Assembly (NCBI GenBank): GCA_025812035.1
Contig: GCA_025812035.1_4719.1
Origin: a phage
Direction: 5' to 3' (one strand)
Length of the DNA: 64,000 nt
Shown: one piece after another, positions 1 through 64,000 of the stretch
How the letters are laid out: each line of letters starts with the position of its first letter
How positions within the stretch are numbered: the stretch's first letter is position 1
Notes under the pieces: generated by a model
Seen by the model: only the letters and a program-made list of their open reading frames with translations
The model's database searches: none
What the model was told of the DNA's origin: nothing
Program-made: the position numbers and the translations under genes

Positions 1-831
1 CCAGGTAACATCGCAATAACCATTCTCTTTACCGTCGTACTTGTCACCAAACAGTTTGATGAGATTGTTCAGCGGTTCCATCAACTTAGCGAAGCTGTGG
101 ATAAGACAATCGAAATAGGGGGCATGTGGATCGCTTGACCCAGCATTATACGTTTCACTGACTTCACCTGCGTGCGGAATAACGTACTCAACCAGGTTTC
201 TCAACATGTTAAGATCTTTCTTGGAAATCTCAACACCACACCAGTACGTTTTCTTATCTTTCGTGCTGATGTGTTCTTCTTCCATGAACGGGAACGTAAC
301 TACCGCAACACGGGTCATCTTCTTACCCATATAGGTTGCGCCAGTACGACGAAGATAAATTTTAGACAACGTATACGGCGTGTCACGCTTCAACCAAACG
401 GTGACCAGTTTACCTAACGTCGTTAACGTTTTATCGCTGGCATCCGCAAGGATGTTGAAGAACTCTTTTTGTTTCGGACCGAAACGTTTTGCTTCTTTAG
501 GGTTGATTGCGGTTTCAACCATCCAAATCAGCATGGAGCACAGTGTAGCGTTAAAACGAACAACCATCGCACGGCGCAGGAACTGAAGCACTTCCGATTC
601 ACCGTTCATCACGTCTTCACTTAGCGGATGGAACAACACACGTTCAGCCAACTGATTTCCGGTACGAACTTCGGGAACCGGCATCAGCAACGGCATGCTT
701 TCCACGGTAGCGGCAACTGCAACAACTTTACCATCCCCATCCGTAAAACGATATTCTAATTCGTGGGCATCGTTCTCAAAATAGTTAACGCTTTGTAGCG
801 CTTTACGATAAGCTTCAATAAGCTTCGACAT
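1..831 (-). CDS. hypothetical protein, 3'-truncated by window edge
   Basis: Minus-strand frame open from ATG at 831..829 to position 1 with no stop; AAGGA about 10 nt upstream; absent from ORF track because no stop lies in the window. Confidence 0.5.
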   Translation of the reverse strand, partial: MSKLIEAYRKALQSVNYFENDAHELEYRFTDGDGKVVAVAATVESMPLLMPVPEVRTGNQLAERVLFHPLSEDVMNGESEVLQFLRRAMVVRFNATLCSMLIWMVETAINPKEAKRFGPKQKEFFNILADASDKTLTTLGKLVTVWLKRDTPYTLSKIYLRRTGATYMGKKMTRVAVVTFPFMEEEHISTKDKKTYWCGVEISKKDLNMLRNLVEYVIPHAGEVSETYNAGSSDPHAPYFDCLIHSFAKLMEPLNNLIKLFGDKYDGKENGYCDVTW

Positions 832-861
832 ATTACATTTCCTTTTTCTTTTTACGTCAAC

Positions 862-882
862 GGTCCCCCTCAACAGGGGACC
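862..882. terminator. stem-loop between genes (no clear U-tract)
   Basis: GGTCCCC-loop-GGGGACC. Confidence 0.35.
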
Positions 883-888
883 TATGGA

Positions 889-2475
889 TTAGAAGTTGCC
901 TTTGGTAGTTACCGCATCCACCAAGTTGAACAAATCAACGCTCAGCTTATAAACCTCCTGCTGGCTACGGTTGAGCAGCGGGCTGTATGCGGACGGGTTG
1001 ATGTTCGGCATGGTGTACGGAATCGGCGCAGAGCCATCAACGCTGATCTTGAACTGGCTGTCCAGGAACAGGTTAATCGCACCGCTCACCATAACCGCAT
1101 TCGGGTTGTTACCCAACATGGAGGGTAGGATATTGGTAATCATGTCGGAACGCATTTGTTCAGCAGCACGGTTACAATCGTATCCTTTAATGAACGGTAC
1201 GGCATCGGTAACCGCAACCGCCCACTGACCAGGCATGATACCGAGTTCTGGGTGACCATGGTTGTCCGCGATGAAACGGAACGACTCCAGCATGCGATAT
1301 GTCATCGCAGCAGGCATCATCGCAGCAAGCGATGAGCAGTACAATGTCGGATAATCGATAACGTCCCAGCTCTGGCTATCGGTTGGCATCCAACCAAACT
1401 CGGTGGTTGCTGATGTACCACGACGGGCCTCCACATACGGGAATAGCGTTAAGACATCACGGATATGTTCGCCGAACATCCGTTTCATGTCGGCCCAACT
1501 CATGCTACCACTGAAAGCGAATCCTTCATCACGCATAATTGCACCGAATACGGGATGCGCAACCAACGGTTCTTCACGAACGGCTTGAGCTGCTTCTACG
1601 TAAATATCTTCGTTCTCAGCGCTACCTGGATGAGACCCACTTTCGTACGTCTGGCGGATAGCACCAACATTATCGAACGCCTTCCTTAAATAGATAGTCG
1701 GGATGTTCGTATCAACACTGGCTGGTTTGATTTTCTCCGTTGCGAAACACATCGCCGCTTCCACGCCACGAAAAACCGGTTCGGGTTGTGGTGCGTAGGA
1801 TGTACGATTAACCACATCAGCGTAGGCGGGATCGAACTGCTGCATCACGTTCTGCATGGCTGGGTCCATGAATTGGTTATCAAAACCGCCCTGACCCACC
1901 CAGCGTGCCGTCGATGCATACGTCAGCGTATCCTGAACACGAGTACTGAACTGGACGTTGCGGTTAACGGGGTCATATGCACCGGTCAAAAGGTTCGTTG
2001 CGTCCATCGGGGTTGCACGAACGATTTGCTTACCGAACATATCCGTCGTGGTTGTTTCGGTGACCTGGATTACGTTCGTGAAGAAGAACACCAGTTCGTT
2101 CGGTAGATCGATCGCACGTGTTGTAAACGCATCGAGGCTTACAGAATGGTCGGTGTATCCAGAAATGTAGTGGACACGCTTGGTTCCTGGTGCAAGAGCC
2201 AAGGATTCTTCCACAGCCATCATGAAATGGAAACGGCGTGTACCCCAACCATTCGCAATTTCCGAAACCCCCTCAGGTTCCGCAGACTGTTGCAACAAGC
2301 CGGTCGCAAGCTTATTGATTGCTGATGGTGTTGTTGCCGTACCGAACTTCGTCGTGTTGATAAAGTCTTCGATACTACGCATGCTGTCTGCGTGGAATCG
2401 TAGCGGGCGACGTTGTACATTGTTATACGGTGCGGTTTCAACCATCAGTATTTCACGAACATTCATCGGGATCAT
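889..2475 (-). CDS. hypothetical protein (528 aa)
   Basis: Long ORF in track; start abuts stop of upstream gene (2475/2477), consistent with co-translation in an operon. Confidence 0.6.
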   Translation of the reverse strand: MIPMNVREILMVETAPYNNVQRRPLRFHADSMRSIEDFINTTKFGTATTPSAINKLATGLLQQSAEPEGVSEIANGWGTRRFHFMMAVEESLALAPGTKRVHYISGYTDHSVSLDAFTTRAIDLPNELVFFFTNVIQVTETTTTDMFGKQIVRATPMDATNLLTGAYDPVNRNVQFSTRVQDTLTYASTARWVGQGGFDNQFMDPAMQNVMQQFDPAYADVVNRTSYAPQPEPVFRGVEAAMCFATEKIKPASVDTNIPTIYLRKAFDNVGAIRQTYESGSHPGSAENEDIYVEAAQAVREEPLVAHPVFGAIMRDEGFAFSGSMSWADMKRMFGEHIRDVLTLFPYVEARRGTSATTEFGWMPTDSQSWDVIDYPTLYCSSLAAMMPAAMTYRMLESFRFIADNHGHPELGIMPGQWAVAVTDAVPFIKGYDCNRAAEQMRSDMITNILPSMLGNNPNAVMVSGAINLFLDSQFKISVDGSAPIPYTMPNINPSAYSPLLNRSQQEVYKLSVDLFNLVDAVTTKGNF

Positions 2476-2476
2476 T

Positions 2477-4063
2477 TTATTTTTTTCCTCTTAAATTTAC
2501 TACGTGTTCATTTAATCGAACAACTAATTGCACAAGCTGCTGACGGATATCTGCTGGACAAAGCATCAACCCTTTACGATCAGCTGGGACTTTCTCAAGA
2601 ATTTCCGGGCCTGCTGCTGAAACATCCCAGTCCCATTCACAAAACGCATCGGCTACCATGTTAATACCGACAACCGGTAAAGTTGTACGTTCATCTTCAT
2701 ACATGGCATGCGGATACAATTTATTGACGGTAATAATCTCCTGTGGTTTTAACTGGTGGATAATCTGATAAACATCGTCACGTTTAACCTGGATACCTAC
2801 GGTCAGCGCGGCCAGTTGAGGAAAGCCCCAATGGTCTAATAAGCAAGCTGCAATTGCTAACGCTTTTGCCTGATGCACGGCTTCAATCGGTGAAAGACTT
2901 CTCGCCGGAAGATGGCTATCAAGCAGCCATTGCGCCAGCGCTCGGCATCCGCGGTTGATTGGTTTTAACTCAACGGTGTCATCGTGTTTAGCGTACGTGT
3001 ACCCATCGTAACGTTTTGCGATACGTGCGTACATGTCCTCAACTTTACCGTAAGGTGCTGTTTCGTCGACGTCGTGAAGCACCCGTTCCATCTGGGTAAG
3101 ATACGCAATATCAAGGATGAGCACGCGCGGTGAACGTTTATCTTTCACCATCAGTGCATCAATCACACCTTGGCTATCTTCATCTTGCGCGTTCCCTCGT
3201 GGGGTTTTCTCGCGAATAGGTCCACTGAAACGTCGTTCCGTACAAAGGTTATTCACGTAGCTAAAGATCAGTGTCACTAGGTGTGTACAGCTCACCAACA
3301 CCCCATCTTTAACAACAGGCTGTACGGCTTGGTCCAAATCACGTACTGCGAGACGTCTGACGATGGCTTGTGAACGCAACCAACCTGGCACTTTCTCCGT
3401 TGACATGTAATCCACTGTCATCGACAACGTGATCTTTTTATCACCCGTCTGTGCACGGATATAGTCTTCCAGTCGGTCGTAAGCAGCGATGTCGTGAATG
3501 CGTGTTTTATACATCAACGACATAGCCACTTCTTCTTTACGTACCGTCCCGTACGTTTTCCCAGCATCGATCAGAAACTCTGCCCAAATCGGCACCATCA
3601 GACGAACGTAGATCGCTAACGCCGTTAACTCAACGTAATCATTTCGTAAATAGGTTTTCTCGGGTATATCGTCCTCGCCTAATGTCGTTTTCATGTCTGG
3701 TGGTAATTTTACCCAGCCTGGGGTATTACACAACGCCAGAATCTCTTCATACACAACCGGTTTGTAGATTTCACCGACAGCGCGGCTCAACTCCTCCATT
3801 TGTTGTTGTGGAGCAATGTAGTTATCCATCGCCTCACGTGCTTTAACGAACCCTTCAAAGATGTCGTCGATGCGACGTGGGTTCTTTTGTTCTATCCAAG
3901 CGAGATACTTGTTAATCTCCCGCATCTGATTGCTGGCCATATCCCCATCGATCTTGATGTAGCCCTGACCTGAAAATTCCACGGTACGTCCATCACGATG
4001 TTTGATGAGATAGTGATCCAGCTTTTCTTTGCCTTGCGTCGTAATGACCGGCACAATGTGCAT
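2477..4063 (-). CDS. hypothetical protein (528 aa)
   Basis: Long ORF; TATATTACC-type promoter box about 57 nt upstream at 4120-4128. Confidence 0.6.
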   Translation of the reverse strand: MHIVPVITTQGKEKLDHYLIKHRDGRTVEFSGQGYIKIDGDMASNQMREINKYLAWIEQKNPRRIDDIFEGFVKAREAMDNYIAPQQQMEELSRAVGEIYKPVVYEEILALCNTPGWVKLPPDMKTTLGEDDIPEKTYLRNDYVELTALAIYVRLMVPIWAEFLIDAGKTYGTVRKEEVAMSLMYKTRIHDIAAYDRLEDYIRAQTGDKKITLSMTVDYMSTEKVPGWLRSQAIVRRLAVRDLDQAVQPVVKDGVLVSCTHLVTLIFSYVNNLCTERRFSGPIREKTPRGNAQDEDSQGVIDALMVKDKRSPRVLILDIAYLTQMERVLHDVDETAPYGKVEDMYARIAKRYDGYTYAKHDDTVELKPINRGCRALAQWLLDSHLPARSLSPIEAVHQAKALAIAACLLDHWGFPQLAALTVGIQVKRDDVYQIIHQLKPQEIITVNKLYPHAMYEDERTTLPVVGINMVADAFCEWDWDVSAAGPEILEKVPADRKGLMLCPADIRQQLVQLVVRLNEHVVNLRGKK

Positions 4064-4112
4064 AACAACCTCTTTTCGCGGTTCCCTGTTAAAACGTCTT
4101 CAGTGACGTCTA

Positions 4113-4142
4113 CCACAAAGGTAATATAAGCGTGAATAATTT
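4113..4142 (-). promoter_or_regulatory. TATATTACC-box promoter-like element (class E)
   Basis: Plus-strand GGTAATATAAGCGTGAATAATTTT; member of a 4-copy family, each 57-123 nt upstream of a minus-strand start. Confidence 0.5.
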
Positions 4143-4267
4143 TGGATTCCTGCTGAGTTATCGCTCAGCATGCAAGGCATCCCGCCGAAGCGAGACACCT
4201 TGCATTAACGGAAAATATTCGCGTTACCTTCTGAATTAATGATTCAGAATGCGATGCTAAAGCGTTA

Positions 4268-5056
4268 TTAGAACGCTAAGCCATCAAAGGCTATAGACGG
4301 ATCGTCGTCGTCATTTGCGCTTGGTGCATCCCAACGGGTATCAGGGGCTGCTGGAGCCGAACTTGATGCGTTAGAGTTACCGTTGTACTGGCCGTTACCA
4401 GCATTACGGTTACCACCGCCGTTGTTATTGTTACGATTATAGCTGTTGTTGCCATTACTTACACTACGGCTTTCACCGTCGAAATTGGTTGCAAGGATGC
4501 TCGGCAACACCGCACGATGAATACGTACGAATTCCAACGCACAAAGCGGAGAAACAATCCCGATCTGTAATGGTTGTCCGGATTCATCGACCAAAGAGTG
4601 GAAACGTGGTGGCTTGAATACGAACTGAATGTTCGGTTTTTGGTACGCTGTTACAGCAATATATACCGAACCATCATCATTCTTACCAACCCATGTTGTA
4701 CTTTCGGTAATCTGCTTTTTCTTACCAGGGTTATTGCGATCGTCGATAACCTTTTCGTTCTTCATCGCAAAGCGTTGACCCGGTTTACCCTTAGCAACTT
4801 GCTCAAGGATCGCAAGTAGGTTATAGAACGCATATGAACTCATGCGCGCCCAGATACTTTCGGCGCGACCCTGTTGGTCTTTACGACCTGTATAAACCGT
4901 GATACGCGGTTGATTTTTAGCAACGCTAATTTTCAATGAGGGGATTGAATTACCGCCCTCAACCTTTTCGTCCGCCCACAGTTTCCAGTTGTTGTCGTCG
5001 TAAGCCGTAGGAATAATGTTTCCTTGTGGTTTACTGCCCGAATTCCAATTGCTCAT
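4268..5056 (-). CDS. putative ssDNA-binding-like protein (Gly/Asn-rich linker plus acidic C-terminal tip)
   Basis: C-terminal third is low complexity (NRNNNNGGGNRNAGNGQYNGNSNASSSAPAAP) ending in acidic DDDDPSIAFDGLAF, resembling the disordered linker and acidic tip of SSB proteins; N-terminal OB fold not verifiable by eye. Confidence 0.3.
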   Translation of the reverse strand: MSNWNSGSKPQGNIIPTAYDDNNWKLWADEKVEGGNSIPSLKISVAKNQPRITVYTGRKDQQGRAESIWARMSSYAFYNLLAILEQVAKGKPGQRFAMKNEKVIDDRNNPGKKKQITESTTWVGKNDDGSVYIAVTAYQKPNIQFVFKPPRFHSLVDESGQPLQIGIVSPLCALEFVRIHRAVLPSILATNFDGESRSVSNGNNSYNRNNNNGGGNRNAGNGQYNGNSNASSSAPAAPDTRWDAPSANDDDDPSIAFDGLAF

Positions 5057-5129
5057 TTTCAGCCTCGTTACGTAGTGTGAATCAATTTCTGGTTCAGATG
5101 ATAGTTAATATTAGTTAAAAATTACAGCG

Positions 5130-5963
5130 TCAGCGAAACATGTCCAACAGAAAACGTTTTGCAAAGGGGTCGCGTAACTGGTTGACACCGAAGCGTGTAC
5201 GGTCTTCCGTTGTTAATGGATTCCACTGACTCTGTTTCGCAAGGTCTAACAACATCCTTTTTATTTTCACCGGCCCGCTGTTGAATTGTACAGCTTGATC
5301 CCCGAACGTTCCCAACGTCATCTTTGTAAACGGAAGGTTCGCAACCTCTGGACGATCTCCACCAGTAAGTTTGGTCGACCACTGATGTTTTCGTTTCAAG
5401 GTTCCGGTATGGCTTTCTACCAAAATAAGTTCACCAAAACCGGTTCTTGCCAACAAGTCAGAAACATAATGCGTAGTGATATACGATGTCTTGGTTATCG
5501 TAGGTAATTTACAATCCATCGATTCGATATTGGGAAGTCGATCTACAGACGCCATCAACCCACGATAAAGTGTGGCAAGTCCTTTTTGTTTTTCGGTGTG
5601 TGGCTCCTTGTGTATGGCGTGCGGATAGACACGCTTTATTGATGCATAGGTTGGCGCATATATCCGTAAACGAATATGGGGAACGAGTTCATTCACCAAC
5701 TGCCTTAGCTGCAGCAACTCGTTTTGAAAATCCCCCGTTATCATCGATAATGGTAATTTATGCTGTTCAACGTCTTCAAAGCTTTCAACAAAATTGCGTG
5801 CTAAAGTACGCAGGTTGAACAGCCAATCCATCGGTGTTTCTGGCTGTTGCTGCACGGCTGATAATGTTGCTGACGTCCCCACCGATAAAGGATAATCGCC
5901 TAACGTGCGGGCGTACATATCGCTCATACCCCACAACTCCTTCTTATCATGGCAACGTATCAA
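5130..5963 (-). CDS. hypothetical protein
   Basis: ORF in track; true start may be the internal Met (MSDMYAR) at about 5927. Confidence 0.5.
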   Translation of the reverse strand: MIRCHDKKELWGMSDMYARTLGDYPLSVGTSATLSAVQQQPETPMDWLFNLRTLARNFVESFEDVEQHKLPLSMITGDFQNELLQLRQLVNELVPHIRLRIYAPTYASIKRVYPHAIHKEPHTEKQKGLATLYRGLMASVDRLPNIESMDCKLPTITKTSYITTHYVSDLLARTGFGELILVESHTGTLKRKHQWSTKLTGGDRPEVANLPFTKMTLGTFGDQAVQFNSGPVKIKRMLLDLAKQSQWNPLTTEDRTRFGVNQLRDPFAKRFLLDMFR

Positions 5964-7089
5964 GCCAAGCAGAAACCTTTAAGGCGTCAACGTTCGGGTA
6001 TTTATTACGGATGCGTTCGACCAACAAACGCTTAACGTTGTCCTTTGTCAAGTCCCCACCTTTCTCAATAACGTTATTGACAAAACTGTTCTTTAATAAC
6101 GACTGGTTGTTTTTGGCATCCGTTTTAATCGACCAGACAAAGCCGGGATACAAAGAAGGGATAGAACGAAACGTTTTCGCTGCGTCGTCTTCCTTATCAC
6201 AGCGTATTCGAATATGATCGCCCTTCTTCAATGAGGCCAATTCCCGTTCCAACACGCGGACGATTTCATCGCCAACAAGACCGTGCAGTTTTATCGTCTT
6301 GTAGATATCTGCTTTCTTGTTCTCGACAAATTCCCACTGATCGTTAAACGATTCGGTTAGCATATAACGAAGGTATCCTTTCGGACCTTCTTCGCCATGC
6401 GCCAAGCGACCAAACGAACCACCAACCATGATACGACCTTTCTGGGATTGTAGGTGAATATGCCCACTTACAATCCATCCCTGGGTCTTCTCTACCATTG
6501 CGTTATACGCATCGCTGCTATGAACACATGTCGCTTTTAATGCTTCTGGTGGAAGCTGATATTCAAACGCGCCGTGCATCAGAATAAAGTCCGGGGATCC
6601 CTTCTCGTCAATAAGTCGGTTCACAGCCGACAACGTCACATCTGGATCGTGGCTATAGTTATCTGGAAGATAAAGCACTTTTAAACCGAAGTCTTCATCA
6701 ACCATGCAGAGATCGTCGTAATAACGGACTTTCGCTCCTATCTCCATAACCTCGTTCTGCTCGACGAACCATTGGCTTTGCTTCTGGTCGTGTAAATTGG
6801 TGCCTTCAAGAAAGATCAAGGTGATATCATGTTCTCTCGCATACCGTAACAACCAGGTACCCCAGGCACGAACAGCAACCACGTCGCTCGTCACAAACGT
6901 CGTAATGCGATCGAAGACATCGCCACTAAATGTAATCACATCGAGTAATGCGGGATCTTCTTTTGTGATGTAGTAACGTAACTGGCTAATCAGGTTTACT
7001 GTTGGTGTTTGACGATGGATAAAATGAATATCCGATAAATTGATTCCTCGTAATACCCCAGGCGTTTTATTTCGACTGAAGTCTCGCAT
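5947..7089 (-). CDS. calcineurin-like metallophosphoesterase, possibly Mre11/SbcD-family nuclease
   Basis: Ordered phosphoesterase motifs in translation: LSDIHF (D-x-H), GDVFDR (GD-x-x-D-R), EGTNLHD (GNH[DE]), MHGAFE, SGHIHL (GH-x-H). Confidence 0.5.
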   Translation of the reverse strand: MRDFSRNKTPGVLRGINLSDIHFIHRQTPTVNLISQLRYYITKEDPALLDVITFSGDVFDRITTFVTSDVVAVRAWGTWLLRYAREHDITLIFLEGTNLHDQKQSQWFVEQNEVMEIGAKVRYYDDLCMVDEDFGLKVLYLPDNYSHDPDVTLSAVNRLIDEKGSPDFILMHGAFEYQLPPEALKATCVHSSDAYNAMVEKTQGWIVSGHIHLQSQKGRIMVGGSFGRLAHGEEGPKGYLRYMLTESFNDQWEFVENKKADIYKTIKLHGLVGDEIVRVLERELASLKKGDHIRIRCDKEDDAAKTFRSIPSLYPGFVWSIKTDAKNNQSLLKNSFVNNVIEKGGDLTKDNVKRLLVERIRNKYPNVDALKVSAWLDTLP

Positions 7090-7871
7090 CAGAATTCCTC
7101 TAAGTTGTTGCTACTAATAGTCCCTGTCGTTGACGGTATGTTACCACTACCCATTGACGATGTTGGCGAAGAAGTTCTGGTCAGATTCAATCCGTTTAAT
7201 AGCCCACGCTCTTTTACCGTACGACGCGAACCATCACGAACGTCGTAAAGGGGTACGTTATAATGATCGAAAATCCGAAGCCATTGTACGTAATCAGCGA
7301 CAACATGGTCTTTGCTTTCATTCGGAGCAAAGCGGTCAAGCTGATGGTCGACGTAAGCTTTTGCGCTTTCAGGATTGAAGTTATACTGACGGCGTGCTTT
7401 GTCCACCATCGCAAGGAAACATGTATTGGGGTCACGATTGATATACGAACGCGTCCTGATGAATATAGCTGGTACCGTAAATAACACCTTGTTGTTATTC
7501 CCATCAGCGACAATATTAACAGCACGATGGGGTTGGCCTGCTATCTTACACCAATCGTGAACAATGGTGCTATTACTCAACATCTCCGCGTATTCAGGAT
7601 CCTGCGAAAACATACCTGCGAACGGATACAAGAAATGTTTAACGAACAGCGATTCGGGCAGGATGTTGGGGCGCGTCATCTCCTGTAAACCTTTTCGTAG
7701 AAGCTCGCTGTTGTCTACCAGCTCCTGCCACATGTCCGGTCTTGTTTTCGGGATGGACGGATCCTGAGCACGGCGAATGCGTTCTTCTTCATTTACAACC
7801 ACCACCCCAGCCGGATACCCCAATAAATCCGTTCCTTTGCTAGCATTGTTATTAGTTTGGTGCGCCTTCAT
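7089..7871 (-). CDS. hypothetical protein
   Basis: ORF in track; stop/start overlap with upstream gene. Confidence 0.5.
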   Translation of the reverse strand: MKAHQTNNNASKGTDLLGYPAGVVVVNEEERIRRAQDPSIPKTRPDMWQELVDNSELLRKGLQEMTRPNILPESLFVKHFLYPFAGMFSQDPEYAEMLSNSTIVHDWCKIAGQPHRAVNIVADGNNNKVLFTVPAIFIRTRSYINRDPNTCFLAMVDKARRQYNFNPESAKAYVDHQLDRFAPNESKDHVVADYVQWLRIFDHYNVPLYDVRDGSRRTVKERGLLNGLNLTRTSSPTSSMGSGNIPSTTGTISSNNLEEF

Positions 7872-8259
7872 TTACTTCCTCCTGCCACTTGACAAAATTA
7901 CCACGCTCGGACCGCAGAACGCCACTCAAATCGTACGACATGCCTTTCTCTGTGACGATCCCTCCAATCTGAAGATCCACACGCTCCGTAGTCGGATCGA
8001 TATACTTGACACGGACTTTCAATTCCACACGATCGTAATAACGCATTAAATAATCGTACAACATCCGGTATGTCGCATCTTCCAATTTGGGTGCGCTGTA
8101 CTGCGATGTTGCAATAAGGTACGGCAGTGAAACGATAGAGCCTTGATAGCAATACGATTGGGAATAATTCGATATTGCAAAATTGGTCATTAACCCGTCC
8201 AACTTCTTACCCGATGCAGTTAAAAAGCTCGACAGTCCTGGTAAAGGATTCGATGCCAT
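7852..8259 (-). CDS. hypothetical protein
   Basis: ORF in track, same orientation as neighbours. Confidence 0.45.
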   Translation of the reverse strand: MASNPLPGLSSFLTASGKKLDGLMTNFAISNYSQSYCYQGSIVSLPYLIATSQYSAPKLEDATYRMLYDYLMRYYDRVELKVRVKYIDPTTERVDLQIGGIVTEKGMSYDLSGVLRSERGNFVKWQEEVNEGAPN

Positions 8260-8272
8260 GAGGAACTCCTCT

Positions 8273-8722
8273 TTAAGCGTAATTCATTCCGGCCAATCTA
8301 TCGTAGTTAGGCATGTGTCCTAACTTCAGTTCGATAGGCATGGATACATTGGTGCGCGGCGCGTAAAATGTTCGCGTATGCATATCGATATACCCACAGT
8401 CCAAATAAACAATATCGGACAACTCCGCTGGATGTTTAGGTGCTGGAATCTTTAGTCGATTGTAGCATTCGAGCTGCCACCAAGCATGAAAAAAGTTATT
8501 GTAGGCGTACGATTTACTGTTGGCGACTTTAAGTCCATAGATCACCCATAACGCCGCCATGAAGTTGGTCGCATTAACTCGCATCGGCTGCTCATTATTA
8601 AGCATGTACGTATAGGTAAATAACGGTGTATTGCCGTCACCGAAACGTCCGACCAAGGTAGTGTTTGTGCGTTCGACCTCAAAGGAAAAATGCTGGCTGC
8701 TATTACCATCAAAATGAATCAT
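8273..8722 (-). CDS. hypothetical protein
   Basis: ORF in track. Confidence 0.5.
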   Translation of the reverse strand: MIHFDGNSSQHFSFEVERTNTTLVGRFGDGNTPLFTYTYMLNNEQPMRVNATNFMAALWVIYGLKVANSKSYAYNNFFHAWWQLECYNRLKIPAPKHPAELSDIVYLDCGYIDMHTRTFYAPRTNVSMPIELKLGHMPNYDRLAGMNYA

Positions 8723-8774
8723 TCTGTTCTCCCCAAGCTTTTCATTTCATAGAGTGGTGGAAATTCGTAGAAAG

Positions 8775-8830
8775 TTACAAAAATAAAAAAGAATGGGCAG
8801 CCCCTCCCCACCCGAAGGTAGGGAGAGACC
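8775..8830 (-). terminator. intrinsic terminator-like hairpin plus U-tract
   Basis: Stem CTCCCCACC/GGTAGGGAG followed on coding strand by UUCUUUUUUAUUUUU. Confidence 0.5.
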
Positions 8831-8840
8831 ACAGATATAT

Positions 8841-9305
8841 TTAAACCAAAGCCGCGATAACGTCATTAACGTTACGGCCTCGTAACTCTGCCGCCAAACG
8901 AATAATTTCATCCAGGGAACGGTTTGTACGAATCTTAGCTACTTTCCAATTTTCAGGATACTGTTCGAAGTTAAGTAACCAAGTCATTACCTTTGCTTGT
9001 TCCACACCGTTAAGTTTGATGGTTGTACGCGGATTGGCTTTGAACCACTTCTTGCTCAGCTGTGCCATACGGCGAACAGGATAAGCGTAAGCGCGGGTCC
9101 AGTCTTTGGACAGATTGTCGAGTAATTCACGGTAGCTGCTGTCGTAGTCTTTGTTGATACGACGTAATAACCAGTTGGCGGTCATTTGATAAAGTTTATC
9201 ATCTTCACGTAAACGCATACCTGCTACCGCTAAATAAATGATAAGACCTGCACCCATGATGAGAGACAGGATAAACAGAACTTGGTTTTCTTGTGCTAAA
9301 GTCAT
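8841..9305 (-). CDS. small membrane protein (single N-terminal transmembrane helix)
   Basis: Hydrophobic stretch VLFILSLIMGAGLIIYLAVAG near N-terminus; TATATTACC box upstream at 9398-9406; hairpin plus U-tract downstream at 8775-8830. Confidence 0.5.
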   Translation of the reverse strand: MTLAQENQVLFILSLIMGAGLIIYLAVAGMRLREDDKLYQMTANWLLRRINKDYDSSYRELLDNLSKDWTRAYAYPVRRMAQLSKKWFKANPRTTIKLNGVEQAKVMTWLLNFEQYPENWKVAKIRTNRSLDEIIRLAAELRGRNVNDVIAALV

Positions 9306-9390
9306 TTTACTATCCTCGGATTTCGTTAGGATTTGATTTCCAATATAAGGACGATGTGATATGCCTTATACAGTCGATTGATGTTGTACA

Positions 9391-9420
9391 TCACCTAGGT
9401 AATATAGCCGTGAAAAATGT
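9391..9420 (-). promoter_or_regulatory. TATATTACC-box promoter-like element (class E)
   Basis: Plus-strand CCTAGGTAATATAGCCGTGAAAAATG upstream of 8841-9305. Confidence 0.5.
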
Positions 9421-9424
9421 TGGA

Positions 9425-10222
9425 TTAACGTGTTCTCCTATCACGGTGGGTATATGACTGAAGACCAATGTCCATATGCGGTAACGTCAATGTCTGCCAG
9501 ATCTGGCGTGCGTAACGATCGAGCGTATGATCGTTGGTAACACAATCAACGGGTTCAATGAGGTGAGTTGTATACTGGCTTTTCTCAGAGAAAGGTTCGA
9601 TGTTGGCCGTATCCCCTAATCCGCTTTTCACCGTGAAGACGAGACGTGTGATTATCATCGCCTTATGTTGCTGTTCGTTATAGCGAAGGCTACGATATAC
9701 CGCATAGCTTCCTCCTTTTAAGCTTCGGGTATAACGAAGATCGGAGGTTGTCTCGGAAATCTGATACAACATCCAATCCAACGTATCTCGCCAGTACGCA
9801 TCATCCACATCAGGAACCGTGATACCGTACCGCGTAGGCAGCAAATCTAAAAGCAGTTTATACAGTCCGCGACGTAAGCCATGCTCTTCTGTTTCCGATA
9901 AACCGTTTCCAACGTAACGTGAGATACGTGTACGTAAATACATACGGATGAACATGTTTGCCATCAGCGATTTCGCGCTACTACTGGTGTCCTCGAAACG
10001 ATCGACGCTGAAACTCGTTTCAATCAACCGTCCATTAAAATACAACGCGGCAACGTACATCGCATTACTGCTATCTCGTTCGATGTTTAAACGACCGCAG
10101 ATGTTGGCTGCATCATTCATGGTAAATTCTAATTTATCATGTTCGATACGGTAAATAATATCTTCTTGGGTTGCCAGGCTCGCGATGCGGCGGTAGCCCG
10201 GAGAAGTGCGTTTTACACTCAT
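9425..10222 (-). CDS. hypothetical protein
   Basis: ORF in track; preceded on coding strand by hairpin-UUUAUGCCGU module at 10255-10289. Confidence 0.55.
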   Translation of the reverse strand: MSVKRTSPGYRRIASLATQEDIIYRIEHDKLEFTMNDAANICGRLNIERDSSNAMYVAALYFNGRLIETSFSVDRFEDTSSSAKSLMANMFIRMYLRTRISRYVGNGLSETEEHGLRRGLYKLLLDLLPTRYGITVPDVDDAYWRDTLDWMLYQISETTSDLRYTRSLKGGSYAVYRSLRYNEQQHKAMIITRLVFTVKSGLGDTANIEPFSEKSQYTTHLIEPVDCVTNDHTLDRYARQIWQTLTLPHMDIGLQSYTHRDRRTR

Positions 10223-10254
10223 GATTGTCCTCGTTTTTCAATTTAAGATTACAT

Positions 10255-10289
10255 ACGGCATAAACCCTCCCCGCCTTATGCAGGGAGGG
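10255..10289 (-). terminator. hairpin followed by UUUAUGCCGU (terminator with possible overlapping promoter box)
   Basis: CCCTCCC/GGGAGGG stem; coding-strand RNA reads hairpin then UUUAUGCCGUAUG, 37 nt before the next ATG. Confidence 0.5.
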
Positions 10290-10304
10290 TAGCCATTGAA
10301 TGGA

Positions 10305-10943
10305 TTAACCTAATTTACCACCGGCGATGTTGGTGAAATCTTCGCCGTCAGGAACTTGCAATAGAATACGTGCCATGTCCCAGTTGGTTAGTGTGATTGC
10401 TTTATCATCGATACTCAGTTCTGGTAGGTCGAGTTCATGATCGTCAAACTCGTAGGAAATACTCCACGTTTCATCTGTTTTAGGATCGGTTATCAGCACA
10501 CCGTCTGTTACACGCATGTAGTCCGGATGCAGCTCATTACTGAATGTGCTGAACGGATCGGTGTAACATTCAGCATACCCCTCGATCTGCTGACGCTGCG
10601 CCTTCGTACGTAAATCAGGGCACGCCATGATGAGTTGTCGGGATATGCCGTTTGCAGCTCGGAAATCCTCCACGGTGTTACATGGCATAACCACATCGTC
10701 GTGGAAGATGTTCTCCGATTGTCTCAGCAAAGTCTTACGGAGTTCAGCATAGTTTATCTGATTGAATGCGTCGAACGTTGCTAACGATTCAGCGTAAAAA
10801 TGCTTTACGTGTTCGCTTGCGCCGCCGAGACTATTCATCAACTTGTGACCGTACTCCATGAAACTTTTATCGAGACCGGAGGACATTTCTCCGAACCTCA
10901 GTGCACGATAACTGTCTCGTCCACCTGTAAATATTTGCGCCAT
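10305..10943 (-). CDS. hypothetical protein with RNAP beta C-terminal-like GGRxxYxxLRFGEM motif
   Basis: N-terminus MAQIFTGGRDSYRALRFGEMSSG resembles bacterial beta-subunit GGKAQFGGQRFGEME; own AAGGAGG Shine-Dalgarno 8 nt upstream; match is short and could be chance. Confidence 0.35.
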   Translation of the reverse strand: MAQIFTGGRDSYRALRFGEMSSGLDKSFMEYGHKLMNSLGGASEHVKHFYAESLATFDAFNQINYAELRKTLLRQSENIFHDDVVMPCNTVEDFRAANGISRQLIMACPDLRTKAQRQQIEGYAECYTDPFSTFSNELHPDYMRVTDGVLITDPKTDETWSISYEFDDHELDLPELSIDDKAITLTNWDMARILLQVPDGEDFTNIAGGKLG

Positions 10944-10958
10944 TACAGGCGTCCTCCT

Positions 10959-11198
10959 TTAGCAATGGTTGTTAGTTGCTTCTATTTCGTCAAGATAAGG
11001 TTCTACGTCATCGCCCTCCACGAATTCGTTGAACCAGCAGTCAATGGTAGAAATAACCGGTGACTGGTGTTCACATTTCTTAGATACCTTAAAAGGTACG
11101 TTATTATCCATCATACCGAGTTCGGGTCGAAAACGCCCGAAATGTTTCGCAGTCCAAATGTCTGGGACGATATGGTTGTTCATCGTGGTGTTCAGCAT
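10959..11198 (-). CDS. RNAP beta-prime-like segment downstream of the catalytic motif (putative 3' exon or separate polypeptide)
   Basis: Translation ...TTMNNHIVPDIW...ELGMMDNNVPF parallels E. coli beta-prime [29 protein letters not shown] that directly follows NADFDGD; in-frame stop 2 codons upstream of the annotated ATG. Confidence 0.4.
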   Translation of the reverse strand: MLNTTMNNHIVPDIWTAKHFGRFRPELGMMDNNVPFKVSKKCEHQSPVISTIDCWFNEFVEGDDVEPYLDEIEATNNHC

Positions 11199-11574
11199 GA
11201 GTCGCTACCTCATACCCGCAGCTTTACCTGCAGCTTCCGGTGTTACCGGAATGTCCAGAATACATCTTATCCATATTCCAAATGGAACGTAGGACTTCCG
11301 CGCTGGATCTCGCTTGAGACCACGTATTCGTTGAACCTGCGTTGTTTCACATTCTTGCAAACAAGAATGCCGTATTGCTACGCAACAACCAGGCTGCTGA
11401 TCGAACATTGTCATGTACGGTAGGCATCCCCGAAGGGACTGTCATTGAAGCCGCGTACATCCGCTACCTTGTTTCTACCTTATCGGTTCCTCTTACGAGG
11501 CGTAGCGGCCTTAGCCCTTCCCAGCAATTCACGGAATCCAAGCTCTTCCTTTCGGAAGGCAGGGCCTATGATTA
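11184..11574 (-). other. possible second intron or unexplained 390-nt spacer between the DGD micro-exon and the downstream beta-prime segment
   Basis: Contains GGTTCAACGAATACG (R-like) and AAGATGTATTC (S-like); ends ...ACG before ATGAACAACCAT; no convincing P1 pairing found by eye. Confidence 0.25.
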
Positions 11575-11587
11575 AGCGTCACCGTCG
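11575..11587 (-). other. candidate 13-nt micro-exon CGACGGTGACGCT completing NADF-DGDA
   Basis: Only GAYGGNGAY in the interrupted region; lies 20 nt after the endonuclease stop; joined to exon 1 at the proposed splice site it gives GAC TTC GAC GGT GAC GCT, restoring NADFDGD. Confidence 0.35.
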
Positions 11588-13028
11588 CTTACGTGCACCG
11601 ACGTTTATTAACTCATGGTTATCCACTGAAATACGGCGTTAGGGAAATAATCCTTCTTGCCGCGTTTTGAGATTTGCAATGCCATATTACTCGGAGACAA
11701 TCTGTAATGCCATGCTGCTTCATCGATAGAACTAAACTTCTTTGTTTCGCCGTTATCAAAGATGATTTTCAACGCTAGTTTAGGTAAATCGTCTTCCGTT
11801 TCTACTAGTTCGAAAGAATCGATATTCTCTGCCAGCGTTAACGGATCAACAGGTAATATCAGCCAACCAGCACGCTGCAATCCTCCACGTAGACTAATTT
11901 GTTTATTCAACGCAGGGGTAGCCATGCCAACTAACTTAGCAGCCAGCTTGCGGTCTTTAATATAAAGACGATAATCTCCGGTATTATTAATAGCATACAC
12001 ACCAAAGTTATTGAACGATACCTTTCCAGCATCGGAACTAGTAAAGCCTACAAAGTCGTGGCTGTCGGTAGCCACGTCGTATTTAAATGCTAATGGCTTG
12101 TTTCGACTGCCGCTAAGATACTTCTTGGCTGTAGATACCGATATGTTGAGATATCGTCCAATAGCATTCAAACTTTCTAGTTCGATGATTTCTCCTGTCA
12201 ATATGTCCTTTAACCGAACATTACCCATCGGTATTGGTGGTTTACCGACATAACCCAATTCACGATATGCGTGTTTCAAGTTATCTGAATCAGTAGCCCA
12301 TTCCAAATTTTCTAGTCTGTTATCCCAACGCACTCCATTAAGATGATTAGGGACACGACGGATTATACCTGACGTCGGATCTGGGTTAAATGTTTCAAGG
12401 ACGATCTGATGATGGTATTTCACTTTGTTGTTCCTAGTGAAAGCGCGATAGTTGTTTTTGCCCGACTTGGGTGGTTCAGTACGAAACAACACTGTCAGAC
12501 TAGACACATCTACTATCGTACCGTTCTTATTAACAACGATACCATCAAAACCATTAACAGGACGATAATCAGACAAACAATCTTCAGAAATTGCCTGTCC
12601 AACTAAAGGTTCACTCAATTTGACCTCCTTTATAAAAGAAGTCGGTGCACGTAATTATCGACTATATCTTCATCCTCGTTGCGAGGAGTCTCCCGTTTTG
12701 GTCTGTGTTTAACAGAGCCTACTCTACTCGACATCGCGTCTTTCGATAGTCTGTGAGCACACATCTTAACGAACATTCGTGGATTCCTAAGCAGGTGAAC
12801 GTTCTTGTTGAGATGCTTCGCTGCGGATTATTCCCGTCCTACCTCTTTTACCATACCCAGTTCATTACGCTGGCCCTCATCTGTGTCACCACGATGAGTT
12901 GGTGTGTAGTCCGATTACAGAAACTTCCCGTCAATTAGAGAGTTTTAACTACGTTCCTGTTACCAGAAACCCGACTCCGACGATATCAATTAAATCAACG
13001 TAAATTATTGATTTAATTGAAGAAACTG
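11588..13028 (-). mobile_element. putative group I intron carrying the HNH homing endonuclease ORF, inserted in the beta-prime catalytic motif
   Basis: Coding-strand elements upstream of the endonuclease ORF: CAGACTATCGAAAG (plus 12741-12753, R-like) and AAGATATAGTCG (plus 12659-12670, S-like); candidate guide sequence GAGTCGG (plus 12971-12977) pairs with exon end CCGACTT with a terminal U-G; proposed 5' splice after GACTT and 3' splice after GTAAG; boundaries are inferred. Confidence 0.5.
11608..12618 (-). CDS. HNH homing endonuclease (TTG start)
   Basis: HNH motif KYHHQIVLETFNPDP...NHLNGVRWDNRLENLEWAT plus C-terminal helix-turn-helix-like DNA-binding repeats; no in-frame ATG, starts at TTG with AAGGAGG 5-6 nt upstream; sits inside the interrupted beta-prime gene. 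Confidence 0.8.
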   Translation of the reverse strand: MSEPLVGQAISEDCLSDYRPVNGFDGIVVNKNGTIVDVSSLTVLFRTEPPKSGKNNYRAFTRNNKVKYHHQIVLETFNPDPTSGIIRRVPNHLNGVRWDNRLENLEWATDSDNLKHAYRELGYVGKPPIPMGNVRLKDILTGEIIELESLNAIGRYLNISVSTAKKYLSGSRNKPLAFKYDVATDSHDFVGFTSSDAGKVSFNNFGVYAINNTGDYRLYIKDRKLAAKLVGMATPALNKQISLRGGLQRAGWLILPVDPLTLAENIDSFELVETEDDLPKLALKIIFDNGETKKFSSIDEAAWHYRLSPSNMALQISKRGKKDYFPNAVFQWITMS

Positions 13029-14284
13029 AAGTCGGCATTATAACCTTTCAAGATCATCACGCTTAACCCGATGGTGTTATCCTGCGGATCGCGTTTAACC
13101 TTGGTGATTTCAAGACATTGGTTACTGCTTCGGTCAAGTGATGGATTTCGAACAAAACCACACACAATCCCATCAAACGGTGTATCAGCAATAAGCTCAT
13201 CGTGCAGCTCGCTCATCATCGGATGATAATTACGGACATGTTCCGCAACGAACGCACGTGCTGCTCTTGGTGAATAACCACGATGGAATAACTTGGATTG
13301 GATATGTTCTTTATTGGTTAATGTAAATGGCGCGTATGGGAAATGCAGATGATAATAACGATGGTTCGCTGTTATCGAACTGATTACGGTACGCGTGGTG
13401 AATGGATGTAATGTACCTAATATGTTTTTACGTGTGATACCTTTCTTCTTACCGATGAACTCATCGAAAATCGCCGAGTGGTACTGCAGCAGCTTCAGTT
13501 GTACTTTCGCCATCCAGTTTTCTTTCTTTCTGGCGCTCAAAGGTGTTGTTGGGTGATAGATACTATTCAATGTACCGATAGCATCGATCGCACCTTCCAT
13601 TTTGCTATCTGCATAACGACCGGTTGGTGTATTCTCGATAACGAACATCATGGCGGCAGGAAAACTGATATACTGGCTGAAGAACTTATCGCGATGAATG
13701 CGGGTGAATTCTCGTAGCGTATCAACTTTCTCCGTGTTCTTCGGTCCGCGTAACGTAGGTCCTTTATACAAGATCTCCATGATGCGATCGAAGTTCTGTA
13801 TAAAGCTATTTATCCCACGTCGTATCCCGAATACATCGAATTGCTGCTCCAGATAGTTCTTGAGTTCGATGGGTCGTTTTACGTTTGGACGGTAACTGGC
13901 ATCAATGAGCCACGTCATCGTTTCAAAGCTTTTGATATTCAACTCGCTTGCCAGCACGAGATGGACCAACGGGTTAATAAACGCATCAATTCCTTCAGGA
14001 ACACGCGCCCAAACCGTCGAACGAATCTCTTGTTCTGCTGGGTAGGTTACAACCGTTTTACAGTTTGGACACACCGTGCCAAGCAGCTCACCACGATTGT
14101 AGAAACCACATCCACATTGTGGTGTGATATCCAACGTATCGCTGGAGTAAACACGGGTGATAAAACTGTTTAATTTCTTCTTCTCTTCGACGACTTTTGT
14201 GTCGTAATCATTCAACAAAATAGGCGTAAAAGGAAGTTCTGCGAGCTGTCTATCGAAACTCACGATATCGAGCATGATGGCCAT
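13013..14284 (-). CDS. multisubunit RNA polymerase beta-prime N-terminal portion (exon 1), ORF runs into intron
   Basis: Zinc ribbon CGCGFYNRGELLGTVCPNCKTVV (compare E. coli [23 protein letters not shown]); GKKKGITRKNILGTLHPFTTRTVISS (compare [23 protein letters not shown]); frame ends GYNADF-SFFN-stop, i.e. inside NADFDGD. Confidence 0.75.
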   Translation of the reverse strand: MAIMLDIVSFDRQLAELPFTPILLNDYDTKVVEEKKKLNSFITRVYSSDTLDITPQCGCGFYNRGELLGTVCPNCKTVVTYPAEQEIRSTVWARVPEGIDAFINPLVHLVLASELNIKSFETMTWLIDASYRPNVKRPIELKNYLEQQFDVFGIRRGINSFIQNFDRIMEILYKGPTLRGPKNTEKVDTLREFTRIHRDKFFSQYISFPAAMMFVIENTPTGRYADSKMEGAIDAIGTLNSIYHPTTPLSARKKENWMAKVQLKLLQYHSAIFDEFIGKKKGITRKNILGTLHPFTTRTVISSITANHRYYHLHFPYAPFTLTNKEHIQSKLFHRGYSPRAARAFVAEHVRNYHPMMSELHDELIADTPFDGIVCGFVRNPSLDRSSNQCLEITKVKRDPQDNTIGLSVMILKGYNADFSFFN

Positions 14285-14326
14285 GGGGTATCTCCTACAA
14301 ATGAAAAAGAACGTTAGGACGTATAA

Positions 14327-14350
14327 GGGAGGGAGGTTGCCCTCCCTCCC
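14327..14350 (-). terminator. terminator-like hairpin after the 631-aa gene
   Basis: GGGAGGGAGG-TTGC-CCTCCCTCCC perfect 10-bp stem. Confidence 0.5.
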
Positions 14351-14376
14351 GTCAGATTACATCGAACGTTCTTCCA

Positions 14377-16272
14377 TTAGAACAGGTTGAATGCCCCACC
14401 CATGTTGTTACCACCAACGTTCGGACGATCGCTGCGTGCGTAGATGCTACCGGAGATATTACCCAGACCACGAGCACGTGCTGCCATGTTACCACGAACA
14501 GCGGTACCCGCCAGATGCTGGATATTCTCAGGACGGATGGTGAAGCCAGCTTCAGCAGCTGCTTCAATCAACGCAGCAAGCGCTTGCGGTTCGAAGTCGT
14601 AACGCATTGCCCAACCGGTTTGTTCCCAGCTACCAGACAGAACACGATCGATGATTTCGTGACGAGCGACAACACGCTGAGACATCGACATATCGGTACG
14701 GTCGAAGCTGTCTTCCCATGCTTCTACGGTATCCGGGTTAGTGATGTTCATCATGTACAGATCGTCCATATCGCGAATATCGTGACGGTTACCATCCTGG
14801 TGGTTGTAGTGACCCAGCGGGATACGGTTACCGGTAGCGTAGACCAGCGGTTGACCGTATTGATATTTCTTGCTGAAGCAGCCCAGGGTAGTATCATCGA
14901 AGGCACGGAAGAGTGCTTTGTAACCTTCAGAGACTTCCCGAACATCAGCCTCAACATTACCCGTATAGATCTTCTCAGCCGCCGGGATCATACGCAACAG
15001 CCAGCTGTATTCGCCTTCTTCCGGCACGTCGATAGAAATCAGCAGGGACGGATACAGTACCTGTTGCAGGAACTTGTAAATCTGCTCATTGGTTTGAGTA
15101 GACAGATCCAGCGGTGCGGTAACTTCCGGATCCAGCACCATCGCCAGAGCACCCGGGTTATGCGGACCGATACCACGAGCAGCGTTGCTGATTAAAGACT
15201 GCGCCCATGCCATGCCGCTGTTCAGCGTAGCAATGGTACCAATCAGACCCAATACAAAAGTATTCGGTGTGAATGCGTCCAGCTCCAGCGGGTAAGCGCT
15301 GGTCATCACGTAACGCGGCTGGTATTGTACAGTCGGCGGTACCGGATAACCGTTAACCAGAACAGGACCTTGGTTGAAGGTCGGGTTCTGCGGGCTGTAG
15401 GTCAGGTCGATATAGCCGGTAGTTGCGACCAGACGCTGCTGGCTATCGTAATCGCTCATCGCTTGACGGATGCGGTTAGAGATAGTTACAGTGATGTCGG
15501 AACGCACTGGGTTACCAACGATATCGCTGTCCTGCATACCGCTGGTGTTATACTGAACGCTGCTGATCGGCTGATCGCTTGCCATCATGCCCAGGTTGAA
15601 CTGCGGCAGGCCCAGTTTATCACCGAGACGGATTTCGATTGCGGTTTGGATTGCGTTATCTGCAGCAGACAGCAGGGTGGTTGCCAGGTGTGCAGATTCA
15701 GCGGTGATTTCATTGGTCACCACAGCCAGACCAGCGATACGAACAGTACCATTAGCCTTGCCACCAATAGCCGCATACATTGCCGCCATGACTTCGTTGA
15801 TGAACGTGCCGTTCAGGTTATCAACCCAGGTACGCGGTACCAGAATGTTACCATGCGGACCTTGTTCTTCACGACGCGGCAGCGGAGCCAAACCGGCAAC
15901 CAGCGGAAGCACATAACCGAAGAAGTGGTTATGATCACCAACTTTCGCACCACTCATAACCACCAGGGTCGGATACGGTACACTGTACTGACCAGGATCG
16001 ACAGTCACCATGATGAAGTCGTCTTTAAAGCCTTTATCTTCCAGTTCTTTTTCCATCAGACGACGGAGGTTCAGTACTTGCTCAGAACCGGTGTTACGGC
16101 TAATACGACGACTCAGTGTACGGTTGATCGTACGCATCGTATGAGTCACTTTAGGCTGGCCAGCAAAGTCTGCAGCGGTTTCCAGCGCTTCATCTGCACG
16201 TTGTGCGGTGCGGGTTTCAGCTGCACGAATTTCTACATTATCGTTACCGTTTTTACGTACGTCTAAGCCCAT
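14377..16272 (-). CDS. candidate phage-nucleus shell protein (chimallin-like), otherwise abundant early protein
   Basis: 631-aa monocistronic unit between TATATTACC box (16345-16353) and terminator hairpin (14327-14350), adjacent to the zinc-ribbon beta-prime gene as chimallin is in phiKZ; length is close to described chimallins as I recall them; no sequence-level confirmation. Confidence 0.4.
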   Translation of the reverse strand: MGLDVRKNGNDNVEIRAAETRTAQRADEALETAADFAGQPKVTHTMRTINRTLSRRISRNTGSEQVLNLRRLMEKELEDKGFKDDFIMVTVDPGQYSVPYPTLVVMSGAKVGDHNHFFGYVLPLVAGLAPLPRREEQGPHGNILVPRTWVDNLNGTFINEVMAAMYAAIGGKANGTVRIAGLAVVTNEITAESAHLATTLLSAADNAIQTAIEIRLGDKLGLPQFNLGMMASDQPISSVQYNTSGMQDSDIVGNPVRSDITVTISNRIRQAMSDYDSQQRLVATTGYIDLTYSPQNPTFNQGPVLVNGYPVPPTVQYQPRYVMTSAYPLELDAFTPNTFVLGLIGTIATLNSGMAWAQSLISNAARGIGPHNPGALAMVLDPEVTAPLDLSTQTNEQIYKFLQQVLYPSLLISIDVPEEGEYSWLLRMIPAAEKIYTGNVEADVREVSEGYKALFRAFDDTTLGCFSKKYQYGQPLVYATGNRIPLGHYNHQDGNRHDIRDMDDLYMMNITNPDTVEAWEDSFDRTDMSMSQRVVARHEIIDRVLSGSWEQTGWAMRYDFEPQALAALIEAAAEAGFTIRPENIQHLAGTAVRGNMAARARGLGNISGSIYARSDRPNVGGNNMGGAFNLF

Positions 16273-16337
16273 TTGGGATTCCTCTTTTCTTAAACTTTAT
16301 TAAATGACGTCATTGAATCAGCTTCTACTCGCTCATT

Positions 16338-16367
16338 CACCTAGGTAATATAACCCTGAAATTTTTT
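16338..16367 (-). promoter_or_regulatory. TATATTACC-box promoter-like element (class E)
   Basis: Plus-strand CCTAGGTAATATAACCCTGAAATTTTTTT, 73 nt upstream of the 631-aa gene. Confidence 0.5.
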
Positions 16368-16526
16368 TCAATATTGGTGTAACCGTATTGAACGATATAA
16401 ACCCCTAGGTGAATGCTGCCGAGAAGCAACATTCTTTCTACATATAATCAGGATATGTCTGTAAACTTTTACTTCTCTTATTGAGAGTAACATCATATCC
16501 GCTTACTACCTTCTTACGGAGTTCGT

Positions 16527-17621
16527 ATGTTTCGTGTTTTAAATAACCTCCCGCGAACATCATCGGGTGTGCAACCCATCCCTCAGAAAGACTATCTGAT
16601 ACGCGAAGTTCAAAGAAACCTACAAACAATCCAGAACCACTATCAGGGTTTTACCTTCGCGGTTCAGAGTGATCACATCCTTGCGTTGCTGCTCGCACAG
16701 CTCCCTATGAGATACGACATCTCTGTACAAACTTACTACGACATGATTCTCGATCTTACACCAGAATTGGGTAATCGTGTTAAGTTGACAACATCGAGAT
16801 ACGCAGGTAAGTTATTCGACGGAGCTTTCTATCCGGGATTGCATGAAGCCATCATCGCAACCGGTGAAAGCCGTCTTATTTCACGGGATGTTCTTGACAA
16901 CTGGCGTAATTGGTCACCGGTTAGAATCGTGACGCACCCGTACGCAAATCTTCGTTACATTCCTCTTCACCGAAAACAGGTTGAAGAAGGACGAGGTTTC
17001 GCGGTCATCATGGTCGATGTACCTTTATTAGCATTACAGTATCGAATGTGGTCTTTGGTCATGGGCCATAACGTCGACGGTAAATGGGTGGTTAAAGAAC
17101 CGGTTACGAGCTTCCTTGCGAGTTTTCCATTGGTTAACGCATTATACTCACACAACGATGTTGTCATACGCAACCGTTGTTTGTGGGTACCTCCGGCTAA
17201 GAATCCACTCAAGTCGCCGATTTACGTTAACGACCTGGATAACGTATTCAGTCAAGTCGTGCTGTCCGTACAACATCATTTATTACGAAGAAGACGAAGC
17301 TACACCGACATGCTTAAACAGATACCGAGTTTATACGGGGATCAGTACCAAGCAACCCGAATGGGCTACACCGTCGATCTTCGACAAACCCGATGGGCAA
17401 GGGATCTAGGCTGTATGTCATTATGGCAGCAGCTCGTCACACTGCAAAACGTATCTGAAAGCGTCGGGTTCAGCAGTCAAATCGATAATGATCTGTACCG
17501 CGCCGCCGACCGGAGTCTGAAAGAAGGTAGCTGGGAATCCTCTCCGTTACCCGGCGATTTGCGGCGTGAAGTTATCGCACAGGTTGCCGACCTCTTAAAA
17601 ATTCTTCCTGCTGGGACATAA
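16527..17621 (+). CDS. hypothetical protein
   Basis: ORF in track; plus-strand gene bounded 3' by a bidirectional hairpin at 17625-17677. Confidence 0.5.
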   Translation: MFRVLNNLPRTSSGVQPIPQKDYLIREVQRNLQTIQNHYQGFTFAVQSDHILALLLAQLPMRYDISVQTYYDMILDLTPELGNRVKLTTSRYAGKLFDGAFYPGLHEAIIATGESRLISRDVLDNWRNWSPVRIVTHPYANLRYIPLHRKQVEEGRGFAVIMVDVPLLALQYRMWSLVMGHNVDGKWVVKEPVTSFLASFPLVNALYSHNDVVIRNRCLWVPPAKNPLKSPIYVNDLDNVFSQVVLSVQHHLLRRRRSYTDMLKQIPSLYGDQYQATRMGYTVDLRQTRWARDLGCMSLWQQLVTLQNVSESVGFSSQIDNDLYRAADRSLKEGSWESSPLPGDLRREVIAQVADLLKILPAGT

Positions 17622-17624
17622 TCA

Positions 17625-17677
17625 CCTCATCCCTTTCCTTGCATCCTCCCAACCCGTAAAGGGAAGGGAGGATGAGG
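17625..17677. terminator. bidirectional terminator-like inverted repeat between convergent genes
   Basis: CATCCTCCC ... GGGAGGATG plus outer CCTCATCC/GGATGAGG pairing. Confidence 0.45.
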
Positions 17678-17685
17678 GTATTATG

Positions 17686-19839
17686 TTACTCTGCGGCTTC
17701 TTGCTTCGGTAAATAACTTGCAGCGATATCTTGAGCTAACAATGTATTATTTTTATTCGAGATGAAAATACCGTAACTTTCCATCAACGCGTAATACGAA
17801 CGAACAAGCGTAGAGATCAGTCGACGAATATCCATACCTTGAATAAAGATATCAGGAAGCCCGGAGGCTTCGATCACCGGTAATGGTATCGTTAAATTAC
17901 TTATTGTTTTCTTATCGTTACGTACAATCCAATCGCGGAAACGTTGTTGTAACCCTTTATCCTCCCATGAATCAATCCAATCATTAAGAAGCGTTTTGTT
18001 CTTCGTCGCCAACGGCACACGAACCCCAACATAAGGAGGTTCGGAGCAATGGCCGTACGATTGAGCAAACACCTCTTCCCACATATCGTAAGACTGTTTC
18101 GTTACTGCAACATGTGGTTTCACTTTAACACGTGTTAAGAAATCGGGGTCACCTCGTTTCATTGACTCAACGATTTCGTTTTCTAACGAGATGATATCAT
18201 CAAGAACCAATCGAATACTGATCTTCTCGTTACGTAACAGCTTATCCATGATACCACACATCATCCGCTCAACACGTTGGACGATCATCTTCGGCGCTGA
18301 TGCGTCGCGCATAACTGGGCCTTTCAATTCCAGCTTCGGTGGATTGATAGGAACCCCTTCACGCATGGTCATGTAACCGTAATAGTTTTTACCCATCGAG
18401 GTTAACGACAGGATCAAGAACATATATTCGTTCTTCATTTCCATCACGTACATATGCTCTTTCGCCACACCGATATTACCAGAGCACATCGCCATCAGAT
18501 GAACCGTGATCTGTGTAACCAGATAGATAAGCGTGTTGGCTAAGCGCGTCGAAACTGGATTGATCTCCATATTCCCAAATCGCCACTGAACCCACTCCTG
18601 ACAGGTAAATACCGTTGAGTCGGTATCGGACAACACCCCCACTTCACGGATCGCTGATGGGAAAGCATAAACACCCGCCGGTTGGTTCTCGGTACGCCAG
18701 AACGCCATAATCAAGTCAGCGTAACCTTGAATACGTTGCAACATTAATTTTGTCGTTGCTGCGGTAAGACGATAACCAAGTTCATTTCCTTTTTCTAGCG
18801 CGACGTAAATCGCTTCTCCATTCAAGAACTCCGTGCATTGTGCTGTAATCCATGCGACGGTGTTGTTATCCATGGAAGCAATAATGGCTTTAGCTTCTTC
18901 CATCGTTTCAACAGGTTCGGATGCCAGTTCACATAACGAGTCAAGAAAATGACGAACGAATTCAGGATTAAGCTCACGTAACGAGTACAGGTTATTGCTG
19001 TACATATAGCAAGCGCGTTCCAACGGGGTTAAACCAGTGATTAGCTCCCGGATGACCAATTCTTTCTCTGGGTCGAAAGTGTACCGATGCAAGCATTTCG
19101 ATACGTTAGCCCAAACCTCTTCCGGCGTAGGGTAATGCAGTTTGTATTTTACCATCACCTGCTCAATGGCGTTACGATCGCTATTGCGAACAATGCTTAC
19201 GATGTTTTCAATTGCGATATCACAATCGTAATAATGGAAATTGCCTGCCAGGAAGCGTTCATTGTTCGCATTGGCCGAACCTGAAGCGCAGCGACATGTT
19301 GTTGTTAAACTCGGATGCGCAATCGGATTATAAAACGGATTAAACTTGGACGCCTGTGTTCCCGACAAACTGTTGTTATCTAACTTGGTGTTGGTTTGTC
19401 GTTTATCGTGTAGTTCAGCTTCGTCTTTACGTCCGTGTGCTTGTGCTATCGACATTTGTTTCTTTTGTTTCTTACGCAACTTACCGTTTTCAACCGCAAA
19501 GTCGCTTAGCACGCTGGAACGTGTCTCGCGTGGATAACAGTTAGCCCATACCGGCGTGATAATTAAATTATTTTCTTTAATATCGTTGAAATATTGACTG
19601 AACTTGATGACTTCTTTTTCTCGATTTCCTTCGGTACGCTGTGTTAAAACAAGACAGTCGGGATCAACCATCCCGTATTTTCCGCCAGGACGTACCGTAT
19701 CAAGAACAAACTGCAGCGCTTCCTGCTGCGATATCCCACGCATGCGCATTAAGAACAGGGTATAATCCTGCACCGCTTCTTTGGTCATATCCAACGTACG
19801 ACCGTATCCGTTTTCATCGTAAAAGAACGGATTTTCCAT
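17686..19839 (-). CDS. hypothetical protein with family-B DNA polymerase-like motifs (divergent)
   Basis: Ordered motifs NNLYSL (SLYPS-like, but lacking the catalytic Asp), TKLMLQRIQG (compare phi29 KLMLNSLYG), VLSDTDS (YGDTDS-like), GKNYYG (KxY-like); assignment is tentative. Confidence 0.3.
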   Translation of the reverse strand: MENPFFYDENGYGRTLDMTKEAVQDYTLFLMRMRGISQQEALQFVLDTVRPGGKYGMVDPDCLVLTQRTEGNREKEVIKFSQYFNDIKENNLIITPVWANCYPRETRSSVLSDFAVENGKLRKKQKKQMSIAQAHGRKDEAELHDKRQTNTKLDNNSLSGTQASKFNPFYNPIAHPSLTTTCRCASGSANANNERFLAGNFHYYDCDIAIENIVSIVRNSDRNAIEQVMVKYKLHYPTPEEVWANVSKCLHRYTFDPEKELVIRELITGLTPLERACYMYSNNLYSLRELNPEFVRHFLDSLCELASEPVETMEEAKAIIASMDNNTVAWITAQCTEFLNGEAIYVALEKGNELGYRLTAATTKLMLQRIQGYADLIMAFWRTENQPAGVYAFPSAIREVGVLSDTDSTVFTCQEWVQWRFGNMEINPVSTRLANTLIYLVTQITVHLMAMCSGNIGVAKEHMYVMEMKNEYMFLILSLTSMGKNYYGYMTMREGVPINPPKLELKGPVMRDASAPKMIVQRVERMMCGIMDKLLRNEKISIRLVLDDIISLENEIVESMKRGDPDFLTRVKVKPHVAVTKQSYDMWEEVFAQSYGHCSEPPYVGVRVPLATKNKTLLNDWIDSWEDKGLQQRFRDWIVRNDKKTISNLTIPLPVIEASGLPDIFIQGMDIRRLISTLVRSYYALMESYGIFISNKNNTLLAQDIAASYLPKQEAAE

Positions 19840-19900
19840 AAATCCTCCAAAAGTTATTTAGACTGTCTACATCATCTCGTATATCTGTTAAAAAAGAAGG

Positions 19901-19942
19901 ACGGCATAAAAAGAACCGATCCAGCCGAAGCCAGATCGGTTT
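19901..19942 (-). terminator. hairpin followed by UUUUUAUGCCGU
   Basis: ACCGATC/GATCGGT stem then CUUUUUAUGCCGU on the coding strand, about 62 nt before ATG of 17686-19839. Confidence 0.5.
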
Positions 19943-20137
19943 AAATGGATAATAACTGACAGAAAGATATCGATGATGTTCGTGAAACAAGATCTTCTCT
20001 CGTGTACATTGATGCCAGATCAGAGGGAGGTTGTAGCACGAGAGGTGGTTCGCCAAAGAAGGAATAAACACGCGAACCTATCTTAGTTTCACTGATGGCA
20101 CTAACCACTCAAAATATATAGTACTGTATGTAAAAGT

Positions 20138-20551
20138 TTACTGATTAATCAAGTCGTTAGCAACGATCTTGGTGTAACCTGCTTGATTGAGAATTTGATT
20201 AATTTTCGTCACGTCGGTCGCATCCTCAATAATGATGCTGGGTTTATAGATCAACGTCTTAGTAACGATGATTGTACTCTCCTTAATCCAAGGAATCCCT
20301 AAAATTACATACTCGCCATCCGCAGTGATGACCTCAACGTAGTTGTACTTCGTCGGATCGTTCGGTACACTAGATGGGAGTCGGGAATAAATCTGTTGAT
20401 GTATAGCGTCTACATCGCGGCCGTTGCGTACAGCCGTACGATAGTTGTATACGGCACTAATTTCTACTCCGTTGAAGTTAACCCCAAGTTCTGAAGCGTA
20501 CACGTCAAAACTCACAACAGAGCCAATCTTTTCTAAATCAGAAGCTGGCAT
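20138..20551 (-). CDS. hypothetical protein
   Basis: ORF in track. Confidence 0.5.
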   Translation of the reverse strand: MPASDLEKIGSVVSFDVYASELGVNFNGVEISAVYNYRTAVRNGRDVDAIHQQIYSRLPSSVPNDPTKYNYVEVITADGEYVILGIPWIKESTIIVTKTLIYKPSIIIEDATDVTKINQILNQAGYTKIVANDLINQ

Positions 20552-20566
20552 AATAGCACCCTTTAT

Positions 20567-20962
20567 TTAAAAAATGTATTCATATCCGAAAGCCGTCGCT
20601 GACCAAACTCGGATAGATGATAGTGTTCCGCCACGATAAAACGTTTTTGTGAACTCCATATCCTGGACAACACGATAATAGACACGTCCGATGATACGTA
20701 CAATAAGGTATCGCGGTAACGATCGCTCCTCGCAGTACTCATCGATAAAGTCATCGTCGATATCCGATAAGACAACATCTGCGATTTCTTGCAGTAGGTT
20801 CCTCATCAGCATCTGCCTTCCTTCGGTACCCCATCCAGACAAACAGTAATCATCTTCTGCCTGACTATAGATGTCGTTAACCGCCTGTTCGAGCAGCTGC
20901 TCAAGATAGTAGTCATCGCGTTTTATAACGTGGCGACGGCGCTCAATGGCGTATTTTTCCAT
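20567..20962 (-). CDS. hypothetical protein
   Basis: ORF in track; acidic composition. Confidence 0.5.
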   Translation of the reverse strand: MEKYAIERRRHVIKRDDYYLEQLLEQAVNDIYSQAEDDYCLSGWGTEGRQMLMRNLLQEIADVVLSDIDDDFIDEYCEERSLPRYLIVRIIGRVYYRVVQDMEFTKTFYRGGTLSSIRVWSATAFGYEYIF

Positions 20963-21411
20963 CCTGTGTTTCTCTTGTTTGGCGTATGTATTAACGACGC
21001 CACAGTCTTATCTGGATCGTCCCACAACGCACGACGAAAACTGGATACTACCATAACGGTAGGATAGATTTGCACAACCTCCCACCCGTAACGATGCGCG
21101 TTAGTCGTACGTCCGACATTAAACAAACATAGCTGATTTAAGAAACAAAGCTGCATCTTCGTAAACAACATGGTATCTTCGCGTTTAACGTATCCGAGAA
21201 TATAAGCATTCTCGAACGCCTCACGCGACAAGACGGGACGATTAAGATACCGCAACGCTAACACCAGCAACGTCGTTATACGCAACGGATCTTCCGGGTC
21301 ATTCATGCTGTTCAGCTCAGCTTGTAACCAGTCAGGAATAGTAACCGTCAGACGATAGGTATCTGTTCCGCGATCAACCACATTCAACGTTGAAAAAGGC
21401 AACATATCCAT
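20923..21411 (-). CDS. hypothetical protein
   Basis: ORF in track; overlaps neighbours so true start may be an internal Met. Confidence 0.45.
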   Translation of the reverse strand: MDMLPFSTLNVVDRGTDTYRLTVTIPDWLQAELNSMNDPEDPLRITTLLVLALRYLNRPVLSREAFENAYILGYVKREDTMLFTKMQLCFLNQLCLFNVGRTTNAHRYGWEVVQIYPTVMVVSSFRRALWDDPDKTVASLIHTPNKRNTGWKNTPLSAVATL

Positions 21412-21949
21412 GAATTCCTTCTATCTCGAGGTTATTCTCGCCTGTCTTCGGTAATAACCCACTGGCTGTTAACATCTGTGTCATCGAGTAGTCAAAACAC
21501 GGAAATATAAGGTTAACGGTTTCCTGGATCGCATCAACATAACTATAAATGGCTTCATAGTACTCACCGTCATGATCCACGCTAACCAGGTTCTGGCACA
21601 GTTCTTCGCTTATCATTTCATATACCGGCGGATAAAACGAATGAAATGGTCGCTGCATACGTAACGACCAGTACTCGTACGTTGTATACTGAAGCACGTC
21701 ATAAGCCGATACGTTAATGCGATCGAAGAAAGCGTACTTGTCCATGTGCTGGTACAGCATCGCCAGCACGGTTTCCAAGCACACTGATATCCGTACACCG
21801 TCATCTTTTCCGTTAAGGAAATTAGGTTTCTGCCGATAGCGTACAAATGCTGACGGCTTTGATTGTACTATTCCACCACCAACCATAACGTCATACTCGT
21901 ATCTAACGTAAAATTGAAATGCCACCAATCTTCTACACGTGGGATCCAC
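21374..21949 (-). CDS. hypothetical protein
   Basis: ORF in track; start uncertain. Confidence 0.45.
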   Translation of the reverse strand: MDPTCRRLVAFQFYVRYEYDVMVGGGIVQSKPSAFVRYRQKPNFLNGKDDGVRISVCLETVLAMLYQHMDKYAFFDRINVSAYDVLQYTTYEYWSLRMQRPFHSFYPPVYEMISEELCQNLVSVDHDGEYYEAIYSYVDAIQETVNLIFPCFDYSMTQMLTASGLLPKTGENNLEIEGIHGYVAFFNVECG

Positions 21950-22353
21950 GTACGAAGGATCTGGTTAACTTCGCTTCGCATTACCGATAAACGACAACGA
22001 AAGTCAAACTTCTCTTCATGACCGTAGTCTTCATGCAAGAAAACTTCATCCAAAACGAACTCAAGTTGCATGTCGACATCGCGACCCGAGATATTTCGTT
22101 TATACAGATACAGTTCAATCGTGTCGTAAAGCAGTGTATGAATATCATAATTTCCGTTCGGTGAGAAGTAAGGTAATCGCTCATCGAACATCGTAAACAG
22201 ATATTCACTGTAGTTTAATAACGGGATGATGTACCGACGTCCTGTCTGTGGTGTGCGAATATGTATCGAAACCTGACTTGGACGCGGAATAACCGACGGC
22301 TTAGAATCGTCTCTCTGAAATTGCTCTAAAGATCGCAACAAAGGTGGCCGCAT
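21868..22353 (-). CDS. hypothetical protein
   Basis: ORF in track; start uncertain. Confidence 0.45.
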   Translation of the reverse strand: MRPPLLRSLEQFQRDDSKPSVIPRPSQVSIHIRTPQTGRRYIIPLLNYSEYLFTMFDERLPYFSPNGNYDIHTLLYDTIELYLYKRNISGRDVDMQLEFVLDEVFLHEDYGHEEKFDFRCRLSVMRSEVNQILRTWIPRVEDWWHFNFTLDTSMTLWLVVE

Positions 22354-22930
22354 TGTAACTCTCCAACGCCCAATTATAAGGCCCTTCTAACATGTGTTCC
22401 CATACGTGAATAAACTCACTACCGAAGACAGGCTCCAGCGCCATGGTAAGATTCGTAAGTTCTGACGCAGCCACGTGGTAAGCATCGACATGCCTATCCA
22501 TCGACGGATCGTCTTCATTGAAAATACGTTCTGTGTCGCCAGCCCGTTCAATAAGTTCGATGATGAGATCTGTCCATGTCTCGTGACACGTCATCGTTTC
22601 CTGTTCTCGACTTAGTATGCCGATGTCTGCGTGAACGCTGGACTCGAACCGGTCTAAAAGGACCCGAAGAACGTGCACCTTGTCGATGTATTTCACCGTT
22701 ATCCAAGAAAGCGGTTGCCATCGACCCAGCATCCATCCGGTACTCGGGAACCCCAAACTCATATAGTACGGGTTGCACGGGACCGAGGACGGAGCGACGT
22801 TGTTTAAATCGTTCCTTAAGGGCAAGGCCCTGTTTAATGTAAACGGGTTCATTGGCGAGTTGTTCTGCTTTTCGTTTTGCGTGAGCCAATCGAAGTTCTT
22901 CCAATTGCCCAAGCCATTCGAATTGTTCAT
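22301..22930 (-). CDS. hypothetical protein (start uncertain; overlaps 22548-23525 in another frame)
   Basis: ORF in track; internal Mets at about 22762 and 22732 are alternative starts. Confidence 0.4.
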   Translation of the reverse strand: MNNSNGLGNWKNFDWLTQNEKQNNSPMNPFTLNRALPLRNDLNNVAPSSVPCNPYYMSLGFPSTGWMLGRWQPLSWITVKYIDKVHVLRVLLDRFESSVHADIGILSREQETMTCHETWTDLIIELIERAGDTERIFNEDDPSMDRHVDAYHVAASELTNLTMALEPVFGSEFIHVWEHMLEGPYNWALESYNAATFVAIFRAISERRF

Positions 22931-23525
22931 CTGTTAGCTCCTGGGGACGTTCAACAACCACACCAGATGGGCAGACATTGATCGTAATGTTAATTGACGG
23001 CATTGCCATCACACGAGGATTACTGTTGCGTACGTGGACAACATGTTCGGTTGCTGATTTACGATCGACGCAATACTCTGTTTCTTGGAACTCAAATGCT
23101 TTTAACGGTGTTGGTTTTGTTTGACGTTTTGGAACACGACCAAGATCAACAATATAGGCGTAATCACAAACACGTTCTATTCCGTAAATACGGTTATCCG
23201 ACCAGTTCTTACCAAACAGCTTGTTGTGATGATAAGATAGATATTCGGTTACCATACCCTGAACAACATCGAAGTCTTCTCGAAATTCAGGCTGGTACCA
23301 AATCGGACCGAGAATATCTGCGAACGATTCATGACGATATCGAGGATCGTGTCGGGTCCAGGTCATTCTCTGGTTAAGGTCGAAATCAACCAACAATTCT
23401 GTTAATTGCAGTTTTTCCTTCGGAGAAAGCTGGCGTTGATGATGCAAACTCAGGCAATCGATAAGCGGTAATGAAACCCACGATGCTAATGTGTACAAAT
23501 CGATCCTGGCTAATCTCTTGGTCAT
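22548..23525 (-). CDS. hypothetical protein (C-terminal about 80 aa may be read-through)
   Basis: ORF in track; C-terminal tail is Arg/His-rich low complexity and overlaps the next gene. Confidence 0.45.
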   Translation of the reverse strand: MTKRLARIDLYTLASWVSLPLIDCLSLHHQRQLSPKEKLQLTELLVDFDLNQRMTWTRHDPRYRHESFADILGPIWYQPEFREDFDVVQGMVTEYLSYHHNKLFGKNWSDNRIYGIERVCDYAYIVDLGRVPKRQTKPTPLKAFEFQETEYCVDRKSATEHVVHVRNSNPRVMAMPSINITINVCPSGVVVERPQELTDEQFEWLGQLEELRLAHAKRKAEQLANEPVYIKQGLALKERFKQRRSVLGPVQPVLYEFGVPEYRMDAGSMATAFLDNGEIHRQGARSSGPFRPVRVQRSRRHRHTKSRTGNDDVSRDMDRSHHRTY

Positions 23526-23616
23526 ACTCTTTTCCTAAGTCCCCATTGTTTATACACACGATATCTGGGAATAGTTAAAATATACGGCGTATAGCGAAAC
23601 AGGAGAGTTTCTGACG

Positions 23617-23937
23617 TCATTTTCTCCCTCTTCGAATACCACCGATACCTCTTCGATCCAAGACGTCCCATGCACGTTTTATTTCATCCTCCGTTGCTCT
23701 GGTATCTGGAGGGACAACCATAACACAATCGTGGAATGGCCAGTGCGTCGGTCTAGGGTCAGCAAATAGATTATCCCATTCAAGCGTCCATGATTGCTTT
23801 GAACGATTATAGTAGATCGTAAGGTACGTATTAGTGTACGCTGGGTAACCACGCATAACTTCAACATCTTTACGATCCTGCCGTTCCTGATTCCAATCGT
23901 TAAATCGTTTTCTTATTTTATCCCATCGCTTTCCCAT
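23617..23937 (-). CDS. hypothetical protein (trimmed to internal Met; track ORF extends to 24081)
   Basis: ATG at 23937..23935 has AGGAG 6 nt upstream and sits directly after a hairpin-UUUUAUGCCGU module at 23950-23980; the longer track ORF would read through that hairpin. Confidence 0.5.
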   Translation of the reverse strand: MGKRWDKIRKRFNDWNQERQDRKDVEVMRGYPAYTNTYLTIYYNRSKQSWTLEWDNLFADPRPTHWPFHDCVMVVPPDTRATEDEIKRAWDVLDRRGIGGIRRGRK

Positions 23938-23949
23938 GCTTTCTCCTAC

Positions 23950-23980
23950 ACGGCATAAAAGCCTGCCCCGAAGGACAGGC
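23950..23980 (-). terminator. hairpin followed by UUUUAUGCCGU
   Basis: GCCTG/CAGGC stem then UUUUAUGCCGUG, 18 nt before ATG at 23937. Confidence 0.5.
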
Positions 23981-23990
23981 TCGATAGAAC

Positions 23991-24191
23991 TTAACGACCA
24001 TCCAATTTCAACGAAGGATGGTTGACGATATGTGCGTGTTTTGCTGGGTCGTATGGCAGATATGGAAAATAACCATGCCATTCACGACCTTGGCATTTCG
24101 TACACACGAACTGACCACCGCTCCGTTGATTCTCGTAAGCGAGTTCAGTACTATCAACATGACCGCAACGTTCGCAGATAAACAGCGACAT
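23991..24191 (-). CDS. small zinc-ribbon protein
   Basis: Two CxxC pairs (CERCGH ... CTKCQG) in a 66-aa ORF. Confidence 0.45.
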   Translation of the reverse strand: MSLFICERCGHVDSTELAYENQRSGGQFVCTKCQGREWHGYFPYLPYDPAKHAHIVNHPSLKLDGR

Positions 24192-24228
24192 AACGCATCC
24201 CCATTCACTTGAACCTTTCGGTTCTGCA

Positions 24229-25209
24229 TTAGAATAGCAAGAAACCGCTGTTCTTCGCTTCCGCTACAGTTTCGTCACCAACTTTCGGTGCCTGTTGACG
24301 CGCGTTACGATGTTCAATGTAACGTTTCGCTTCGTCAGCGATTTGTTTGATAATACCCCCTAAACGATCGGTACTTAAAACAAACGACGTCGCTTCACGG
24401 ATTGGGCTGCTGTCAGGCACAAAACCGTCACAACTGTAAATAGCGTTAACACCCATGACTTTTGTCGCGTCTTTCGGATAAAGCGTACAGAAAGCAATGG
24501 GGCTATCGTTCTCTTTTGTCCAATCGTATCCCATGAACGTATTCAGTTCGGTGATCGTTGGTTCCAAACCGGTAACACGTGGATGGTTCAAGAAGTTTTC
24601 CAGGTCAGCGCTGTCAAGACGACGGTTCTCACCAGAAAACAGAACACAAAGCTGGCTAATAACAACCTGCACGTCCAGGTTGACATCCTGCTCCGATTTC
24701 CCATTTTCGCCATTCATGTGATAGCTGACGATCACCGGACGTTTCAACCCTTCTGCGGCTGCCATCAGTCCTTTAAAGGTGCGGTCTGCGTTGATCGTCT
24801 GACGCTCATCATCGAACGAGGCAACGATGCAACATACCACACGTTCACCGCGTTCCAGCAGGTTAGCAACCAACGCAGGACCTGCAACAGAACCCGAACC
24901 ACCGCTTAAACTAAAGACCACGATATTAAATTTACCTGGCGTATGTTTGTTGAGAATACCTGGGATTTGTGAACAGATCAGTTCAGCGTTCTCGTCACGC
25001 TTCTTACCCGAACCGTCTAACTCGCGGCCTGCTGCATCTTTAAAGATGTAAATATGATCATCGTCCAGTGTGCTATCGCGTAGGTTAGCACGGCTGGTAT
25101 CGACATACGTCATGCTGTGTAATCCTTTCGCGACTTCGCCTTCAAACGCTGAGCCGATTTCGCCACCACAACCGCCGACAGCCCAAATATGTACTTGGTT
25201 CTCTTGCAT
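24229..25209 (-). CDS. phuZ: tubulin/FtsZ-like GTPase, PhuZ-like phage tubulin
   Basis: N-terminal glycine-rich loop IWAVGGCGGEIG (FtsZ/tubulin T1-like) and SLSGGSGSVAGPALV (GGGTGSG-type signature loop); about 326 aa with a C-terminal tail, typical of PhuZ; AGGAG before the ATG. Confidence 0.7.
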   Translation of the reverse strand: MQENQVHIWAVGGCGGEIGSAFEGEVAKGLHSMTYVDTSRANLRDSTLDDDHIYIFKDAAGRELDGSGKKRDENAELICSQIPGILNKHTPGKFNIVVFSLSGGSGSVAGPALVANLLERGERVVCCIVASFDDERQTINADRTFKGLMAAAEGLKRPVIVSYHMNGENGKSEQDVNLDVQVVISQLCVLFSGENRRLDSADLENFLNHPRVTGLEPTITELNTFMGYDWTKENDSPIAFCTLYPKDATKVMGVNAIYSCDGFVPDSSPIREATSFVLSTDRLGGIIKQIADEAKRYIEHRNARQQAPKVGDETVAEAKNSGFLLF

Positions 25210-25273
25210 GTGAACTCCTAACTTAGTATGTATTTAACGCACAATGAATCTTTCTTTACTAAAGGGGTGACCC

Positions 25274-26116
25274 ATGGGTGCTATTGACTACAGTGTAGAT
25301 CGTATCTGTCGTACAATACCGGCAGATATCCTACAGTATTGCTATATCGATCGTTACGACTGGCGTAACCGATATCCACGTTCCGTCGAAGACATCATTA
25401 CCGATTGGGTAATTCGTAAACGGGTTATCGGCGACATTGATATCTACGGGGGACTACAAACCGTTGTTCCCCTTGATGATGCAGGTGTTACTATCGAAGA
25501 AGTCACCATTAACTGTTATGTTTTCCATATTCCATTGGAAGCCACACAGGGACGTTATATCACGTCCGCATTATCCATTATTTCAGGGAGTGTGAACAAC
25601 TACGGTATAAACTATAACGGTCAATGGGGCGCTTTCAACCAAACCCAGTTCCAACGACAGCTTTGCGGATGGAACCCTGCAAGCAACACATTACAGCAAG
25701 GGATGAACGCATTCGGTCCCATGAACGTTCTTAGTACAGCGAACGTTGATATCATCGCTCCTAACACCATCATGGTGAACAACGTCACGCCTGTGCAGTT
25801 TCCACTGAGTCTACGTTGTTTCCTTGCCCACGATCCGGAACTCACCAACCTCAGCATGGAGGTTTGGAACGACTTCTACAAACTCTGTTTATATGCCACA
25901 CAAAGTGACATTTACAACAGAACCGTTATCCGTCTTGATAGAGGTGTTACCGCACAAGGACAAGAAGTCGGTGCATTCAAGGAATACATCGACCGCTTTG
26001 CTGACGCTGAAAACACGTATCAAGAATTCCTGAACGAAACGTGGGCAGGTGTTGCCGCATGGAACGATCCACAAACTAAACGTCGCGCTATTCGTTTGCA
26101 AACCGGTTACTTCTGA
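25274..26116 (+). CDS. hypothetical protein
   Basis: ORF in track; followed by hairpin 26130-26154. Confidence 0.5.
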   Translation: MGAIDYSVDRICRTIPADILQYCYIDRYDWRNRYPRSVEDIITDWVIRKRVIGDIDIYGGLQTVVPLDDAGVTIEEVTINCYVFHIPLEATQGRYITSALSIISGSVNNYGINYNGQWGAFNQTQFQRQLCGWNPASNTLQQGMNAFGPMNVLSTANVDIIAPNTIMVNNVTPVQFPLSLRCFLAHDPELTNLSMEVWNDFYKLCLYATQSDIYNRTVIRLDRGVTAQGQEVGAFKEYIDRFADAENTYQEFLNETWAGVAAWNDPQTKRRAIRLQTGYF

Positions 26117-26643
26117 TTAGCTACCGCTTCCTCCCTCGGTGTTTTCGAGGGAGGTATTTGCCGTTTGAATACTTTCAGCATGTTCGCAAATTTAGCCGCG
26201 ATGACACAGGCCGAAGCCGATAGTTTATTGCTGAAGATAAGATCGTCCGGCAAACAATCGAAATGAATACCGTATTCGGTCTTTGTCTCTTCAACAATCA
26301 ACGACAACGCTGGTCTTGTCTTCTTAATGTCGGTGGTATACAAACGTAAGAACGTTTCACCGTCTTCGCTATCCGTTAAACGATAAGCGTTTCCAGAAAA
26401 CTCAACGTGTGGTGTAACGATATATTGAACACGATCGTCGGCAGGATGGATATTTAACCAACGTGTCATATCGCTGCTACTCACATTTTGCATATTTACT
26501 ACGGTAAAAGCAAATAGCGTATCGTTTTGTTTGGAATAATGCAACACATATGCCGCATCTTTCTTTCCGTGAATCCCTTCAATATACTCTATTAACGTAT
26601 AGCCTGATTTATATAGCTTTACTTGCGGTTTCTCGTTCATCAT
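26107..26643 (-). CDS. hypothetical protein (trimmed to Met-28 of track ORF)
   Basis: ATG at 26643..26641 overlaps the TGA of the upstream gene (ATGATG/ATGA arrangement), suggesting translational coupling. Confidence 0.45.
   Translation of the reverse strand: MMNEKPQVKLYKSGYTLIEYIEGIHGKKDAAYVLHYSKQNDTLFAFTVVNMQNVSSSDMTRWLNIHPADDRVQYIVTPHVEFSGNAYRLTDSEDGETFLRLYTTDIKKTRPALSLIVEETKTEYGIHFDCLPDDLIFSNKLSASACVIAAKFANMLKVFKRQIPPSKTPREEAVANQK
26130..26154 (+). terminator. terminator-like hairpin after 25274-26116
   Basis: CCTCCCTCG-loop-CGAGGGAGG followed by UAUUUG. Confidence 0.4.
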
Positions 26644-26939
26644 AACAACCCTTCCCGTTTCATCGCAGCACGCATACTTGCGTAAAGCGCATTCTTCATT
26701 GCACCTGGACGCAACGGATAACAAATCTCATATCGACGTCCTTGTTTCACAGCAATTTTCCTTCCATTCAAAAACAGCGTGCCATTATCCAGCAGCAACT
26801 CACCTTGTAGTACCATGAGTCCTGCTTTAACGTGACGTCCTTCTTCTTTAGTTAAGACCTTATAACCGTGTTTATCCAGTAACCACAATTCGTAGATACC
26901 GTGCGCAGCCTTCGGCATTACTTTCTTCTTCGTCGTCAT
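26640..26939 (-). CDS. hypothetical protein
   Basis: ORF in track. Confidence 0.5.
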   Translation of the reverse strand: MTTKKKVMPKAAHGIYELWLLDKHGYKVLTKEEGRHVKAGLMVLQGELLLDNGTLFLNGRKIAVKQGRRYEICYPLRPGAMKNALYASMRAAMKREGLL

Positions 26940-26951
26940 GGAAGATCCTCC

Positions 26952-27326
26952 TTAAACCCCTTGTCGGACCATCACCAACCGGAGCATGTTGTATTCCAAT
27001 GTAGCGCTTTCTAATTCGAATTCATATCGATACCAGAAATTCGGTTCTAATTGACCTACAACACATTTACGAACTTCGGTCTGCACCTTCCTTGACAATC
27101 CCTGTAATAGTTGCGTTATCTCCGGCTTGAAGTAATACGCCAAACCTAACTGGTCAGAATAAAACAGGCCACAATCAAAGATGGCCTGTAAAATAACATA
27201 TTCAACCATCAGGTGTCGCGCGTCAGGTTCAGGAAACGGCGAACGTAAAGCGAGGTCTAACACATCGACGATTGGGCCGACATAAACGGCGGCACGGTAC
27301 TCACGAATAACACTGATGTTATCCAT
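26952..27326 (-). CDS. hypothetical protein
   Basis: ORF in track. Confidence 0.5.
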   Translation of the reverse strand: MDNISVIREYRAAVYVGPIVDVLDLALRSPFPEPDARHLMVEYVILQAIFDCGLFYSDQLGLAYYFKPEITQLLQGLSRKVQTEVRKCVVGQLEPNFWYRYEFELESATLEYNMLRLVMVRQGV

Positions 27327-27339
27327 GGTAGCCTATTCG

Positions 27340-28164
27340 TTAACTGTCGCTTTCCGACGTATCGATGTAGTTGAAAATACGATCCCGTAAACACTCGTAA
27401 CGAGGCAACGCGCTAAGAATGATCATCTTCAGCTGCATCGCGATCGATGTACGTTCTTCGTCCGATGCGTCGTCTCCCCATTTACCCGGCATAACCTGAA
27501 TGGGTTCGTTCGGATCATGCGGAAATATAAAACTTAACAACAGATAATCCGTGCGGAACTCCCACACTTCCCGACCGTCGTTATCGGTTTCTTTACGCAA
27601 TGTGAAGAGTTGACGTTCGGTGGTTGGATCCAACATCAATGGTCGACCACGGACGATCTCCAGTTTACGCGGACTGACGAACGTTGTACGTTCCGGAAGG
27701 TACTTTTCAACATCGTCTGTATCCAGCAAGAACAAAATGATATCGTCGAAATACTTCGGTGCGTACGTGTGTATCGGTTCACCGTCGGTATACGAAGAGA
27801 TCTCTTGAAGTATCGGCGTCTTATACGAGAAGTTCTGGCACGAACCACGAGTGATCGGTAAGGTGTTCCACTGATGCTCTGTAGACAATTCAACAGGCAC
27901 CAACGGATAGTCATCAATGAACACCACACACGTTGTGCTGACGGGTATTCTTCCATCGTTGCCTGGTTCAAAAACCAAACGTATCTTACCGGTAATTAAC
28001 GCCATCTCATCCGGCATTAAATGGCTTGCTGAACGGGCGAGTCTGAAACCGCTCGCCTGTTTATAAGGTTCGGGTTTATATCCACGTACGATAAGAGAGA
28101 TATCCGCAAGTTCAACGCTCACGAATGCGTTTTCGGTATCTTCATTGTTCGTCGTTAACGTCAT
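27340..28164 (-). CDS. hypothetical protein
   Basis: ORF in track. Confidence 0.5.
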   Translation of the reverse strand: MTLTTNNEDTENAFVSVELADISLIVRGYKPEPYKQASGFRLARSASHLMPDEMALITGKIRLVFEPGNDGRIPVSTTCVVFIDDYPLVPVELSTEHQWNTLPITRGSCQNFSYKTPILQEISSYTDGEPIHTYAPKYFDDIILFLLDTDDVEKYLPERTTFVSPRKLEIVRGRPLMLDPTTERQLFTLRKETDNDGREVWEFRTDYLLLSFIFPHDPNEPIQVMPGKWGDDASDEERTSIAMQLKMIILSALPRYECLRDRIFNYIDTSESDS

Positions 28165-29179
28165 TGTTCATTTTCTCCGTTACAACAAATCGTTCAAGTT
28201 CACGTAATAAACGCTCTTTTAACGCAGGATCAACTTCCGGAGCATGTTTATCACGATACCATTCTGTCCCGTTGTATTGCAGGCTAACATGCCATGTTCC
28301 TAACGGGCTTTCCTCTGCAGCAGCGATGAAATTCTTAACACCGGTTTTGGTAGGATACTCCATGATAGGAACAGCCTGCTTCAGATCCATTACAGTAAGA
28401 TCCTGGAAGTTATAATCCAGGAGCGTTAACGCACGATTCTTGCGTAACAGTAACCCGCAATCCAAGATAGTGAAATCGATACCCCAGAAACGTAACTTGC
28501 CTCCAACCCCAACAGGAGTATGGCCACGATAAACCGCAAGATAAATTTCACCTTTATCGGTTTCTTTGTTGTATCCGGCAATGAAAGCCGCTGTGATTAA
28601 TGGTTGGTGTCCTTTTGCTAAGAAGACGGGGTGGTTTTGATACAACCAGTCACTACGAATCAGATCGGTAACCTGACCTAAACGTGCGGTTGGTACCATC
28701 GTTGATCCTAAAGTCTCATCAACAGGAATCTGATAATACTCGAACAGAACACCGTCGACTTCTTCGGTAGCGTAAGGGGTACGTGCGGGATCGTTAAGCA
28801 GCTTACGGAGTTTTGTGTCGATTTCATTAACGCGATTATCATGTTCTTTCTCACGGCTACCGATCACAAAAGCAACAAGATTGCGTACGCTAACAAAAAC
28901 ATCATCTTTTTCCGTGTCACTGAGATCAGCTTCATCAGGCATTGTTGTCCAATGTAGTGGTCCTTCAACAACCTTAAGCCATTTATCTTCGCGTTCAGGA
29001 TAAACAAAAGGCTTATGCACAGGAACACTGGTGTGCTGAACACGTAATAACAGATTGCATAACGACGGTAATGTTTTCTCTAAAGGTGGGACAATACCTG
29101 ATGTAACGGAAATAACGTAGCGATTAAGAACAAGAGAAGCTGAATAGGTAATGTTATCTAATCCTGGTAATTGATCCAT
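28142..29179 (-). CDS. hypothetical protein
   Basis: ORF in track; AAGGA before ATG; about 300 nt non-coding leader upstream. Confidence 0.55.
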   Translation of the reverse strand: MDQLPGLDNITYSASLVLNRYVISVTSGIVPPLEKTLPSLCNLLLRVQHTSVPVHKPFVYPEREDKWLKVVEGPLHWTTMPDEADLSDTEKDDVFVSVRNLVAFVIGSREKEHDNRVNEIDTKLRKLLNDPARTPYATEEVDGVLFEYYQIPVDETLGSTMVPTARLGQVTDLIRSDWLYQNHPVFLAKGHQPLITAAFIAGYNKETDKGEIYLAVYRGHTPVGVGGKLRFWGIDFTILDCGLLLRKNRALTLLDYNFQDLTVMDLKQAVPIMEYPTKTGVKNFIAAAEESPLGTWHVSLQYNGTEWYRDKHAPEVDPALKERLLRELERFVVTEKMNNDVNDEQ

Positions 29180-29436
29180 GATAGAAATCCTTAGTATGTT
29201 TGATATGTTGTTTAATTGACATATTAAGTTTAAAAGAGGTTATGTTTTACGTATGGTTAATAAAGTATTCTTATCTCTATTAAGTTACGTTCTATCTAAA
29301 GATAGTAAACTGATATAATGCTCCCCACCGCCCCATTCTCCCAAGTAATACTGGCCTACCGGCCCTCTCCTTTTTAAGGGAGAGAGTAAGCATTCAGTAT
29401 TGCTCAAATGAATAAGCAAAACAGTATAAACTTACC

Positions 29437-29458
29437 GTCTTGAGATTTCAAGACGGCG
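29437..29458 (-). terminator. terminator-like hairpin
   Basis: CCGTCTTGA-GATT-TCAAGACGG downstream of 29482-29820. Confidence 0.45.
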
Positions 29459-29481
29459 TAGTAACTATTTGTCTCTTTAGG

Positions 29482-29820
29482 CTAACAACCTATTTCTGCG
29501 TAAACCTTCAACGATTCGAATACATCTTCCTTCTTTATCATCGTCTTGTATAAACGTGATTGAGCAATGATCTTTATCCATTGTTGAGGATCGTGTAAGT
29601 TCACATTTTCAAAACAAGGTGAGGTATTAGCTCCATCGAGTCGGATATACCCTAAGAGCAATCCATCATGATGACCTCGACGGATTTCGATGTGTGGTTT
29701 GAAGAAGATACGATTGTCTGGTGGATACCAGCTTACAGTGTAGTAATGGTTTCCTGAAACAACGGTTTCATGAACGGTTTTTGTTTCGCCGTCAATAGCC
29801 GCGTTTACGCCGGGAATCAT
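29482..29820 (-). CDS. hypothetical protein (trimmed; track ORF extends to 29919)
   Basis: ATG at 29820..29818 overlaps the TAA of the upstream gene (TAATG); terminator-like hairpin downstream at 29437-29458. Confidence 0.45.
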   Translation of the reverse strand: MIPGVNAAIDGETKTVHETVVSGNHYYTVSWYPPDNRIFFKPHIEIRRGHHDGLLLGYIRLDGANTSPCFENVNLHDPQQWIKIIAQSRLYKTMIKKEDVFESLKVYAEIGC

Positions 29821-30419
29821 TAATTTTTGAAGCATGGGACATAAACCTCCATCAACATCGCATAAAGCGCACCGAGCCCATGCAGGACTCGGTCGGGGGC
29901 GAAGGTTGGCGTGTAACACACTTGTTCGGTTGGTGCTTGTTGACGAAAATCTAACGGATCTCCATTGATAAGCATCTGTAGAAGATCAACATCATCTTGC
30001 AGCGTATCTTCATCGATGTATGCATCAACACAAAGCAGTCGGTGTAGCTGCTCTGGTTTAATTGAAATACCCACAACCATGCAGTTGTTGTAGGTGGCGT
30101 TGTCCAGAAAGAAGTGAATGACGCCTGCTTGAGGATCGCCGCCGTAGTGTAGCCAACGCGTAAAGCCAGCTGACATCATCCACAACGGATTGTGTTGCAG
30201 TGCACTGACGACGCGGGTCTCGAATTCCAAACCAAACTTCTGGAAGATCGCACCCATCTGGAAACGATCTTCATCGAGACGGTAACGGAATATACAGGCA
30301 TCGGATCCTGTTGAGTTGTCGTACACCGAAAGAAACCCGCGATGGATTTCCACGGTAACATTGTTGTCGTCAAGCGTGGCACTTGCAGTGCCGTTAGAAA
30401 AGGTTGGAACAAAGCTCAT
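29820..30419 (-). CDS. hypothetical protein
   Basis: ORF in track. Confidence 0.5.
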   Translation of the reverse strand: MSFVPTFSNGTASATLDDNNVTVEIHRGFLSVYDNSTGSDACIFRYRLDEDRFQMGAIFQKFGLEFETRVVSALQHNPLWMMSAGFTRWLHYGGDPQAGVIHFFLDNATYNNCMVVGISIKPEQLHRLLCVDAYIDEDTLQDDVDLLQMLINGDPLDFRQQAPTEQVCYTPTFAPDRVLHGLGALYAMLMEVYVPCFKN

Positions 30420-30967
30420 CTTGTAATCCTTAATTTACCTGAATGAATTATCGTTGATGGGTCCACGATGCGACCGTATTTCGCGCTACGTAATACACGA
30501 TGCCCAAAGAAGTCAGCGGTTTCCAAAACAACCGTATAACAACCGAGTTGATGTTGGTGTCCCCAAAACCGTTCAATGGGAATCCAGCAGGGCGTCATGC
30601 CCTTGTGTCGCCAATCCGTAACGCAACCGAATTCAGCAAACTGTTCAGTAAACCACTCATCAATATCGGTATCCGTAAAGAGAAACACGTGGTCTTTAAC
30701 CAGATAAGCAAACCCCGGATAAAAAAGCTGAGGGTCATCCGGGTCACGAAGATAAACACGAAGTTTATCTAGCGTACCCTCGATAACGATTGTATCGGGT
30801 AATCCTGGTGGTGTGAACCGAAGTTGGAAGTTATCCTCGTTTGCCGAGGCGTTAACCAAATACCCCAATTGAAGGGGTCGATGCAATTCGAAAAGGTTGA
30901 ACGTTAATGCATATTCGATATACTCTAATCCTATATTCATGTCTGACCTATGTGGTATGGATGACAA
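30416..30967 (-). CDS. hypothetical protein
   Basis: ORF in track; 4-nt overlap with downstream gene. Confidence 0.5.
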   Translation of the reverse strand: MSSIPHRSDMNIGLEYIEYALTFNLFELHRPLQLGYLVNASANEDNFQLRFTPPGLPDTIVIEGTLDKLRVYLRDPDDPQLFYPGFAYLVKDHVFLFTDTDIDEWFTEQFAEFGCVTDWRHKGMTPCWIPIERFWGHQHQLGCYTVVLETADFFGHRVLRSAKYGRIVDPSTIIHSGKLRITR

Positions 30968-31072
30968 CGCTTTGCCTTCCGCGAGTGTAATCAGGAAGGT
31001 AATGTAGGTTTATTTTAATCTCCATTTCGCGATGATATGACAGTCTTTATTACGTTTACCATCTGAGGGAGC

Positions 31073-32317
31073 ATGCTCATGTCTTCTATTTTACAGGTGT
31101 TTAATGCGCATGCGGAAGGCATTGACATCGACGAGTATTTTGTTAATCAGGTTATCCGTTACGCGACGCGCTTCCGTACGCAAGACCAAGAACACATGCG
31201 TTTTTTCGGTGGGGTTCTGTTAGGCGTGCAAAAAATCCGGTTCACAACAAAACATAACGATATGTGGTTTTCCGACGTCTTGATGATGGATGAAGAAAGC
31301 TTACGACGCGATTTGAGTAAACTGCCCTTTTACAATACGCAGACCAACCGCGTTGCATCGAATGCGTTTAATCTAAGTTGCTGTTGGTTGCTCTATGCGA
31401 TTTTCCATAGCAAACGAATCAAAAAAGAAAAGGTTCGTGAAGCCGGGATGCTTGCAGCAATGCAAGTCCTTCATTATAAATTCATTTGTGGTTTGGTAGC
31501 ACGACGTTACCCTTATAACGCCGATCCGGCTATTGCCATTAAGGCGTACGATGAGTTGACACTCAAATCGGGTATCAAACGCATGAATAGCTGGAACGAG
31601 TACATCGATGAGCGCTGTAATGCCATCATCGCGCGTAATAGTACACATTTCAGTCGCTGGTCAACCCTGGAACCTGACAGTGTCGCCGAACGATTCGTGC
31701 GTGATGTGAATACCGGAATCCGTAAAGTTATCAACCGTATCACCGATACGTACTACGCGATGTATGAAGAAGGTAAGAAAATCGGCACGTCTTCTCAAAC
31801 CGTAGAGTTGGACGATGGTCTCGCTGTCCGCGATATTAAACGTAACGAAACCACGTATCGTCAATACCTGTTCGAAATCGCTTATGATCGAACAAGTTTC
31901 GTTAAACGCGAACTCATGGTTGTCATCCTCGACGTACATCATACCACCAATCTCCTATCCCTTGAGCGAGCATTAAGCTACATCAGTGCTAACGTAGAAC
32001 GACCGACGAAAGATGGAAAACAGGTCTCTCAGATGTTGCGGCTTGTAATGGAGCATGCTATCGAGTATATCATCTTGAATAAGGTCGATATGCGTGATCT
32101 TACGTTCTTATTCTACATGCGTAACGTGTATACGTCTAACCGTACCAGCAACCCGAAACTGTTAGAACTGCGTAAACTCGGCTCTGAAATCATTAAGAAA
32201 GCAACCAATGCAAGAAACGACGCTGAAGCCGCAGCGACACGCACAGGCGTCTTTCTCTACATCCTGCTTCGTGTGTTTAGCCGTAACTACTATGTTCGTC
32301 GTGCGATGTCGCGTTAA
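31073..32317 (+). CDS. hypothetical protein
   Basis: ORF in track; followed by long inverted repeat at 32465-32507. Confidence 0.5.
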   Translation: MLMSSILQVFNAHAEGIDIDEYFVNQVIRYATRFRTQDQEHMRFFGGVLLGVQKIRFTTKHNDMWFSDVLMMDEESLRRDLSKLPFYNTQTNRVASNAFNLSCCWLLYAIFHSKRIKKEKVREAGMLAAMQVLHYKFICGLVARRYPYNADPAIAIKAYDELTLKSGIKRMNSWNEYIDERCNAIIARNSTHFSRWSTLEPDSVAERFVRDVNTGIRKVINRITDTYYAMYEEGKKIGTSSQTVELDDGLAVRDIKRNETTYRQYLFEIAYDRTSFVKRELMVVILDVHHTTNLLSLERALSYISANVERPTKDGKQVSQMLRLVMEHAIEYIILNKVDMRDLTFLFYMRNVYTSNRTSNPKLLELRKLGSEIIKKATNARNDAEAAATRTGVFLYILLRVFSRNYYVRRAMSR

Positions 32318-32464
32318 CAAGGTAACGGTAAAACTTTACTGACCTTGGTTATTATTTGAAGCATAGGGCTTCACCCAGGAGTACCATCCCTTTAAGTCGT
32401 TTGTCCTCTCCTGGTTAACTGTCGTTCTCTCACAGTGCTCGGCAGACCAAAAAATGCTCAGGCC

Positions 32465-32507
32465 TCATAGCCTCCTCTGGGAATGGAACCCAGAGGAGGA
32501 CTATGTT
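32465..32507. terminator. long inverted repeat, bidirectional terminator-like
   Basis: CATAGCCTCCTCTGGG-AATGGAA-CCCAGAGGAGG(A)CTATG between convergent genes. Confidence 0.5.
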
Positions 32508-32511
32508 TGCT

Positions 32512-32832
32512 TTAAAATTCAATGCGACCTTTTGTCGTAAATAATACGCCTCTTTGCCAACAGAAAAGATCCTCCGATTGAGCGCAAACACGAATACCCG
32601 CATCGAATAGATGTTTTGTTCTGGCGCTTAAACAATCTGGATCTTCTACATACAACAGAAGACGTTGACATTTATTTTGAATGCGTTCAACAAGGATGTT
32701 CTTATCGCTTAAAATAAAATGCGCGTTATCTGTTAAGTTATCGTCAGTTTCCAGCTGTCTGACAAGTTTGATTAAAATACGCAATTGCTCAAGTGTGTCA
32801 TGATCAAATGAATCGCCCATGGCGTACCTCAA
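32512..32832 (-). CDS. hypothetical protein
   Basis: ORF in track. Confidence 0.45.
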   Translation of the reverse strand: MRYAMGDSFDHDTLEQLRILIKLVRQLETDDNLTDNAHFILSDKNILVERIQNKCQRLLLYVEDPDCLSARTKHLFDAGIRVCAQSEDLFCWQRGVLFTTKGRIEF

Positions 32833-32909
32833 CGTTCTACGTCGTTAGTATTATAATACTAACGTTATAATCTCCCCGCCGGTATTAACGGGGAGTCTGC
32901 AGACTACTC

Positions 32910-35141
32910 TTAGAAAAAACCTCCCGGACGGTACTGACCCATCGTCATCCACGCATTACGAGAAATATTTCGTTCGTTCGAAGAGCGGCTTATCTGACGA
33001 TAAGTATTCGCACGTTCCTCCCTTGCTTTCGTGATCATCGCGTCAATAGAAACGGACGCTGAATCCTCTCCACGTATTTTTCCTTTATACGTAAGAAGCT
33101 CTGCCTCCAACCGATCCAAGATAAGACCGTTAGTTTCGGTTTTAAGCAACTCATAGATTTCAGCAACGCGCTGACGCAATTTCGTCTGCTGTTGGTTCAG
33201 ATAAGCTTCGTACGGATCAATTTCACCCGTTACAGATGCCGGTAAACGACTCATGACTTTAAGCGGATCGATACCGTAGTGAATCTGTTTCTTAGCGCGC
33301 TTAATGAACCACATCGCTAACATCCATGCGAAGGTCATGTCATCGTGCATGCCATCCTGGTGGTCGACACGCCCGTCTTTGATAACCAATCCAAGGATCT
33401 CAGAACACAGCATCTTGTCACGTAACTGCCCGCGGGTTTCTACAATACCTTCCATCAAGATGTCGGAATACAACTCCATACGTTTGCGTGCATCCGTCGT
33501 GAAGCCTAAATGCCGTTTACGTTGAGCGTACCAACTTTCGTCACGCATACTCAATGGTAACTTCAGGTCTTCAAACATCGCTGGGTTATCGGCGTGTCGG
33601 TCCACAATGGTGTTGTACACGCGTTTGAACACGTCGATACCTGCTTGTCTCAGGAACTCTTCAATCGCGTCTAGCAACATGATTGCACTGCTTTTACGTT
33701 CAGGAATCAACGTAACGTTCTTATAGCGCATCATGAAGTTGGCCATCCAACGAGCAAAAGAAAGCAAGCTTAGTTTATTGAAACGTCCTGTAGCGACAAC
33801 TTCTGCTGTTTCCACATCTACCATCACCAGACCGATGGCATCACGACCGATAGCGTCACTGGTGTCTAAACCCGCAACCACCTTATTGTTCTGCATGTAC
33901 GTCTCGATTTGACCTCGGGGTATATACCAGTTAATGCAGTAGCCTTCGGGTGAGATCTCAATATGGTCGATTTCACGTTGCCCTGCCATGATCATCTCAA
34001 CCATCTCAGCGGTTAACGGGCTTTCTGCTGAACCGTTGGTCCAGATGTTCATGTAGTCGCGGTCTTTCTGAAGTTTATCACCTTCCGTTTCGTTCATGGT
34101 TTTTGCTAACCATTCATCACTGAATCCCAACTGAGCATGGTTCCATTGTGCCCCGATCCTGACAGTCGCTTTACTAAGCTCGCACGGTACGTTGTTCAAT
34201 ACCGTCTGATGCAGATGCTTTTCGTTACGACAGTCAAAGAAACTTTCAGAGAACGGCGCTGAACGCATGAAAACTTCATAGGCCCATTTACCTTCACGTT
34301 TATCCAATTCACCCGCTGTTGTCGTATAGATGATACTTGTCAAGTCGCCGTTGCTTAACGCTTCATCACGCGCCGCACCCATCGCACCGATACCAGCAGG
34401 AACAATAATTTCGATGTACTTTGTAAACGCGGTTTCGTCGCTATGGAATATCGGGGTTGTTAGACCACGACCGATGTTTGTTGCTTGTTTCTTATCCGAA
34501 CGTGGGATCTTCACCGATAACTTGTTCTTGAAACGTGTGTAGGTCACGTTCTCTTTGTTCGATGAGTCACGACTATCCAACGTCCAAAGATACGCAGGTA
34601 ACAGGTCGCGTATACTGCGCACGTCTTCTACTGTTTTCGTACGAGCATCACCGTCTTTTGTTAGCTGAATAACCTCGGTGTTTCGACTACGAACATAGGT
34701 TAGATAACAGAACAATCCCAACATGGTCATGGATTTACCGGTCTGACGTATCTGTATCTGATACCAGTTCGTTCGGGTAAATATTCCCCAGAGCATCGGA
34801 ATGTTACCGCGGTTAGCGCGGAAAGAAATTTTGTTATCACCCGCTTTAGCTGGAACGCGCATCACTTCACGGAAGAAGTACCACGGATTAAGATAGCATT
34901 CCGCACCGATCATCTGAATTTGTTCTGACGTCAAATTCGGTGCGTGGGGATCAACACCAATCAATCTTGGGTTTAATAGCGCCATGAAAAACGCGGAGTT
35001 TCGGACACCGAATTCACGGCGATACAAGATCGCTAAATCACGCCAACTTGTGTTTGTGGTTTCCCAGTGTGGGACAGCCTGAGGAAAATAATCCCAATCT
35101 TCCTCAAACAGGATGATTTTTTTCGGATCGACAATCGACAT
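32910..35141 (-). CDS. terL: terminase large subunit
   Basis: Walker A-like IRQTGKSMT in the N-terminal half; C-terminal nuclease-like acidic motifs VVAGLDTSDAIGRDAIGLVMVD and DHQDGMHDDMTFAW; 743 aa. Confidence 0.7.
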   Translation of the reverse strand: MSIVDPKKIILFEEDWDYFPQAVPHWETTNTSWRDLAILYRREFGVRNSAFFMALLNPRLIGVDPHAPNLTSEQIQMIGAECYLNPWYFFREVMRVPAKAGDNKISFRANRGNIPMLWGIFTRTNWYQIQIRQTGKSMTMLGLFCYLTYVRSRNTEVIQLTKDGDARTKTVEDVRSIRDLLPAYLWTLDSRDSSNKENVTYTRFKNKLSVKIPRSDKKQATNIGRGLTTPIFHSDETAFTKYIEIIVPAGIGAMGAARDEALSNGDLTSIIYTTTAGELDKREGKWAYEVFMRSAPFSESFFDCRNEKHLHQTVLNNVPCELSKATVRIGAQWNHAQLGFSDEWLAKTMNETEGDKLQKDRDYMNIWTNGSAESPLTAEMVEMIMAGQREIDHIEISPEGYCINWYIPRGQIETYMQNNKVVAGLDTSDAIGRDAIGLVMVDVETAEVVATGRFNKLSLLSFARWMANFMMRYKNVTLIPERKSSAIMLLDAIEEFLRQAGIDVFKRVYNTIVDRHADNPAMFEDLKLPLSMRDESWYAQRKRHLGFTTDARKRMELYSDILMEGIVETRGQLRDKMLCSEILGLVIKDGRVDHQDGMHDDMTFAWMLAMWFIKRAKKQIHYGIDPLKVMSRLPASVTGEIDPYEAYLNQQQTKLRQRVAEIYELLKTETNGLILDRLEAELLTYKGKIRGEDSASVSIDAMITKAREERANTYRQISRSSNERNISRNAWMTMGQYRPGGFF

Positions 35142-35148
35142 ATAAACT

Positions 35149-35180
35149 CCTCCGATGGAGGGTGCCGAGCACCCTCCATC
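35149..35180 (-). terminator. hairpin immediately upstream of the terminase RBS
   Basis: GATGGAGGGTG-CTCGG-CACCCTCCATC followed by GGAGGAGTTTAT-ATG. Confidence 0.4.
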
Positions 35181-35191
35181 GTTGTATTACT

Positions 35192-36931
35192 TTATGCGAC
35201 TTTACTAATAACGACTGCGGTGATGCCGAGATGTAGGTCGACGCCATTCTGTACTTTAATCCAGCGGATATACAGGTTAGCGTTATCCTGTCCCGTACCA
35301 CCTGGGACGTTATTGTTCTTATTCCATTGTGAGATTTCGAAACGTTTCTGCACGTTAGGACCAACCATGATTTCAAAGTGGGTCGGTTCTGGCGCTTTCG
35401 ATTCCGTCTTCTCAAGATAGAGTGGGTGTGTCGCGTAGTAAAGCTGATTCAACCATTCGCCCAGATCTGAGTGTTTGTTTGTCAAATCAACATACGCGTT
35501 ACCAGCAACATCGTAAGTAAACAGCGCTTTCGTATTACGGCCATACACGTCTGTTGTCGTCGGTGTTGTTTGCGAACTGAACGTTACTGTCCAGTAATCA
35601 CCGGATGTTGCCGAACCTGCTTGCAGTAGCGTCATTCGAATAGTCTGCGTATGACGTACGCGTTTGTAAATGGTAGGGTCGACTTCATCTAACCAGATAT
35701 TGTACGCAAATTCTTGAACCTGTCCGTATTTCTTAGGACTAAACTCAGGACTATTCAATGCCAACTGTACTTTATCGGTTACGTTGTAATACCGTTCGCG
35801 GTCAACGTTATACAACCAGAATACCAGCTGGTACCCCACAGCATCAGATACCCATTGCGGATAACAGAACAGTTTAACACTGTAAGCACCCTTCGCCTCT
35901 TTAGAAACGACGGTATAAGGTACGCTGATATGTTTCACTGCTCCTGGTAATGCGTAGGACGTGTCCTCATCGTCATCCAGGTAGTAGTGTAACGCCAGCG
36001 GATGTTTGCTGTTGATGACCTGAGACGTGAAGACGTTAAGGCCGTCCAACACAACCTTGTTACCCGTAACCGGCCAATGCTTAATGGAACCGTCACTGTA
36101 GGTGACTTCCGCTTGAAGGTCAACGGAATCCAGGTTGACGTTAATCGGTAGCTCAAGCAGTTTGGAATCACTGCTACTTAGCCACGTTGACTTCAGTCGT
36201 ACCCCGTCTTCCAGAATGTATTTAATACCCTGGTCAGGTGTGCGTACATAGTCGGTGATACGAACGATCATGCGTTTCATGGACAGCGGTTGTGGTCCAT
36301 CACCATAACCTACCACCATCACCTGCTCGAAATCTTCGACAGGCTTAATGCAGTAACCTTCACGGGGTGCCCAGATGGCTTTATTCGTTCCGTCTTTGTA
36401 AGCGATAAGCTGACACGGAATGAAATCACTGATCTTATTCCCGCTGTTGTCATACATCGCACTGATGATTTCACCTTTGGCACTGATATCAGAACCACGG
36501 AACACCGCAATACGTCGAATATCTGATCCATGCAAATGGAAACGACGATCGATATTCATTGTAGCAGGGATCGTGTTCGTATTAATCAATACGCGCCATG
36601 TATCGTACGACCACGTCGGATCAATACCCTCAAAGGTTGTCGTCCCATCGTCCTGACCATCGAACGGAGCAGAAAGTTGACCGATAAGTTTAAGGGTACT
36701 TAGTTTAGTGCGATCGTCTACGGCGATAACACGGTATACTGCGTTGGTATCCCAGTCTTCAACTTTATCGTCCACGTTGGGAACGTAAAGTTTCCAGTCT
36801 TCTTCAACACCATTATAGATCTCTTTATACGCATAGGTGGTATAGCGTCTGTCGAGATCCTGAATAGCGAGTTTATCCGGATGCTGTTGTGCGTAAAGCA
36901 CCGGATTGGTAATCTCTCTTCCCATTATCAC
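35192..36931 (-). CDS. virion structural protein (function unassigned)
   Basis: Long ORF co-oriented and overlapping (ATGA) with neighbouring structural genes next to terminase. Confidence 0.45.
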   Translation of the reverse strand: MIMGREITNPVLYAQQHPDKLAIQDLDRRYTTYAYKEIYNGVEEDWKLYVPNVDDKVEDWDTNAVYRVIAVDDRTKLSTLKLIGQLSAPFDGQDDGTTTFEGIDPTWSYDTWRVLINTNTIPATMNIDRRFHLHGSDIRRIAVFRGSDISAKGEIISAMYDNSGNKISDFIPCQLIAYKDGTNKAIWAPREGYCIKPVEDFEQVMVVGYGDGPQPLSMKRMIVRITDYVRTPDQGIKYILEDGVRLKSTWLSSSDSKLLELPINVNLDSVDLQAEVTYSDGSIKHWPVTGNKVVLDGLNVFTSQVINSKHPLALHYYLDDDEDTSYALPGAVKHISVPYTVVSKEAKGAYSVKLFCYPQWVSDAVGYQLVFWLYNVDRERYYNVTDKVQLALNSPEFSPKKYGQVQEFAYNIWLDEVDPTIYKRVRHTQTIRMTLLQAGSATSGDYWTVTFSSQTTPTTTDVYGRNTKALFTYDVAGNAYVDLTNKHSDLGEWLNQLYYATHPLYLEKTESKAPEPTHFEIMVGPNVQKRFEISQWNKNNNVPGGTGQDNANLYIRWIKVQNGVDLHLGITAVVISKVA

Positions 36932-39522
36932 TCACCTTTGATTGTGTAAAACTTCGTGAAGTCCACGCGATCTTTCAAGAACTCACGACTGACACGTTCT
37001 AAGAACCGCAGTTGTTTAACCGTAACTTCGAGCGGCGTCCAACTGTCATGTGGATGAATAGAAACCATCCGCCAATCGTAATTACGTAACGCGGGATCGT
37101 AGTCATAGAACCATTTATACGGCTCCATGAAATCCATCAGCTTAACGTCCTGCATATCAGGATCAGGGTCGATAACACCGTTGATAAGATCGTACGTTAC
37201 CGCCATCAGCGTTGGACTGATAAGCTGATATTTGTTTTCAATCGTTACCGGCGTATCATACTTCACACGAGGGAAATACAAGGACATATAGTCTTCAACA
37301 CGTTTATCGGTTTCAAGACTCTTGTCGCGTAGATAATAGGTGTCCGTGTTCACGAGACCGCGGATAGGAGCAATAACACGGTAAATCGCATAAGGCACCC
37401 CATCGTTGACTTTGATGTCGGCAGGGTATTGCGTATCCTCTGCGGTAACCACTTCGCTACGATCGTAAATACGTCCACCAACCACAATACGAACAACATG
37501 ATCGTCACGAACATTGAACACGTCATCGTAAGAAAGCTGGCCATGCATCGTCCAACCGGTATCGTAAACAGGTTCGGTGGTTAAGTCTGTGCGTGGGAAA
37601 CCCGTACATCTCACGGTAACCGTGTGCGTGTTCCCTTCACTGAAATAACGTTTCGCATTGATCACGATCGTTGGCCATTTTACGATATAATCGATATCGC
37701 GTACCAAGCTGTAGCTTTTGGTTGCTTTCCCGTCACCTAACCATACTTCGATTTGACCCGGTTCGAAAGGTAACGGATATTCAACATCGATGCCCGTAGT
37801 AACATCCAACCACACGGTGTGATTACGATGTTGTATCGTGGTCTTATACGCTAAGAAGTAGGTATCGAACAATACGAGACCGGTTTTCTTGCGCCCGTCT
37901 AACGCCCATTTTATTACCCCGTTCTCTTCCGTTACCACAGAAGCATCGTCGGTAACATCCTTCCATGTGCTTGCAACAGGTTGTCCGTTACGAAGGTTTA
38001 CGCTGTAGCAGCGGTAGCTCGCCCATTCGCGGATTGGAACGTCGGCAACACCCATCACGTAATCAAGCGTTCTTCCACCAACACCAGACCGACCCTCAAC
38101 GTAGGACGTTGTTTTATACTGCGGGTAAAAATGTCGACCTGCCGGATGTTGTGTGATACCCAATAATAGACCGTTATTATCGTACTCGAAGAACGTCGCG
38201 TTTGCACGCAAGCCCCACGGTACTTCAGCGGCAGGCGTACCTATTTCGTCGGTAACACGTTGTGGACTATCTGCAACCAGTTTCGCCATCGCGTTATACC
38301 CGTAAGCGGAGGTCACCATGTCGATTGTGATGTTGCTTTCCTTATTACGCATGATACGCGTATAATCACTGGCTTCAAGCGTACGCGCAAAGAACTCGGG
38401 TATGTTAGCGTTCTGTTCCAGCATCGCGCCGATGATGACGTCGTCTGGAAGTTTATACAGTTCGTGGATACGATTATGTTCGAAGGTTAAACGCGTTTTC
38501 AAACCGCTATCGCGGACAACCACTTCCAGGGTTAAATCACGAAGCGATTCTGCACCATCAATTCGTTCAACGAAGTAGCTGACATAATCAACAGGAATCC
38601 CGTAATCACGATGCGTGAGCATGCGGATACTATTTTCCTGGTTGGTATGGTAATAACGCCCTTTTCCATTAGGGCCTTTCACGTAGATGTCGACGTCATC
38701 ACGATACTGGATCTTAGTATCCGTTTCATCTTTCGGTGGATGAATAAGATACTTCACTTTTTTGTCCAGATCGCTGTTGTACGTTTTAAGATCTTCTACA
38801 CGGAAGCTGTAACGATGAACAACCGTACCATCATAGACGACCTGAATACTATCGCCGATCTTAAAACTTGACGGTGGAATATCTTCAACCGCTTCACCAT
38901 TGATGCTACAGTGCGTCCAACCGATCCCGGTTTCCTGGATTTTTTTACGCCAAGCGTATAACTGACGCTGCCATTGTAGAACCTGCGTTGAACTGGTGAC
39001 AATCCCACCAAGGACATGCACCTCACGTCCCGTCGGTTTCGTAAATGCTGGGTACCCTTCCGCGAAGTCGGCATTGAGATAGGTGCGCCAGTAATAATCA
39101 CCAACGCCGAGGTCGGCGATATTCGGTTGGTCCAACACACAGACCAACATCGTTTCATTTTCCAGATTACCCGTCCACGTTAATGTCAGCGGGAATTCTT
39201 TACCGTCCTCAGTGTAGATGTTGTAATACGATCCCTTCACTTCACAGAACTTGCTGAGTTCCCGCCACCACAACCGACCCGCCCCGACATTAAAATCCTC
39301 TCCCATGTGTCGTCCAATAACAAACACATGGAACGTATTCGTATCGTCAGGAAGATTGAATGTACGATGCCAAGCCGTAAAGTTTTTTACTGCGCCGGTC
39401 TTTCCGGTAATACGACGCATCTTAATACGATGCTGGTTGTCCATTAATGGACGGCAGTTCACGTTCAGCGCAGCATGATTTATCAAGTATTGCGCTGTAG
39501 GATTAGAAGCGTTCAACACCAC
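36928..39522 (-). CDS. large virion structural protein (possibly portal or baseplate; unassigned)
   Basis: 864-aa ORF in the terminase-proximal structural block; no motif-level assignment possible. Confidence 0.4.
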   Translation of the reverse strand: MVLNASNPTAQYLINHAALNVNCRPLMDNQHRIKMRRITGKTGAVKNFTAWHRTFNLPDDTNTFHVFVIGRHMGEDFNVGAGRLWWRELSKFCEVKGSYYNIYTEDGKEFPLTLTWTGNLENETMLVCVLDQPNIADLGVGDYYWRTYLNADFAEGYPAFTKPTGREVHVLGGIVTSSTQVLQWQRQLYAWRKKIQETGIGWTHCSINGEAVEDIPPSSFKIGDSIQVVYDGTVVHRYSFRVEDLKTYNSDLDKKVKYLIHPPKDETDTKIQYRDDVDIYVKGPNGKGRYYHTNQENSIRMLTHRDYGIPVDYVSYFVERIDGAESLRDLTLEVVVRDSGLKTRLTFEHNRIHELYKLPDDVIIGAMLEQNANIPEFFARTLEASDYTRIMRNKESNITIDMVTSAYGYNAMAKLVADSPQRVTDEIGTPAAEVPWGLRANATFFEYDNNGLLLGITQHPAGRHFYPQYKTTSYVEGRSGVGGRTLDYVMGVADVPIREWASYRCYSVNLRNGQPVASTWKDVTDDASVVTEENGVIKWALDGRKKTGLVLFDTYFLAYKTTIQHRNHTVWLDVTTGIDVEYPLPFEPGQIEVWLGDGKATKSYSLVRDIDYIVKWPTIVINAKRYFSEGNTHTVTVRCTGFPRTDLTTEPVYDTGWTMHGQLSYDDVFNVRDDHVVRIVVGGRIYDRSEVVTAEDTQYPADIKVNDGVPYAIYRVIAPIRGLVNTDTYYLRDKSLETDKRVEDYMSLYFPRVKYDTPVTIENKYQLISPTLMAVTYDLINGVIDPDPDMQDVKLMDFMEPYKWFYDYDPALRNYDWRMVSIHPHDSWTPLEVTVKQLRFLERVSREFLKDRVDFTKFYTIKGE

Positions 39523-40450
39523 GGCATGCCTCCAGGAGGTATTTCATGTTGGCTTGGAAGTCATTAACGTCACGCGCCATACGACGCTGATCCGCCATGA
39601 GACGAGCCAACACGGTATCACGATAACCACGGTCGTGGTCGGCAGCAGAGCATAAAAGAATAAATGTTGGTGGGTGCTCTAAAGCAATCCCAGCAACTTC
39701 TTTACTGTACCCCCCAACCCAACTGTACGCGGTGATTTCAAACAACAGCGCTTGGGTTAACGTATTCAAACGGGGACTAATATTACTTTCTTTTAGCGCG
39801 GTTACAAAAGCCGCCATGTTAGGGATATAACCCAGGTTTTCGGTTACGATACCGATGCTTGCAAAATCGTAACGAAGCGTTGTCTGGATGGTGCGCACCA
39901 TAGTTAGTCTTTCATTATTTGTAAGGCTATCTTTAAACAAGCAAAGATAATACCATGCTGTTATGATGGCAACATCACGACGTTGTTGAAGGTCCAGTCC
40001 TAGACGCTGTGTAATTTGTCCGCTAATCCAATCACAAAAGACACGCATCGGGATAGGGCCAAGACGTTCAAAAGGACGTGTGCCCAAGGATTCCCATCCT
40101 ACCTGAAGATACGCACGTGATTGAAGAAAGTTATATTCACGTTCGTTAACAACGGTAGTACGCGATCCTGGGCGTGAGGTGTCTGTTGGAGTGCGTGCGT
40201 AAGCACGTTGGTCAACAACAACGCGCTGTCCATCCATCACCGTTTTAATGACCAACGGATGGCCAAAAGAAGGGATATCGTCCAGCGTATTTTTGTTGCC
40301 GATAACTTCGAGAACGGGGGTGTTTACAGCACTTTCTTCACCTGGTGCACTTAACAATCCGCCGACGTAAGCAATTTCGACAGCGGTTCGGATACGGTCA
40401 ATGCCTTTCAGTTTTGTTCCAACAGTTGTGTCGTAAGGAGAGATGAACAT
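39503..40450 (-). CDS. hypothetical (structural block) protein
   Basis: ORF in track; AAGGAA before ATG; TATATGCCGT box upstream. Confidence 0.5.
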   Translation of the reverse strand: MFISPYDTTVGTKLKGIDRIRTAVEIAYVGGLLSAPGEESAVNTPVLEVIGNKNTLDDIPSFGHPLVIKTVMDGQRVVVDQRAYARTPTDTSRPGSRTTVVNEREYNFLQSRAYLQVGWESLGTRPFERLGPIPMRVFCDWISGQITQRLGLDLQQRRDVAIITAWYYLCLFKDSLTNNERLTMVRTIQTTLRYDFASIGIVTENLGYIPNMAAFVTALKESNISPRLNTLTQALLFEITAYSWVGGYSKEVAGIALEHPPTFILLCSAADHDRGYRDTVLARLMADQRRMARDVNDFQANMKYLLEACRGVERF

Positions 40451-40466
40451 ATGTAATTCCTTTATT

Positions 40467-40476
40467 ACGGCATATA
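40467..40476 (-). promoter_or_regulatory. TATATGCCGT box upstream of 39503-40450 (no hairpin)
   Basis: Coding-strand TATATGCCGT 16 nt before the ATG; variant of the UAUGCCGU core. Confidence 0.35.
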
Positions 40477-40520
40477 AGAAAACGGGTTAAGCACACAGAT
40501 TTACGCATAATTGTAATTTT

Positions 40521-40536
40521 TTACGTTATGCCTATG
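40521..40536 (+). promoter_or_regulatory. TTATGCCTATG box upstream of putative sheath gene
   Basis: Plus-strand CGTTATGCCTATG about 65 nt before ATG at 40594; resembles the UAUGCCGU core in the opposite orientation. Confidence 0.3.
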
Positions 40537-40593
40537 ACATTGTGTCACGTGTGCAATTATGTCATACAATTTCCTTAAATTAAGGAGAGTTCC

Positions 40594-42666
40594 ATGAGGC
40601 TTAAGAATAGCACGCCTCGCGCGATTTTTACGGGCTTTAAAGAGGGTCTTACCACGGATCCGGTTACAGCCCCAGAGATCACGCCCATTCACCTCCCGTA
40701 TGTTTTCATTCAGGGTGGTCGTGGTAAAGAGGACACCTTGCTGTTAACAGGGGACGCCCTGTCTACAGTCTACGGTGAAGATATGCTGAACTACCGCAGT
40801 AAGTACGCTTCTCCGGCAACATTGATTGCTCGTCAAGCTGCTTCTACGGGTAGCGCAATCTTCACAAAACGTTTGGTTGCACCGGATGCGACAGCTGCAC
40901 GTATTCGTATCGGTGTTGAAATCGTTGCCGATAAACTGGTCGTTTACCAGCGTAACGTTGACGGGTCTTTCAAAAAGGACACCGCCGGTAACAAAATCCC
41001 CGACGGCGATAAAACCGTTGATGGGTTGAAACTGCGTTGGGTTGTTAACCACGACAAAGATGCCGAAACACCGAATGTTTTCGGTAAGGATGAAGTGGTT
41101 ATTGGCCAACTGACGGCAACTGACGGTACCCAGAGTAACTACTATCCTATTCTGGATGGGTTAGTGAGCTGGCGCGGTGCTGACGGGGATAACATCGGCG
41201 TGCGTTTGGAAGCACCGACCGCGCTGAGCAGTAACCCTACCCGTACCGATATTATCGAACGCATCGGTGCTTTCCTGTACCGCATTCAGTTCGTGGAACG
41301 CAAGTCTTCACGTACTGCGCCGACAGTCATTCGTACAATCAGCGGTATGGAACAAGAAACCTTCGCACTGCAGGAAGGTGTTATCCAACCTGATGATGAA
41401 ACCGATCTGTCCTTCGGTAAAGTGGTCGTTGACGCCTACGAGTATAATGAGACGGGTAACACCCCGATCTTTGCTCCGATGGATCAGATGCATCTTTATC
41501 AGAAGAACATCGACGAAATCGTCAAGAAGCTGTACGAATCTGAAAGCAAAGTTAACAACGATCTGTTAACCGACGTTGAATTCGTCGAAGGACAGATGAA
41601 CATCTTCACCGGTGTTGATTACAACGGTATTCCGTATCAAACCATCGAAGTTCTCGATGCGGATCAGGGCGGCGCTATCTTCGATGGTACCAGCACCTTT
41701 TACGCAATCGATGGTAGTGATGGCGACGTAAGCTGGGATACCTTCGATGCGTTAGCGAAGCAGCAGTTCGAATCGTTCGGCAACATGGGCGAAGATCTGG
41801 AAGACATGGCTTTCTATCCGTTCTCCATCGTGTATGACATTGGTTACAAAGTCGACACGAAGAAAGCGATGGCGAATGTCTTGTCTCTGCGTCCTGACGT
41901 CATGATTATTGCATCAACCCACACCTGGAAGGGCGTGGAGCTGAACGTCGACGAAGAAAGCTCCATGGGTGCAATGCTGCGTAACTACTACCGTCTGCAT
42001 CCAGAAAGCGTGCTTTACAATACCCCAGCCTGTCGTGCTGCTGTGTTTATGCAATATGGCGAAAGCATCGAAGCGCCAAGCCTGGGTAAAGTTCCGCTGA
42101 CGCTGGAAGTTGCTAATAAACTTGCAACGTACATGGGTGCTTCAGATGGTGTTATCCGCGGTACCCGCATCGATAACAACCCTGGTAACGTTGTCACAAC
42201 GATGCGTAAAATCAACAAGACGTATCGTAACGCAACGGTCCGCGATCGTGATTGGGAAAACGGCTTGAACTATGTTCAGACCTATAACCGTAATTCCAAC
42301 TTCTTCCCGGCTTGGGGCACGATTTACAATAACGACCGTTCGGTATGGCGTTCGTTGATCAACGTGATCATCGGTTGCGATCTGACTCGTGTCTGCTATC
42401 GTCTCTGGGCAGAAACCACCGGTACCACAGGAATGGACGAGTCGCTGTTCCTGAAACTGATGGGCGAACGCTTCCTGGAATACACCACGGGTCGTTACAA
42501 CGACCATGTGACTGTTAAGGGACGTTTCTACCTGGATAAAGAAGACGGTTATAATGGCTTCAGCTATCATGGTGATATCAGCCTGATCGGTGATCCGGGT
42601 ATGACCGTGGGTACGTTTACCATCACCGGGCTGCGTCGTAACACCGAAGCAGCAGAAGCGGCGTAA
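40594..42666 (+). CDS. putative tail sheath protein
   Basis: 690-aa ORF immediately followed by a 296-aa ORF and a strong bidirectional terminator; size and arrangement match the phiKZ-type sheath/tube pair (about 695 aa and about 32 kDa, from memory); GGAGAG before ATG. Confidence 0.45.
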   Translation: MRLKNSTPRAIFTGFKEGLTTDPVTAPEITPIHLPYVFIQGGRGKEDTLLLTGDALSTVYGEDMLNYRSKYASPATLIARQAASTGSAIFTKRLVAPDATAARIRIGVEIVADKLVVYQRNVDGSFKKDTAGNKIPDGDKTVDGLKLRWVVNHDKDAETPNVFGKDEVVIGQLTATDGTQSNYYPILDGLVSWRGADGDNIGVRLEAPTALSSNPTRTDIIERIGAFLYRIQFVERKSSRTAPTVIRTISGMEQETFALQEGVIQPDDETDLSFGKVVVDAYEYNETGNTPIFAPMDQMHLYQKNIDEIVKKLYESESKVNNDLLTDVEFVEGQMNIFTGVDYNGIPYQTIEVLDADQGGAIFDGTSTFYAIDGSDGDVSWDTFDALAKQQFESFGNMGEDLEDMAFYPFSIVYDIGYKVDTKKAMANVLSLRPDVMIIASTHTWKGVELNVDEESSMGAMLRNYYRLHPESVLYNTPACRAAVFMQYGESIEAPSLGKVPLTLEVANKLATYMGASDGVIRGTRIDNNPGNVVTTMRKINKTYRNATVRDRDWENGLNYVQTYNRNSNFFPAWGTIYNNDRSVWRSLINVIIGCDLTRVCYRLWAETTGTTGMDESLFLKLMGERFLEYTTGRYNDHVTVKGRFYLDKEDGYNGFSYHGDISLIGDPGMTVGTFTITGLRRNTEAAEAA

Positions 42667-42681
42667 TGAGAGGAGTCCATA

Positions 42682-43572
42682 ATGCGTCCTGATAATACCC
42701 TACTCGGTGAACAGGGTGTTGGTGCTCTTAGCAACGCGGCTATGGTCGATATTCGTGCGGGTGCCCAAAACGGGTACATCAGCAATATCGGTACGTACGT
42801 TGCTAACGCCAACTACATTCCGAACCAAATGTTCTGTCTCCTGCTGGAGGCACCACGTGGTTTCAACTATCTACCTAACCCGGATGTACAGATTGGTTAT
42901 CTGAAGGCGTTGGTAGAAGAGGTTGCGCATTCGATTACCGGTCTGCAACGCGGATTGGAAGTTGAATTCGTTAGCGTCCCGGTTTCTGGTTCCGGTGAAA
43001 TCCAGGAAGAAGTCTCTGACGTTAAACGTCCTCGCTCTAACCCGACTTTCGGGATCTATGAGAAAGAAGGTCGTTCCGTTAGCTACTTCCTGGAACAATG
43101 GATCACGTATCTGTTGATGGACCCGGATGCTAAATATCCGATGCTGTCGTCTATCGTATCCACCGGTGGTCCGACCGACCTGCTGGCGGATTATCGTAGC
43201 GCAACAATGCTGTTCGTTGAACCAGACCGTCAACACAAGAAAGTGGTTAACGCCTGGTTGTGTACGAACATGATGCCTCACGGTACCGGCGACTGGACAT
43301 CACGTCGTAACAAGAACGATGCACCAAACGTGGTAGAATTGAGCATTCAGTTCACTGCGCTAACACAGACCAACTACGGCGTGCGTGCTTTTGCGCAGCG
43401 TCTGTTGGACAAGATGAATCTGCTTAAAGTAAACCCGGATTTCCGTCCGGCTTATCTGAGCGACATCGATCCCGCTGTGGCAGCGCAGAAGGTTGGCTAC
43501 ACCTTCGACTTTGATAACAGCGATACCTTCGAGGTACCGAACGCTTATCAAAACGTAACACCTCGCGTGTAA
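42682..43572 (+). CDS. putative tail tube protein
   Basis: 296-aa ORF 15 nt downstream of the putative sheath gene with AGGAG before ATG, followed by hairpin plus U-tract at 43596-43633. Confidence 0.4.
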   Translation: MRPDNTLLGEQGVGALSNAAMVDIRAGAQNGYISNIGTYVANANYIPNQMFCLLLEAPRGFNYLPNPDVQIGYLKALVEEVAHSITGLQRGLEVEFVSVPVSGSGEIQEEVSDVKRPRSNPTFGIYEKEGRSVSYFLEQWITYLLMDPDAKYPMLSSIVSTGGPTDLLADYRSATMLFVEPDRQHKKVVNAWLCTNMMPHGTGDWTSRRNKNDAPNVVELSIQFTALTQTNYGVRAFAQRLLDKMNLLKVNPDFRPAYLSDIDPAVAAQKVGYTFDFDNSDTFEVPNAYQNVTPRV

Positions 43573-43595
43573 CGTAAAAAAAAAAGCATAGTAAC

Positions 43596-43633
43596 TCCCT
43601 CCTTCCCTAGCCATCAAGGCCGGGGAAGGAGGG
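43596..43633. terminator. bidirectional intrinsic terminator
   Basis: CCCTCCTTCCC ... GGGAAGGAGGG stem flanked by A10 on one side and T-rich on the other, between convergent tube gene and 43646-44185. Confidence 0.6.
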
Positions 43634-43645
43634 TTTATAGTTTAT

Positions 43646-44185
43646 TTACTGTTTGTTCTTAGCTTCACGGATGAAAATGACGTCGGGATATTCTTGGGAT
43701 TCAATGAATTCAGGATTACGATAACGACGAATATGACGCATCGTCGTACATGCAAGTTTATAAAGATGTTCCTCCTCACGTTGTGTTAGTAACATCAATT
43801 GTGTATCTGGAATCACGAACGGGAGTCTTTCATTCACGTATTCTTGAAGGTTGTCGAGATCATCGTGATGAATACCCTCTGAGAGCTTATATAACGCTTC
43901 CAGCAATTCTAATCCACCGAATTGATAACTTCCTATTGTTGTCTTAAACAATGCGCCAGAACGCGTGGTGGATGCTCTATCGGCAACATCGTATTGTTCC
44001 AACATATATCCGTAGACCATGCTGCGTCTATCCAACGTTTCCGTAACGAGATTACGCCACCGTTCCAGTCTTTTGAGCGCCTTGTCGATAGAGTAAACGA
44101 TCATGTCATACTCATCCAACTCTTCCGCGATACCCAATAGCTCGGTGTTGTTAGGTTTTGCTGCGCCGATAAGAAAAACACTCAT
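43646..44185 (-). CDS. hypothetical protein
   Basis: ORF in track. Confidence 0.5.
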   Translation of the reverse strand: MSVFLIGAAKPNNTELLGIAEELDEYDMIVYSIDKALKRLERWRNLVTETLDRRSMVYGYMLEQYDVADRASTTRSGALFKTTIGSYQFGGLELLEALYKLSEGIHHDDLDNLQEYVNERLPFVIPDTQLMLLTQREEEHLYKLACTTMRHIRRYRNPEFIESQEYPDVIFIREAKNKQ

Positions 44186-44598
44186 TACTCAAACTCCTTA
44201 TTCCAAAACTCGATTAACGAATCGAGCTGTTCCTTACTGGTTATCTCACCTCCTCTAACAAAATGAAATCGTTCTTGAATCGCGATCTTTTCGAGGATAT
44301 CGGTAAGCAAATGACGGTGACAGAAATTTCCTGCAGGACAATAACACCCTAACACCACAACCGGATGAGAGAATAAAGCCAGCCATTCCGGTGTGTGATC
44401 AACAAAGCTTTTACGCATAAGCGCGTAATAGCCTGTGGTATATTCATCCTCGGTTAACGTTTTTGATTTGATTCCTGTAACAAGTTCCCATGATGGTGCG
44501 AAGAGCGGGTTACCTGTTTTCACCGTCGTGTCCAGTAGGAACGCTCGTGTGCCTGAAAGCCAACGATGTTTGGCTAATTGAAGGGTGTATAAAAACAC
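44185..44598 (-). CDS. hypothetical protein
   Basis: ORF in track; Cys/His cluster GCYCPAGNFCHRH. Confidence 0.5.
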   Translation of the reverse strand: MFLYTLQLAKHRWLSGTRAFLLDTTVKTGNPLFAPSWELVTGIKSKTLTEDEYTTGYYALMRKSFVDHTPEWLALFSHPVVVLGCYCPAGNFCHRHLLTDILEKIAIQERFHFVRGGEITSKEQLDSLIEFWNKEFE

Positions 44599-44702
44599 AG
44601 CGCTAACCCCAAAGGATAAAAATAAAACCTTGACATAACCACCACCGCAACCCCGTTACAGGGCTACGGTGGGGTCATACAGAGAGACGTGTTAGGTTAT
44701 AA

Positions 44703-45182
44703 TCAGTCTTTCAGCAGCTCAGCTGCATACGCACTGATATTGTCGCGGATATGCTTAACCTGAGTTGTTGGGAAAGATTTCTTATACGCGGTGGTCAGAC
44801 GTCCGTAAACCTGTTTCTTCTCGTTAGAGCCGAAACCAACTTCAGCGCTACGTTGAATTGTTGCAGACACAACGTCTTTACCCAGCGGCAGTGTAACAGA
44901 AACAACGTCAACCTGCTTGTTATCCGCCATGAACTGCGCACCAACGCGACCAACTGCCAGGCCGTGAGCCAGACCGATATCAGTGGTCAGCTTCTGCGCT
45001 TTTTCCAGGATTTCTTTTTCTTCCGGTGTTACCAGAGTACCCAGGAAATCACTGCCTAACTTCTGGCTACCGGATTCGTCCAGTTTGATACCAGCTGCGA
45101 TTTTATCAGAAAGCGCCTGAACTTCCGGACGTACGTTAGAAGTGGTTTCAGTTGCTACGGTGGTTTCTACAGCTTCAGACAT
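44703..45182 (-). CDS. hypothetical protein with strong upstream TATATTACC box
   Basis: ORF in track; promoter-like box at 45305-45313. Confidence 0.55.
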   Translation of the reverse strand: MSEAVETTVATETTSNVRPEVQALSDKIAAGIKLDESGSQKLGSDFLGTLVTPEEKEILEKAQKLTTDIGLAHGLAVGRVGAQFMADNKQVDVVSVTLPLGKDVVSATIQRSAEVGFGSNEKKQVYGRLTTAYKKSFPTTQVKHIRDNISAYAAELLKD

Positions 45183-45297
45183 GTTAATACTCCAATTAGT
45201 TTTTTCGATCGATCAAAAGGATAAAATCAGAAGATTCTTTCTTCATAGGGAAAACACAAGTCGGTTAAGGTTTACTTCTCAAACTCCTTGCGTTCTA

Positions 45298-45327
45298 TCA
45301 GTTAGGTAATATAGACCTCAACTTTTT
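45298..45327 (-). promoter_or_regulatory. TATATTACC-box promoter-like element (class E)
   Basis: Plus-strand GTTAGGTAATATAGACCTCAACTTTTTT upstream of 44703-45182. Confidence 0.5.
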
Positions 45328-46115
45328 TCCAATAATGCCGCAACGTTCCGCGCGAAGCGAATAACTTTGTAATTGCGGGTCTGTTTGACATCTTCTCCAT
45401 CGCTGTCATCTTCGGACGGATCATCCCACATGAAGTCTTGTTCGTCCGCTTTCTGTAAGTAGCGGTATAACTGCACCATGCTGCGTGCGGTTGGAGAGAT
45501 AGCGCGAAGTTCGTCTAAATCTTCATCGGTAAGCAGAACGCACGGTGAACGCAGTGGTTCCATTGCCGTATTACACAGTAGACGAATAAGCAGATCGACA
45601 CACGGAATAACGGAACTTGGTGAGGCGATTTCTGGGTGTAGTGTATAACCCCAATACACGCTGTTAAAATAAGTCAATACCGCAGGTAATGAAGGATGCT
45701 CCATCACACGACCAATTTGCTGTCTTACAATAGATGCACGATCGTTCAGTACATCGAGAGTAATTTGTTGCGGTTCCATAACAGCGAGTGACATACCGTA
45801 CGCATCGGCTACGCCAAGGATTTCATGAAGAGCCGAACGCTCTTCTTCTGCGGATGTTGTCCCGATCGCTTTACGTCCAGCAAGTTCGATTAGCATCGGT
45901 GAAACAGTTTCTTTAACCTCGTTTAAAGAAGCCTGGTAAGCATGTTTGTGAAGGTACAGTGTCCACGCTAATGCGCGCACAGCTGCATGAAGCAGATCGA
46001 CATAAGACTGTTCTTGATAGCATGGCCCGTACACGCTCACCGCAAGCTTGGTGGCTTTCTCGGAAGCTTGCATAATAGCATCAGGTGATTTAGGCATATC
46101 GCGTTCTTCTTGCAT
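45318..46115 (-). CDS. hypothetical protein
   Basis: ORF in track; upstream leader carries ATACGGCGTAT box and hairpin-UUUUUAUGCCGU module. Confidence 0.55.
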   Translation of the reverse strand: MQEERDMPKSPDAIMQASEKATKLAVSVYGPCYQEQSYVDLLHAAVRALAWTLYLHKHAYQASLNEVKETVSPMLIELAGRKAIGTTSAEEERSALHEILGVADAYGMSLAVMEPQQITLDVLNDRASIVRQQIGRVMEHPSLPAVLTYFNSVYWGYTLHPEIASPSSVIPCVDLLIRLLCNTAMEPLRSPCVLLTDEDLDELRAISPTARSMVQLYRYLQKADEQDFMWDDPSEDDSDGEDVKQTRNYKVIRFARNVAALLEKS

Positions 46116-46203
46116 CTTTTAAATTCCTACTTAACAATAAAGTTTATATACGGCGTATGTATCCGTAGAATAATGAGTTCCGGTAAGATCTTACATCAAA
46201 ATG

Positions 46204-46245
46204 ACGGCATAAAAAGTACCTCCTTACCCACATGGGTAAGGAGGT
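46204..46245 (-). terminator. hairpin followed by UUUUUAUGCCGU
   Basis: 13-bp perfect stem ACCTCCTTACCCA/TGGGTAAGGAGGT then ACUUUUUAUGCCGU. Confidence 0.55.
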
Positions 46246-46396
46246 TCGTCCATCACGACGGAAGGACGTTATGTGACGCGGTGTCCATAACGGCCCTGGT
46301 AGCAGGCATTAAAAAGATAACAAAAGGATGTAAGTTGAGCTAAACCACCTAAATACGGTAACGATTACTTCCGTACACAATATAACGTAACATCTT

Positions 46397-47206
46397 TTAC
46401 CACTGATTAAAGCTGCCCGCTTTAACGATGTCACAACGCAGATGGTTACATAACTGATCCAGGAAGACAACCGGACTGTCACCGGACAACATGGCCAGTG
46501 CGTGCTGACCACCAGAACGAACAACGAGATCATCAACCATTGGCGCAGTAATCGGGAGATCGTACGCGTCCATGATTGCTTTGGCTTCCTGTTCTACGTC
46601 TTTCTGAAACCCTTCCATCGTCGGAGAGTCATATTTGGTTGCAAACTCGATCCCAGGCAAGTTAACGTAATCGTAAGTCATCACGCGGGTCATAACGCGA
46701 CGGCGCTCACGTTGCCAGATTTGGGGATCGGTTAACGCACGAACTGAAAAACACACGTTCACTAGCGGTGTTTCAAAATCCTTACGTAACGCATCACCGT
46801 ACGGACCACAAGGAATAACGTCCCCCATCACCATCACGACAGGACGACCACGACGATCACGTCCAGCTTCTTCCAACCAAATCTTAGAAAAGCAATGACT
46901 CACTTTGGTTTCTTCGATTCGTAATGCGCGCTGTAAAAAGCTGGTGGCATCCTGACCGATCTCTGGTTTAGGGTGACCGTATTCACCTTTCAGCGAACGA
47001 TTGCGTGCGTTTGTTTGCAGTAAGCTGTTTTCCAGGAACAACGGTTTCGAACGCTCAAGTTCGTAATATTCTTCGGTATTGTTAAAACAGTTAAACCCAC
47101 CGATAACACAGGTGTAGGCACCGTCAGCGTTAGGACGGATAATACCTTTTTTATTCACACCAAGATAACTGGTGCAAACAAGATTACTAATTGGTGGTTG
47201 CATCAT
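46397..47206 (-). CDS. hypothetical protein
   Basis: ORF in track. Confidence 0.5.
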   Translation of the reverse strand: MMQPPISNLVCTSYLGVNKKGIIRPNADGAYTCVIGGFNCFNNTEEYYELERSKPLFLENSLLQTNARNRSLKGEYGHPKPEIGQDATSFLQRALRIEETKVSHCFSKIWLEEAGRDRRGRPVVMVMGDVIPCGPYGDALRKDFETPLVNVCFSVRALTDPQIWQRERRRVMTRVMTYDYVNLPGIEFATKYDSPTMEGFQKDVEQEAKAIMDAYDLPITAPMVDDLVVRSGGQHALAMLSGDSPVVFLDQLCNHLRCDIVKAGSFNQW

Positions 47207-47283
47207 AACCCCTTTATAAGCAACTGAATGAAAAACGTTACCTTCCCGCTTTTACGTCAAGAAGGCGACACGTAAGCGTTATA

Positions 47284-48015
47284 TCACCATTCATACGATC
47301 CGGCGCACTGATGTCCCAACAGCACCAATGCGTCGTCTTTGGCGGCCAGGTATTTTTCCAACGTTATCCGTGAAACAGACACATTGGAGAAATCCATCAC
47401 ACCTAAGCGATGATCGTAATGGTTAATTTGCATCCGGTAATAACCTTTCTTTACCACCAAAAACTCACCCTGACGCAACCATAACGGAACGTTGTCCACC
47501 TCCGCATGGATATAAAACACCGGACATTCTGTCGTAACGGAGTTTTCCTTCCCATCACTATCCGTGATCTTCCCTTTGGGAACAGCCGCGATAAAACATT
47601 CTCCGATACGTTCGGTTTGATACCCGTTCGGATAGCATGGATCGTGAAATAGCCAATGCTCATCGCTGATATCAACATCGGATAACAGCGTACGATGTGG
47701 GCGTAAGGCGATGTCGAACGGAACACGATAGATAACGTATCCGCCTAACCAATGCGCTAAGTGGCCACCGGAATAGTACTGCTTGATTGCGGTACTGTAA
47801 CCGTATACACAACCCATCAAACTACTGGATACACAGATCCTTGGAAACGATCCATCCTCCATACGCAAGGTACGTTGAGGAATGCGCGGCATCATCGTTT
47901 TCAGTTCGGTATCGGTGCTAATATGCAATAAACCGAAAGGAAGCGTTTTACTCGGGACCCACGCGCAACGTTCCATAATCGCTCTTGGGACAATAGTCTC
48001 GATAGACGATAACAT
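47284..48015 (-). CDS. hypothetical protein
   Basis: ORF in track. Confidence 0.5.
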   Translation of the reverse strand: MLSSIETIVPRAIMERCAWVPSKTLPFGLLHISTDTELKTMMPRIPQRTLRMEDGSFPRICVSSSLMGCVYGYSTAIKQYYSGGHLAHWLGGYVIYRVPFDIALRPHRTLLSDVDISDEHWLFHDPCYPNGYQTERIGECFIAAVPKGKITDSDGKENSVTTECPVFYIHAEVDNVPLWLRQGEFLVVKKGYYRMQINHYDHRLGVMDFSNVSVSRITLEKYLAAKDDALVLLGHQCAGSYEW

Positions 48016-48016
48016 A

Positions 48017-48727
48017 TCACCCCCTCAGAATCGCTTCTGTTTCGCTGATCGTGTCCGCGGGATAAACCAAACTACTATCGATTGCATTGTTCACGTAACC
48101 ACCCATCAGGTTGGTGATGGTGTTTGTGCCGCTATCGATAATGTTTCGTAATCCGATGTCGATGGCTTTTAACGTGCTGCGTTCTTCATCTGAAAGCAGA
48201 CGCCACGCCCGACGGCGATCGTTGGGGTCACGCGTGGTGATAGAAGCCAGAACAGAATAGATACTGCTATCCGCATTCAATTTAACACCGGCCAATTTCG
48301 CCGATGTGTAGAGCAGCTGATATTTTTCTTTTTCAGTATACCACCATGGCACTTTACCGAGTGTATAGATCTCGTTATACATCAGCCATGGGAAAGAGTT
48401 TCGCATCACGACATCGGTCGACACCAACACCGTGTCACCAGGAAGAAATACGAACTCGTAAAACGGCTGACCATCCATGGTAATTTCACGGATGTCAGAC
48501 GGGTCGATATGGAGCTGGGTCAATGCGTGGCTGACACCATACTGACCATCAGGAAGAATAATCGGGCAGCACGCACAAACCCGGTTCTCACTCCCAATGA
48601 TAGATAAACCCAATCCCTCGTAACGGACGGGCGTCAGAATCGAACACCCGCCACGAGTAACAACAGATTTATCTTCTTGTATGTCCCAGTCCGCAAGCAC
48701 CGCAGCACCGTTGCGGACAAGCGCCAT
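48017..48727 (-). CDS. hypothetical protein
   Basis: ORF in track; abuts neighbours. Confidence 0.5.
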   Translation of the reverse strand: MALVRNGAAVLADWDIQEDKSVVTRGGCSILTPVRYEGLGLSIIGSENRVCACCPIILPDGQYGVSHALTQLHIDPSDIREITMDGQPFYEFVFLPGDTVLVSTDVVMRNSFPWLMYNEIYTLGKVPWWYTEKEKYQLLYTSAKLAGVKLNADSSIYSVLASITTRDPNDRRRAWRLLSDEERSTLKAIDIGLRNIIDSGTNTITNLMGGYVNNAIDSSLVYPADTISETEAILRG

Positions 48728-50251
48728 TTACACCTCGCTAATCTGGATAACGTAAAGCTGCTGGGCCACGTAATCGGTGGTCAGATGCATTGTTGCGATG
48801 GTTGCTGCTTCGAATACCGTAAGTTCAGGACGTTCACGCATAATCAAATCGATTTCATCGATGAGACGGTTAACACCTTGAGCGTCTTCATGATGCATCG
48901 TTTTCACGTAGAGCGTACGGAAATACTGCTGGAAATTAGCTACGTCGGTATCGGTAAGGTTAGCAACTTCACCACGCACAATTTCCATGACCTTCTTACG
49001 GGCATCTTCGTCGAGGTCGACCGTAATCAGATCAGCGAACACACCCTGCAATGCCAGCGCGTATGCACGTAAGCGGTTTGCGGCCTGCTGACTGGCTTTC
49101 ATGTTGATGTAGTTACGGTAATGCTGCATGAAGCCTGCACCGTTAGCCAGCAGTTCATCTTTACTGATGAGTTCACGCTCTAACAGAACGGCTGCGGTTA
49201 ATGCTTCCGGTGAACCACCTTCTTGCAGATAACCCATGTAAACATCCGCGTTAACGAAAATCGTCATCGTTGACGCATCTTCAGCACGTTGAATCTGAGA
49301 AGCTGACGGCGCAGAAAGAATCAGCTCGCCACGCTCCATACGCAAGATACGATCACGACCGACGCGCGCCATCCCGTTGATCGCCGCAGCGCGAGCTTGT
49401 TGCATTTTAGCGCGGTAGTTTTCAAGCATCATGTCGTTGCCGTCCTGGATATCTTCCAGCAGGTTAACGGCCCACATATAGCAGAGGAATGCAGGAGTTG
49501 CCGCAGCGCGCGAACCATGGAATGCAACGTTATCGCTATCTGGGTACGTAATCAGATAAGCGGTGATGTTCGAAGAAGGGGCGGAACCACGGAAGAAAAG
49601 GTTGTAAATGTCTTCCAGTGCCTGATCGCTCATCCCTTCCGTTGCTTGCTGTACAAAACGATCCAGGTTTTCATTACCGGTATACAGCAACGTACGCAGC
49701 TTGTCACCAGTGATAAATGCAAGCTTTTCGGTTGGGGTGAAATCGTTATTAATCGAAATCAAGCCATTGAGATCATAATCGCTAACTAATGCCTGATATT
49801 CTTCGGAGTTATAAAACTCAGGATAGTAACTCAGGCTTACCGTCGGGATCAGTTTCGGTGCCAGGATGATCGAATCGATACGTTTTTCCAGTTCCGGGTA
49901 CAGCGCACGGCATTTCGGCAGGATGGTATTACGCGCCAACTCTTTGGCATACACCACTTTTTCCACCACGTCTTGAACTGCGGTCTGTAAAACTTCATCG
50001 TGGATATAAACCTCGCGTTCGCTGGCAGGTGCTACAGCGCCATCTTCGGTTTCATCAAGTGTTTCAGCAACAACCATACGTTCAGCACTGAGCTGCACCA
50101 ACGCATCAGCGTCTTCTGGTGGTTGGTTCCAATGCATGGTTTCACAAACTGCGGCTAACGGAGTGCCTGGAATCGCAGCAACGATTTGATTACGTTTGAT
50201 AAACCCTTCAACAATAGGCTCAACGGCATAAACAGTTTTATTGGTGATCAT
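48728..50251 (-). CDS. hypothetical protein (507 aa)
   Basis: ORF in track. Confidence 0.55.
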   Translation of the reverse strand: MITNKTVYAVEPIVEGFIKRNQIVAAIPGTPLAAVCETMHWNQPPEDADALVQLSAERMVVAETLDETEDGAVAPASEREVYIHDEVLQTAVQDVVEKVVYAKELARNTILPKCRALYPELEKRIDSIILAPKLIPTVSLSYYPEFYNSEEYQALVSDYDLNGLISINNDFTPTEKLAFITGDKLRTLLYTGNENLDRFVQQATEGMSDQALEDIYNLFFRGSAPSSNITAYLITYPDSDNVAFHGSRAAATPAFLCYMWAVNLLEDIQDGNDMMLENYRAKMQQARAAAINGMARVGRDRILRMERGELILSAPSASQIQRAEDASTMTIFVNADVYMGYLQEGGSPEALTAAVLLERELISKDELLANGAGFMQHYRNYINMKASQQAANRLRAYALALQGVFADLITVDLDEDARKKVMEIVRGEVANLTDTDVANFQQYFRTLYVKTMHHEDAQGVNRLIDEIDLIMRERPELTVFEAATIATMHLTTDYVAQQLYVIQISEV

Positions 50252-50484
50252 TACTGCGCTCCCTCCAACGCATTACTACCTACGGGTTCTTTGGTTTCCA
50301 AACGGCTGTTTAAACGCGCAGCAACCGCATCTTCCAGCCCCAACGGCATAACCTTTTTGTTCACGTCAGGATCGGCAGCATCATTACCAACGGTTTGACG
50401 TACGACCTCAGCAACCAACGTTACCGCGTTCGTCAGCGCAACAAAGCTCGCTGCTCGAGCCGTGTTAAGTTGTTCTTGGTTCAT
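50251..50484 (-). CDS. hypothetical small protein
   Basis: ORF in track; stop overlaps next start. Confidence 0.4.
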   Translation of the reverse strand: MNQEQLNTARAASFVALTNAVTLVAEVVRQTVGNDAADPDVNKKVMPLGLEDAVAARLNSRLETKEPVGSNALEGAQ

Positions 50485-50559
50485 TCACTTTTCCTTTTAA
50501 TGTCAGAGCATCGCATTCTTGACATACGTCAAGAAGGTACTGCGTTCAGCGAAATAAAC

Positions 50560-50585
50560 GAGCAGGGGCATGAAGCCCCCTGCTC
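50560..50585 (-). terminator. intrinsic terminator-like hairpin after the beta-like RNAP gene
   Basis: GAGCAGGGG-loop-CCCCTGCTC then CGUUUAUUUCG on coding strand. Confidence 0.5.
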
Positions 50586-53500
50586 TTATTTAGCGTCGTT
50601 AAAATAAATATCAACAGCTCGTTCCGTTGCGTAGAGGAGACCAAGGTTCACAGTCCCAACCACTTCCGGCGAAGCGATGATACGGTTAGCGATACTGGTG
50701 CCACTGAAGATAGCATCAAGGGTGTGCCCGTCTTCGGTTTTGTTCACACCATGACCCACGGAAGAGACAACGGATTTCGCTTGTGCTGCGAAGGTACCCT
50801 TATCACCCATCCCCGCACCAAGGTCGTAACGCATGAAAATACGGATGGCGATCTGGTTCTCGCCTAACGGATTACCGTCTATTCTCACGTTACTGTTGTT
50901 GATACGCCCCGTCGTTGCTTCATTGAGTTTCAGTTCCTTGACGCGTTTAGCTCGCGCTTTATCCGCATCGCCGACGAGCGCCGCCATGGTTTCACTCATA
51001 TCCTCAATCTGAGCGCGGTACAGCACATCGATCTGTACAACTTCACCATGAACGTCAGCACGTGGGTTATACTGACTCATACGACGTAATGCTTCAACAG
51101 CTTCCTGACTCTCATCACTCAGATCGGTTGCGATCGGTTCTTCCAGTGTTGCAAGAATCGTTCGAGGTTCAACATGATCGCCGATTTTTACGAGACCACG
51201 AATGTTGAGATGGGCGTCAACAATGAGCGTACGGCTCTTAATCGATGGTGTTACGAGACGATCGGCAAGATTGTCGAAGATATACGAACTGTCCTCGTGC
51301 GTCTCTGGAATATCCAGAATACCGACAAGAGACAGGACGCCTGCGCGCCAAACAACCTGACCTGGGTTCCACCAATCGCGTTTAAAATAAAGACGATGGA
51401 AAACCACCACGTCCTGATCCTTAACGCGATCCCCAACTTTATAATCGGTAATGAGGTCGTGAGGATAATACTTACCTGGTCCTTTCCCGATTATCGTACC
51501 GAGTTGGAAAACCTCTTCTCCTAACTCTGGATCGTCGTATTGTACCGTAAGCGCAGTTTTGGTGACCTTCTTAACAACACCATCGCCTTGGGCAGCTGCG
51601 GCGAAGAGTTTACCGACACGATGCGCGATAACAGTCTCGCCACCCGTACGCCATGGTTGTACATCGTAACCTTCAGCAGCAATCATGCGGTTGTGTTGGA
51701 TCCCGACGAAGACCAGACGTTTTCCATCGTCACGGTCTACAGCCGGAACAGCTAACGCCGATGTACTCATTACCGATGAGATGCCGTCTGTCTTTTCATC
51801 GAATGGTCGTGTTTCACCATATACAGACACGATATTAGCATTAGGTGCCAGATAGGCAGAAATACCTACATCCCCGCTATCCTTCGTACCTTCTGATACA
51901 ATACCGACATCTGACTTATCGTATTCACGATCGCGTGCGCGGCGAAGCGATGTCTTTGAGCGACCCCCGATACCGGTCATCGTTGCTTCTTCACCCTGCT
52001 TGATATCCAGCATCGGGTTGGTTTCATCGATCACGATGGACGCGCTGTCGTCGAGAATTTGGTTCCAGACACTCACTGGACTGATTGAGATTTTCTGTCG
52101 GTTTCCTTGACTGCTGTTCTCGTTTTGACGAATAGCACCAACCAGGTCCTTATACACCAGCTCAGCGAACTTATCGTACGTTTTAAAACGTTGGTAGTTC
52201 ACATCGTTCGTGTTAGGTGCCCAATCATCCAGAAGCAGTTCAACAGCACGCAGCAACAACATGGCGAAATCGGTAGGTTCTCCCATGTTCTGTAATAGCG
52301 TACGGCTTACCGGATCGACGAAAAGACGCTCCATGAGTTCAAGTTCGCGTAAATGGCGAACCTTAAGTCCAGCACCATCGACAACGTTAAAATAGATATC
52401 TCGATTGTCAAAAGCACCGCGAGCGTAACCGATGTAGTTACGGTATTCGTTAAACCCACCCATCAACAACGTCGTCATGCGATCGTCTTTACTGAAGATC
52501 AAACTTTCGTCGTCGAAGCTCACCGCGAACTCGTCTGATGCTAAACCCATACGAGAGCCACGAGGAACAGTACGATAATTCGCTTTAAGATGTTCTAATA
52601 ACGGGGTAAGCCCACCCAGATAACTTAGAACAACGCCAACCGGAATACGTACGCCCATGAATTCAAGATCGGCAGCTTCGATTGGCATCTTAGCCGCATT
52701 GATGCCGAAGAAATCAGGGAACGTCCCTACAGGTGTTGGTGTTTGTCCTGACTGACAGATATAGAGCTGGTTGCGTTCATCGATCGCTAAGAATTCGCCC
52801 GACGTATTACGCGCGAACGTCAGGAGTCCTTCGGCTAACTGTTCGTTGAACCGATCTTCCCCAATGAACTCCGGTAACGTTTTTATATCGAGACGTATAT
52901 CCCAATCAGCGAATTGGATTTGGGTATAATTGCGCGCAAGCACGGCGAAGTAATACGGGACTTTGACAGCCGGATCAAAGACGTTACCACGTTTTAACGT
53001 TGTTAAGGGCGAGGACTTATCGTAATACATCGCCGTAAGTTGACGTGTTAGCCAACGACCAGCGTTATTAACGACGCGCTCTGAACGTTTAACGAACACC
53101 TTACCGTAGGCGGTACTCAACGCAACTTCGGATGACGATACCTTTCTAATAGGTTTATCAACGCGCTGTTTACGCATCCGGTACTTGATACCGTTAACAA
53201 CATAAATGCCATCCTTACGAACCTTCGGCAACATCACCGGGAACGTGGTTGGGACACCGCCTACAGGAGCCAGTTTAATCGTGATGACTTGATAATCCCC
53301 CATCACGTCAACAACATCTTCAACTTTATATCCCGTAACAGGGTAACCTGCTTGCTGTACCGCAACAACGGCAGCTGCGATGTCCTTTTGCATTACATGT
53401 TCAACGTAATGTTTATCCCACACCGCGAGCGTTGATTTACATAAGCTCTTATCAACGATAACATCCGCTTCCGGCATAACCTTTGCGGGAGCTAGTTTCG

Positions 53501-54932
53501 CGGCTTTTGGTTTAACTTCAACATATTCAGCGAGCGTTAATCCAGAACCGTCAGGTGCTTCGATTTCGTGGATGGCGTCAGCATTACGCATCGCTGCTTT
53601 ATATTGGACGCCACTTAACTGACCTGCATCCGCCAGATCGCTCGCACGCACCAACACCGCATCCGATAACGACTGAATATACTCACCATGTGTTTTTGGT
53701 AACGTTGCTGCGTCAAAGACATCAACCTTTTCTTCGGCGGTATCGTCGGGGACGACTTCGAAGAGATCGTCGGTAATGTCCTGATCTTCATCAGGTTGGA
53801 AATCCGGTTGTACTTCTACCCCAGGTACTTCACGAACATCTTCAAACGTGCGCTCTACGATTGCGTTCCACGCATCAGCATCATCGTCTTCATCCGACCC
53901 ACCGACCAACTCCGCTTCTAACTCATCGGGGTCAAGAACAGTGGCCAGATCCTCACCGTTAGGAAGCACGACATCGCGATCATCGTACTCCGCATCCGGG
54001 CTGTCCGCAAGAATATCTCGCTCTTGACGAAGAACCTGTTCCTCTTCTTGTTTCTGTTCTTCTTCATTCGCGCTCTGCGACCACAGACGTGTTACCGCCA
54101 TCATCCAACGACGCTGGAAGGTTTCAAGTGTCGTTTTATCGAGTTCTTCCCCTTCCTTTACGAGCCCGGTACGCCATTCCTCCAGCAGACCGAGATTCAG
54201 CGTAAAGAAGTACACACCGTCTGTAAATACAACGTTAAGCTTATCCAGCGTGGCTCTGTCTAACGAAGCCATCGTGCTGTTCTCACGATCGGTTCCCAAC
54301 CAGCGGAAGAAGTCAAAGAACGACAGCTCCTCCGGTGTGGCGAAATTCATGAGGTTGTTACGGGTCGGTGCCTGTTGCGTGGTACGCATCAACGAAATCT
54401 TCGGCAATGTTGACGGTATACGGAACAACAAAAAGTGTTGACGATCGCTTTGCTGGGCGATTTCGTTGGCTTTCGACCAAATTGTTTTACGTACGTTGAA
54501 CCACTCATCGTACCAACGGGTGAGCGTTGGACGATAGATGTACATGTGGTTAAGATGCGCGTAGTTAGCAACGATCTGCGCGTTGATGTTTTTCTCCACC
54601 GTGCTTAGATCGGTAACCAAACGAAAACGACGATGTGATGCACGATAATCCAATTTCGCTCGTGGAAGTTGGAATCGTTGATCGCGTCGAGGTGCGCCCT
54701 GTTTGGTTGCGAGATCATCAGCAAACGAAATCCATAGTTGAGCATTTTCTTTACTCAGCATGTATTCGTTTTCTGGAGGACCTATCAATGATGGATCCGT
54801 TGCGGTGTAATGATAGACAGCATAACGCGGCAGCTGCAATAGCTGCACTAAACGTAATCTCGGTGACAATAGCTCTTGGTATCGTCTGACGCCAAACTGT
54901 CGGTAGTAATCAAGGTATTTAAGTTTTGCCAT
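50586..54932 (-). CDS. multisubunit RNA polymerase beta-like subunit (large, divergent; likely virion RNAP component)
   Basis: C-terminal region IAIRIFMRYDLGAGMGDKGTFAAQAKSVVSSV...EDGHTLDAIFSGTSIANRII parallels beta-subunit [30 protein letters not shown]...[26 protein letters not shown]; ORF ends before the RFGEME region; hairpin plus U-tract after the stop. Confidence 0.6.
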   Translation of the reverse strand: MAKLKYLDYYRQFGVRRYQELLSPRLRLVQLLQLPRYAVYHYTATDPSLIGPPENEYMLSKENAQLWISFADDLATKQGAPRRDQRFQLPRAKLDYRASHRRFRLVTDLSTVEKNINAQIVANYAHLNHMYIYRPTLTRWYDEWFNVRKTIWSKANEIAQQSDRQHFLLFRIPSTLPKISLMRTTQQAPTRNNLMNFATPEELSFFDFFRWLGTDRENSTMASLDRATLDKLNVVFTDGVYFFTLNLGLLEEWRTGLVKEGEELDKTTLETFQRRWMMAVTRLWSQSANEEEQKQEEEQVLRQERDILADSPDAEYDDRDVVLPNGEDLATVLDPDELEAELVGGSDEDDDADAWNAIVERTFEDVREVPGVEVQPDFQPDEDQDITDDLFEVVPDDTAEEKVDVFDAATLPKTHGEYIQSLSDAVLVRASDLADAGQLSGVQYKAAMRNADAIHEIEAPDGSGLTLAEYVEVKPKAAKLAPAKVMPEADVIVDKSLCKSTLAVWDKHYVEHVMQKDIAAAVVAVQQAGYPVTGYKVEDVVDVMGDYQVITIKLAPVGGVPTTFPVMLPKVRKDGIYVVNGIKYRMRKQRVDKPIRKVSSSEVALSTAYGKVFVKRSERVVNNAGRWLTRQLTAMYYDKSSPLTTLKRGNVFDPAVKVPYYFAVLARNYTQIQFADWDIRLDIKTLPEFIGEDRFNEQLAEGLLTFARNTSGEFLAIDERNQLYICQSGQTPTPVGTFPDFFGINAAKMPIEAADLEFMGVRIPVGVVLSYLGGLTPLLEHLKANYRTVPRGSRMGLASDEFAVSFDDESLIFSKDDRMTTLLMGGFNEYRNYIGYARGAFDNRDIYFNVVDGAGLKVRHLRELELMERLFVDPVSRTLLQNMGEPTDFAMLLLRAVELLLDDWAPNTNDVNYQRFKTYDKFAELVYKDLVGAIRQNENSSQGNRQKISISPVSVWNQILDDSASIVIDETNPMLDIKQGEEATMTGIGGRSKTSLRRARDREYDKSDVGIVSEGTKDSGDVGISAYLAPNANIVSVYGETRPFDEKTDGISSVMSTSALAVPAVDRDDGKRLVFVGIQHNRMIAAEGYDVQPWRTGGETVIAHRVGKLFAAAAQGDGVVKKVTKTALTVQYDDPELGEEVFQLGTIIGKGPGKYYPHDLITDYKVGDRVKDQDVVVFHRLYFKRDWWNPGQVVWRAGVLSLVGILDIPETHEDSSYIFDNLADRLVTPSIKSRTLIVDAHLNIRGLVKIGDHVEPRTILATLEEPIATDLSDESQEAVEALRRMSQYNPRADVHGEVVQIDVLYRAQIEDMSETMAALVGDADKARAKRVKELKLNEATTGRINNSNVRIDGNPLGENQIAIRIFMRYDLGAGMGDKGTFAAQAKSVVSSVGHGVNKTEDGHTLDAIFSGTSIANRIIASPEVVGTVNLGLLYATERAVDIYFNDAK

Positions 54933-54935
54933 GGG

Positions 54936-56582
54936 TTAGGCTCCACGAGGTCCCGTTAAGTTGCGTAATAGGAACGCAACCGTATCGTAACCAATATCGA
55001 TGTTGAATTTATTTTTACCACTTACCCAGAAAGCACGTTTCTTGTGCGAGTTGGTAATTTCGTCAATGGCTTCCATGGAATAAAGAACGTTAACCGAGAC
55101 CGTATCGCCATCAAAGTCCCCACCAAGTCCGGCGAGGTACGGGGCTGGAACAATAGTCGTTTCTACGAACGAAGCATTAGGTAACCAATCTGGGTATTCC
55201 CATGCGATAAATCGCTCATCCGTTATTGGTTCCCAGTTACTATCCAGTTCGGTTTTCGGTTTTGCTGCAACGGTCGTACGCGCATAACAGGTTAACGGAA
55301 TGACGGATTGCATACCCGATACCGGATAACGTGTTACCATCGCTGCCAGGTTATTCCAGTATTTATATCCAGCAATATAGATAAGCTCAGTATACGTAAT
55401 GGGGTGAACATCCGCCCCGGGTTTGTTAAGCATCTCTGGGGGTAATTCACTCATACCACGGAATAACCGAAACGAATCATTATTCACATAGACCAGGCAG
55501 AGATAACGTCCATTGACCATGATAGGTTCGTTACGCACACCTGGATCGCTTAAGGTGTTCAGTAAACGTTCTATCCCATCCCATGTTGTAAAGTCATCGA
55601 TGGTGTCTGGATCAAGCGTGACGCGTTCACGTTCCATCGTTTCGGTATCAATAAGTTCAACTTCTGTAACATCACGGACAAATATTTCCTGCAAAATCCC
55701 CGTACGTAACGCATGTTGCGTTACTGGGAGAGCAGCTTTACTCATCTGGTATAACCCTAACTGAACTGCAGTACAGGAAGGCTGGTTAGGCGACCCTAGT
55801 ACCTCCGTTGTGGGGTTAATTGCTGAAATAACGTTACGGGTTGAGTTCCAAACACGACGTGAGCCGAACTTACCTTGGAAGATCCCTTTCTTACCTTGGA
55901 ACATATCCAACAACAAAGCGTAGATGTCGTTAAATGTTCTCTGTAAGCTCCAGCGCTGACCGTCGTAAACGGGATCCGAATAATCTTTTAATCCATCCGG
56001 GACGGTGTTAGAAATTGCCAGGAAACGACGATACAACTCTGTGATTTCTTGCTCGCTTTCATACCCGCCTTCTTTTACTTCTATTTCACGTAAACCCGCA
56101 GGTAAAACCAGTAGATGACGAGTCATCGCTTTGAACATGTTCTCTTCGACAACCTTGATTCGTAGCTCTCGTTGAGCTGAACCCGTTGAAACGAACTTGA
56201 TATCAGCGACGTGTTGTGCAAAGAACCCGTATCCTGTTTGTCCTGTTAGCGCATCGGACGCAACGAAGTCACGTTGTTCAGGATCCCAACGCGCGTACGC
56301 CTTCCCCGACATGATATCACCGTAGAGGTGTTTTAGTCGAATGAGACGATCGTAGATGACAGGGTGTAGGATTTCAACTTTGCATTCAATCACCGCAAAT
56401 CGACGGTCTCGATCTTCGCTACCCGCACTACCAAAGATGGTGTATGAATAGAAACCGTCATCGTGGAAATTACCGGTGCTTGGATCACGAATGCTCATGC
56501 TCGTGATCTTGGGGAGAAAACGTAACTGCTGTTTATCGAGGTGTAAAATGCTAATATTAAACGGCTCTCTGACTTTAGCCAT
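54936..56582 (-). CDS. multisubunit RNA polymerase beta-prime N-terminal-like subunit without zinc ribbon (start trimmed to MAKVREPF)
   Basis: RRFAVIECKVEILHPVIY (compare beta-prime RMGHIELAAPVAHIW), GKKGIFQGKFGSRRVWNSTRNVISAINP (compare [27 protein letters not shown]) and intact GGDFDGDTVSVN catalytic motif; GAGGAG 8 nt before ATG at 56582. Confidence 0.65.
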   Translation of the reverse strand: MAKVREPFNISILHLDKQQLRFLPKITSMSIRDPSTGNFHDDGFYSYTIFGSAGSEDRDRRFAVIECKVEILHPVIYDRLIRLKHLYGDIMSGKAYARWDPEQRDFVASDALTGQTGYGFFAQHVADIKFVSTGSAQRELRIKVVEENMFKAMTRHLLVLPAGLREIEVKEGGYESEQEITELYRRFLAISNTVPDGLKDYSDPVYDGQRWSLQRTFNDIYALLLDMFQGKKGIFQGKFGSRRVWNSTRNVISAINPTTEVLGSPNQPSCTAVQLGLYQMSKAALPVTQHALRTGILQEIFVRDVTEVELIDTETMERERVTLDPDTIDDFTTWDGIERLLNTLSDPGVRNEPIMVNGRYLCLVYVNNDSFRLFRGMSELPPEMLNKPGADVHPITYTELIYIAGYKYWNNLAAMVTRYPVSGMQSVIPLTCYARTTVAAKPKTELDSNWEPITDERFIAWEYPDWLPNASFVETTIVPAPYLAGLGGDFDGDTVSVNVLYSMEAIDEITNSHKKRAFWVSGKNKFNIDIGYDTVAFLLRNLTGPRGA

Positions 56583-56702
56583 GGAGACACTCCTCTTTAC
56601 CACCACCGGCGGCGGTATCATCTGAACACACGAGAGACGTAATGGGTGATGGCGTCACCCATCGCTTCCTTGCTTGAGGCGAGGAAGTTATTAGGTTACG
56701 TA

Positions 56703-56725
56703 CCTGTTTGATAAAATCAAACAGG
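56703..56725. promoter_or_regulatory. perfect 10-bp-arm palindrome in divergent intergenic region
   Basis: CCTGTTTGAT-AAA-ATCAAACAGG between the beta-prime-like gene (start 56582) and the giant gene (start 56825). Confidence 0.4.
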
Positions 56726-56824
56726 CGATGTGTGAAGTTACGCTTCAACATTATCAATGCCGAAGGTAAACTTCGTGCATCACGTTCCAACGTAACATGG
56801 GAACGTATCGAACTGGAGGTATAC

Positions 56825-59800
56825 ATGGTAGATAAAACCCGTGTTGAGGGTGATGATAATTGGGACAACTGGGATGAAGACTTCTCCCTGGATCTCGATT
56901 TTAACGAGCCTAAAGACGATCGTAAACCAATAACACGCTTTGCGATAGGAGCGGTTAAAGGTGCTGCTGAGGATCTTACTTCCTACGAAAGAATGAAGGA
57001 GATCGCCAGAAACGCATTGCCTAAGGGCTATAGCGACGGTATGGATCTTATCGATTCCGCCGTCGGATCCACGAAGGAACTATACAATGAAGCCGTTCGT
57101 GATGTTCTTCCTAAGGTCCAAAGCTCAAAACGGTTAGCAGCACAACTAACCAAGAAATATCGTGCAAGCATGCCCGATTTCTCGAAGAAAATTATCGAGC
57201 GTTGGGAGCAAGAAGCCAAAGAAGAAGACGAACGTAAACAGGCTGAAGCAGAACTCAAGCAACGCATGGCGAACGCGGGAGATGATGAAATCGCCCGTAA
57301 GGTTGCCGAAGCGTTAGGCGAGTCAGCAAACCAAAGCGCGGATCAGTTTGCCGAACAGCAAGCAAAAGAAAGTATCCGTGACGATATTGCCGACAAACGG
57401 TACGCTGTAACCAACAAACAAATGAGTGCGATGCAAGAAGGCGTCGCCAAGATGGTTGGTTTCAACAACGAATTCGCTGCACGCTACATGCGTAAAAGCC
57501 TGGAACTGAAATATCGTTCCTTAGCGATTCAACGTGCAAGTTTTGATCAGCATAAAAAGTTAGCCGAAGTCTATATCGGTTTATTACAAAACATCCAGAA
57601 GAACACGGCTTTACCTGATGCAGCTAAAGCGAAAATGTCGGAAGAATTCCGTCGTAGTGCATACCAACGTTTCTTTGGTAATGCGTTAGATGCGATGAGT
57701 TCTTTCGAGAGCCGTTTCTTTGCCGATGTTAAGAAAAACCTTGCCACCAACGCATTAGGTGCTTTAAAAGGCGTCGTGTCTGGAGCAAACGATGCGTTAT
57801 ACGGTTTAAACGAAGCGCGTGACTCGATGTCCATGATGGATGGGATGGGGTCAGAAGGCGATATTAAGGAAATGCAAGGAAAGATGTTGGGTCAGTTTAT
57901 TGGCTCAACTGTTGCACCATGGATGGCTAATAAAGGCATGATGGCATTACGCGATTTAGCAAAACGTCATCCCAATGCTAAATTCGCAAGTGCGTTAAAA
58001 GCCGTGGATCAAGGTGGTGAGGCCGCCGCCTACACAACGCGTAATATCGGTAAACTGCTCCAGGAAGATATTCGTAAAAACGAATTCAATCTTAACGATC
58101 CGTTTTACAAGCAGTTGTTACGTGGTGCAGGGCGTTGGGCGTTCAACATGGACAGTGGACGTAACTTCCGTGTGATGAACGACACCGCTGAAACACTGGC
58201 GGAGCAAACGTCATTCGATGGTTTGACTTACCGCAGCATCAATGAGGTTATTCCTGGTTTTCTTGCTCGCATTCTGAAAAGCAGTGAAGGCATCCGCACG
58301 GGAAACAGTGATCCCGACTACGAGGTCTATGACGGCATCAGCGGGCAATTCGTGGCTCAGCGCACGCGCGAACAAAGCGTCAACGACACACTGTTTAACA
58401 AACGTTCGTTTGGTTATTACGCGAGTCGTTTCAATGAGGTCATCTCGGTCATCGATCCCGATAAACAGTTATCGGAAAAAGCCAGGAAGGCATTGGCTAA
58501 ACAGCTGGCACGAGACAGTGACGCAAACATCGCATTCGACCCAGCTCGTTTTACGGATGAAAGTAACTTCGATCGCAGTATCGACCGTGACGCTATTAAG
58601 GAACTTTCCACGTACTTCCGTGACCGTTACGGTATTCGCGATCATGTCGATGATAAGGGCGAACGTCAGCAAGTCATTGAAAACCGCGGGCAATATTACA
58701 CGGAACGTAACCGAGCGGATCTTCGTTACGGTAATCTGAAATCCTTACAGCCGGATATCCAGCGTAACCTTAACCTACTGAAACGTACTGGCGACGTCCA
58801 ATATCTGGAACGTATCGGTATCGTAACAAGAAATAGTGACGGTAGCTACTCGGTTAACCACGATCGGTATTTCTCTGAAATCGATCAATACATCGATCGA
58901 CCAGAGTACGCTGACCGCGGCGATGTCAGTACGCGATTAACCGATCAGGAAACAAGAGCGCTGGCGCTGGGTTATCGTGACGCAAAACCATCAACTGGCG
59001 ACGTCCAAAATTCTGGTCTGCCGAACATCGATCGTAAGGCTGCTGGAACAGTAACCGTTGATGAAAACATCGGTTACGATAAATGGTGGAATGACGCAGG
59101 TGTTATCACCACATCGCTTGAAGAACAGAATCGAGCATGGCAAGAGCTTTATCTCGAAGCGCTGTCTGAAGCATCCGAACAACGTGTTGAGATGCTTGCG
59201 TTACTGAAAGCCATTTCTGAGAAAGACTGGTCTAATAACGTTTCGCTGGATGGCGAAGACGTACCTGAAGGTACAGCACCCATTTCGTTTATCGATCGCG
59301 CTAAACAAAAACTCGGTACACACAACCTCTTTAAACGTGGTCGTAATCTCCTCTGGAAAGGAATTAAAAATACCGCACGGTTGGGTGTTAAAGGTGCGCG
59401 TTGGGGTGCAGAACGCACGTTGGGTAGTTTGGTAAATTCTGGCCGACGTATTATCAACTTCAACCGCTTCGTGTTCGGCGCATTATCCAAGGTTGATCAG
59501 GTTCCATTCGACATTTACGTTAAAGGGGAATCCCAACCGCGTATATTGGCAGCCAAGCTTCGTCAGGGGTTATACTTCGACGAAGCTACGGGAAAAGCCG
59601 TAAAACGGATGAAGGATATCAAAGGCCCACTCGTTGATGCAGATGGAAACATCGTAATCAGCAACGAGGATATCGAGAAAGGGCTGGTCACTCGCGCCGG
59701 TCGTGCTTTTGAGAATTCGGGACTTAAAGCGTGGGCGCGTGAAGGCCTTAATGGGATAACAACGGTATTAAGTCTACCACGGATGTTAAAACGCGGTGCG

Positions 59801-62800
59801 GTTGAGATCTATAAACAGCTTGACAAGACGCCCGACGTTTACGTCAAAGGAGAATCAACACCTCGCCTACTGTCCATGGTGTTAGCGGCGGGCGGGTATT
59901 TCCGTCGCTCTGATGGACAAGTCATCAAAAATCTTGAAGACATTGACGGTGACGTTGTTGATGCGCAAGGTAACGTTGTACTTACGCTTGCCGACATGCA
60001 GAAAGGGCTTGTCGATAAAAACGGTAAAGCGATTCGTCGCTTAAAAGAAAAGCTTATCAACTTCGGTGTGAAAGCTTTCACGTTACCGTTAACCCTGCTA
60101 CGTAAAACAAAGGACATCCTTAAAACCCTTCCCAGTAAAACGGTTAATGGTTTACGACGGATGGGATTAAACTTCCAATCACCTGATGCATTATTGGTAG
60201 GAACAACGTCGGGTATGGTAGATCGCCTCGATGCTATTTACCAGCTTCTTGACCAGCGTATGCCGGGTGGTGACAGGGATTATCGCGATTGGAATGGTGA
60301 CGGTGTTCGAGAAGGATCGTTGGAAGACCTGAAACGTAAACGTGAAGCCAAGGAAAACGGTAAGGATAACGCAGGCAAAGATTCTGGTAAAGGAGAAGAA
60401 AAGGAGAAGAAACGAGGATTACTCGGAAGCCTTTTCGATATGCTCGGCGATACCGCGTTAGGTAAACGACTCATGGCGAGTCCGCTTGGAAAAATCCTAG
60501 GTGGTCTTGGGGCGGTGTTAAGTGGTGGTGCATCACTAACCGGGTTGTTAGGTAAGGGACTTGTTAGAGGAACCGGTGCGCTGGTTAGAGGAGGACTCAG
60601 TGCGGCGGGATGGTTAGGACGTGGTGCGCTGATGGCTGGTGGGGCCGCACTTAATGCTGTTGGTGGTATGGCTGGACTAGGCGCGTTCCTCATCTCACCT
60701 GTTGGGCTTGCTATTGCTGGCGGTGCGTTGGCTGCTTATGCTGGATGGAAAATCTATCAGCATTTCGCTGAGAAGCCTGACCCAATGCAGAAGCTCCGTC
60801 TTATTGCATACGGTGCAAAAGGGGACGATAAAGACTTCAATAAGAAGTTGCTTGCGACAGAAACATACCTCACCGATCACGTGGTCATGACCGGGGACAC
60901 CATCGGATTCGATCCAAAAGCCGATTCTGAAAAGATTCTCGAAATCTGGGAATTGTCTCTGGAAGATTCCGATCGAATGAACGAATGGAAACGTTGGTAT
61001 CTGCATCGTTTTATTCCTGTTTTCGCTCGTGCGTACAAACTCTGGAAAGAGCATATGCCGGACGAGAAGAAATACATGGAAATGGACAAATATCCAAACG
61101 GTGAGAACAAAGTGAAATGGTCGGAAGCATTCATCTGGCCTTCCGATAGTCCTGACGGTCCGTATTACGTTGAGGCGAATCCGTTGGGTTCTTCCGGCGC
61201 GACGCTTTATATTGCCGGTCAAGACGTCAAAACCTTGATGCTGAAACAACTCGAAGCCATCAAGAAAGAGTACCAGAATCAGATTAAACAATACTCTCAT
61301 GATGAGGCTATTGCTGATTGGTCACGGATGTCTGACACACAGCGTAAATCCGTCGCACCTAATGCGTTGCGAGGCCAGAAAGCGTCATTACGTTTTAACG
61401 ATAAACGTTACAACAGTGCTGGTGCTAAAGGACGACAGAAACTGGATGCAACCGCGGTTATCGAAAGCGTAGACCGTCGTGGTAGAAAATGGGTTGCCGG
61501 TGGGTACATCGATGAACTCACCAGTCTCCGTGTTCGTGCGTACGGTATTAAGGTTCCGTTGCTAAGCCAGATAAAAGTGCTGATGGAACTCGAAGACGCT
61601 GTAGAACCGGGCGTTGTCGCTGAAGGTAAAGGCGTTAAATACGGCGGTGATCTTGTCGCTCTCTACAAGAAATTCGCGACGAAGTTCGGAAGAGACGTTA
61701 ACGGTAAACAGGATCAGGATATCTGGTTTGCTTGGATGAACAACCGTTTCCTGCCCGTCTTTTTAACCTATTACCAACAAGTTAGCGAAATGGGTGGTCA
61801 AGGTCTTCTGTCCGATGTGGTACAGAACCTGAAAGACAGCCAACGTTGGGAAATCGGTGAAGCGCTTGTCGCGACGCAATACCGCGATAAAAAGGGTGCG
61901 CTACAACCCGTGTGGTCGTGGAATAGCTGCGGTTTCTCCGGTACCGAAGCCAACACCACCAGCAGTTCAACAAAGAGCCAGCTCGATCTGTTAAAAGAAT
62001 ACGCGGATAAAGAGAAGGTTCGTGAGAAGAACGCGGAAGCATCGCAAGAGGATACCGATAAATTATCGAAGATCCAAGAGCTGATGATGAAGCAGGCTGG
62101 GTACGAGAAGAAAGACGGTGTCTGGCAGAAGAAATCTCGCATTACCGGCGGAATGAGTAATTCCGAAGCGAATTACAACCCCAATGGGAATAAAGTCGGT
62201 GCAAGCAGCTTTACCGCCTCGGCTACTTCCGGTGCGGGATTGGGATCAACCGGCGATCTTACTGGGTTGCCGAACATGGGCTTACAGAAACCTGCAACGG
62301 GACCAGGTCCTGAAGCTGGACGACGTACGCTTGTTAAATCCGCTGTGAAACACGGCATCACCGATCCAATGGAAATGGCCATGTTCCTTGCGAACATCGA
62401 ACATGAATCGGGGAACTACACTCACGTACGTGAGGGGAACTATAAGACGCCCGAGCGTCTTAAACAGGTCTTCCCTTACAAATTCCGTGACGTGCAGGAT
62501 GCCGCACAGACGATTAGCATGGGGCCAGAAGCGGTATTCGAACGTGTGTATGGTAATCGTAAAGATCTAGGGAACACACAGAAAGGGGACGGAGCGAAGT
62601 ATTTAGGACGTGGCTTCATTCAGGTTACCGGTAAAGCTAACTACGCTCGTCTGTCCAAGACCTTGAATAAGGATCTTGTCAGCGATCCGTCTTACCTGGA
62701 AACGCCGGAAGGTGCAGCGGAAGGTAGTGTTGCGTGGTGGCTCAACCGAGGTAACGTACTACGTGATCCCGCAAAACGGGGTGATGTACGCAAAGTTCGT

Positions 62801-63490
62801 TATCTGGTTAACGGCGGCTATAACGGATTACGTGATGTCGAACAACGTTCTGCCTATTGGATTCAGGCGGCTAAGAATGGCACCCTGAAGAAAATGATGG
62901 ACGAGTTATCGGGATCAACATCGGGCGATCAAACTGAAGGACCAACTACCGCCGAACAGGTGAAGAACGAAGCAGCGCAGGAGGCAAACGGAACACCTGC
63001 GACAAGCAACGATCCGCAAGCTCCAGCGCCTTCTACCACCCCTGAAGCTAAACCGGCTGCGGCTGCCGGGACGGCTCCAGCACCCGGAGAAACGTCACCG
63101 ACACCTGGAAGTTTCGAAACAGCAAAAGCCGCAGCAGGACAACCGGCATCAACCCCAGCACCGAGCGATTTACCGTCAAACCCCGGCGCAAATCGAGGGA
63201 TATCGGTTCCGAGCACACCTACACAGGTTGCGCAGTCAGCGTCACAAACATCGGCTGCAAGCGAGAACTTCTACGGTAGCGCAGGCGAAATTCTCCGACA
63301 ACAGCTGACCACACAGCAGAACATCGAGAAGAACACTGGTAGAACGAATGAACTTATTTCGGAACTGATCCAGGCCGTTAAGGGTTCTTCTATCGGTAAG
63401 GGTTCTGCAAGTCCTTCTCAACAACAGACGATGCCGCTACCTAATCGTCCGCAAGGAATCTCTCCGACACGGACAAGGTACGCACAGTAG
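56825..63490 (+). CDS. giant virion-associated protein with C-terminal GH19-type peptidoglycan hydrolase domain (tape-measure or ejection-protein-like)
   Basis: 2221 aa from the first in-frame ATG (GGAGG 8 nt upstream); coiled-coil-like charged N-terminal half, Gly-rich hydrophobic segment, C-terminal domain with MAMFLANIEHESG, YLGRGFIQVTGKANY and VAWWLNRG matching glycoside hydrolase family 19 signatures; a phiKZ protein of similar size and position is recalled. Confidence 0.65.
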   Translation: MVDKTRVEGDDNWDNWDEDFSLDLDFNEPKDDRKPITRFAIGAVKGAAEDLTSYERMKEIARNALPKGYSDGMDLIDSAVGSTKELYNEAVRDVLPKVQSSKRLAAQLTKKYRASMPDFSKKIIERWEQEAKEEDERKQAEAELKQRMANAGDDEIARKVAEALGESANQSADQFAEQQAKESIRDDIADKRYAVTNKQMSAMQEGVAKMVGFNNEFAARYMRKSLELKYRSLAIQRASFDQHKKLAEVYIGLLQNIQKNTALPDAAKAKMSEEFRRSAYQRFFGNALDAMSSFESRFFADVKKNLATNALGALKGVVSGANDALYGLNEARDSMSMMDGMGSEGDIKEMQGKMLGQFIGSTVAPWMANKGMMALRDLAKRHPNAKFASALKAVDQGGEAAAYTTRNIGKLLQEDIRKNEFNLNDPFYKQLLRGAGRWAFNMDSGRNFRVMNDTAETLAEQTSFDGLTYRSINEVIPGFLARILKSSEGIRTGNSDPDYEVYDGISGQFVAQRTREQSVNDTLFNKRSFGYYASRFNEVISVIDPDKQLSEKARKALAKQLARDSDANIAFDPARFTDESNFDRSIDRDAIKELSTYFRDRYGIRDHVDDKGERQQVIENRGQYYTERNRADLRYGNLKSLQPDIQRNLNLLKRTGDVQYLERIGIVTRNSDGSYSVNHDRYFSEIDQYIDRPEYADRGDVSTRLTDQETRALALGYRDAKPSTGDVQNSGLPNIDRKAAGTVTVDENIGYDKWWNDAGVITTSLEEQNRAWQELYLEALSEASEQRVEMLALLKAISEKDWSNNVSLDGEDVPEGTAPISFIDRAKQKLGTHNLFKRGRNLLWKGIKNTARLGVKGARWGAERTLGSLVNSGRRIINFNRFVFGALSKVDQVPFDIYVKGESQPRILAAKLRQGLYFDEATGKAVKRMKDIKGPLVDADGNIVISNEDIEKGLVTRAGRAFENSGLKAWAREGLNGITTVLSLPRMLKRGAVEIYKQLDKTPDVYVKGESTPRLLSMVLAAGGYFRRSDGQVIKNLEDIDGDVVDAQGNVVLTLADMQKGLVDKNGKAIRRLKEKLINFGVKAFTLPLTLLRKTKDILKTLPSKTVNGLRRMGLNFQSPDALLVGTTSGMVDRLDAIYQLLDQRMPGGDRDYRDWNGDGVREGSLEDLKRKREAKENGKDNAGKDSGKGEEKEKKRGLLGSLFDMLGDTALGKRLMASPLGKILGGLGAVLSGGASLTGLLGKGLVRGTGALVRGGLSAAGWLGRGALMAGGAALNAVGGMAGLGAFLISPVGLAIAGGALAAYAGWKIYQHFAEKPDPMQKLRLIAYGAKGDDKDFNKKLLATETYLTDHVVMTGDTIGFDPKADSEKILEIWELSLEDSDRMNEWKRWYLHRFIPVFARAYKLWKEHMPDEKKYMEMDKYPNGENKVKWSEAFIWPSDSPDGPYYVEANPLGSSGATLYIAGQDVKTLMLKQLEAIKKEYQNQIKQYSHDEAIADWSRMSDTQRKSVAPNALRGQKASLRFNDKRYNSAGAKGRQKLDATAVIESVDRRGRKWVAGGYIDELTSLRVRAYGIKVPLLSQIKVLMELEDAVEPGVVAEGKGVKYGGDLVALYKKFATKFGRDVNGKQDQDIWFAWMNNRFLPVFLTYYQQVSEMGGQGLLSDVVQNLKDSQRWEIGEALVATQYRDKKGALQPVWSWNSCGFSGTEANTTSSSTKSQLDLLKEYADKEKVREKNAEASQEDTDKLSKIQELMMKQAGYEKKDGVWQKKSRITGGMSNSEANYNPNGNKVGASSFTASATSGAGLGSTGDLTGLPNMGLQKPATGPGPEAGRRTLVKSAVKHGITDPMEMAMFLANIEHESGNYTHVREGNYKTPERLKQVFPYKFRDVQDAAQTISMGPEAVFERVYGNRKDLGNTQKGDGAKYLGRGFIQVTGKANYARLSKTLNKDLVSDPSYLETPEGAAEGSVAWWLNRGNVLRDPAKRGDVRKVRYLVNGGYNGLRDVEQRSAYWIQAAKNGTLKKMMDELSGSTSGDQTEGPTTAEQVKNEAAQEANGTPATSNDPQAPAPSTTPEAKPAAAAGTAPAPGETSPTPGSFETAKAAAGQPASTPAPSDLPSNPGANRGISVPSTPTQVAQSASQTSAASENFYGSAGEILRQQLTTQQNIEKNTGRTNELISELIQAVKGSSIGKGSASPSQQQTMPLPNRPQGISPTRTRYAQ

Positions 63491-63501
63491 TCATTAGTTA
63501 A

Positions 63502-63520
63502 GGGCGGGAGATTCCCGCCC
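63502..63520 (+). terminator. hairpin after giant gene stop
   Basis: GGGCGGGAG-A-TTCCCGCCC followed by TCTTCTTG; next gene starts 19 nt later. Confidence 0.45.
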
Positions 63521-63538
63521 TCTTCTTGAGGAATGTTA

Positions 63539-64000
63539 CATGGGTATTCTTGTTCAAAACGCCCTAATCACCAAACAGGCGTTTTTATTACCAGGCGATA
63601 GCAGCACGCTTAGTGCCGACATGATTAAAGCGAGACATACACCGTATTCCTACGATAACGTCGATGATACCACCTTAGGTGGGAACTGGGTGCTTAACCC
63701 ACCACCGCAATATACAAAATTTGCTGATATCAAGGAACGACGGCGTGCGGTTATGCCGGGGTCAACGGGTATGGGTCGCGGCTACAGTGAAAGCATTAAC
63801 AGCTTTAAAGAAGTCGTTACGTTACGATTCGGTAAACCTCGCTTTACAGGCGCAAGTATCTTCTTCACTGATTTCTACGATGCGGATGTTGCTGTAACGG
63901 TTAAAACAGGCCGCGATCCTGGTATTCTTTATTACGCAGCCAAAGCGTATACGACCGTTCTTTCTTACCTCACACCCCTACCTTACTTGTATATGGTTGG
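63539..64000 (+). CDS. hypothetical protein, 3'-truncated by window edge
   Basis: Open frame from ATG at 63539 (GAGGA 8 nt upstream) to the window end without stop; not in ORF track. Confidence 0.45.

Follow-up and report, generated by a model that had tools for sequence, protein, structure and literature searches.

Two genes of a Goslar-like jumbo phage attributed to a split, virion-packaged RNA polymerase and free of the introns of close relatives

Two co-oriented genes on the minus strand, at positions 50586-56582 of the window (the whole 64,000-nucleotide stretch of contig GCA_025812035.1_4719.1), almost certainly specify two of the subunits that make up the multisubunit RNA polymerase (vRNAP) packaged in the virions of a Goslar-like chimallivirus. 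The 548-aa product is taken as the N-terminal portion of beta-prime, with DFDGD and no zinc ribbon, and the 1448-aa product as the N-terminal and larger portion of beta, both subunits being split; the latter product begins with a lineage-specific extension of about 450 residues and ends after the GDK...NRII region. The reality of this RNAP-like pair, proposed in a first-pass annotation from the letters of the DNA, was borne out by PHROG, profile and PDB-chain matches. The whole window is collinear with Escherichia phage vB_EcoM_Goslar (NC_048170), a chimallin-encoding, nucleus-forming jumbo phage of the genus Goslarvirus, at about 94-95% nucleotide identity (95.3% in the vRNAP region). The vRNAP system described here is therefore already known, virion proteomics having been published for the 95%-identical phage, and the phage is of the nucleus-forming jumbo type of E. 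coli. A single detail is new: neither vRNAP gene contains the mobile introns found in close relatives.

The features of the vRNAP region are as follows:
50586..54932, minus strand, gene for the major, N-terminal subunit of vRNAP beta, 1448 aa; orthologous to Goslar gp207, and counterpart of phiKZ gp178 on the grounds of family and synteny
54936..56582, minus strand, gene for the N-terminal subunit of vRNAP beta-prime, 548 aa; orthologous to Goslar gp205 (both exons, 1 and 2), 201phi2-1 gp275 and phiKZ gp180
56590..56597, minus strand, Shine-Dalgarno sequence AAGAGGAG, read from the sequence, 7 nt upstream of the ATG at 56582
55104..55118, minus strand, DFDGD codons (GAC TTT GAT GGC GAT), catalytic Mg-binding motif of beta-prime, residues 489-493 of 548, near the C-terminus
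50560..50585, minus strand, intrinsic-terminator-like G+C-rich hairpin (9 bp, 7 G-C pairs) followed by a T-run, directly after the beta gene stop
48017..48727, minus strand, homologue of Goslar gp210, 236 aa, by collinearity with Goslar; PHROG 2926 'virion structural protein', E = 4e-56

The 1448-aa gene begins 3 nt past the stop codon of the 548-aa gene, and a terminator is annotated in the same place, after the beta gene, in Goslar; together the two genes make up a single translationally coupled unit, ended by the hairpin. In Goslar numbering the gene order is prohead protease, gp211, gp210, gp209, gp208, beta N-terminal, beta-prime N-terminal and the 2260-aa lysin-bearing tail gene, a block syntenic with phiKZ gp175-gp181, which agrees with the earlier placement of the pair among virion genes. 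The window also contains a chimallin gene at 14377-16272 (Pfam PF25677, E = 1e-27) and, at 24229-25209, a homologue by collinearity of the annotated PhuZ tubulin gene of Goslar (gp234), so that chimallin, PhuZ tubulin and two multisubunit RNAP gene sets, the context of the Chimalliviridae, occur in one genome.

The mechanical ORF of the beta-prime-like gene extends from 54936 to 56621 (561 aa). No Shine-Dalgarno sequence was found, by reading the sequence, before the ATG at 56621, and this start was rejected in favour of 56582 on account of the strong Shine-Dalgarno sequence that precedes the latter; the start at 56582 is also the one used by the Goslar annotation and by the PHROG alignment. 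Residues 16-556 of the 561-aa ORF match positions 3-538 of the 539 of PHROG 2986 (E = 2e-179), and a tblastn search with the protein returned 310 phage records, 286 of them covering at least 80% of its length. The family profile matched the beta-prime chain of the AR9 non-virion RNAP (nvRNAP; 7s01_d, E = 1e-20) and residues 212-356 of E. coli beta-prime (E = 7e-11), and the DFDGD of the 548-aa protein aligns with the DYDGD of AR9 beta-prime. The description of the gene as beta-prime-like, its DFDGD intact and its zinc ribbon missing, agrees with the family alignment: an N-terminal zinc ribbon was not found in the 548-aa protein, the stretch FGSAGSEDRDRRFAVIECKVEILHPV between the FG and HP landmarks holding a single Cys, and none of the seven other homologues in the eight-member alignment has a Cys in the same stretch.

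The 1448-aa protein matches PHROG 3148 over practically its full length (E = 0, residues 4-1443 against profile positions 2-1420 of 1424), and its family profile aligns with the beta chain of Thermus thermophilus (1iw7_C, E = 1.5e-17) in three colinear blocks, which cover the fork/region D, the EHDD-type region and the GDK region:
Block 1, profile 938-1007, T. thermophilus beta 394-464
Block 2, profile 1014-1145, T. thermophilus beta 529-656
Block 3, profile 1328-1379, T. thermophilus beta 822-875
The C-terminal part of the protein, GMGDKGTFAAQAKSVV...EDGHTLDAIFSGTSIANRII, lies in the block aligned to residues 822-875 (vGDKlanrhGNKGVv...dG.pvDvil), and the protein stops about 35 residues past NRII and the aligned block, so the earlier reading of a beta C-terminus that halts before RFGEME was correct. 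This endpoint is shared by nearly all of the 150 cluster representatives among the matches listed, the total being 2215 representatives at E <= 1e-3 and 1301 at E <= 1e-30. An extension specific to the family takes up residues 1 to about 450 and includes an acidic linker (about 285-400). The equivalent of the RFGEME segment would be located on a separate small protein of the Goslar gp196 type, encoded outside the window; in Goslar gp196, a 224-aa protein labelled vRNAP, the stretches ...TNQPTGDSKGSTWSQPEMQATLG and ...QPTGDSKGSTWSQPEMQ... would on an unscored motif reading be the counterpart of the RFGEME segment of beta.

The presence of such proteins in the particle is documented in relatives. 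By LC-MS/MS of purified Goslar virions, gp205 and gp207 were detected and labelled vRNAP together with gp78, gp196 and gp210, gp207 being represented by 47 peptides (46.6% coverage, about 9-21 copies per virion) and gp205 by 10 peptides (about 5-12 copies per virion) (10.64898/2026.04.21.720040). The virion proteomics proposed as a check is thus already in print for orthologues of both proteins. The annotation of 201phi2-1 gp275 reads 'identified using mass spectrometry; similar to phiKZ gp180', GFP-tagged Goslar gp196 enters virions and colocalises with the injected DNA in the early vesicle (10.1101/2023.09.20.558163), and phiKZ Gp178, Gp80 and Gp149 co-immunoprecipitate with Gp180 (PMC10612078). 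In this particular phage too the 548-aa and 1448-aa proteins are predicted to be packaged, on the strength of their orthology to proteins of Goslar, 201phi2-1 and phiKZ.

The first-pass annotation had placed all remaining subunits outside the window. This holds for the counterparts of Goslar gp196 (the beta C-terminal piece) and gp78 and fails for the gp210 homologue, whose gene lies 1.9 kb downstream of the vRNAP pair. Goslar gp210 was detected in virions and labelled as a fifth vRNAP subunit in Table S4 of the same preprint (10.64898/2026.04.21.720040), and on that label the gp210-type protein is regarded as a putative vRNAP subunit; the 236-aa homologue gave no PDB match with phmmer and no detectable similarity to beta or beta-prime.

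Location among virion genes would also suit RNAP-derived structural or ejection proteins that are catalytically dead and are kept for scaffolding rather than transcription, as would the large non-RNAP N-terminal extension of the beta-like protein with its acidic linker, and the targeting of the phiKZ gp178 gene by PhiPA3 gp210 disrupts capsid assembly (PMC11620839), a hint of a structural role. However, the three D and the G of DFDGD stay the same in all eight homologues of the family alignment, whose phages infect hosts of eight genera; conservation extends to beta blocks D, E/F and H, the GDK lysine included, and early transcription in phiKZ and Goslar has been attributed to the vRNAP. Moreover, between the 548-aa gene and spliced Goslar gp205 there are 91 nucleotide differences and one changed residue in 548, and between the 1448-aa gene and gp207 there are 195 nucleotide differences and 10 changed residues in 1448; so few amino-acid changes among so many nucleotide changes point to strong purifying selection on both genes. 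The loss of catalysis is accordingly considered very improbable.

The second polymerase of the genome is represented by the zinc-ribbon gene, a neighbour of chimallin that falls in the non-virion beta-prime family, together with phiKZ gp55 and 201phi2-1 gp107. Its zinc ribbon and its non-virion family stood up to analysis; the segment 13013-14284, given earlier as the gene, includes only exon 1 of an intron-split gene:
10959..14284, minus strand, non-virion RNAP beta-prime N-terminal gene; PHROG 2987, E = 4e-117
13029-14284, minus strand, exon 1, with the zinc ribbon CGC-x12-CPNC
11588-13028, minus strand, intron 1, with an HNH ORF at 11608-12618 and RF00028 (47.8 bits) at 12642-13019
11575-11587, minus strand, 13-nt mini-exon; junctions from relatives L014 and L015
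11184-11574, minus strand, intron 2; junctions from the same relatives
10959-11183, minus strand, exon 3; junctions from the same relatives
The two group I introns cut the gene inside NADFDGD, and intronless homologues run across the junction.

Both sets being beta/beta-prime homologues, the assignment might be reversed, the packaged enzyme then including the zinc-ribbon product and the pair at 50586-56582 forming the non-virion (middle/late) polymerase. The 548-aa protein does match PHROG 2987, the non-virion family, weakly (E = 1.5e-5), but this score is more than 170 orders of magnitude away from that on PHROG 2986, and together with the missing zinc ribbon it sets the protein apart from the non-virion beta-prime of the phiKZ gp55 type. 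The best solved relative of the 548-aa protein is likewise a non-virion enzyme, the AR9 nvRNAP beta-prime; all solved phage RNAPs matched in these searches are non-virion and no solved vRNAP chain was found in them, so that the AR9 match says nothing on packaging. The virion mass spectrometry, in which gp205 and gp207 of Goslar carry the vRNAP label, and the case of 201phi2-1, where the phiKZ gp180-type gp275 was identified by mass spectrometry and the homologue of 13013-14284 is the phiKZ gp55-type gp107, also speak against a reversal, which is exceedingly improbable. The orthology to Goslar, 201phi2-1 and phiKZ and the separation of PHROG 2986 from 2987 support the view, put forward at first reading, of a packaged virion RNAP and a separate non-virion RNAP, both split.

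The beta and beta-prime homology of the two proteins is visible only with family profiles. The HMM check suggested earlier gave a divided answer, as the Pfam RNAP domain models matched neither protein, even at E <= 0.1, a failure ascribed to the high divergence of vRNAP proteins, and the family profiles did match solved beta and beta-prime chains. A single-sequence phmmer search of the 1448-aa protein against the PDB likewise returned no RNAP chain and only an irrelevant weak match. Chance motifs in unrelated large phage proteins, which these two blanks could suggest, are refuted by profile matches to dozens of solved beta and beta-prime chains, colinear, multi-block and reaching 1e-17 and 1e-20, and by the PHROG scores and the 2215 cluster matches.

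From the work on phiKZ and Goslar, the steps of assembly, packaging and transcription by the vRNAP can be inferred. The 548-aa and 1448-aa proteins would join the small beta C-terminal piece of the Goslar gp196 type and a beta-prime C-terminal piece, presumably of the gp78 type, together with a small accessory protein of the gp210 type. Each capsid would hold some ten enzyme molecules, to be ejected along with the DNA, after which the vRNAP would transcribe the earliest genes, including those for chimallin and the second, non-virion RNAP. This early transcription would take place inside the early-infection vesicle and be independent of the host polymerase.

Compared with known systems, the pair is closest to Goslar gp205/gp207 (NC_048170), with 95% DNA identity and the same neighbours, order and terminator. 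The phiKZ vRNAP set (gp178 beta-N, gp149 beta-C, gp180 beta-prime-N and gp80 beta-prime-C) shows the same split, and the earlier suggestion of an alignment to split jumbo-phage subunits places the 548-aa protein in the family of phiKZ gp180 and the 1448-aa protein in that of gp178. Identity to phiKZ and to 201phi2-1 gp275 is 35-42%, within the same families and a gp175-gp181-type neighbourhood; genus and host differ from phiKZ (Goslarvirus on E. coli), and the phiKZ-type enzyme is known as virion-packaged and active in early, host-independent transcription. Unlike the phiKZ set, Goslar-type phages are reported with a fifth vRNAP-labelled protein, gp210. The AR9 and phiKZ non-virion RNAPs (7S00/7S01 and the phiKZ nvRNAP structures) and bacterial RNAP share D(F/Y)DGD and the beta regions matching T. 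thermophilus 394-875, but the vRNAP beta-prime N-terminal protein is without their zinc ribbon and the vRNAP beta has about 450 aa of extra N-terminal region. The vRNAP of phage N4 and the schitoviruses belongs to a T7-like family. The same strategy is described for these phages, a polymerase that travels in the particle and leaves it with the DNA to begin early transcription (PMC13434306). The N4-type enzyme, reported to be a giant single polypeptide of about 3500 residues, is of a family unrelated to the split multisubunit beta/beta-prime.

What distinguishes the present genes is the state of two sites in their catalytic motifs:
55115..55116, minus strand, empty group I intron homing site between the codons for the first D and for F of DFDGD (GAC|TTT), from blastn breakpoints and junction sequences
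51725..51726, minus strand, second empty intron site, D1069/G1070 (GAT|GGA) in the beta DRDD motif, interrupted in relatives L016 and L018
At the first site the beta-prime N-terminal gene of Goslar is split by a 2044-nt intron (RF00028, 67.7 bits) with the HNH/NUMOD1 endonuclease ORF gp206, which matches Pfam HNH_3 and NUMOD1, and the IMG/VR relative L018 has an ORF-less intron of 510 nt (RF00028, 64.9 bits); in the present phage the gene is continuous, and six consecutive codons around the site differ synonymously from those of Goslar. At the second site the blastn match of L018 to the window ends at 51726, where a partial RF00028 match (37.3 bits) starts and is cut off by the locus end; in L016, whose blastn match ends at 51740, sequence reading puts the interruption at the same point as in L018. 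At the gathering threshold no Rfam match was found anywhere in the window, and both vRNAP ORFs are continuous. The catalytic motifs of both genes are thus uninterrupted at the two sites where close relatives have group I introns, and the intron-containing allele of the Goslar gp205/gp206 or PhiPA3 gp211/gp210/gp209 type is ruled out here, both sites being empty.

In phiKZ-type genomes an ORF179-like endonuclease lies between the two vRNAP genes, and Goslar gp206 is annotated as similar to phiKZ ORF179. In PhiPA3 the vRNAP beta gene (gp211/gp209) contains an intron-encoded HNH endonuclease, gp210, which attacks the intron-free gp178 of phiKZ (Birkholz et al. 2024, PMC11620839), and the intron site, described in that paper as following the second conserved Asp, matches the D1069/G1070 site of the DRDD motif found here. 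Intron-plus and intron-minus vRNAP alleles occur among phages able to co-infect, and the phage described here carries the intron-free, potentially targeted allele.

Megablast matched the region to Escherichia phage vB_EcoM_Goslar with 95.3% identity, and a blastn comparison of the window minus its last ~1.4 kb, which lie outside the Goslar stretch compared, showed the two to be collinear at about 94% identity with one large difference. The window encodes chimallin, a prohead protease, a PhuZ homologue, DNA polymerase, large terminase and tail sheath, and the source phage is a chimallivirus, i.e. a nucleus-forming jumbo phage. The features to which the following text refers are:

14377-16272: chimallin (Pfam PF25677, E = 1e-27)
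46397-47206: prohead protease
48017-48727, minus strand: homologue of Goslar gp210, 1.9 kb downstream of the beta gene
50560-50585, minus strand: G+C-rich hairpin of 9 bp with a T-run, directly 3' of the stop of the 1448-aa gene
7 nt 5' of the ATG at 56582, minus strand: Shine-Dalgarno sequence AAGAGGAG, from reading of the sequence

Two plus-strand ORFs, 14515-15195 (226 aa) and 15325-16266 (313 aa), lie wholly within the chimallin gene on the opposite strand; they are probably spurious, because no Goslar gene is annotated there.

The pair of genes under study occupies two co-oriented minus-strand ORFs, 54936-56621 and 50586-54932. Reading of the sequence showed that the ATG at 56621 is not preceded by a ribosome-binding site, and since AAGAGGAG lies 7 nt upstream of the ATG at 56582, the upstream ORF was taken to start there, which gives the 548-aa length proposed in the first-pass annotation. 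The stop of the 548-aa gene is separated from the start of the 1448-aa gene by 3 nt; this gap, together with the hairpin after the second stop, indicates that the two genes form one compact unit. The unit diverges, as that annotation had described, from the giant hydrolase-bearing gene, a 2260-aa gene (56708-63490) matching tail-fibre and endolysin families. A promoter scan of 50200-50700, the region downstream of the unit, gave no sigma-70 sites; phages of the chimallivirus type are not known to rely on host-type promoters.

Both proteins matched RNA polymerase families over their full length, the 1448-aa protein PHROG 3148 (E = 0) and the 548-aa protein PHROG 2986 (E = 2e-179), each family being named RNA polymerase beta subunit. 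Pfam showed no RNA polymerase domain in either protein at E <= 0.1; this silence is not evidence against homology, because the families are too divergent for generic models. A single-sequence phmmer search of the PDB with the 1448-aa protein gave no RNA polymerase chain, the sole match being an irrelevant reverse transcriptase (E = 0.28), and a word-indexed protein search with the same query returned only three matches, an alignment too shallow for structure prediction. Profiles built from family alignments were used in place of the single-sequence search. The beta-prime profile, built from an 8-member alignment of phages of eight host genera and searched against solved structures, matched the beta-prime subunit of the AR9 non-virion polymerase (E = 1e-20), chloroplast and cyanobacterial beta-prime/gamma chains (E ~1e-12) and residues 212-356 of Escherichia coli beta-prime (E = 7e-11), the D(F/Y)DGD block being colinear in these alignments. 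For the 1448-aa protein, HMMER found 2215 relatives at E <= 1e-3 among 1.84 billion cluster representatives, most of them 1300-1590 aa long and with the same end point, and a profile of 37 members matched the Thermus thermophilus beta subunit (E = 1.5e-17) in colinear blocks at residues 394-464, 529-656 and 822-875. The last of these blocks (GDK...G..D..L) is the GDK region that had been recognized by eye in the C-terminus of the 1448-aa protein. Such matches to solved chains show that the polymerase motifs reflect real homology and not chance. The zinc ribbon is indeed missing from the 548-aa protein, a trait of the family throughout the 8-member alignment, and the paralogue at 13013-14284 carries one (CGC-x12-CPNC).

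The 1448-aa protein also has a conserved extension of about 450 N-terminal residues before its beta-homologous part, matching no solved structure by sequence and holding a strongly acidic low-complexity linker at residues ~285-400 (EEEQKQEEEQ..., DEDDDAD).

The assignment of the two genes to a virion-packaged polymerase (vRNAP), and of the zinc-ribbon gene to a separate non-virion polymerase, both split into sub-polypeptides, is supported through orthologues in phages 201phi2-1, phiKZ and Goslar. In 201phi2-1 the orthologues are gp275 for the 548-aa protein, annotated as identified using mass spectrometry and similar to phiKZ gp180, and gp107 for the gene at 13013-14284, annotated as similar to phiKZ gp55. 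In phiKZ, Gp180 of the virion polymerase co-immunoprecipitates with Gp178, Gp80 and Gp149 (PMC10612078). Virion proteomics, suggested earlier as a check, has already been published for the sister phage, with the orthologues found in virions: Table S4 of the Goslar preprint lists, under a vRNAP label, gp207 (47 peptides, estimated at ~9-21 copies per virion) and gp205 (10 peptides, estimated at ~5-12 copies) (10.64898/2026.04.21.720040). A further Goslar vRNAP subunit, gp196, is packaged as a GFP fusion and, within the early-infection vesicle, where transcription is active, it colocalises with injected DNA (10.1101/2023.09.20.558163). Compared with Goslar, the 548-aa protein differs in 1 of 548 residues and the 1448-aa protein in 10 of 1448, with 91 and 195 nucleotide differences, respectively; the window pair and Goslar gp205/gp207 are orthologues under strong purifying selection. 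The pair is thus the known chimallivirus virion RNA polymerase, and the original interpretation is supported with minor corrections. The novelty of this identification is low, because the phage is 95% identical to the well-studied Goslar, whose orthologues have already been found in virions.

With the vRNAP, nucleus-forming jumbo phages begin transcription without the host polymerase, within a sealed early-infection vesicle. This host-polymerase-independent start is central to the resistance of these phages to host defences and to rifampicin.

The remaining subunits had been expected outside the window. This is correct for the homologues of Goslar gp196, which lies ~6.5 kb past the right edge of the window, and of gp78, which is distant, but not for the gp210 homologue, which is labelled as a fifth vRNAP subunit in Goslar and is located inside, at 48017-48727. 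No similarity of this homologue to beta or beta-prime was found, so its vRNAP status derives from the label in the Goslar paper. The possibility that it is a hidden C-terminal piece of beta was rejected, as it lacks an RFGEME-like motif and a PDB search with it gave no match. That piece is instead Goslar gp196 (224 aa), in which ...TNQPTGDSKGSTWSQPEMQATLG reads as the likely counterpart of the ...TQQPLGG... segment of beta. No further polymerase subunit was found when the ten largest of the remaining ORFs were searched. The segments directly downstream of the pair, 48017-48727 and 48728-50484 (minus strand), hold homologues of gp210, gp209 and gp208, none with known-fold similarity by sequence; gp209 and gp208 are reported at >200 copies per virion.

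The two vRNAP genes are uninterrupted in the window at positions where relatives carry introns. At 55115/55116 in the beta-prime gene, Goslar is longer by 2044 bases, which make up a group I intron (Rfam RF00028, 67.7 bits) whose ORF, gp206, is a 490-aa HNH_3/NUMOD1 endonuclease. It lies exactly between the first D and the F codons of DFDGD, with T as the last base of the 5' exon (GAT|) and G as that of the intron (...AAGG|TTC). Among Goslar-like genomes in IMG/VR, L016 is intron-free at this site too, and in L018 the Goslar intron occurs in the same place as a 510-nt form without an ORF (RF00028, 64.9 bits). With the window and L016 empty, Goslar with the endonuclease and L018 ORF-less, all three states of the homing cycle occur in one genus. 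In the beta gene, L016 (from ~8344) and L018 (from ~8867) are interrupted after GAT GAT (D-R-D-D|), and in L018 a partial RF00028 match of 37.3 bits, cut off at the end of the locus, begins at this point. The corresponding site, D1069|G1070 (51726|51725), is continuous in the window and in Goslar. In PhiPA3, the intron lies next to the second conserved Asp (Birkholz et al., PMC11620839), and by the description in that paper its site corresponds to D1069|G1070. Both vRNAP genes of the window are empty homing sites, with mobile group I introns of close relatives at those exact catalytic-motif codons. In several distant members of the beta family (P0076, P0122, P0126, P0130 and P0143), the sequence stops precisely at query position 929, which is the GDK-motif D (GD|K; D1377 in the window protein). 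These ends suggest a third recurrent interruption site, again in a catalytic motif, in other phages of the family.

The zinc-ribbon beta-prime gene placed at 13013-14284 has a real zinc ribbon, but this ORF represents just the first exon of a gene that is split; the exon ends ...GYNADF and runs on into SFFN and a stop. The arrangement is:

10959-14284, minus strand: non-virion beta-prime N-terminal gene with two group I introns within the NADFDGD codons
11588-13028, minus strand: intron 1, containing an HNH/NUMOD1 ORF (11608-12618)
12642-13019: RF00028-like core of intron 1 (47.8 bits in a permissive scan; cut-off 50)
11575-11587, minus strand: mini-exon of 13 nt, C GAC GGT GAC GCT
11184-11574, minus strand: intron 2, 391 nt, homologous to the core of the Goslar and L018 vRNAP intron

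At the gathering threshold Rfam found no group I intron in the whole window, and intron 2 gave no RF00028 match even at E <= 10; it was recognised only by homology to introns of relatives that do score. Beyond its 3' end lies an ORF with homology to what intronless homologues carry as their C-terminal part. In the Goslar record a single intron is annotated for the non-virion gene, intron 2 being left out, and no published description of the three-exon arrangement was found in the literature searched. For the last splice site, DGD+ARL+MLN and DGD+MLN were rejected, since the relatives L014 and L015, two Goslar-like IMG/VR contigs, show a conserved 3' hairpin module that reaches further; this longer module places the junction at GCT|...G|ATG AAC, reading DGDAMNNH. 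The predicted mature protein would have 497 aa (...NADFDGDAMNNHIVPD), with the DGD-to-PD spacing of 201phi2-1 gp107.

In L015, intron 1 is without the HNH ORF and its core abuts CGACGGTGACGCT directly; an additional intron of 365 nt is inserted 13 nt upstream of this point, so that 27 nt of coding sequence are broken by three introns, with two 13-nt mini-exons (4244-5365). L014 (4252-4976) lacks intron 1 and has, besides intron 2, a different intron that separates the A codon from the D codon. Together with the two sites of the window, this makes four distinct insertion sites in ~30 nt of coding sequence, which makes the non-virion beta-prime gene a hotspot for introns. The intron-2-type and vRNAP introns, not including intron 1, have in common a 3' hairpin with the loop GTAGCGA and a covarying stem; all 5' exons end in T bar one (GCC, in L014), and every intron ends in G. 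Intron 2 of the window is 36 nt longer than those of Goslar and L015. Its extra segment, 11325-11412, shows 92% identity across 88 nt to a portion of the vRNAP-gene intron that Goslar and L018 carry and the window lacks. This similarity suggests recombination between introns of the two paralogous beta-prime genes.

At the vRNAP beta-prime site, the intron-free alleles (window and L016) read GAC|TTT and the intron-bearing alleles (Goslar and L018) GAT|TTC. The empty site in the window is GGTGGGGAC|TTTGATGGC and the spliced Goslar junction GGCGGTGAT|TTCGACGGT. Against Goslar, six consecutive codons around the site all carry a synonymous third-position difference. A divergence this high is reached by only 0.3% of the 18-nt windows across the two genes. 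An equally dense divergent patch is found ~280 nt upstream. These differences could have an ordinary origin: exon flanks may have been co-converted in past homing events, and intron-bearing alleles need a U at position -1. It is conceivable, although we consider it rather unlikely, that the intron-free allele was recoded as a protection from the Goslar-type HNH endonuclease gp206. The endonuclease of the PhiPA3 intron, gp210, nicks phiKZ gp178, which has no intron, and so gives its own phage an advantage in competition (PMC11620839). Such intron-mediated interference competition has so far been shown only for PhiPA3 against phiKZ; if protective recoding were true, such competition would be actively under way at the vRNAP genes of E. 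coli chimalliviruses. The present data add, as a modest contribution, the intron-free state of both vRNAP genes and the finding that Goslar-like phages are polymorphic for introns at catalytic-motif codons. The natural empty, ORF-less and endonuclease-bearing alleles could be used in an E. coli system for testing intron endonucleases as co-infection weapons.

What the first reader, a model, noticed from the sequence alone, without database searches (positions are those of the whole stretch)
62320..62900. GH19-type peptidoglycan hydrolase domain at the C-terminus of a 2221-aa virion protein
The segment MAMFLANIEHESGNYT ... YLGRGFIQVTGKANY ... VAWWLNRG matches family-19 glycoside hydrolase signatures (catalytic Glu in HES, the YxGRGxIQ block and the W-W block). 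The phiKZ counterpart I recall carries a lytic-transglycosylase-type domain instead, so the enzymatic module on this giant tail or ejection protein may have been swapped.
Basis: partly seen in the sequence, partly recalled or inferred. Interest (0 to 1): 0.5.

Follow-up and report, generated by a model that had tools for sequence, protein, structure and literature searches.

The report
GH19 muramidase module on giant tail protein
The giant 2221-residue tail protein of this Goslar-like E. coli jumbo phage does carry a cell-wall-cutting GH19 domain where phage phiKZ carries a different enzyme, but this is already annotated in phage Goslar and is common among related jumbo phages.

Summary
Observation confirmed. 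The window is 93% identical in DNA to E. coli jumbo phage Goslar. ORF 56825-63490 (+) encodes a 2221-aa protein. Residues ~1835-2025 (nt 62327-62899) form an endolysin-type GH19 domain. It matches solved GH19 endolysins at E 1e-22 to 1e-23, and its AlphaFold model (pLDDT 96) matches only GH19 folds. All nine active-site positions of the characterised muramidase PaGH19Lys are kept (eight identical, one Ile-to-Val), including E1861 and E1870. dN/dS against Goslar is 0.04. Pfam's chitinase-based model alone falls just below its cut-off.

The swap reading is supported. The protein is the positional and sequence orthologue of phiKZ gp181, with homology over aa 35-1730 and the same gene neighbours. 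gp181 has an SLT domain at the equivalent place. Across 110 homologues a conserved ~1800-aa body and a conserved C-terminal helix flank interchangeable wall-degrading modules: SLT 62, GH19 11, plus M23, CHAP, lysozyme2 and VgrG3-like. GH19 carriers are not monophyletic.

It is not new. Goslar's orthologue is annotated "putative chitinase" and was detected in virions at ~3-8 copies. GH19 versions occur in Erwinia, Ralstonia, Burkholderia, Klebsiella and Salmonella jumbo phages. The likely role is local peptidoglycan cleavage during entry by a tape-measure-like tail protein. Interest is low.

The parts
56825..63490 (+). Gene for the 2221-aa giant tail protein, orthologue of phiKZ gp181 and Goslar HOV27_gp204 / Goslar_00232
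   Evidence: ORF and start codon. 93.2% nt identity to Goslar over the full length. No gaps and 66 aa differences against Goslar. Homology to phiKZ gp181.
56815..56819 (+). Shine-Dalgarno GGAGG, 5 nt upstream of ATG 56825
   Evidence: Read directly from the sequence.
56825..60349 (+). Conserved N-terminal body (aa 1-1175), the part shared with all gp181-like proteins
   Evidence: PHROG 3201, E 1.2e-293, aa 11-1175. tblastn finds 273 phage records, mostly jumbo phages. 108 homologues in the protein collection.
59489..60082 (+). Internal tandem duplication (aa 889-971 and 998-1086, 42% identical)
   Evidence: Segment-against-segment BLASTP, E 3.5e-23.
60413..60754 (+). Gly/Ala-rich hydrophobic segment (aa ~1197-1310), the only candidate membrane-inserting region
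   Evidence: Kyte-Doolittle peaks at aa 1224-1243 and 1267-1308. G+A fraction is 0.44 and charged residues 0.09 in aa 1201-1300.
60755..62044 (+). Second conserved body region (aa 1311-1740), containing a diverged internal repeat (aa 1319-1405 vs 1563-1651)
   Evidence: Aligned to phiKZ gp181 up to aa 1730. Repeat E 1e-5. dN/dS 0.018 over aa 1311-1830, which also takes in the linker.
62045..62326 (+). Ser/Thr/Gly-rich linker (aa ~1741-1834), the upstream boundary of the enzymatic cassette
   Evidence: Alignments to the SLT-carrying homologues P0006, P0007 and P0008 end at WIN aa 1852, 1816 and 1760. Composition.
62327..62899 (+). GH19 endolysin-type catalytic domain (aa 1835-2025)
   Evidence: dN/dS 0.041 against Goslar.
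62405..62407 (+). Codon of Glu1861, the predicted catalytic base (= E51 of PaGH19Lys / 9EOI)
   Evidence: Invariant in the 40-sequence alignment. Mapped through the HMMER alignment to 9eoi. Role taken from PMC12329726.
62432..62434 (+). Codon of Glu1870, the predicted catalytic acid (= E60 of PaGH19Lys; the E60Q variant had no observable activity at 1 nM)
62900..63262 (+). Pro/Ala/Ser/Thr/Gln-rich low-complexity linker downstream of the cassette
   Evidence: P+S+T+Q fraction of 0.38-0.43 in the 100-residue windows covering aa 2001-2200. A Goslar virion peptide, AAAGQPTSTPAPSDLPSNPGANR, maps here.
63263..63487 (+). Conserved C-terminal helix (ILRQQLTTQQNIEKNT...) and terminal NRPQGISPTRTRYAQ motif, shared across the family whatever the enzyme
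   Evidence: Family alignment of the last 85 aa. hhalign of the Goslar-clade C-termini against the non-GH19 C-termini gives probability 87.5%, E 3.6e-6.

Best explanation
The segment is the catalytic module of a virion-associated peptidoglycan hydrolase. It is an endolysin-type GH19 domain, most likely an N-acetylmuramidase rather than a chitinase. It is built into the C-terminal part of the 2221-aa orthologue of phiKZ gp181, a low-copy internal tail protein that most likely acts as tape measure and ejection protein. Proposed course of events (inferred): the protein lies in the tail tube. After sheath contraction and outer-membrane puncture by the separate spike, it is expelled. The GH19 module, using Glu1861 and Glu1870, hydrolyses MurNAc-beta-1,4-GlcNAc bonds locally to open the cell wall. 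The Gly/Ala-rich hydrophobic segment helps to bridge or insert into the membrane. In evolutionary terms the enzyme is an exchangeable cassette. It sits between a conserved ~1800-aa body and a conserved C-terminal helix, and is separated from both by low-complexity linkers. Different jumbo-phage lineages carry SLT, GH19, M23, CHAP/lysozyme2 or VgrG3-like modules at this site.
For: SHOWN:
- GH19 identity by sequence and fold.
- The nine PaGH19Lys active-site residues H50, E51, E60, Y103, Q127, T129, I187, N188, R197 map to H1860, E1861, E1870, Y1909, Q1933, T1935, V1995, N1996, R2008.
- E32 and E41 of the domain are invariant in 40 homologues.
- Purifying selection: dN/dS 0.041 in the domain and 0.048 for the whole gene.
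- Orthology to phiKZ gp181 by sequence and gene order; gp181 has SLT.
- Cassette architecture. Local phmmer finds SLT in 62 and GH19 in 11 of 110 family members, usually ending 170-250 aa from the C-terminus. Other members carry PF01551, PF05257, PF18013, PF21277 or PF02557. Alignments to SLT carriers stop at the domain boundary. The C-terminal helix is conserved.
- Repeated exchange in the neighbour-joining bootstrap. GH19 carrier P0021 groups with SLT carriers P0051/52/60 in 100% of replicates. P0062 groups with SLT carrier P0013 in 97%. P0101 groups with M23 carrier P0054 in 97%. All-GH19 monophyly appears in 0%.

FROM THE LITERATURE:
- The Goslar orthologue YP_009820915.1 (about 97% aa identity) was detected in purified virions with 34 peptides at ~3.4-8 copies per virion. 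One peptide lies C-terminal of the GH19 domain.
- The Goslar spike is gp13 with cap gp48. The downstream neighbour gp203 is the tube initiator.
- phiKZ orf181 is essential and 'likely the tape measure'.
- The gp181 fragment is muralytic (Briers 2008, cited in PMC5380687).
- PaGH19Lys is a muramidase with no chitinase activity.
Against: - No enzymatic assay exists for this domain or for the Goslar orthologue.
- The Pfam GH19 model scores below its curated cut-off, and NCBIfam gives nothing.
- The position of the protein in the virion is not resolved. The Goslar cryo-EM preprint does not model or discuss it.
- The tape-measure role does not fit a simple ruler. The Goslar tube is 46 layers x 39.16 A, about 180 nm, whereas 2221 aa as an extended helix would be about 333 nm. 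phiKZ has a shorter tube (43 layers) but a slightly longer protein.
- The sister group of the Goslar clade is unresolved (32% bootstrap), so the direction and timing of the swap in this lineage are not established.
Confidence: 0.83

Rival explanations
1. The GH19 module is the phage's end-of-cycle lysis enzyme. [quoted passage not shown] Under it the module is not an entry enzyme.
For: Korf et al. 2019 suggested this (PMC6563267). The closest solved relatives are endolysins. I did not identify a separate endolysin in the window or in Goslar. Goslar has only one GH19 locus.
Against: The domain is part of a ~248-kDa protein that is found in purified virions, and a peptide downstream of the domain was detected there. 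The gene sits between virion-RNA-polymerase genes and the tube-initiator gene, not in a lysis cassette. In phiKZ the orthologue gp181 is distinct from the gp141-144 lysis cassette, whose endolysin is gp144. The nearest GH19 relatives among cultured phages are all inside giant tail proteins.
Confidence: 0.06
2. It is a true chitinase or another polysaccharide depolymerase, acting on a surface glycan rather than on peptidoglycan.
For: GenBank names the Goslar orthologue 'putative chitinase' with COG3179. GH19 was defined on chitinases. Weak hits to plant and Streptomyces chitinases exist, at E 5e-4 and weaker.
Against: Similarity to endolysin-type GH19 proteins is about 20 orders of magnitude stronger than to chitinases. 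TM-scores are 0.67-0.81 to endolysins against 0.48-0.59 to chitinases. The characterised relative PaGH19Lys cleaves MurNAc-GlcNAc bonds and is inactive on chitin. E. coli has no chitin.
Confidence: 0.03
3. The GH19 and SLT modules diverged in place from one ancestral lysozyme-superfamily domain, with no exchange of modules.
For: GH19 and GH23/SLT both belong to the lysozyme-like superfamily (Holm and Sander, as cited in PMC12329726). hhalign weakly aligns the first helix and the catalytic Glu-Ser of both (E 0.055).
Against: The GH19 module is 42-46% identical to free-standing ~205-aa GH19 proteins and to GH19 modules of distantly related giant proteins. The flanking body is only 24-29% identical to SLT carriers. 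P0021 (GH19) shares 53% body identity with SLT carrier P0052 and groups with the SLT carriers in 100% of bootstraps. Non-glycosidase modules (M23, CHAP) occupy the same site.
Confidence: 0.03
4. The domain is retained only as a structural or peptidoglycan-binding element and is catalytically inactive.
For: There are no activity data. The second Trp of the classical W-F/Y-W chitinase block is Leu here (VAWWL, against the consensus WFW).
Against: Both catalytic Glu residues and the seven other active-site positions are conserved. dN/dS is 0.04. The phiKZ counterpart module is highly active.
Confidence: 0.05

Closest known systems
Escherichia phage vB_EcoM_Goslar protein Goslar_00232 / HOV27_gp204 (QBO64023.1, YP_009820915.1)
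   Same: Same gene. It is 93.2% identical in nucleotides, with 66 aa differences and no gaps over the 2221 codons that correspond to the window's ORF. It has the same GH19 module, 98% identical by tblastn, and the same neighbours. It is annotated 'putative chitinase, COG3179' in GenBank and 'tail fiber protein' in RefSeq. It was detected in virions.
   Different: The Goslar record starts the CDS 31 codons upstream, at GTG, giving 2252 aa. Goslar also has a 2045-bp insertion containing a group I intron in the neighbouring RNA-polymerase gene, which this window lacks.
Pseudomonas phage phiKZ gp181 (NP_803747.1), structural peptidoglycan hydrolase and likely tape measure
   Same: Similar size (2237 vs 2221 aa). 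Homologous body over aa 35-1730. Gly-rich hydrophobic middle segment. Enzymatic module about 190 aa from the C-terminus. Related C-terminal helix. Same gene order.
   Different: Its enzymatic module is SLT/GH23-type, Pfam PF01464 at aa 1885-1978, reported as a glycosidase of lysozyme or lytic-transglycosylase type. The window's module is GH19, and the two show no significant similarity.
GH19 endolysins: PaGH19Lys (9EOI), SPN1S endolysin (4OK7), KTN6 gp46 (8P8E)
   Same: Same fold. About 30% identity, with TM-scores of 0.73-0.76 normalised to the query. The catalytic pair has the same 9-residue spacing, and all listed active-site residues are shared.
   Different: Those are free-standing proteins of ~200-220 aa that act from within at lysis. 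Here the domain is an internal module of a 248-kDa virion protein.
Giant 'lysozyme domain' / 'tail fiber' proteins of Erwinia Ea35-70-like, Ralstonia RSL2-like, Burkholderia FLC6/8/9, Proteus phage 10, Salmonella SA002 and Klebsiella N1M2 jumbo phages
   Same: They are the closest cultured-phage relatives of the GH19 module (36-45% identity). Those that also appear in the N-terminal body search (Ea35-70-like Erwinia phages, FLC6, SURPRISE13, RsoM3USA) carry it in the homologous giant protein.
   Different: Different hosts. The body is only ~24-27% identical. Some carry additional modules.
Tape-measure proteins with muralytic modules (for example T5 Pb2), as listed in the review PMC5380687
   Same: [quoted passage not shown]
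   Different: No detectable sequence relationship was tested or claimed. This is a myovirus with a separate spike. The ruler function has not been demonstrated.

Membership tests
Glycoside hydrolase family 19, endolysin subfamily | Significant sequence similarity to established GH19 members | tested here: met
   PDB phmmer hits: 9eoi 2.8e-23, 7r6s 1.4e-22, 4ok7 9.2e-20, then GH19 chitinases. 92 homologues, most carrying PF00182. NCBI names a 98%-identical fragment 'glycoside hydrolase family 19 protein' (P0109).
Glycoside hydrolase family 19, endolysin subfamily | Match to Pfam PF00182 at or above its gathering score | tested here: inconclusive
   18.4 bits for the whole protein and 23.6 bits (E 5e-5) for the domain alone, against a cut-off of 25.5. 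Only model positions 102-142 are matched. The model is named 'Chitinase class I', whereas this domain's close relatives are endolysins. Close orthologues P0001-P0005 likewise carry no precomputed Pfam hit.
Glycoside hydrolase family 19, endolysin subfamily | Two catalytic glutamates (base and acid) in the HES...E arrangement, plus the conserved active-site set | tested here: met
   E1861 and E1870 are invariant in 40 sequences. Of the nine PaGH19Lys active-site residues, eight are identical and one is an Ile-to-Val change.
Glycoside hydrolase family 19, endolysin subfamily | All-alpha, two-lobed GH19 / lysozyme-like fold | tested here: met
   AF2 model with pLDDT 96.4 and pTM 0.89. The top Foldseek PDB hits are GH19 endolysins and GH19-like domains, followed by GH19 chitinases; TM-score to 7r6s/9eoi/4ok7 is 0.73-0.81.
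Glycoside hydrolase family 19, endolysin subfamily | Hydrolysis of MurNAc-beta-1,4-GlcNAc in peptidoglycan | not testable with these tools
   Needs a purified domain, a turbidity assay and muropeptide LC-MS.
phiKZ gp181-like giant tail protein (PHROG 3201) | Homology of the ~1800-aa body | tested here: met
   PHROG 3201 at E 1.2e-293. BLASTP to gp181 at 4e-43 and 1e-36. 108 homologues of 1331-3129 aa, most 2000-3100 aa.
phiKZ gp181-like giant tail protein (PHROG 3201) | Conserved gene order: divergent virion RNA-polymerase beta genes upstream, and the gp182 / tube-initiator gene downstream | tested here: met
   Window ORF 54936-56621 (-) lies upstream. Goslar, PA7 and phiKZ annotations agree.
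phiKZ gp181-like giant tail protein (PHROG 3201) | Cell-wall-degrading module near the C-terminus, followed by the conserved C-terminal helix | tested here: met
phiKZ gp181-like giant tail protein (PHROG 3201) | Presence in the virion | not testable with these tools
   Literature only: the Goslar orthologue was detected by LC-MS/MS at ~3.4-8 copies per virion.
Tail tape measure protein (functional class) | Lies in the tail-tube lumen and sets tail length | not testable with these tools
   Only 'likely' according to PMC12676376. It is not modelled in the Goslar structure. A simple length rule does not fit.
Tail tape measure protein (functional class) | Hydrophobic Gly-rich segment, low copy number, and a gene next to the tube-initiator / hub genes | tested here: met
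   These features are supportive, not defining.
SLT / GH23 lytic transglycosylase (PF01464) | Match to the SLT model or to the gp181 SLT module | tested here: not met
   No PF01464 hit in the window protein. phmmer with the gp181 module does not find WIN. hhalign probability is 1%.

The most novel reading that the evidence does not exclude
The site between the conserved body and the C-terminal helix of gp181-like giant tail proteins is a recombination hotspot. Jumbo phages trade wall-degrading cassettes there (SLT, GH19, M23, CHAP, VgrG3-like). The choice of cassette would be adaptive: a GH19 hydrolase in place of a GH23-type enzyme could let the entry apparatus evade host factors that act on GH23/lysozyme-type enzymes, or could suit a host's peptidoglycan chemistry. 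The existence of such host inhibitors is my own recollection and was not checked here.
Probability: 0.2. Interest if true: 0.45.

Novelty: already known. Interest (0 to 1): 0.2.

Why it matters
It matters mainly for annotation. 'Tail fiber protein' (RefSeq, PHROG 3201) and 'chitinase involved in lysis' are both misleading names for this protein. It is better described as a gp181-like internal tail or tape-measure protein with a GH19 muramidase entry module.

The family-wide picture is a tidy example of modular evolution. One conserved scaffold carries at least six interchangeable wall-degrading modules, exchanged several times. It also offers a set of naturally fused, possibly robust muralytic domains for enzyme engineering.

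I found no paper that describes this cassette series explicitly. It is nonetheless what specialists in virion-associated lysins would expect.

Tried and rejected
- NCBIfam scan of the whole protein found no family.
- Rfam scan of the whole window at gathering thresholds found nothing.
- An HMM built from the C-terminal 85 aa of non-GH19 family members did not hit the window protein directly. It hit the other GH19 carriers and P0005 at 7e-4. Only the profile-profile comparison linked the Goslar clade.
- Whole-protein self-BLAST showed no repeats. Segment-wise comparison was needed to see them.
- The Goslar cryo-EM preprint contains no mention of tape measure, peptidoglycan, lysozyme, chitinase or gp204 in its text. 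Only its Table S4 was informative.
- Searches for a described Goslar endolysin gave nothing usable. The lysis-enzyme rival is therefore rejected on context, not by finding the real endolysin.
- A ruler calculation does not scale between Goslar and phiKZ (about 1190 aa before the hydrophobic segment x 1.5 A = 179 nm, against a 180 nm tube). I do not rely on it.
- A simple host-taxon explanation for cassette choice was considered and dropped. GH19 versions occur in phages of Enterobacterales and also of Ralstonia and Burkholderia.
- The crude GH19 domain tree loosely groups the embedded modules together. Identities to free-standing proteins are equally high, so the source of the cassette is left open.

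Full report
**What the window is**

The region is collinear with Escherichia phage vB_EcoM_Goslar, a nucleus-forming jumbo phage of genus Goslarvirus. Nucleotide identity across the gene in question is 93.2%. ORF 56708-63490 (+) has its most plausible start at ATG 56825, 5 nt after GGAGG. The three quoted motifs lie at aa 1851-1866, 1926-1940 and 1969-1976.

**Is it a GH19 domain?**

- Pfam Glyco_hydro_19 gives only a partial, sub-threshold match. It scores 18.4 bits on the whole protein and 23.6 bits on the isolated domain, against a cut-off of 25.5. NCBIfam gives nothing.
- The decisive evidence is similarity to solved endolysin-type GH19 proteins: 9eoi at 2.8e-23, 7r6s at 1.4e-22, 9ms6/9ms7 at ~9e-22, 4ok7 at 9e-20 and 8p8e at 7e-18. 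Classical chitinases follow at E of 5e-4 and weaker.
- PHROG 181 'endolysin' scores 9e-53.
- In the large protein collection there are 92 homologues. Most are ~200-aa proteins carrying PF00182, at 42-46% identity.
- An AlphaFold model built from a 40-sequence alignment has pLDDT 96.4. Its best Foldseek matches in the PDB are GH19 endolysins and GH19-like domains, followed by GH19 chitinases.
- PaGH19Lys (9EOI) is the best-characterised relative. It is a muramidase that cuts MurNAc-beta-1,4-GlcNAc and is inactive on chitin. Its active site is H50, E51, E60, Y103, Q127, T129, I187, N188, R197, and the E60Q variant showed no observable activity at 1 nM (PMC12329726).
- Mapped through the HMMER alignment, these residues correspond to H1860, E1861, E1870, Y1909, Q1933, T1935, V1995, N1996 and R2008. 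E1861 and E1870 are invariant columns in the alignment.
- Against Goslar the domain has 4 amino-acid changes in 191 codons, with dS 0.22 and dN/dS 0.041.

The domain is therefore real, intact and under constraint. It spans aa ~1835-2025 (nt 62327-62899).

**What carries it**

- The first 1175 residues match PHROG 3201 at E 1e-293.
- tblastn finds the N-terminal half in 273 phage records, mostly jumbo phages of Pseudomonas, Erwinia, Vibrio, Serratia, Aeromonas, Klebsiella, Salmonella and Ralstonia.
- phiKZ gp181 (2237 aa) aligns to aa 35-683 and 887-1730, at E 4e-43 and 1e-36.
- Gene order is the same in the window, Goslar, PA7 and phiKZ. Virion RNA-polymerase beta-subunit genes lie divergently upstream, and the gp182 / HOV27_gp203 gene lies downstream.
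- gp181 has Pfam SLT at aa 1885-1978 (28.4 bits, above its cut-off). The literature describes its fragment as a very active muralytic enzyme (Briers 2008, via PMC5380687).
- No similarity is detectable between the two enzymatic modules (hhalign probability 1%).

**Cassette architecture**

A search with aa 1-1802 returned 108 homologues of 1331-3129 aa, most of them 2000-3100 aa.

- Combining precomputed Pfam hits with local phmmer, 62 of 110 family members (including gp181) have an SLT module and 11 (including the window protein) have GH19.
- Others have Peptidase_M23, CHAP, Phage_lysozyme2 or the T6SS VgrG3-like C-terminal domain, sometimes with VanY, Peptidase_S74 or DUF5675 in addition. About 19 members are untyped.
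- The module usually ends 170-250 aa before the C-terminus, and further away where extra domains follow.
- Alignments between the window protein and its nearest SLT-carrying relatives run from the N-terminus to aa 1852, 1816 and 1760 (P0006, P0007, P0008). They stop in the S/T/G-rich linker or at the first residues of the GH19 domain.
- Downstream, a P/A/S/T/Q-rich linker is followed by a C-terminal helix and a short P-x-P-V-S-M-R-type tail. These recur across the family whatever the enzyme.
- For the Goslar clade this link needs profile-profile comparison, which gives probability 87.5% and E 3.6e-6. A plain HMM search missed the window protein.

**Exchange has happened repeatedly**

I built a neighbour-joining tree of the body from 1402 columns with 60 bootstraps.

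- GH19 carrier P0021 groups with SLT carriers P0051/52/60 in 100% of replicates. Its body is 53% identical to P0052.
- P0062 groups with SLT carrier P0013 in 97% of replicates.
- P0101 groups with M23 carrier P0054 in 97% of replicates.
- Monophyly of all GH19 carriers appears in 0% of replicates.
- The sister of the Goslar clade itself is not resolved (32%). SLT as the ancestral state there is only an inference from its being the majority.

Among cultured phages, the closest relatives of the window's GH19 module (36-45% identity) lie in jumbo-phage genomes. The features under the matches are annotated as tail fiber, lysozyme-domain or chitinase proteins. The phages include the Erwinia Ea35-70 group, Ralstonia RSL2, Burkholderia FLC6/8/9, Proteus phage 10, Salmonella SA002 and Klebsiella N1M2. 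Several of these also appear in the search with the N-terminal body. Goslar has a single GH19 locus. Free-standing metagenomic GH19 proteins are about equally similar, so the donor cannot be named.

**Function**

- The old view of gp181 as the cell-puncturing needle no longer fits. In the 2026 Goslar cryo-EM preprint the spike is gp13 with cap gp48, and the tube initiators are gp62 and gp203. The giant protein is not modelled or discussed.
- Table S4 of that preprint lists YP_009820915.1 ('Tail protein; putative chitinase') with 34 peptides and 24% coverage, at an estimated 3.4-8 copies per virion. One peptide lies in the linker downstream of the GH19 domain, so the module stays on the virion protein.
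- A phiKZ transposon study found orf181 free of insertions and calls it 'likely the tape measure' (PMC12676376).
- The window protein has one strongly hydrophobic Gly/Ala-rich stretch, at aa ~1197-1310.

Taken together, the best reading is a low-copy internal tail protein that is expelled at infection. Its GH19 module opens the peptidoglycan locally. The location in the tube, the order of events and the membrane role of the hydrophobic segment are inferred, not shown. A strict ruler role is doubtful, because the tube is about 180 nm long (46 x 39.16 A) whereas 2221 aa as an extended helix would span about 333 nm. phiKZ also has a shorter tube but a slightly longer protein.

**Rivals**

- Lysis endolysin. 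This was Korf et al.'s suggestion. It is contradicted by virion incorporation, genomic context and the separate phiKZ lysis cassette. I did not locate Goslar's own endolysin.
- True chitinase. This is contradicted by the much stronger similarity to muramidase-type GH19 proteins.
- In-place divergence from SLT. This is contradicted by the identity pattern and by the trees.
- Inactive domain. This is contradicted by active-site conservation and dN/dS.

**Novelty**

The Goslar orthologue has been annotated 'putative chitinase, COG3179' since 2019. NCBI names a 98%-identical E. coli-assembly fragment 'glycoside hydrolase family 19 protein'. Several homologues in other jumbo phages are annotated as chitinase, lysozyme-domain protein or glycoside hydrolase. 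The gp181 SLT module has been known since 2008.

The family-wide cassette series documented here is a modest comparative addition that I did not find spelled out in the searchable literature.

Noticed in passing
window 55115-55117, inside ORF 54936-56621 (-); Goslar locus L001 4245-6289: Compared with Goslar, the window lacks a 2045-bp insertion in the virion RNA-polymerase beta-subunit gene. In Goslar that insertion holds the annotated group I intron (Intron_gpI) and ORF Goslar_00230, which resembles phiKZ ORF179. The window therefore has an uninterrupted 561-aa gene, that is, an intron-less allele. Rfam finds no intron anywhere in the window.
   Followed up: partly
window 56708-56824: The Goslar GenBank and RefSeq records start the giant gene 31 codons upstream, at a GTG (window 56732), giving 2252 aa. 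The ATG at 56825 has a strong GGAGG, and homologue alignments begin there, so the annotated Goslar start is probably too far upstream.
   Followed up: partly
window 59489-60082 and 60779-61777 (aa 889-1086 and 1319-1651): There are two internal duplications in the giant protein. aa 889-971 vs 998-1086 are 42% identical (E 3.5e-23). aa 1319-1405 vs 1563-1651 are 28% identical (E 1e-5) and share a 'R..AYG...W...RF.PVF' motif. Their function is unknown.
   Followed up: partly
window 63540-64000 (+), cut by the window end: This is the start of the orthologue of Goslar HOV27_gp203 / phiKZ gp182, which the Goslar cryo-EM preprint assigns to the tail-tube initiator complex. It supports a tail-assembly context for the giant gene.
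   Followed up: partly
proteins P0021, P0051, P0052, P0060: gp181-like giant proteins occur on contigs of 143-492 kb in Caballeronia and Paraburkholderia genome assemblies. One is named 'cell pole-organizing protein PopZ' by NCBI, which is probably a mis-annotation caused by the low-complexity linker. They may be jumbo-phage genomes assembled together with their hosts.
   Followed up: no
RefSeq NC_048170 HOV27_gp204, phiKZ PHIKZ181, PA7 gp187, PHROG 3201: The whole family is widely labelled 'tail fiber protein', which the evidence does not support. Some GH19-carrying members (for example Burkholderia FLC6 and Ralstonia FLC4 phages) are annotated 'soluble lytic murein transglycosylase'.
   Followed up: partly
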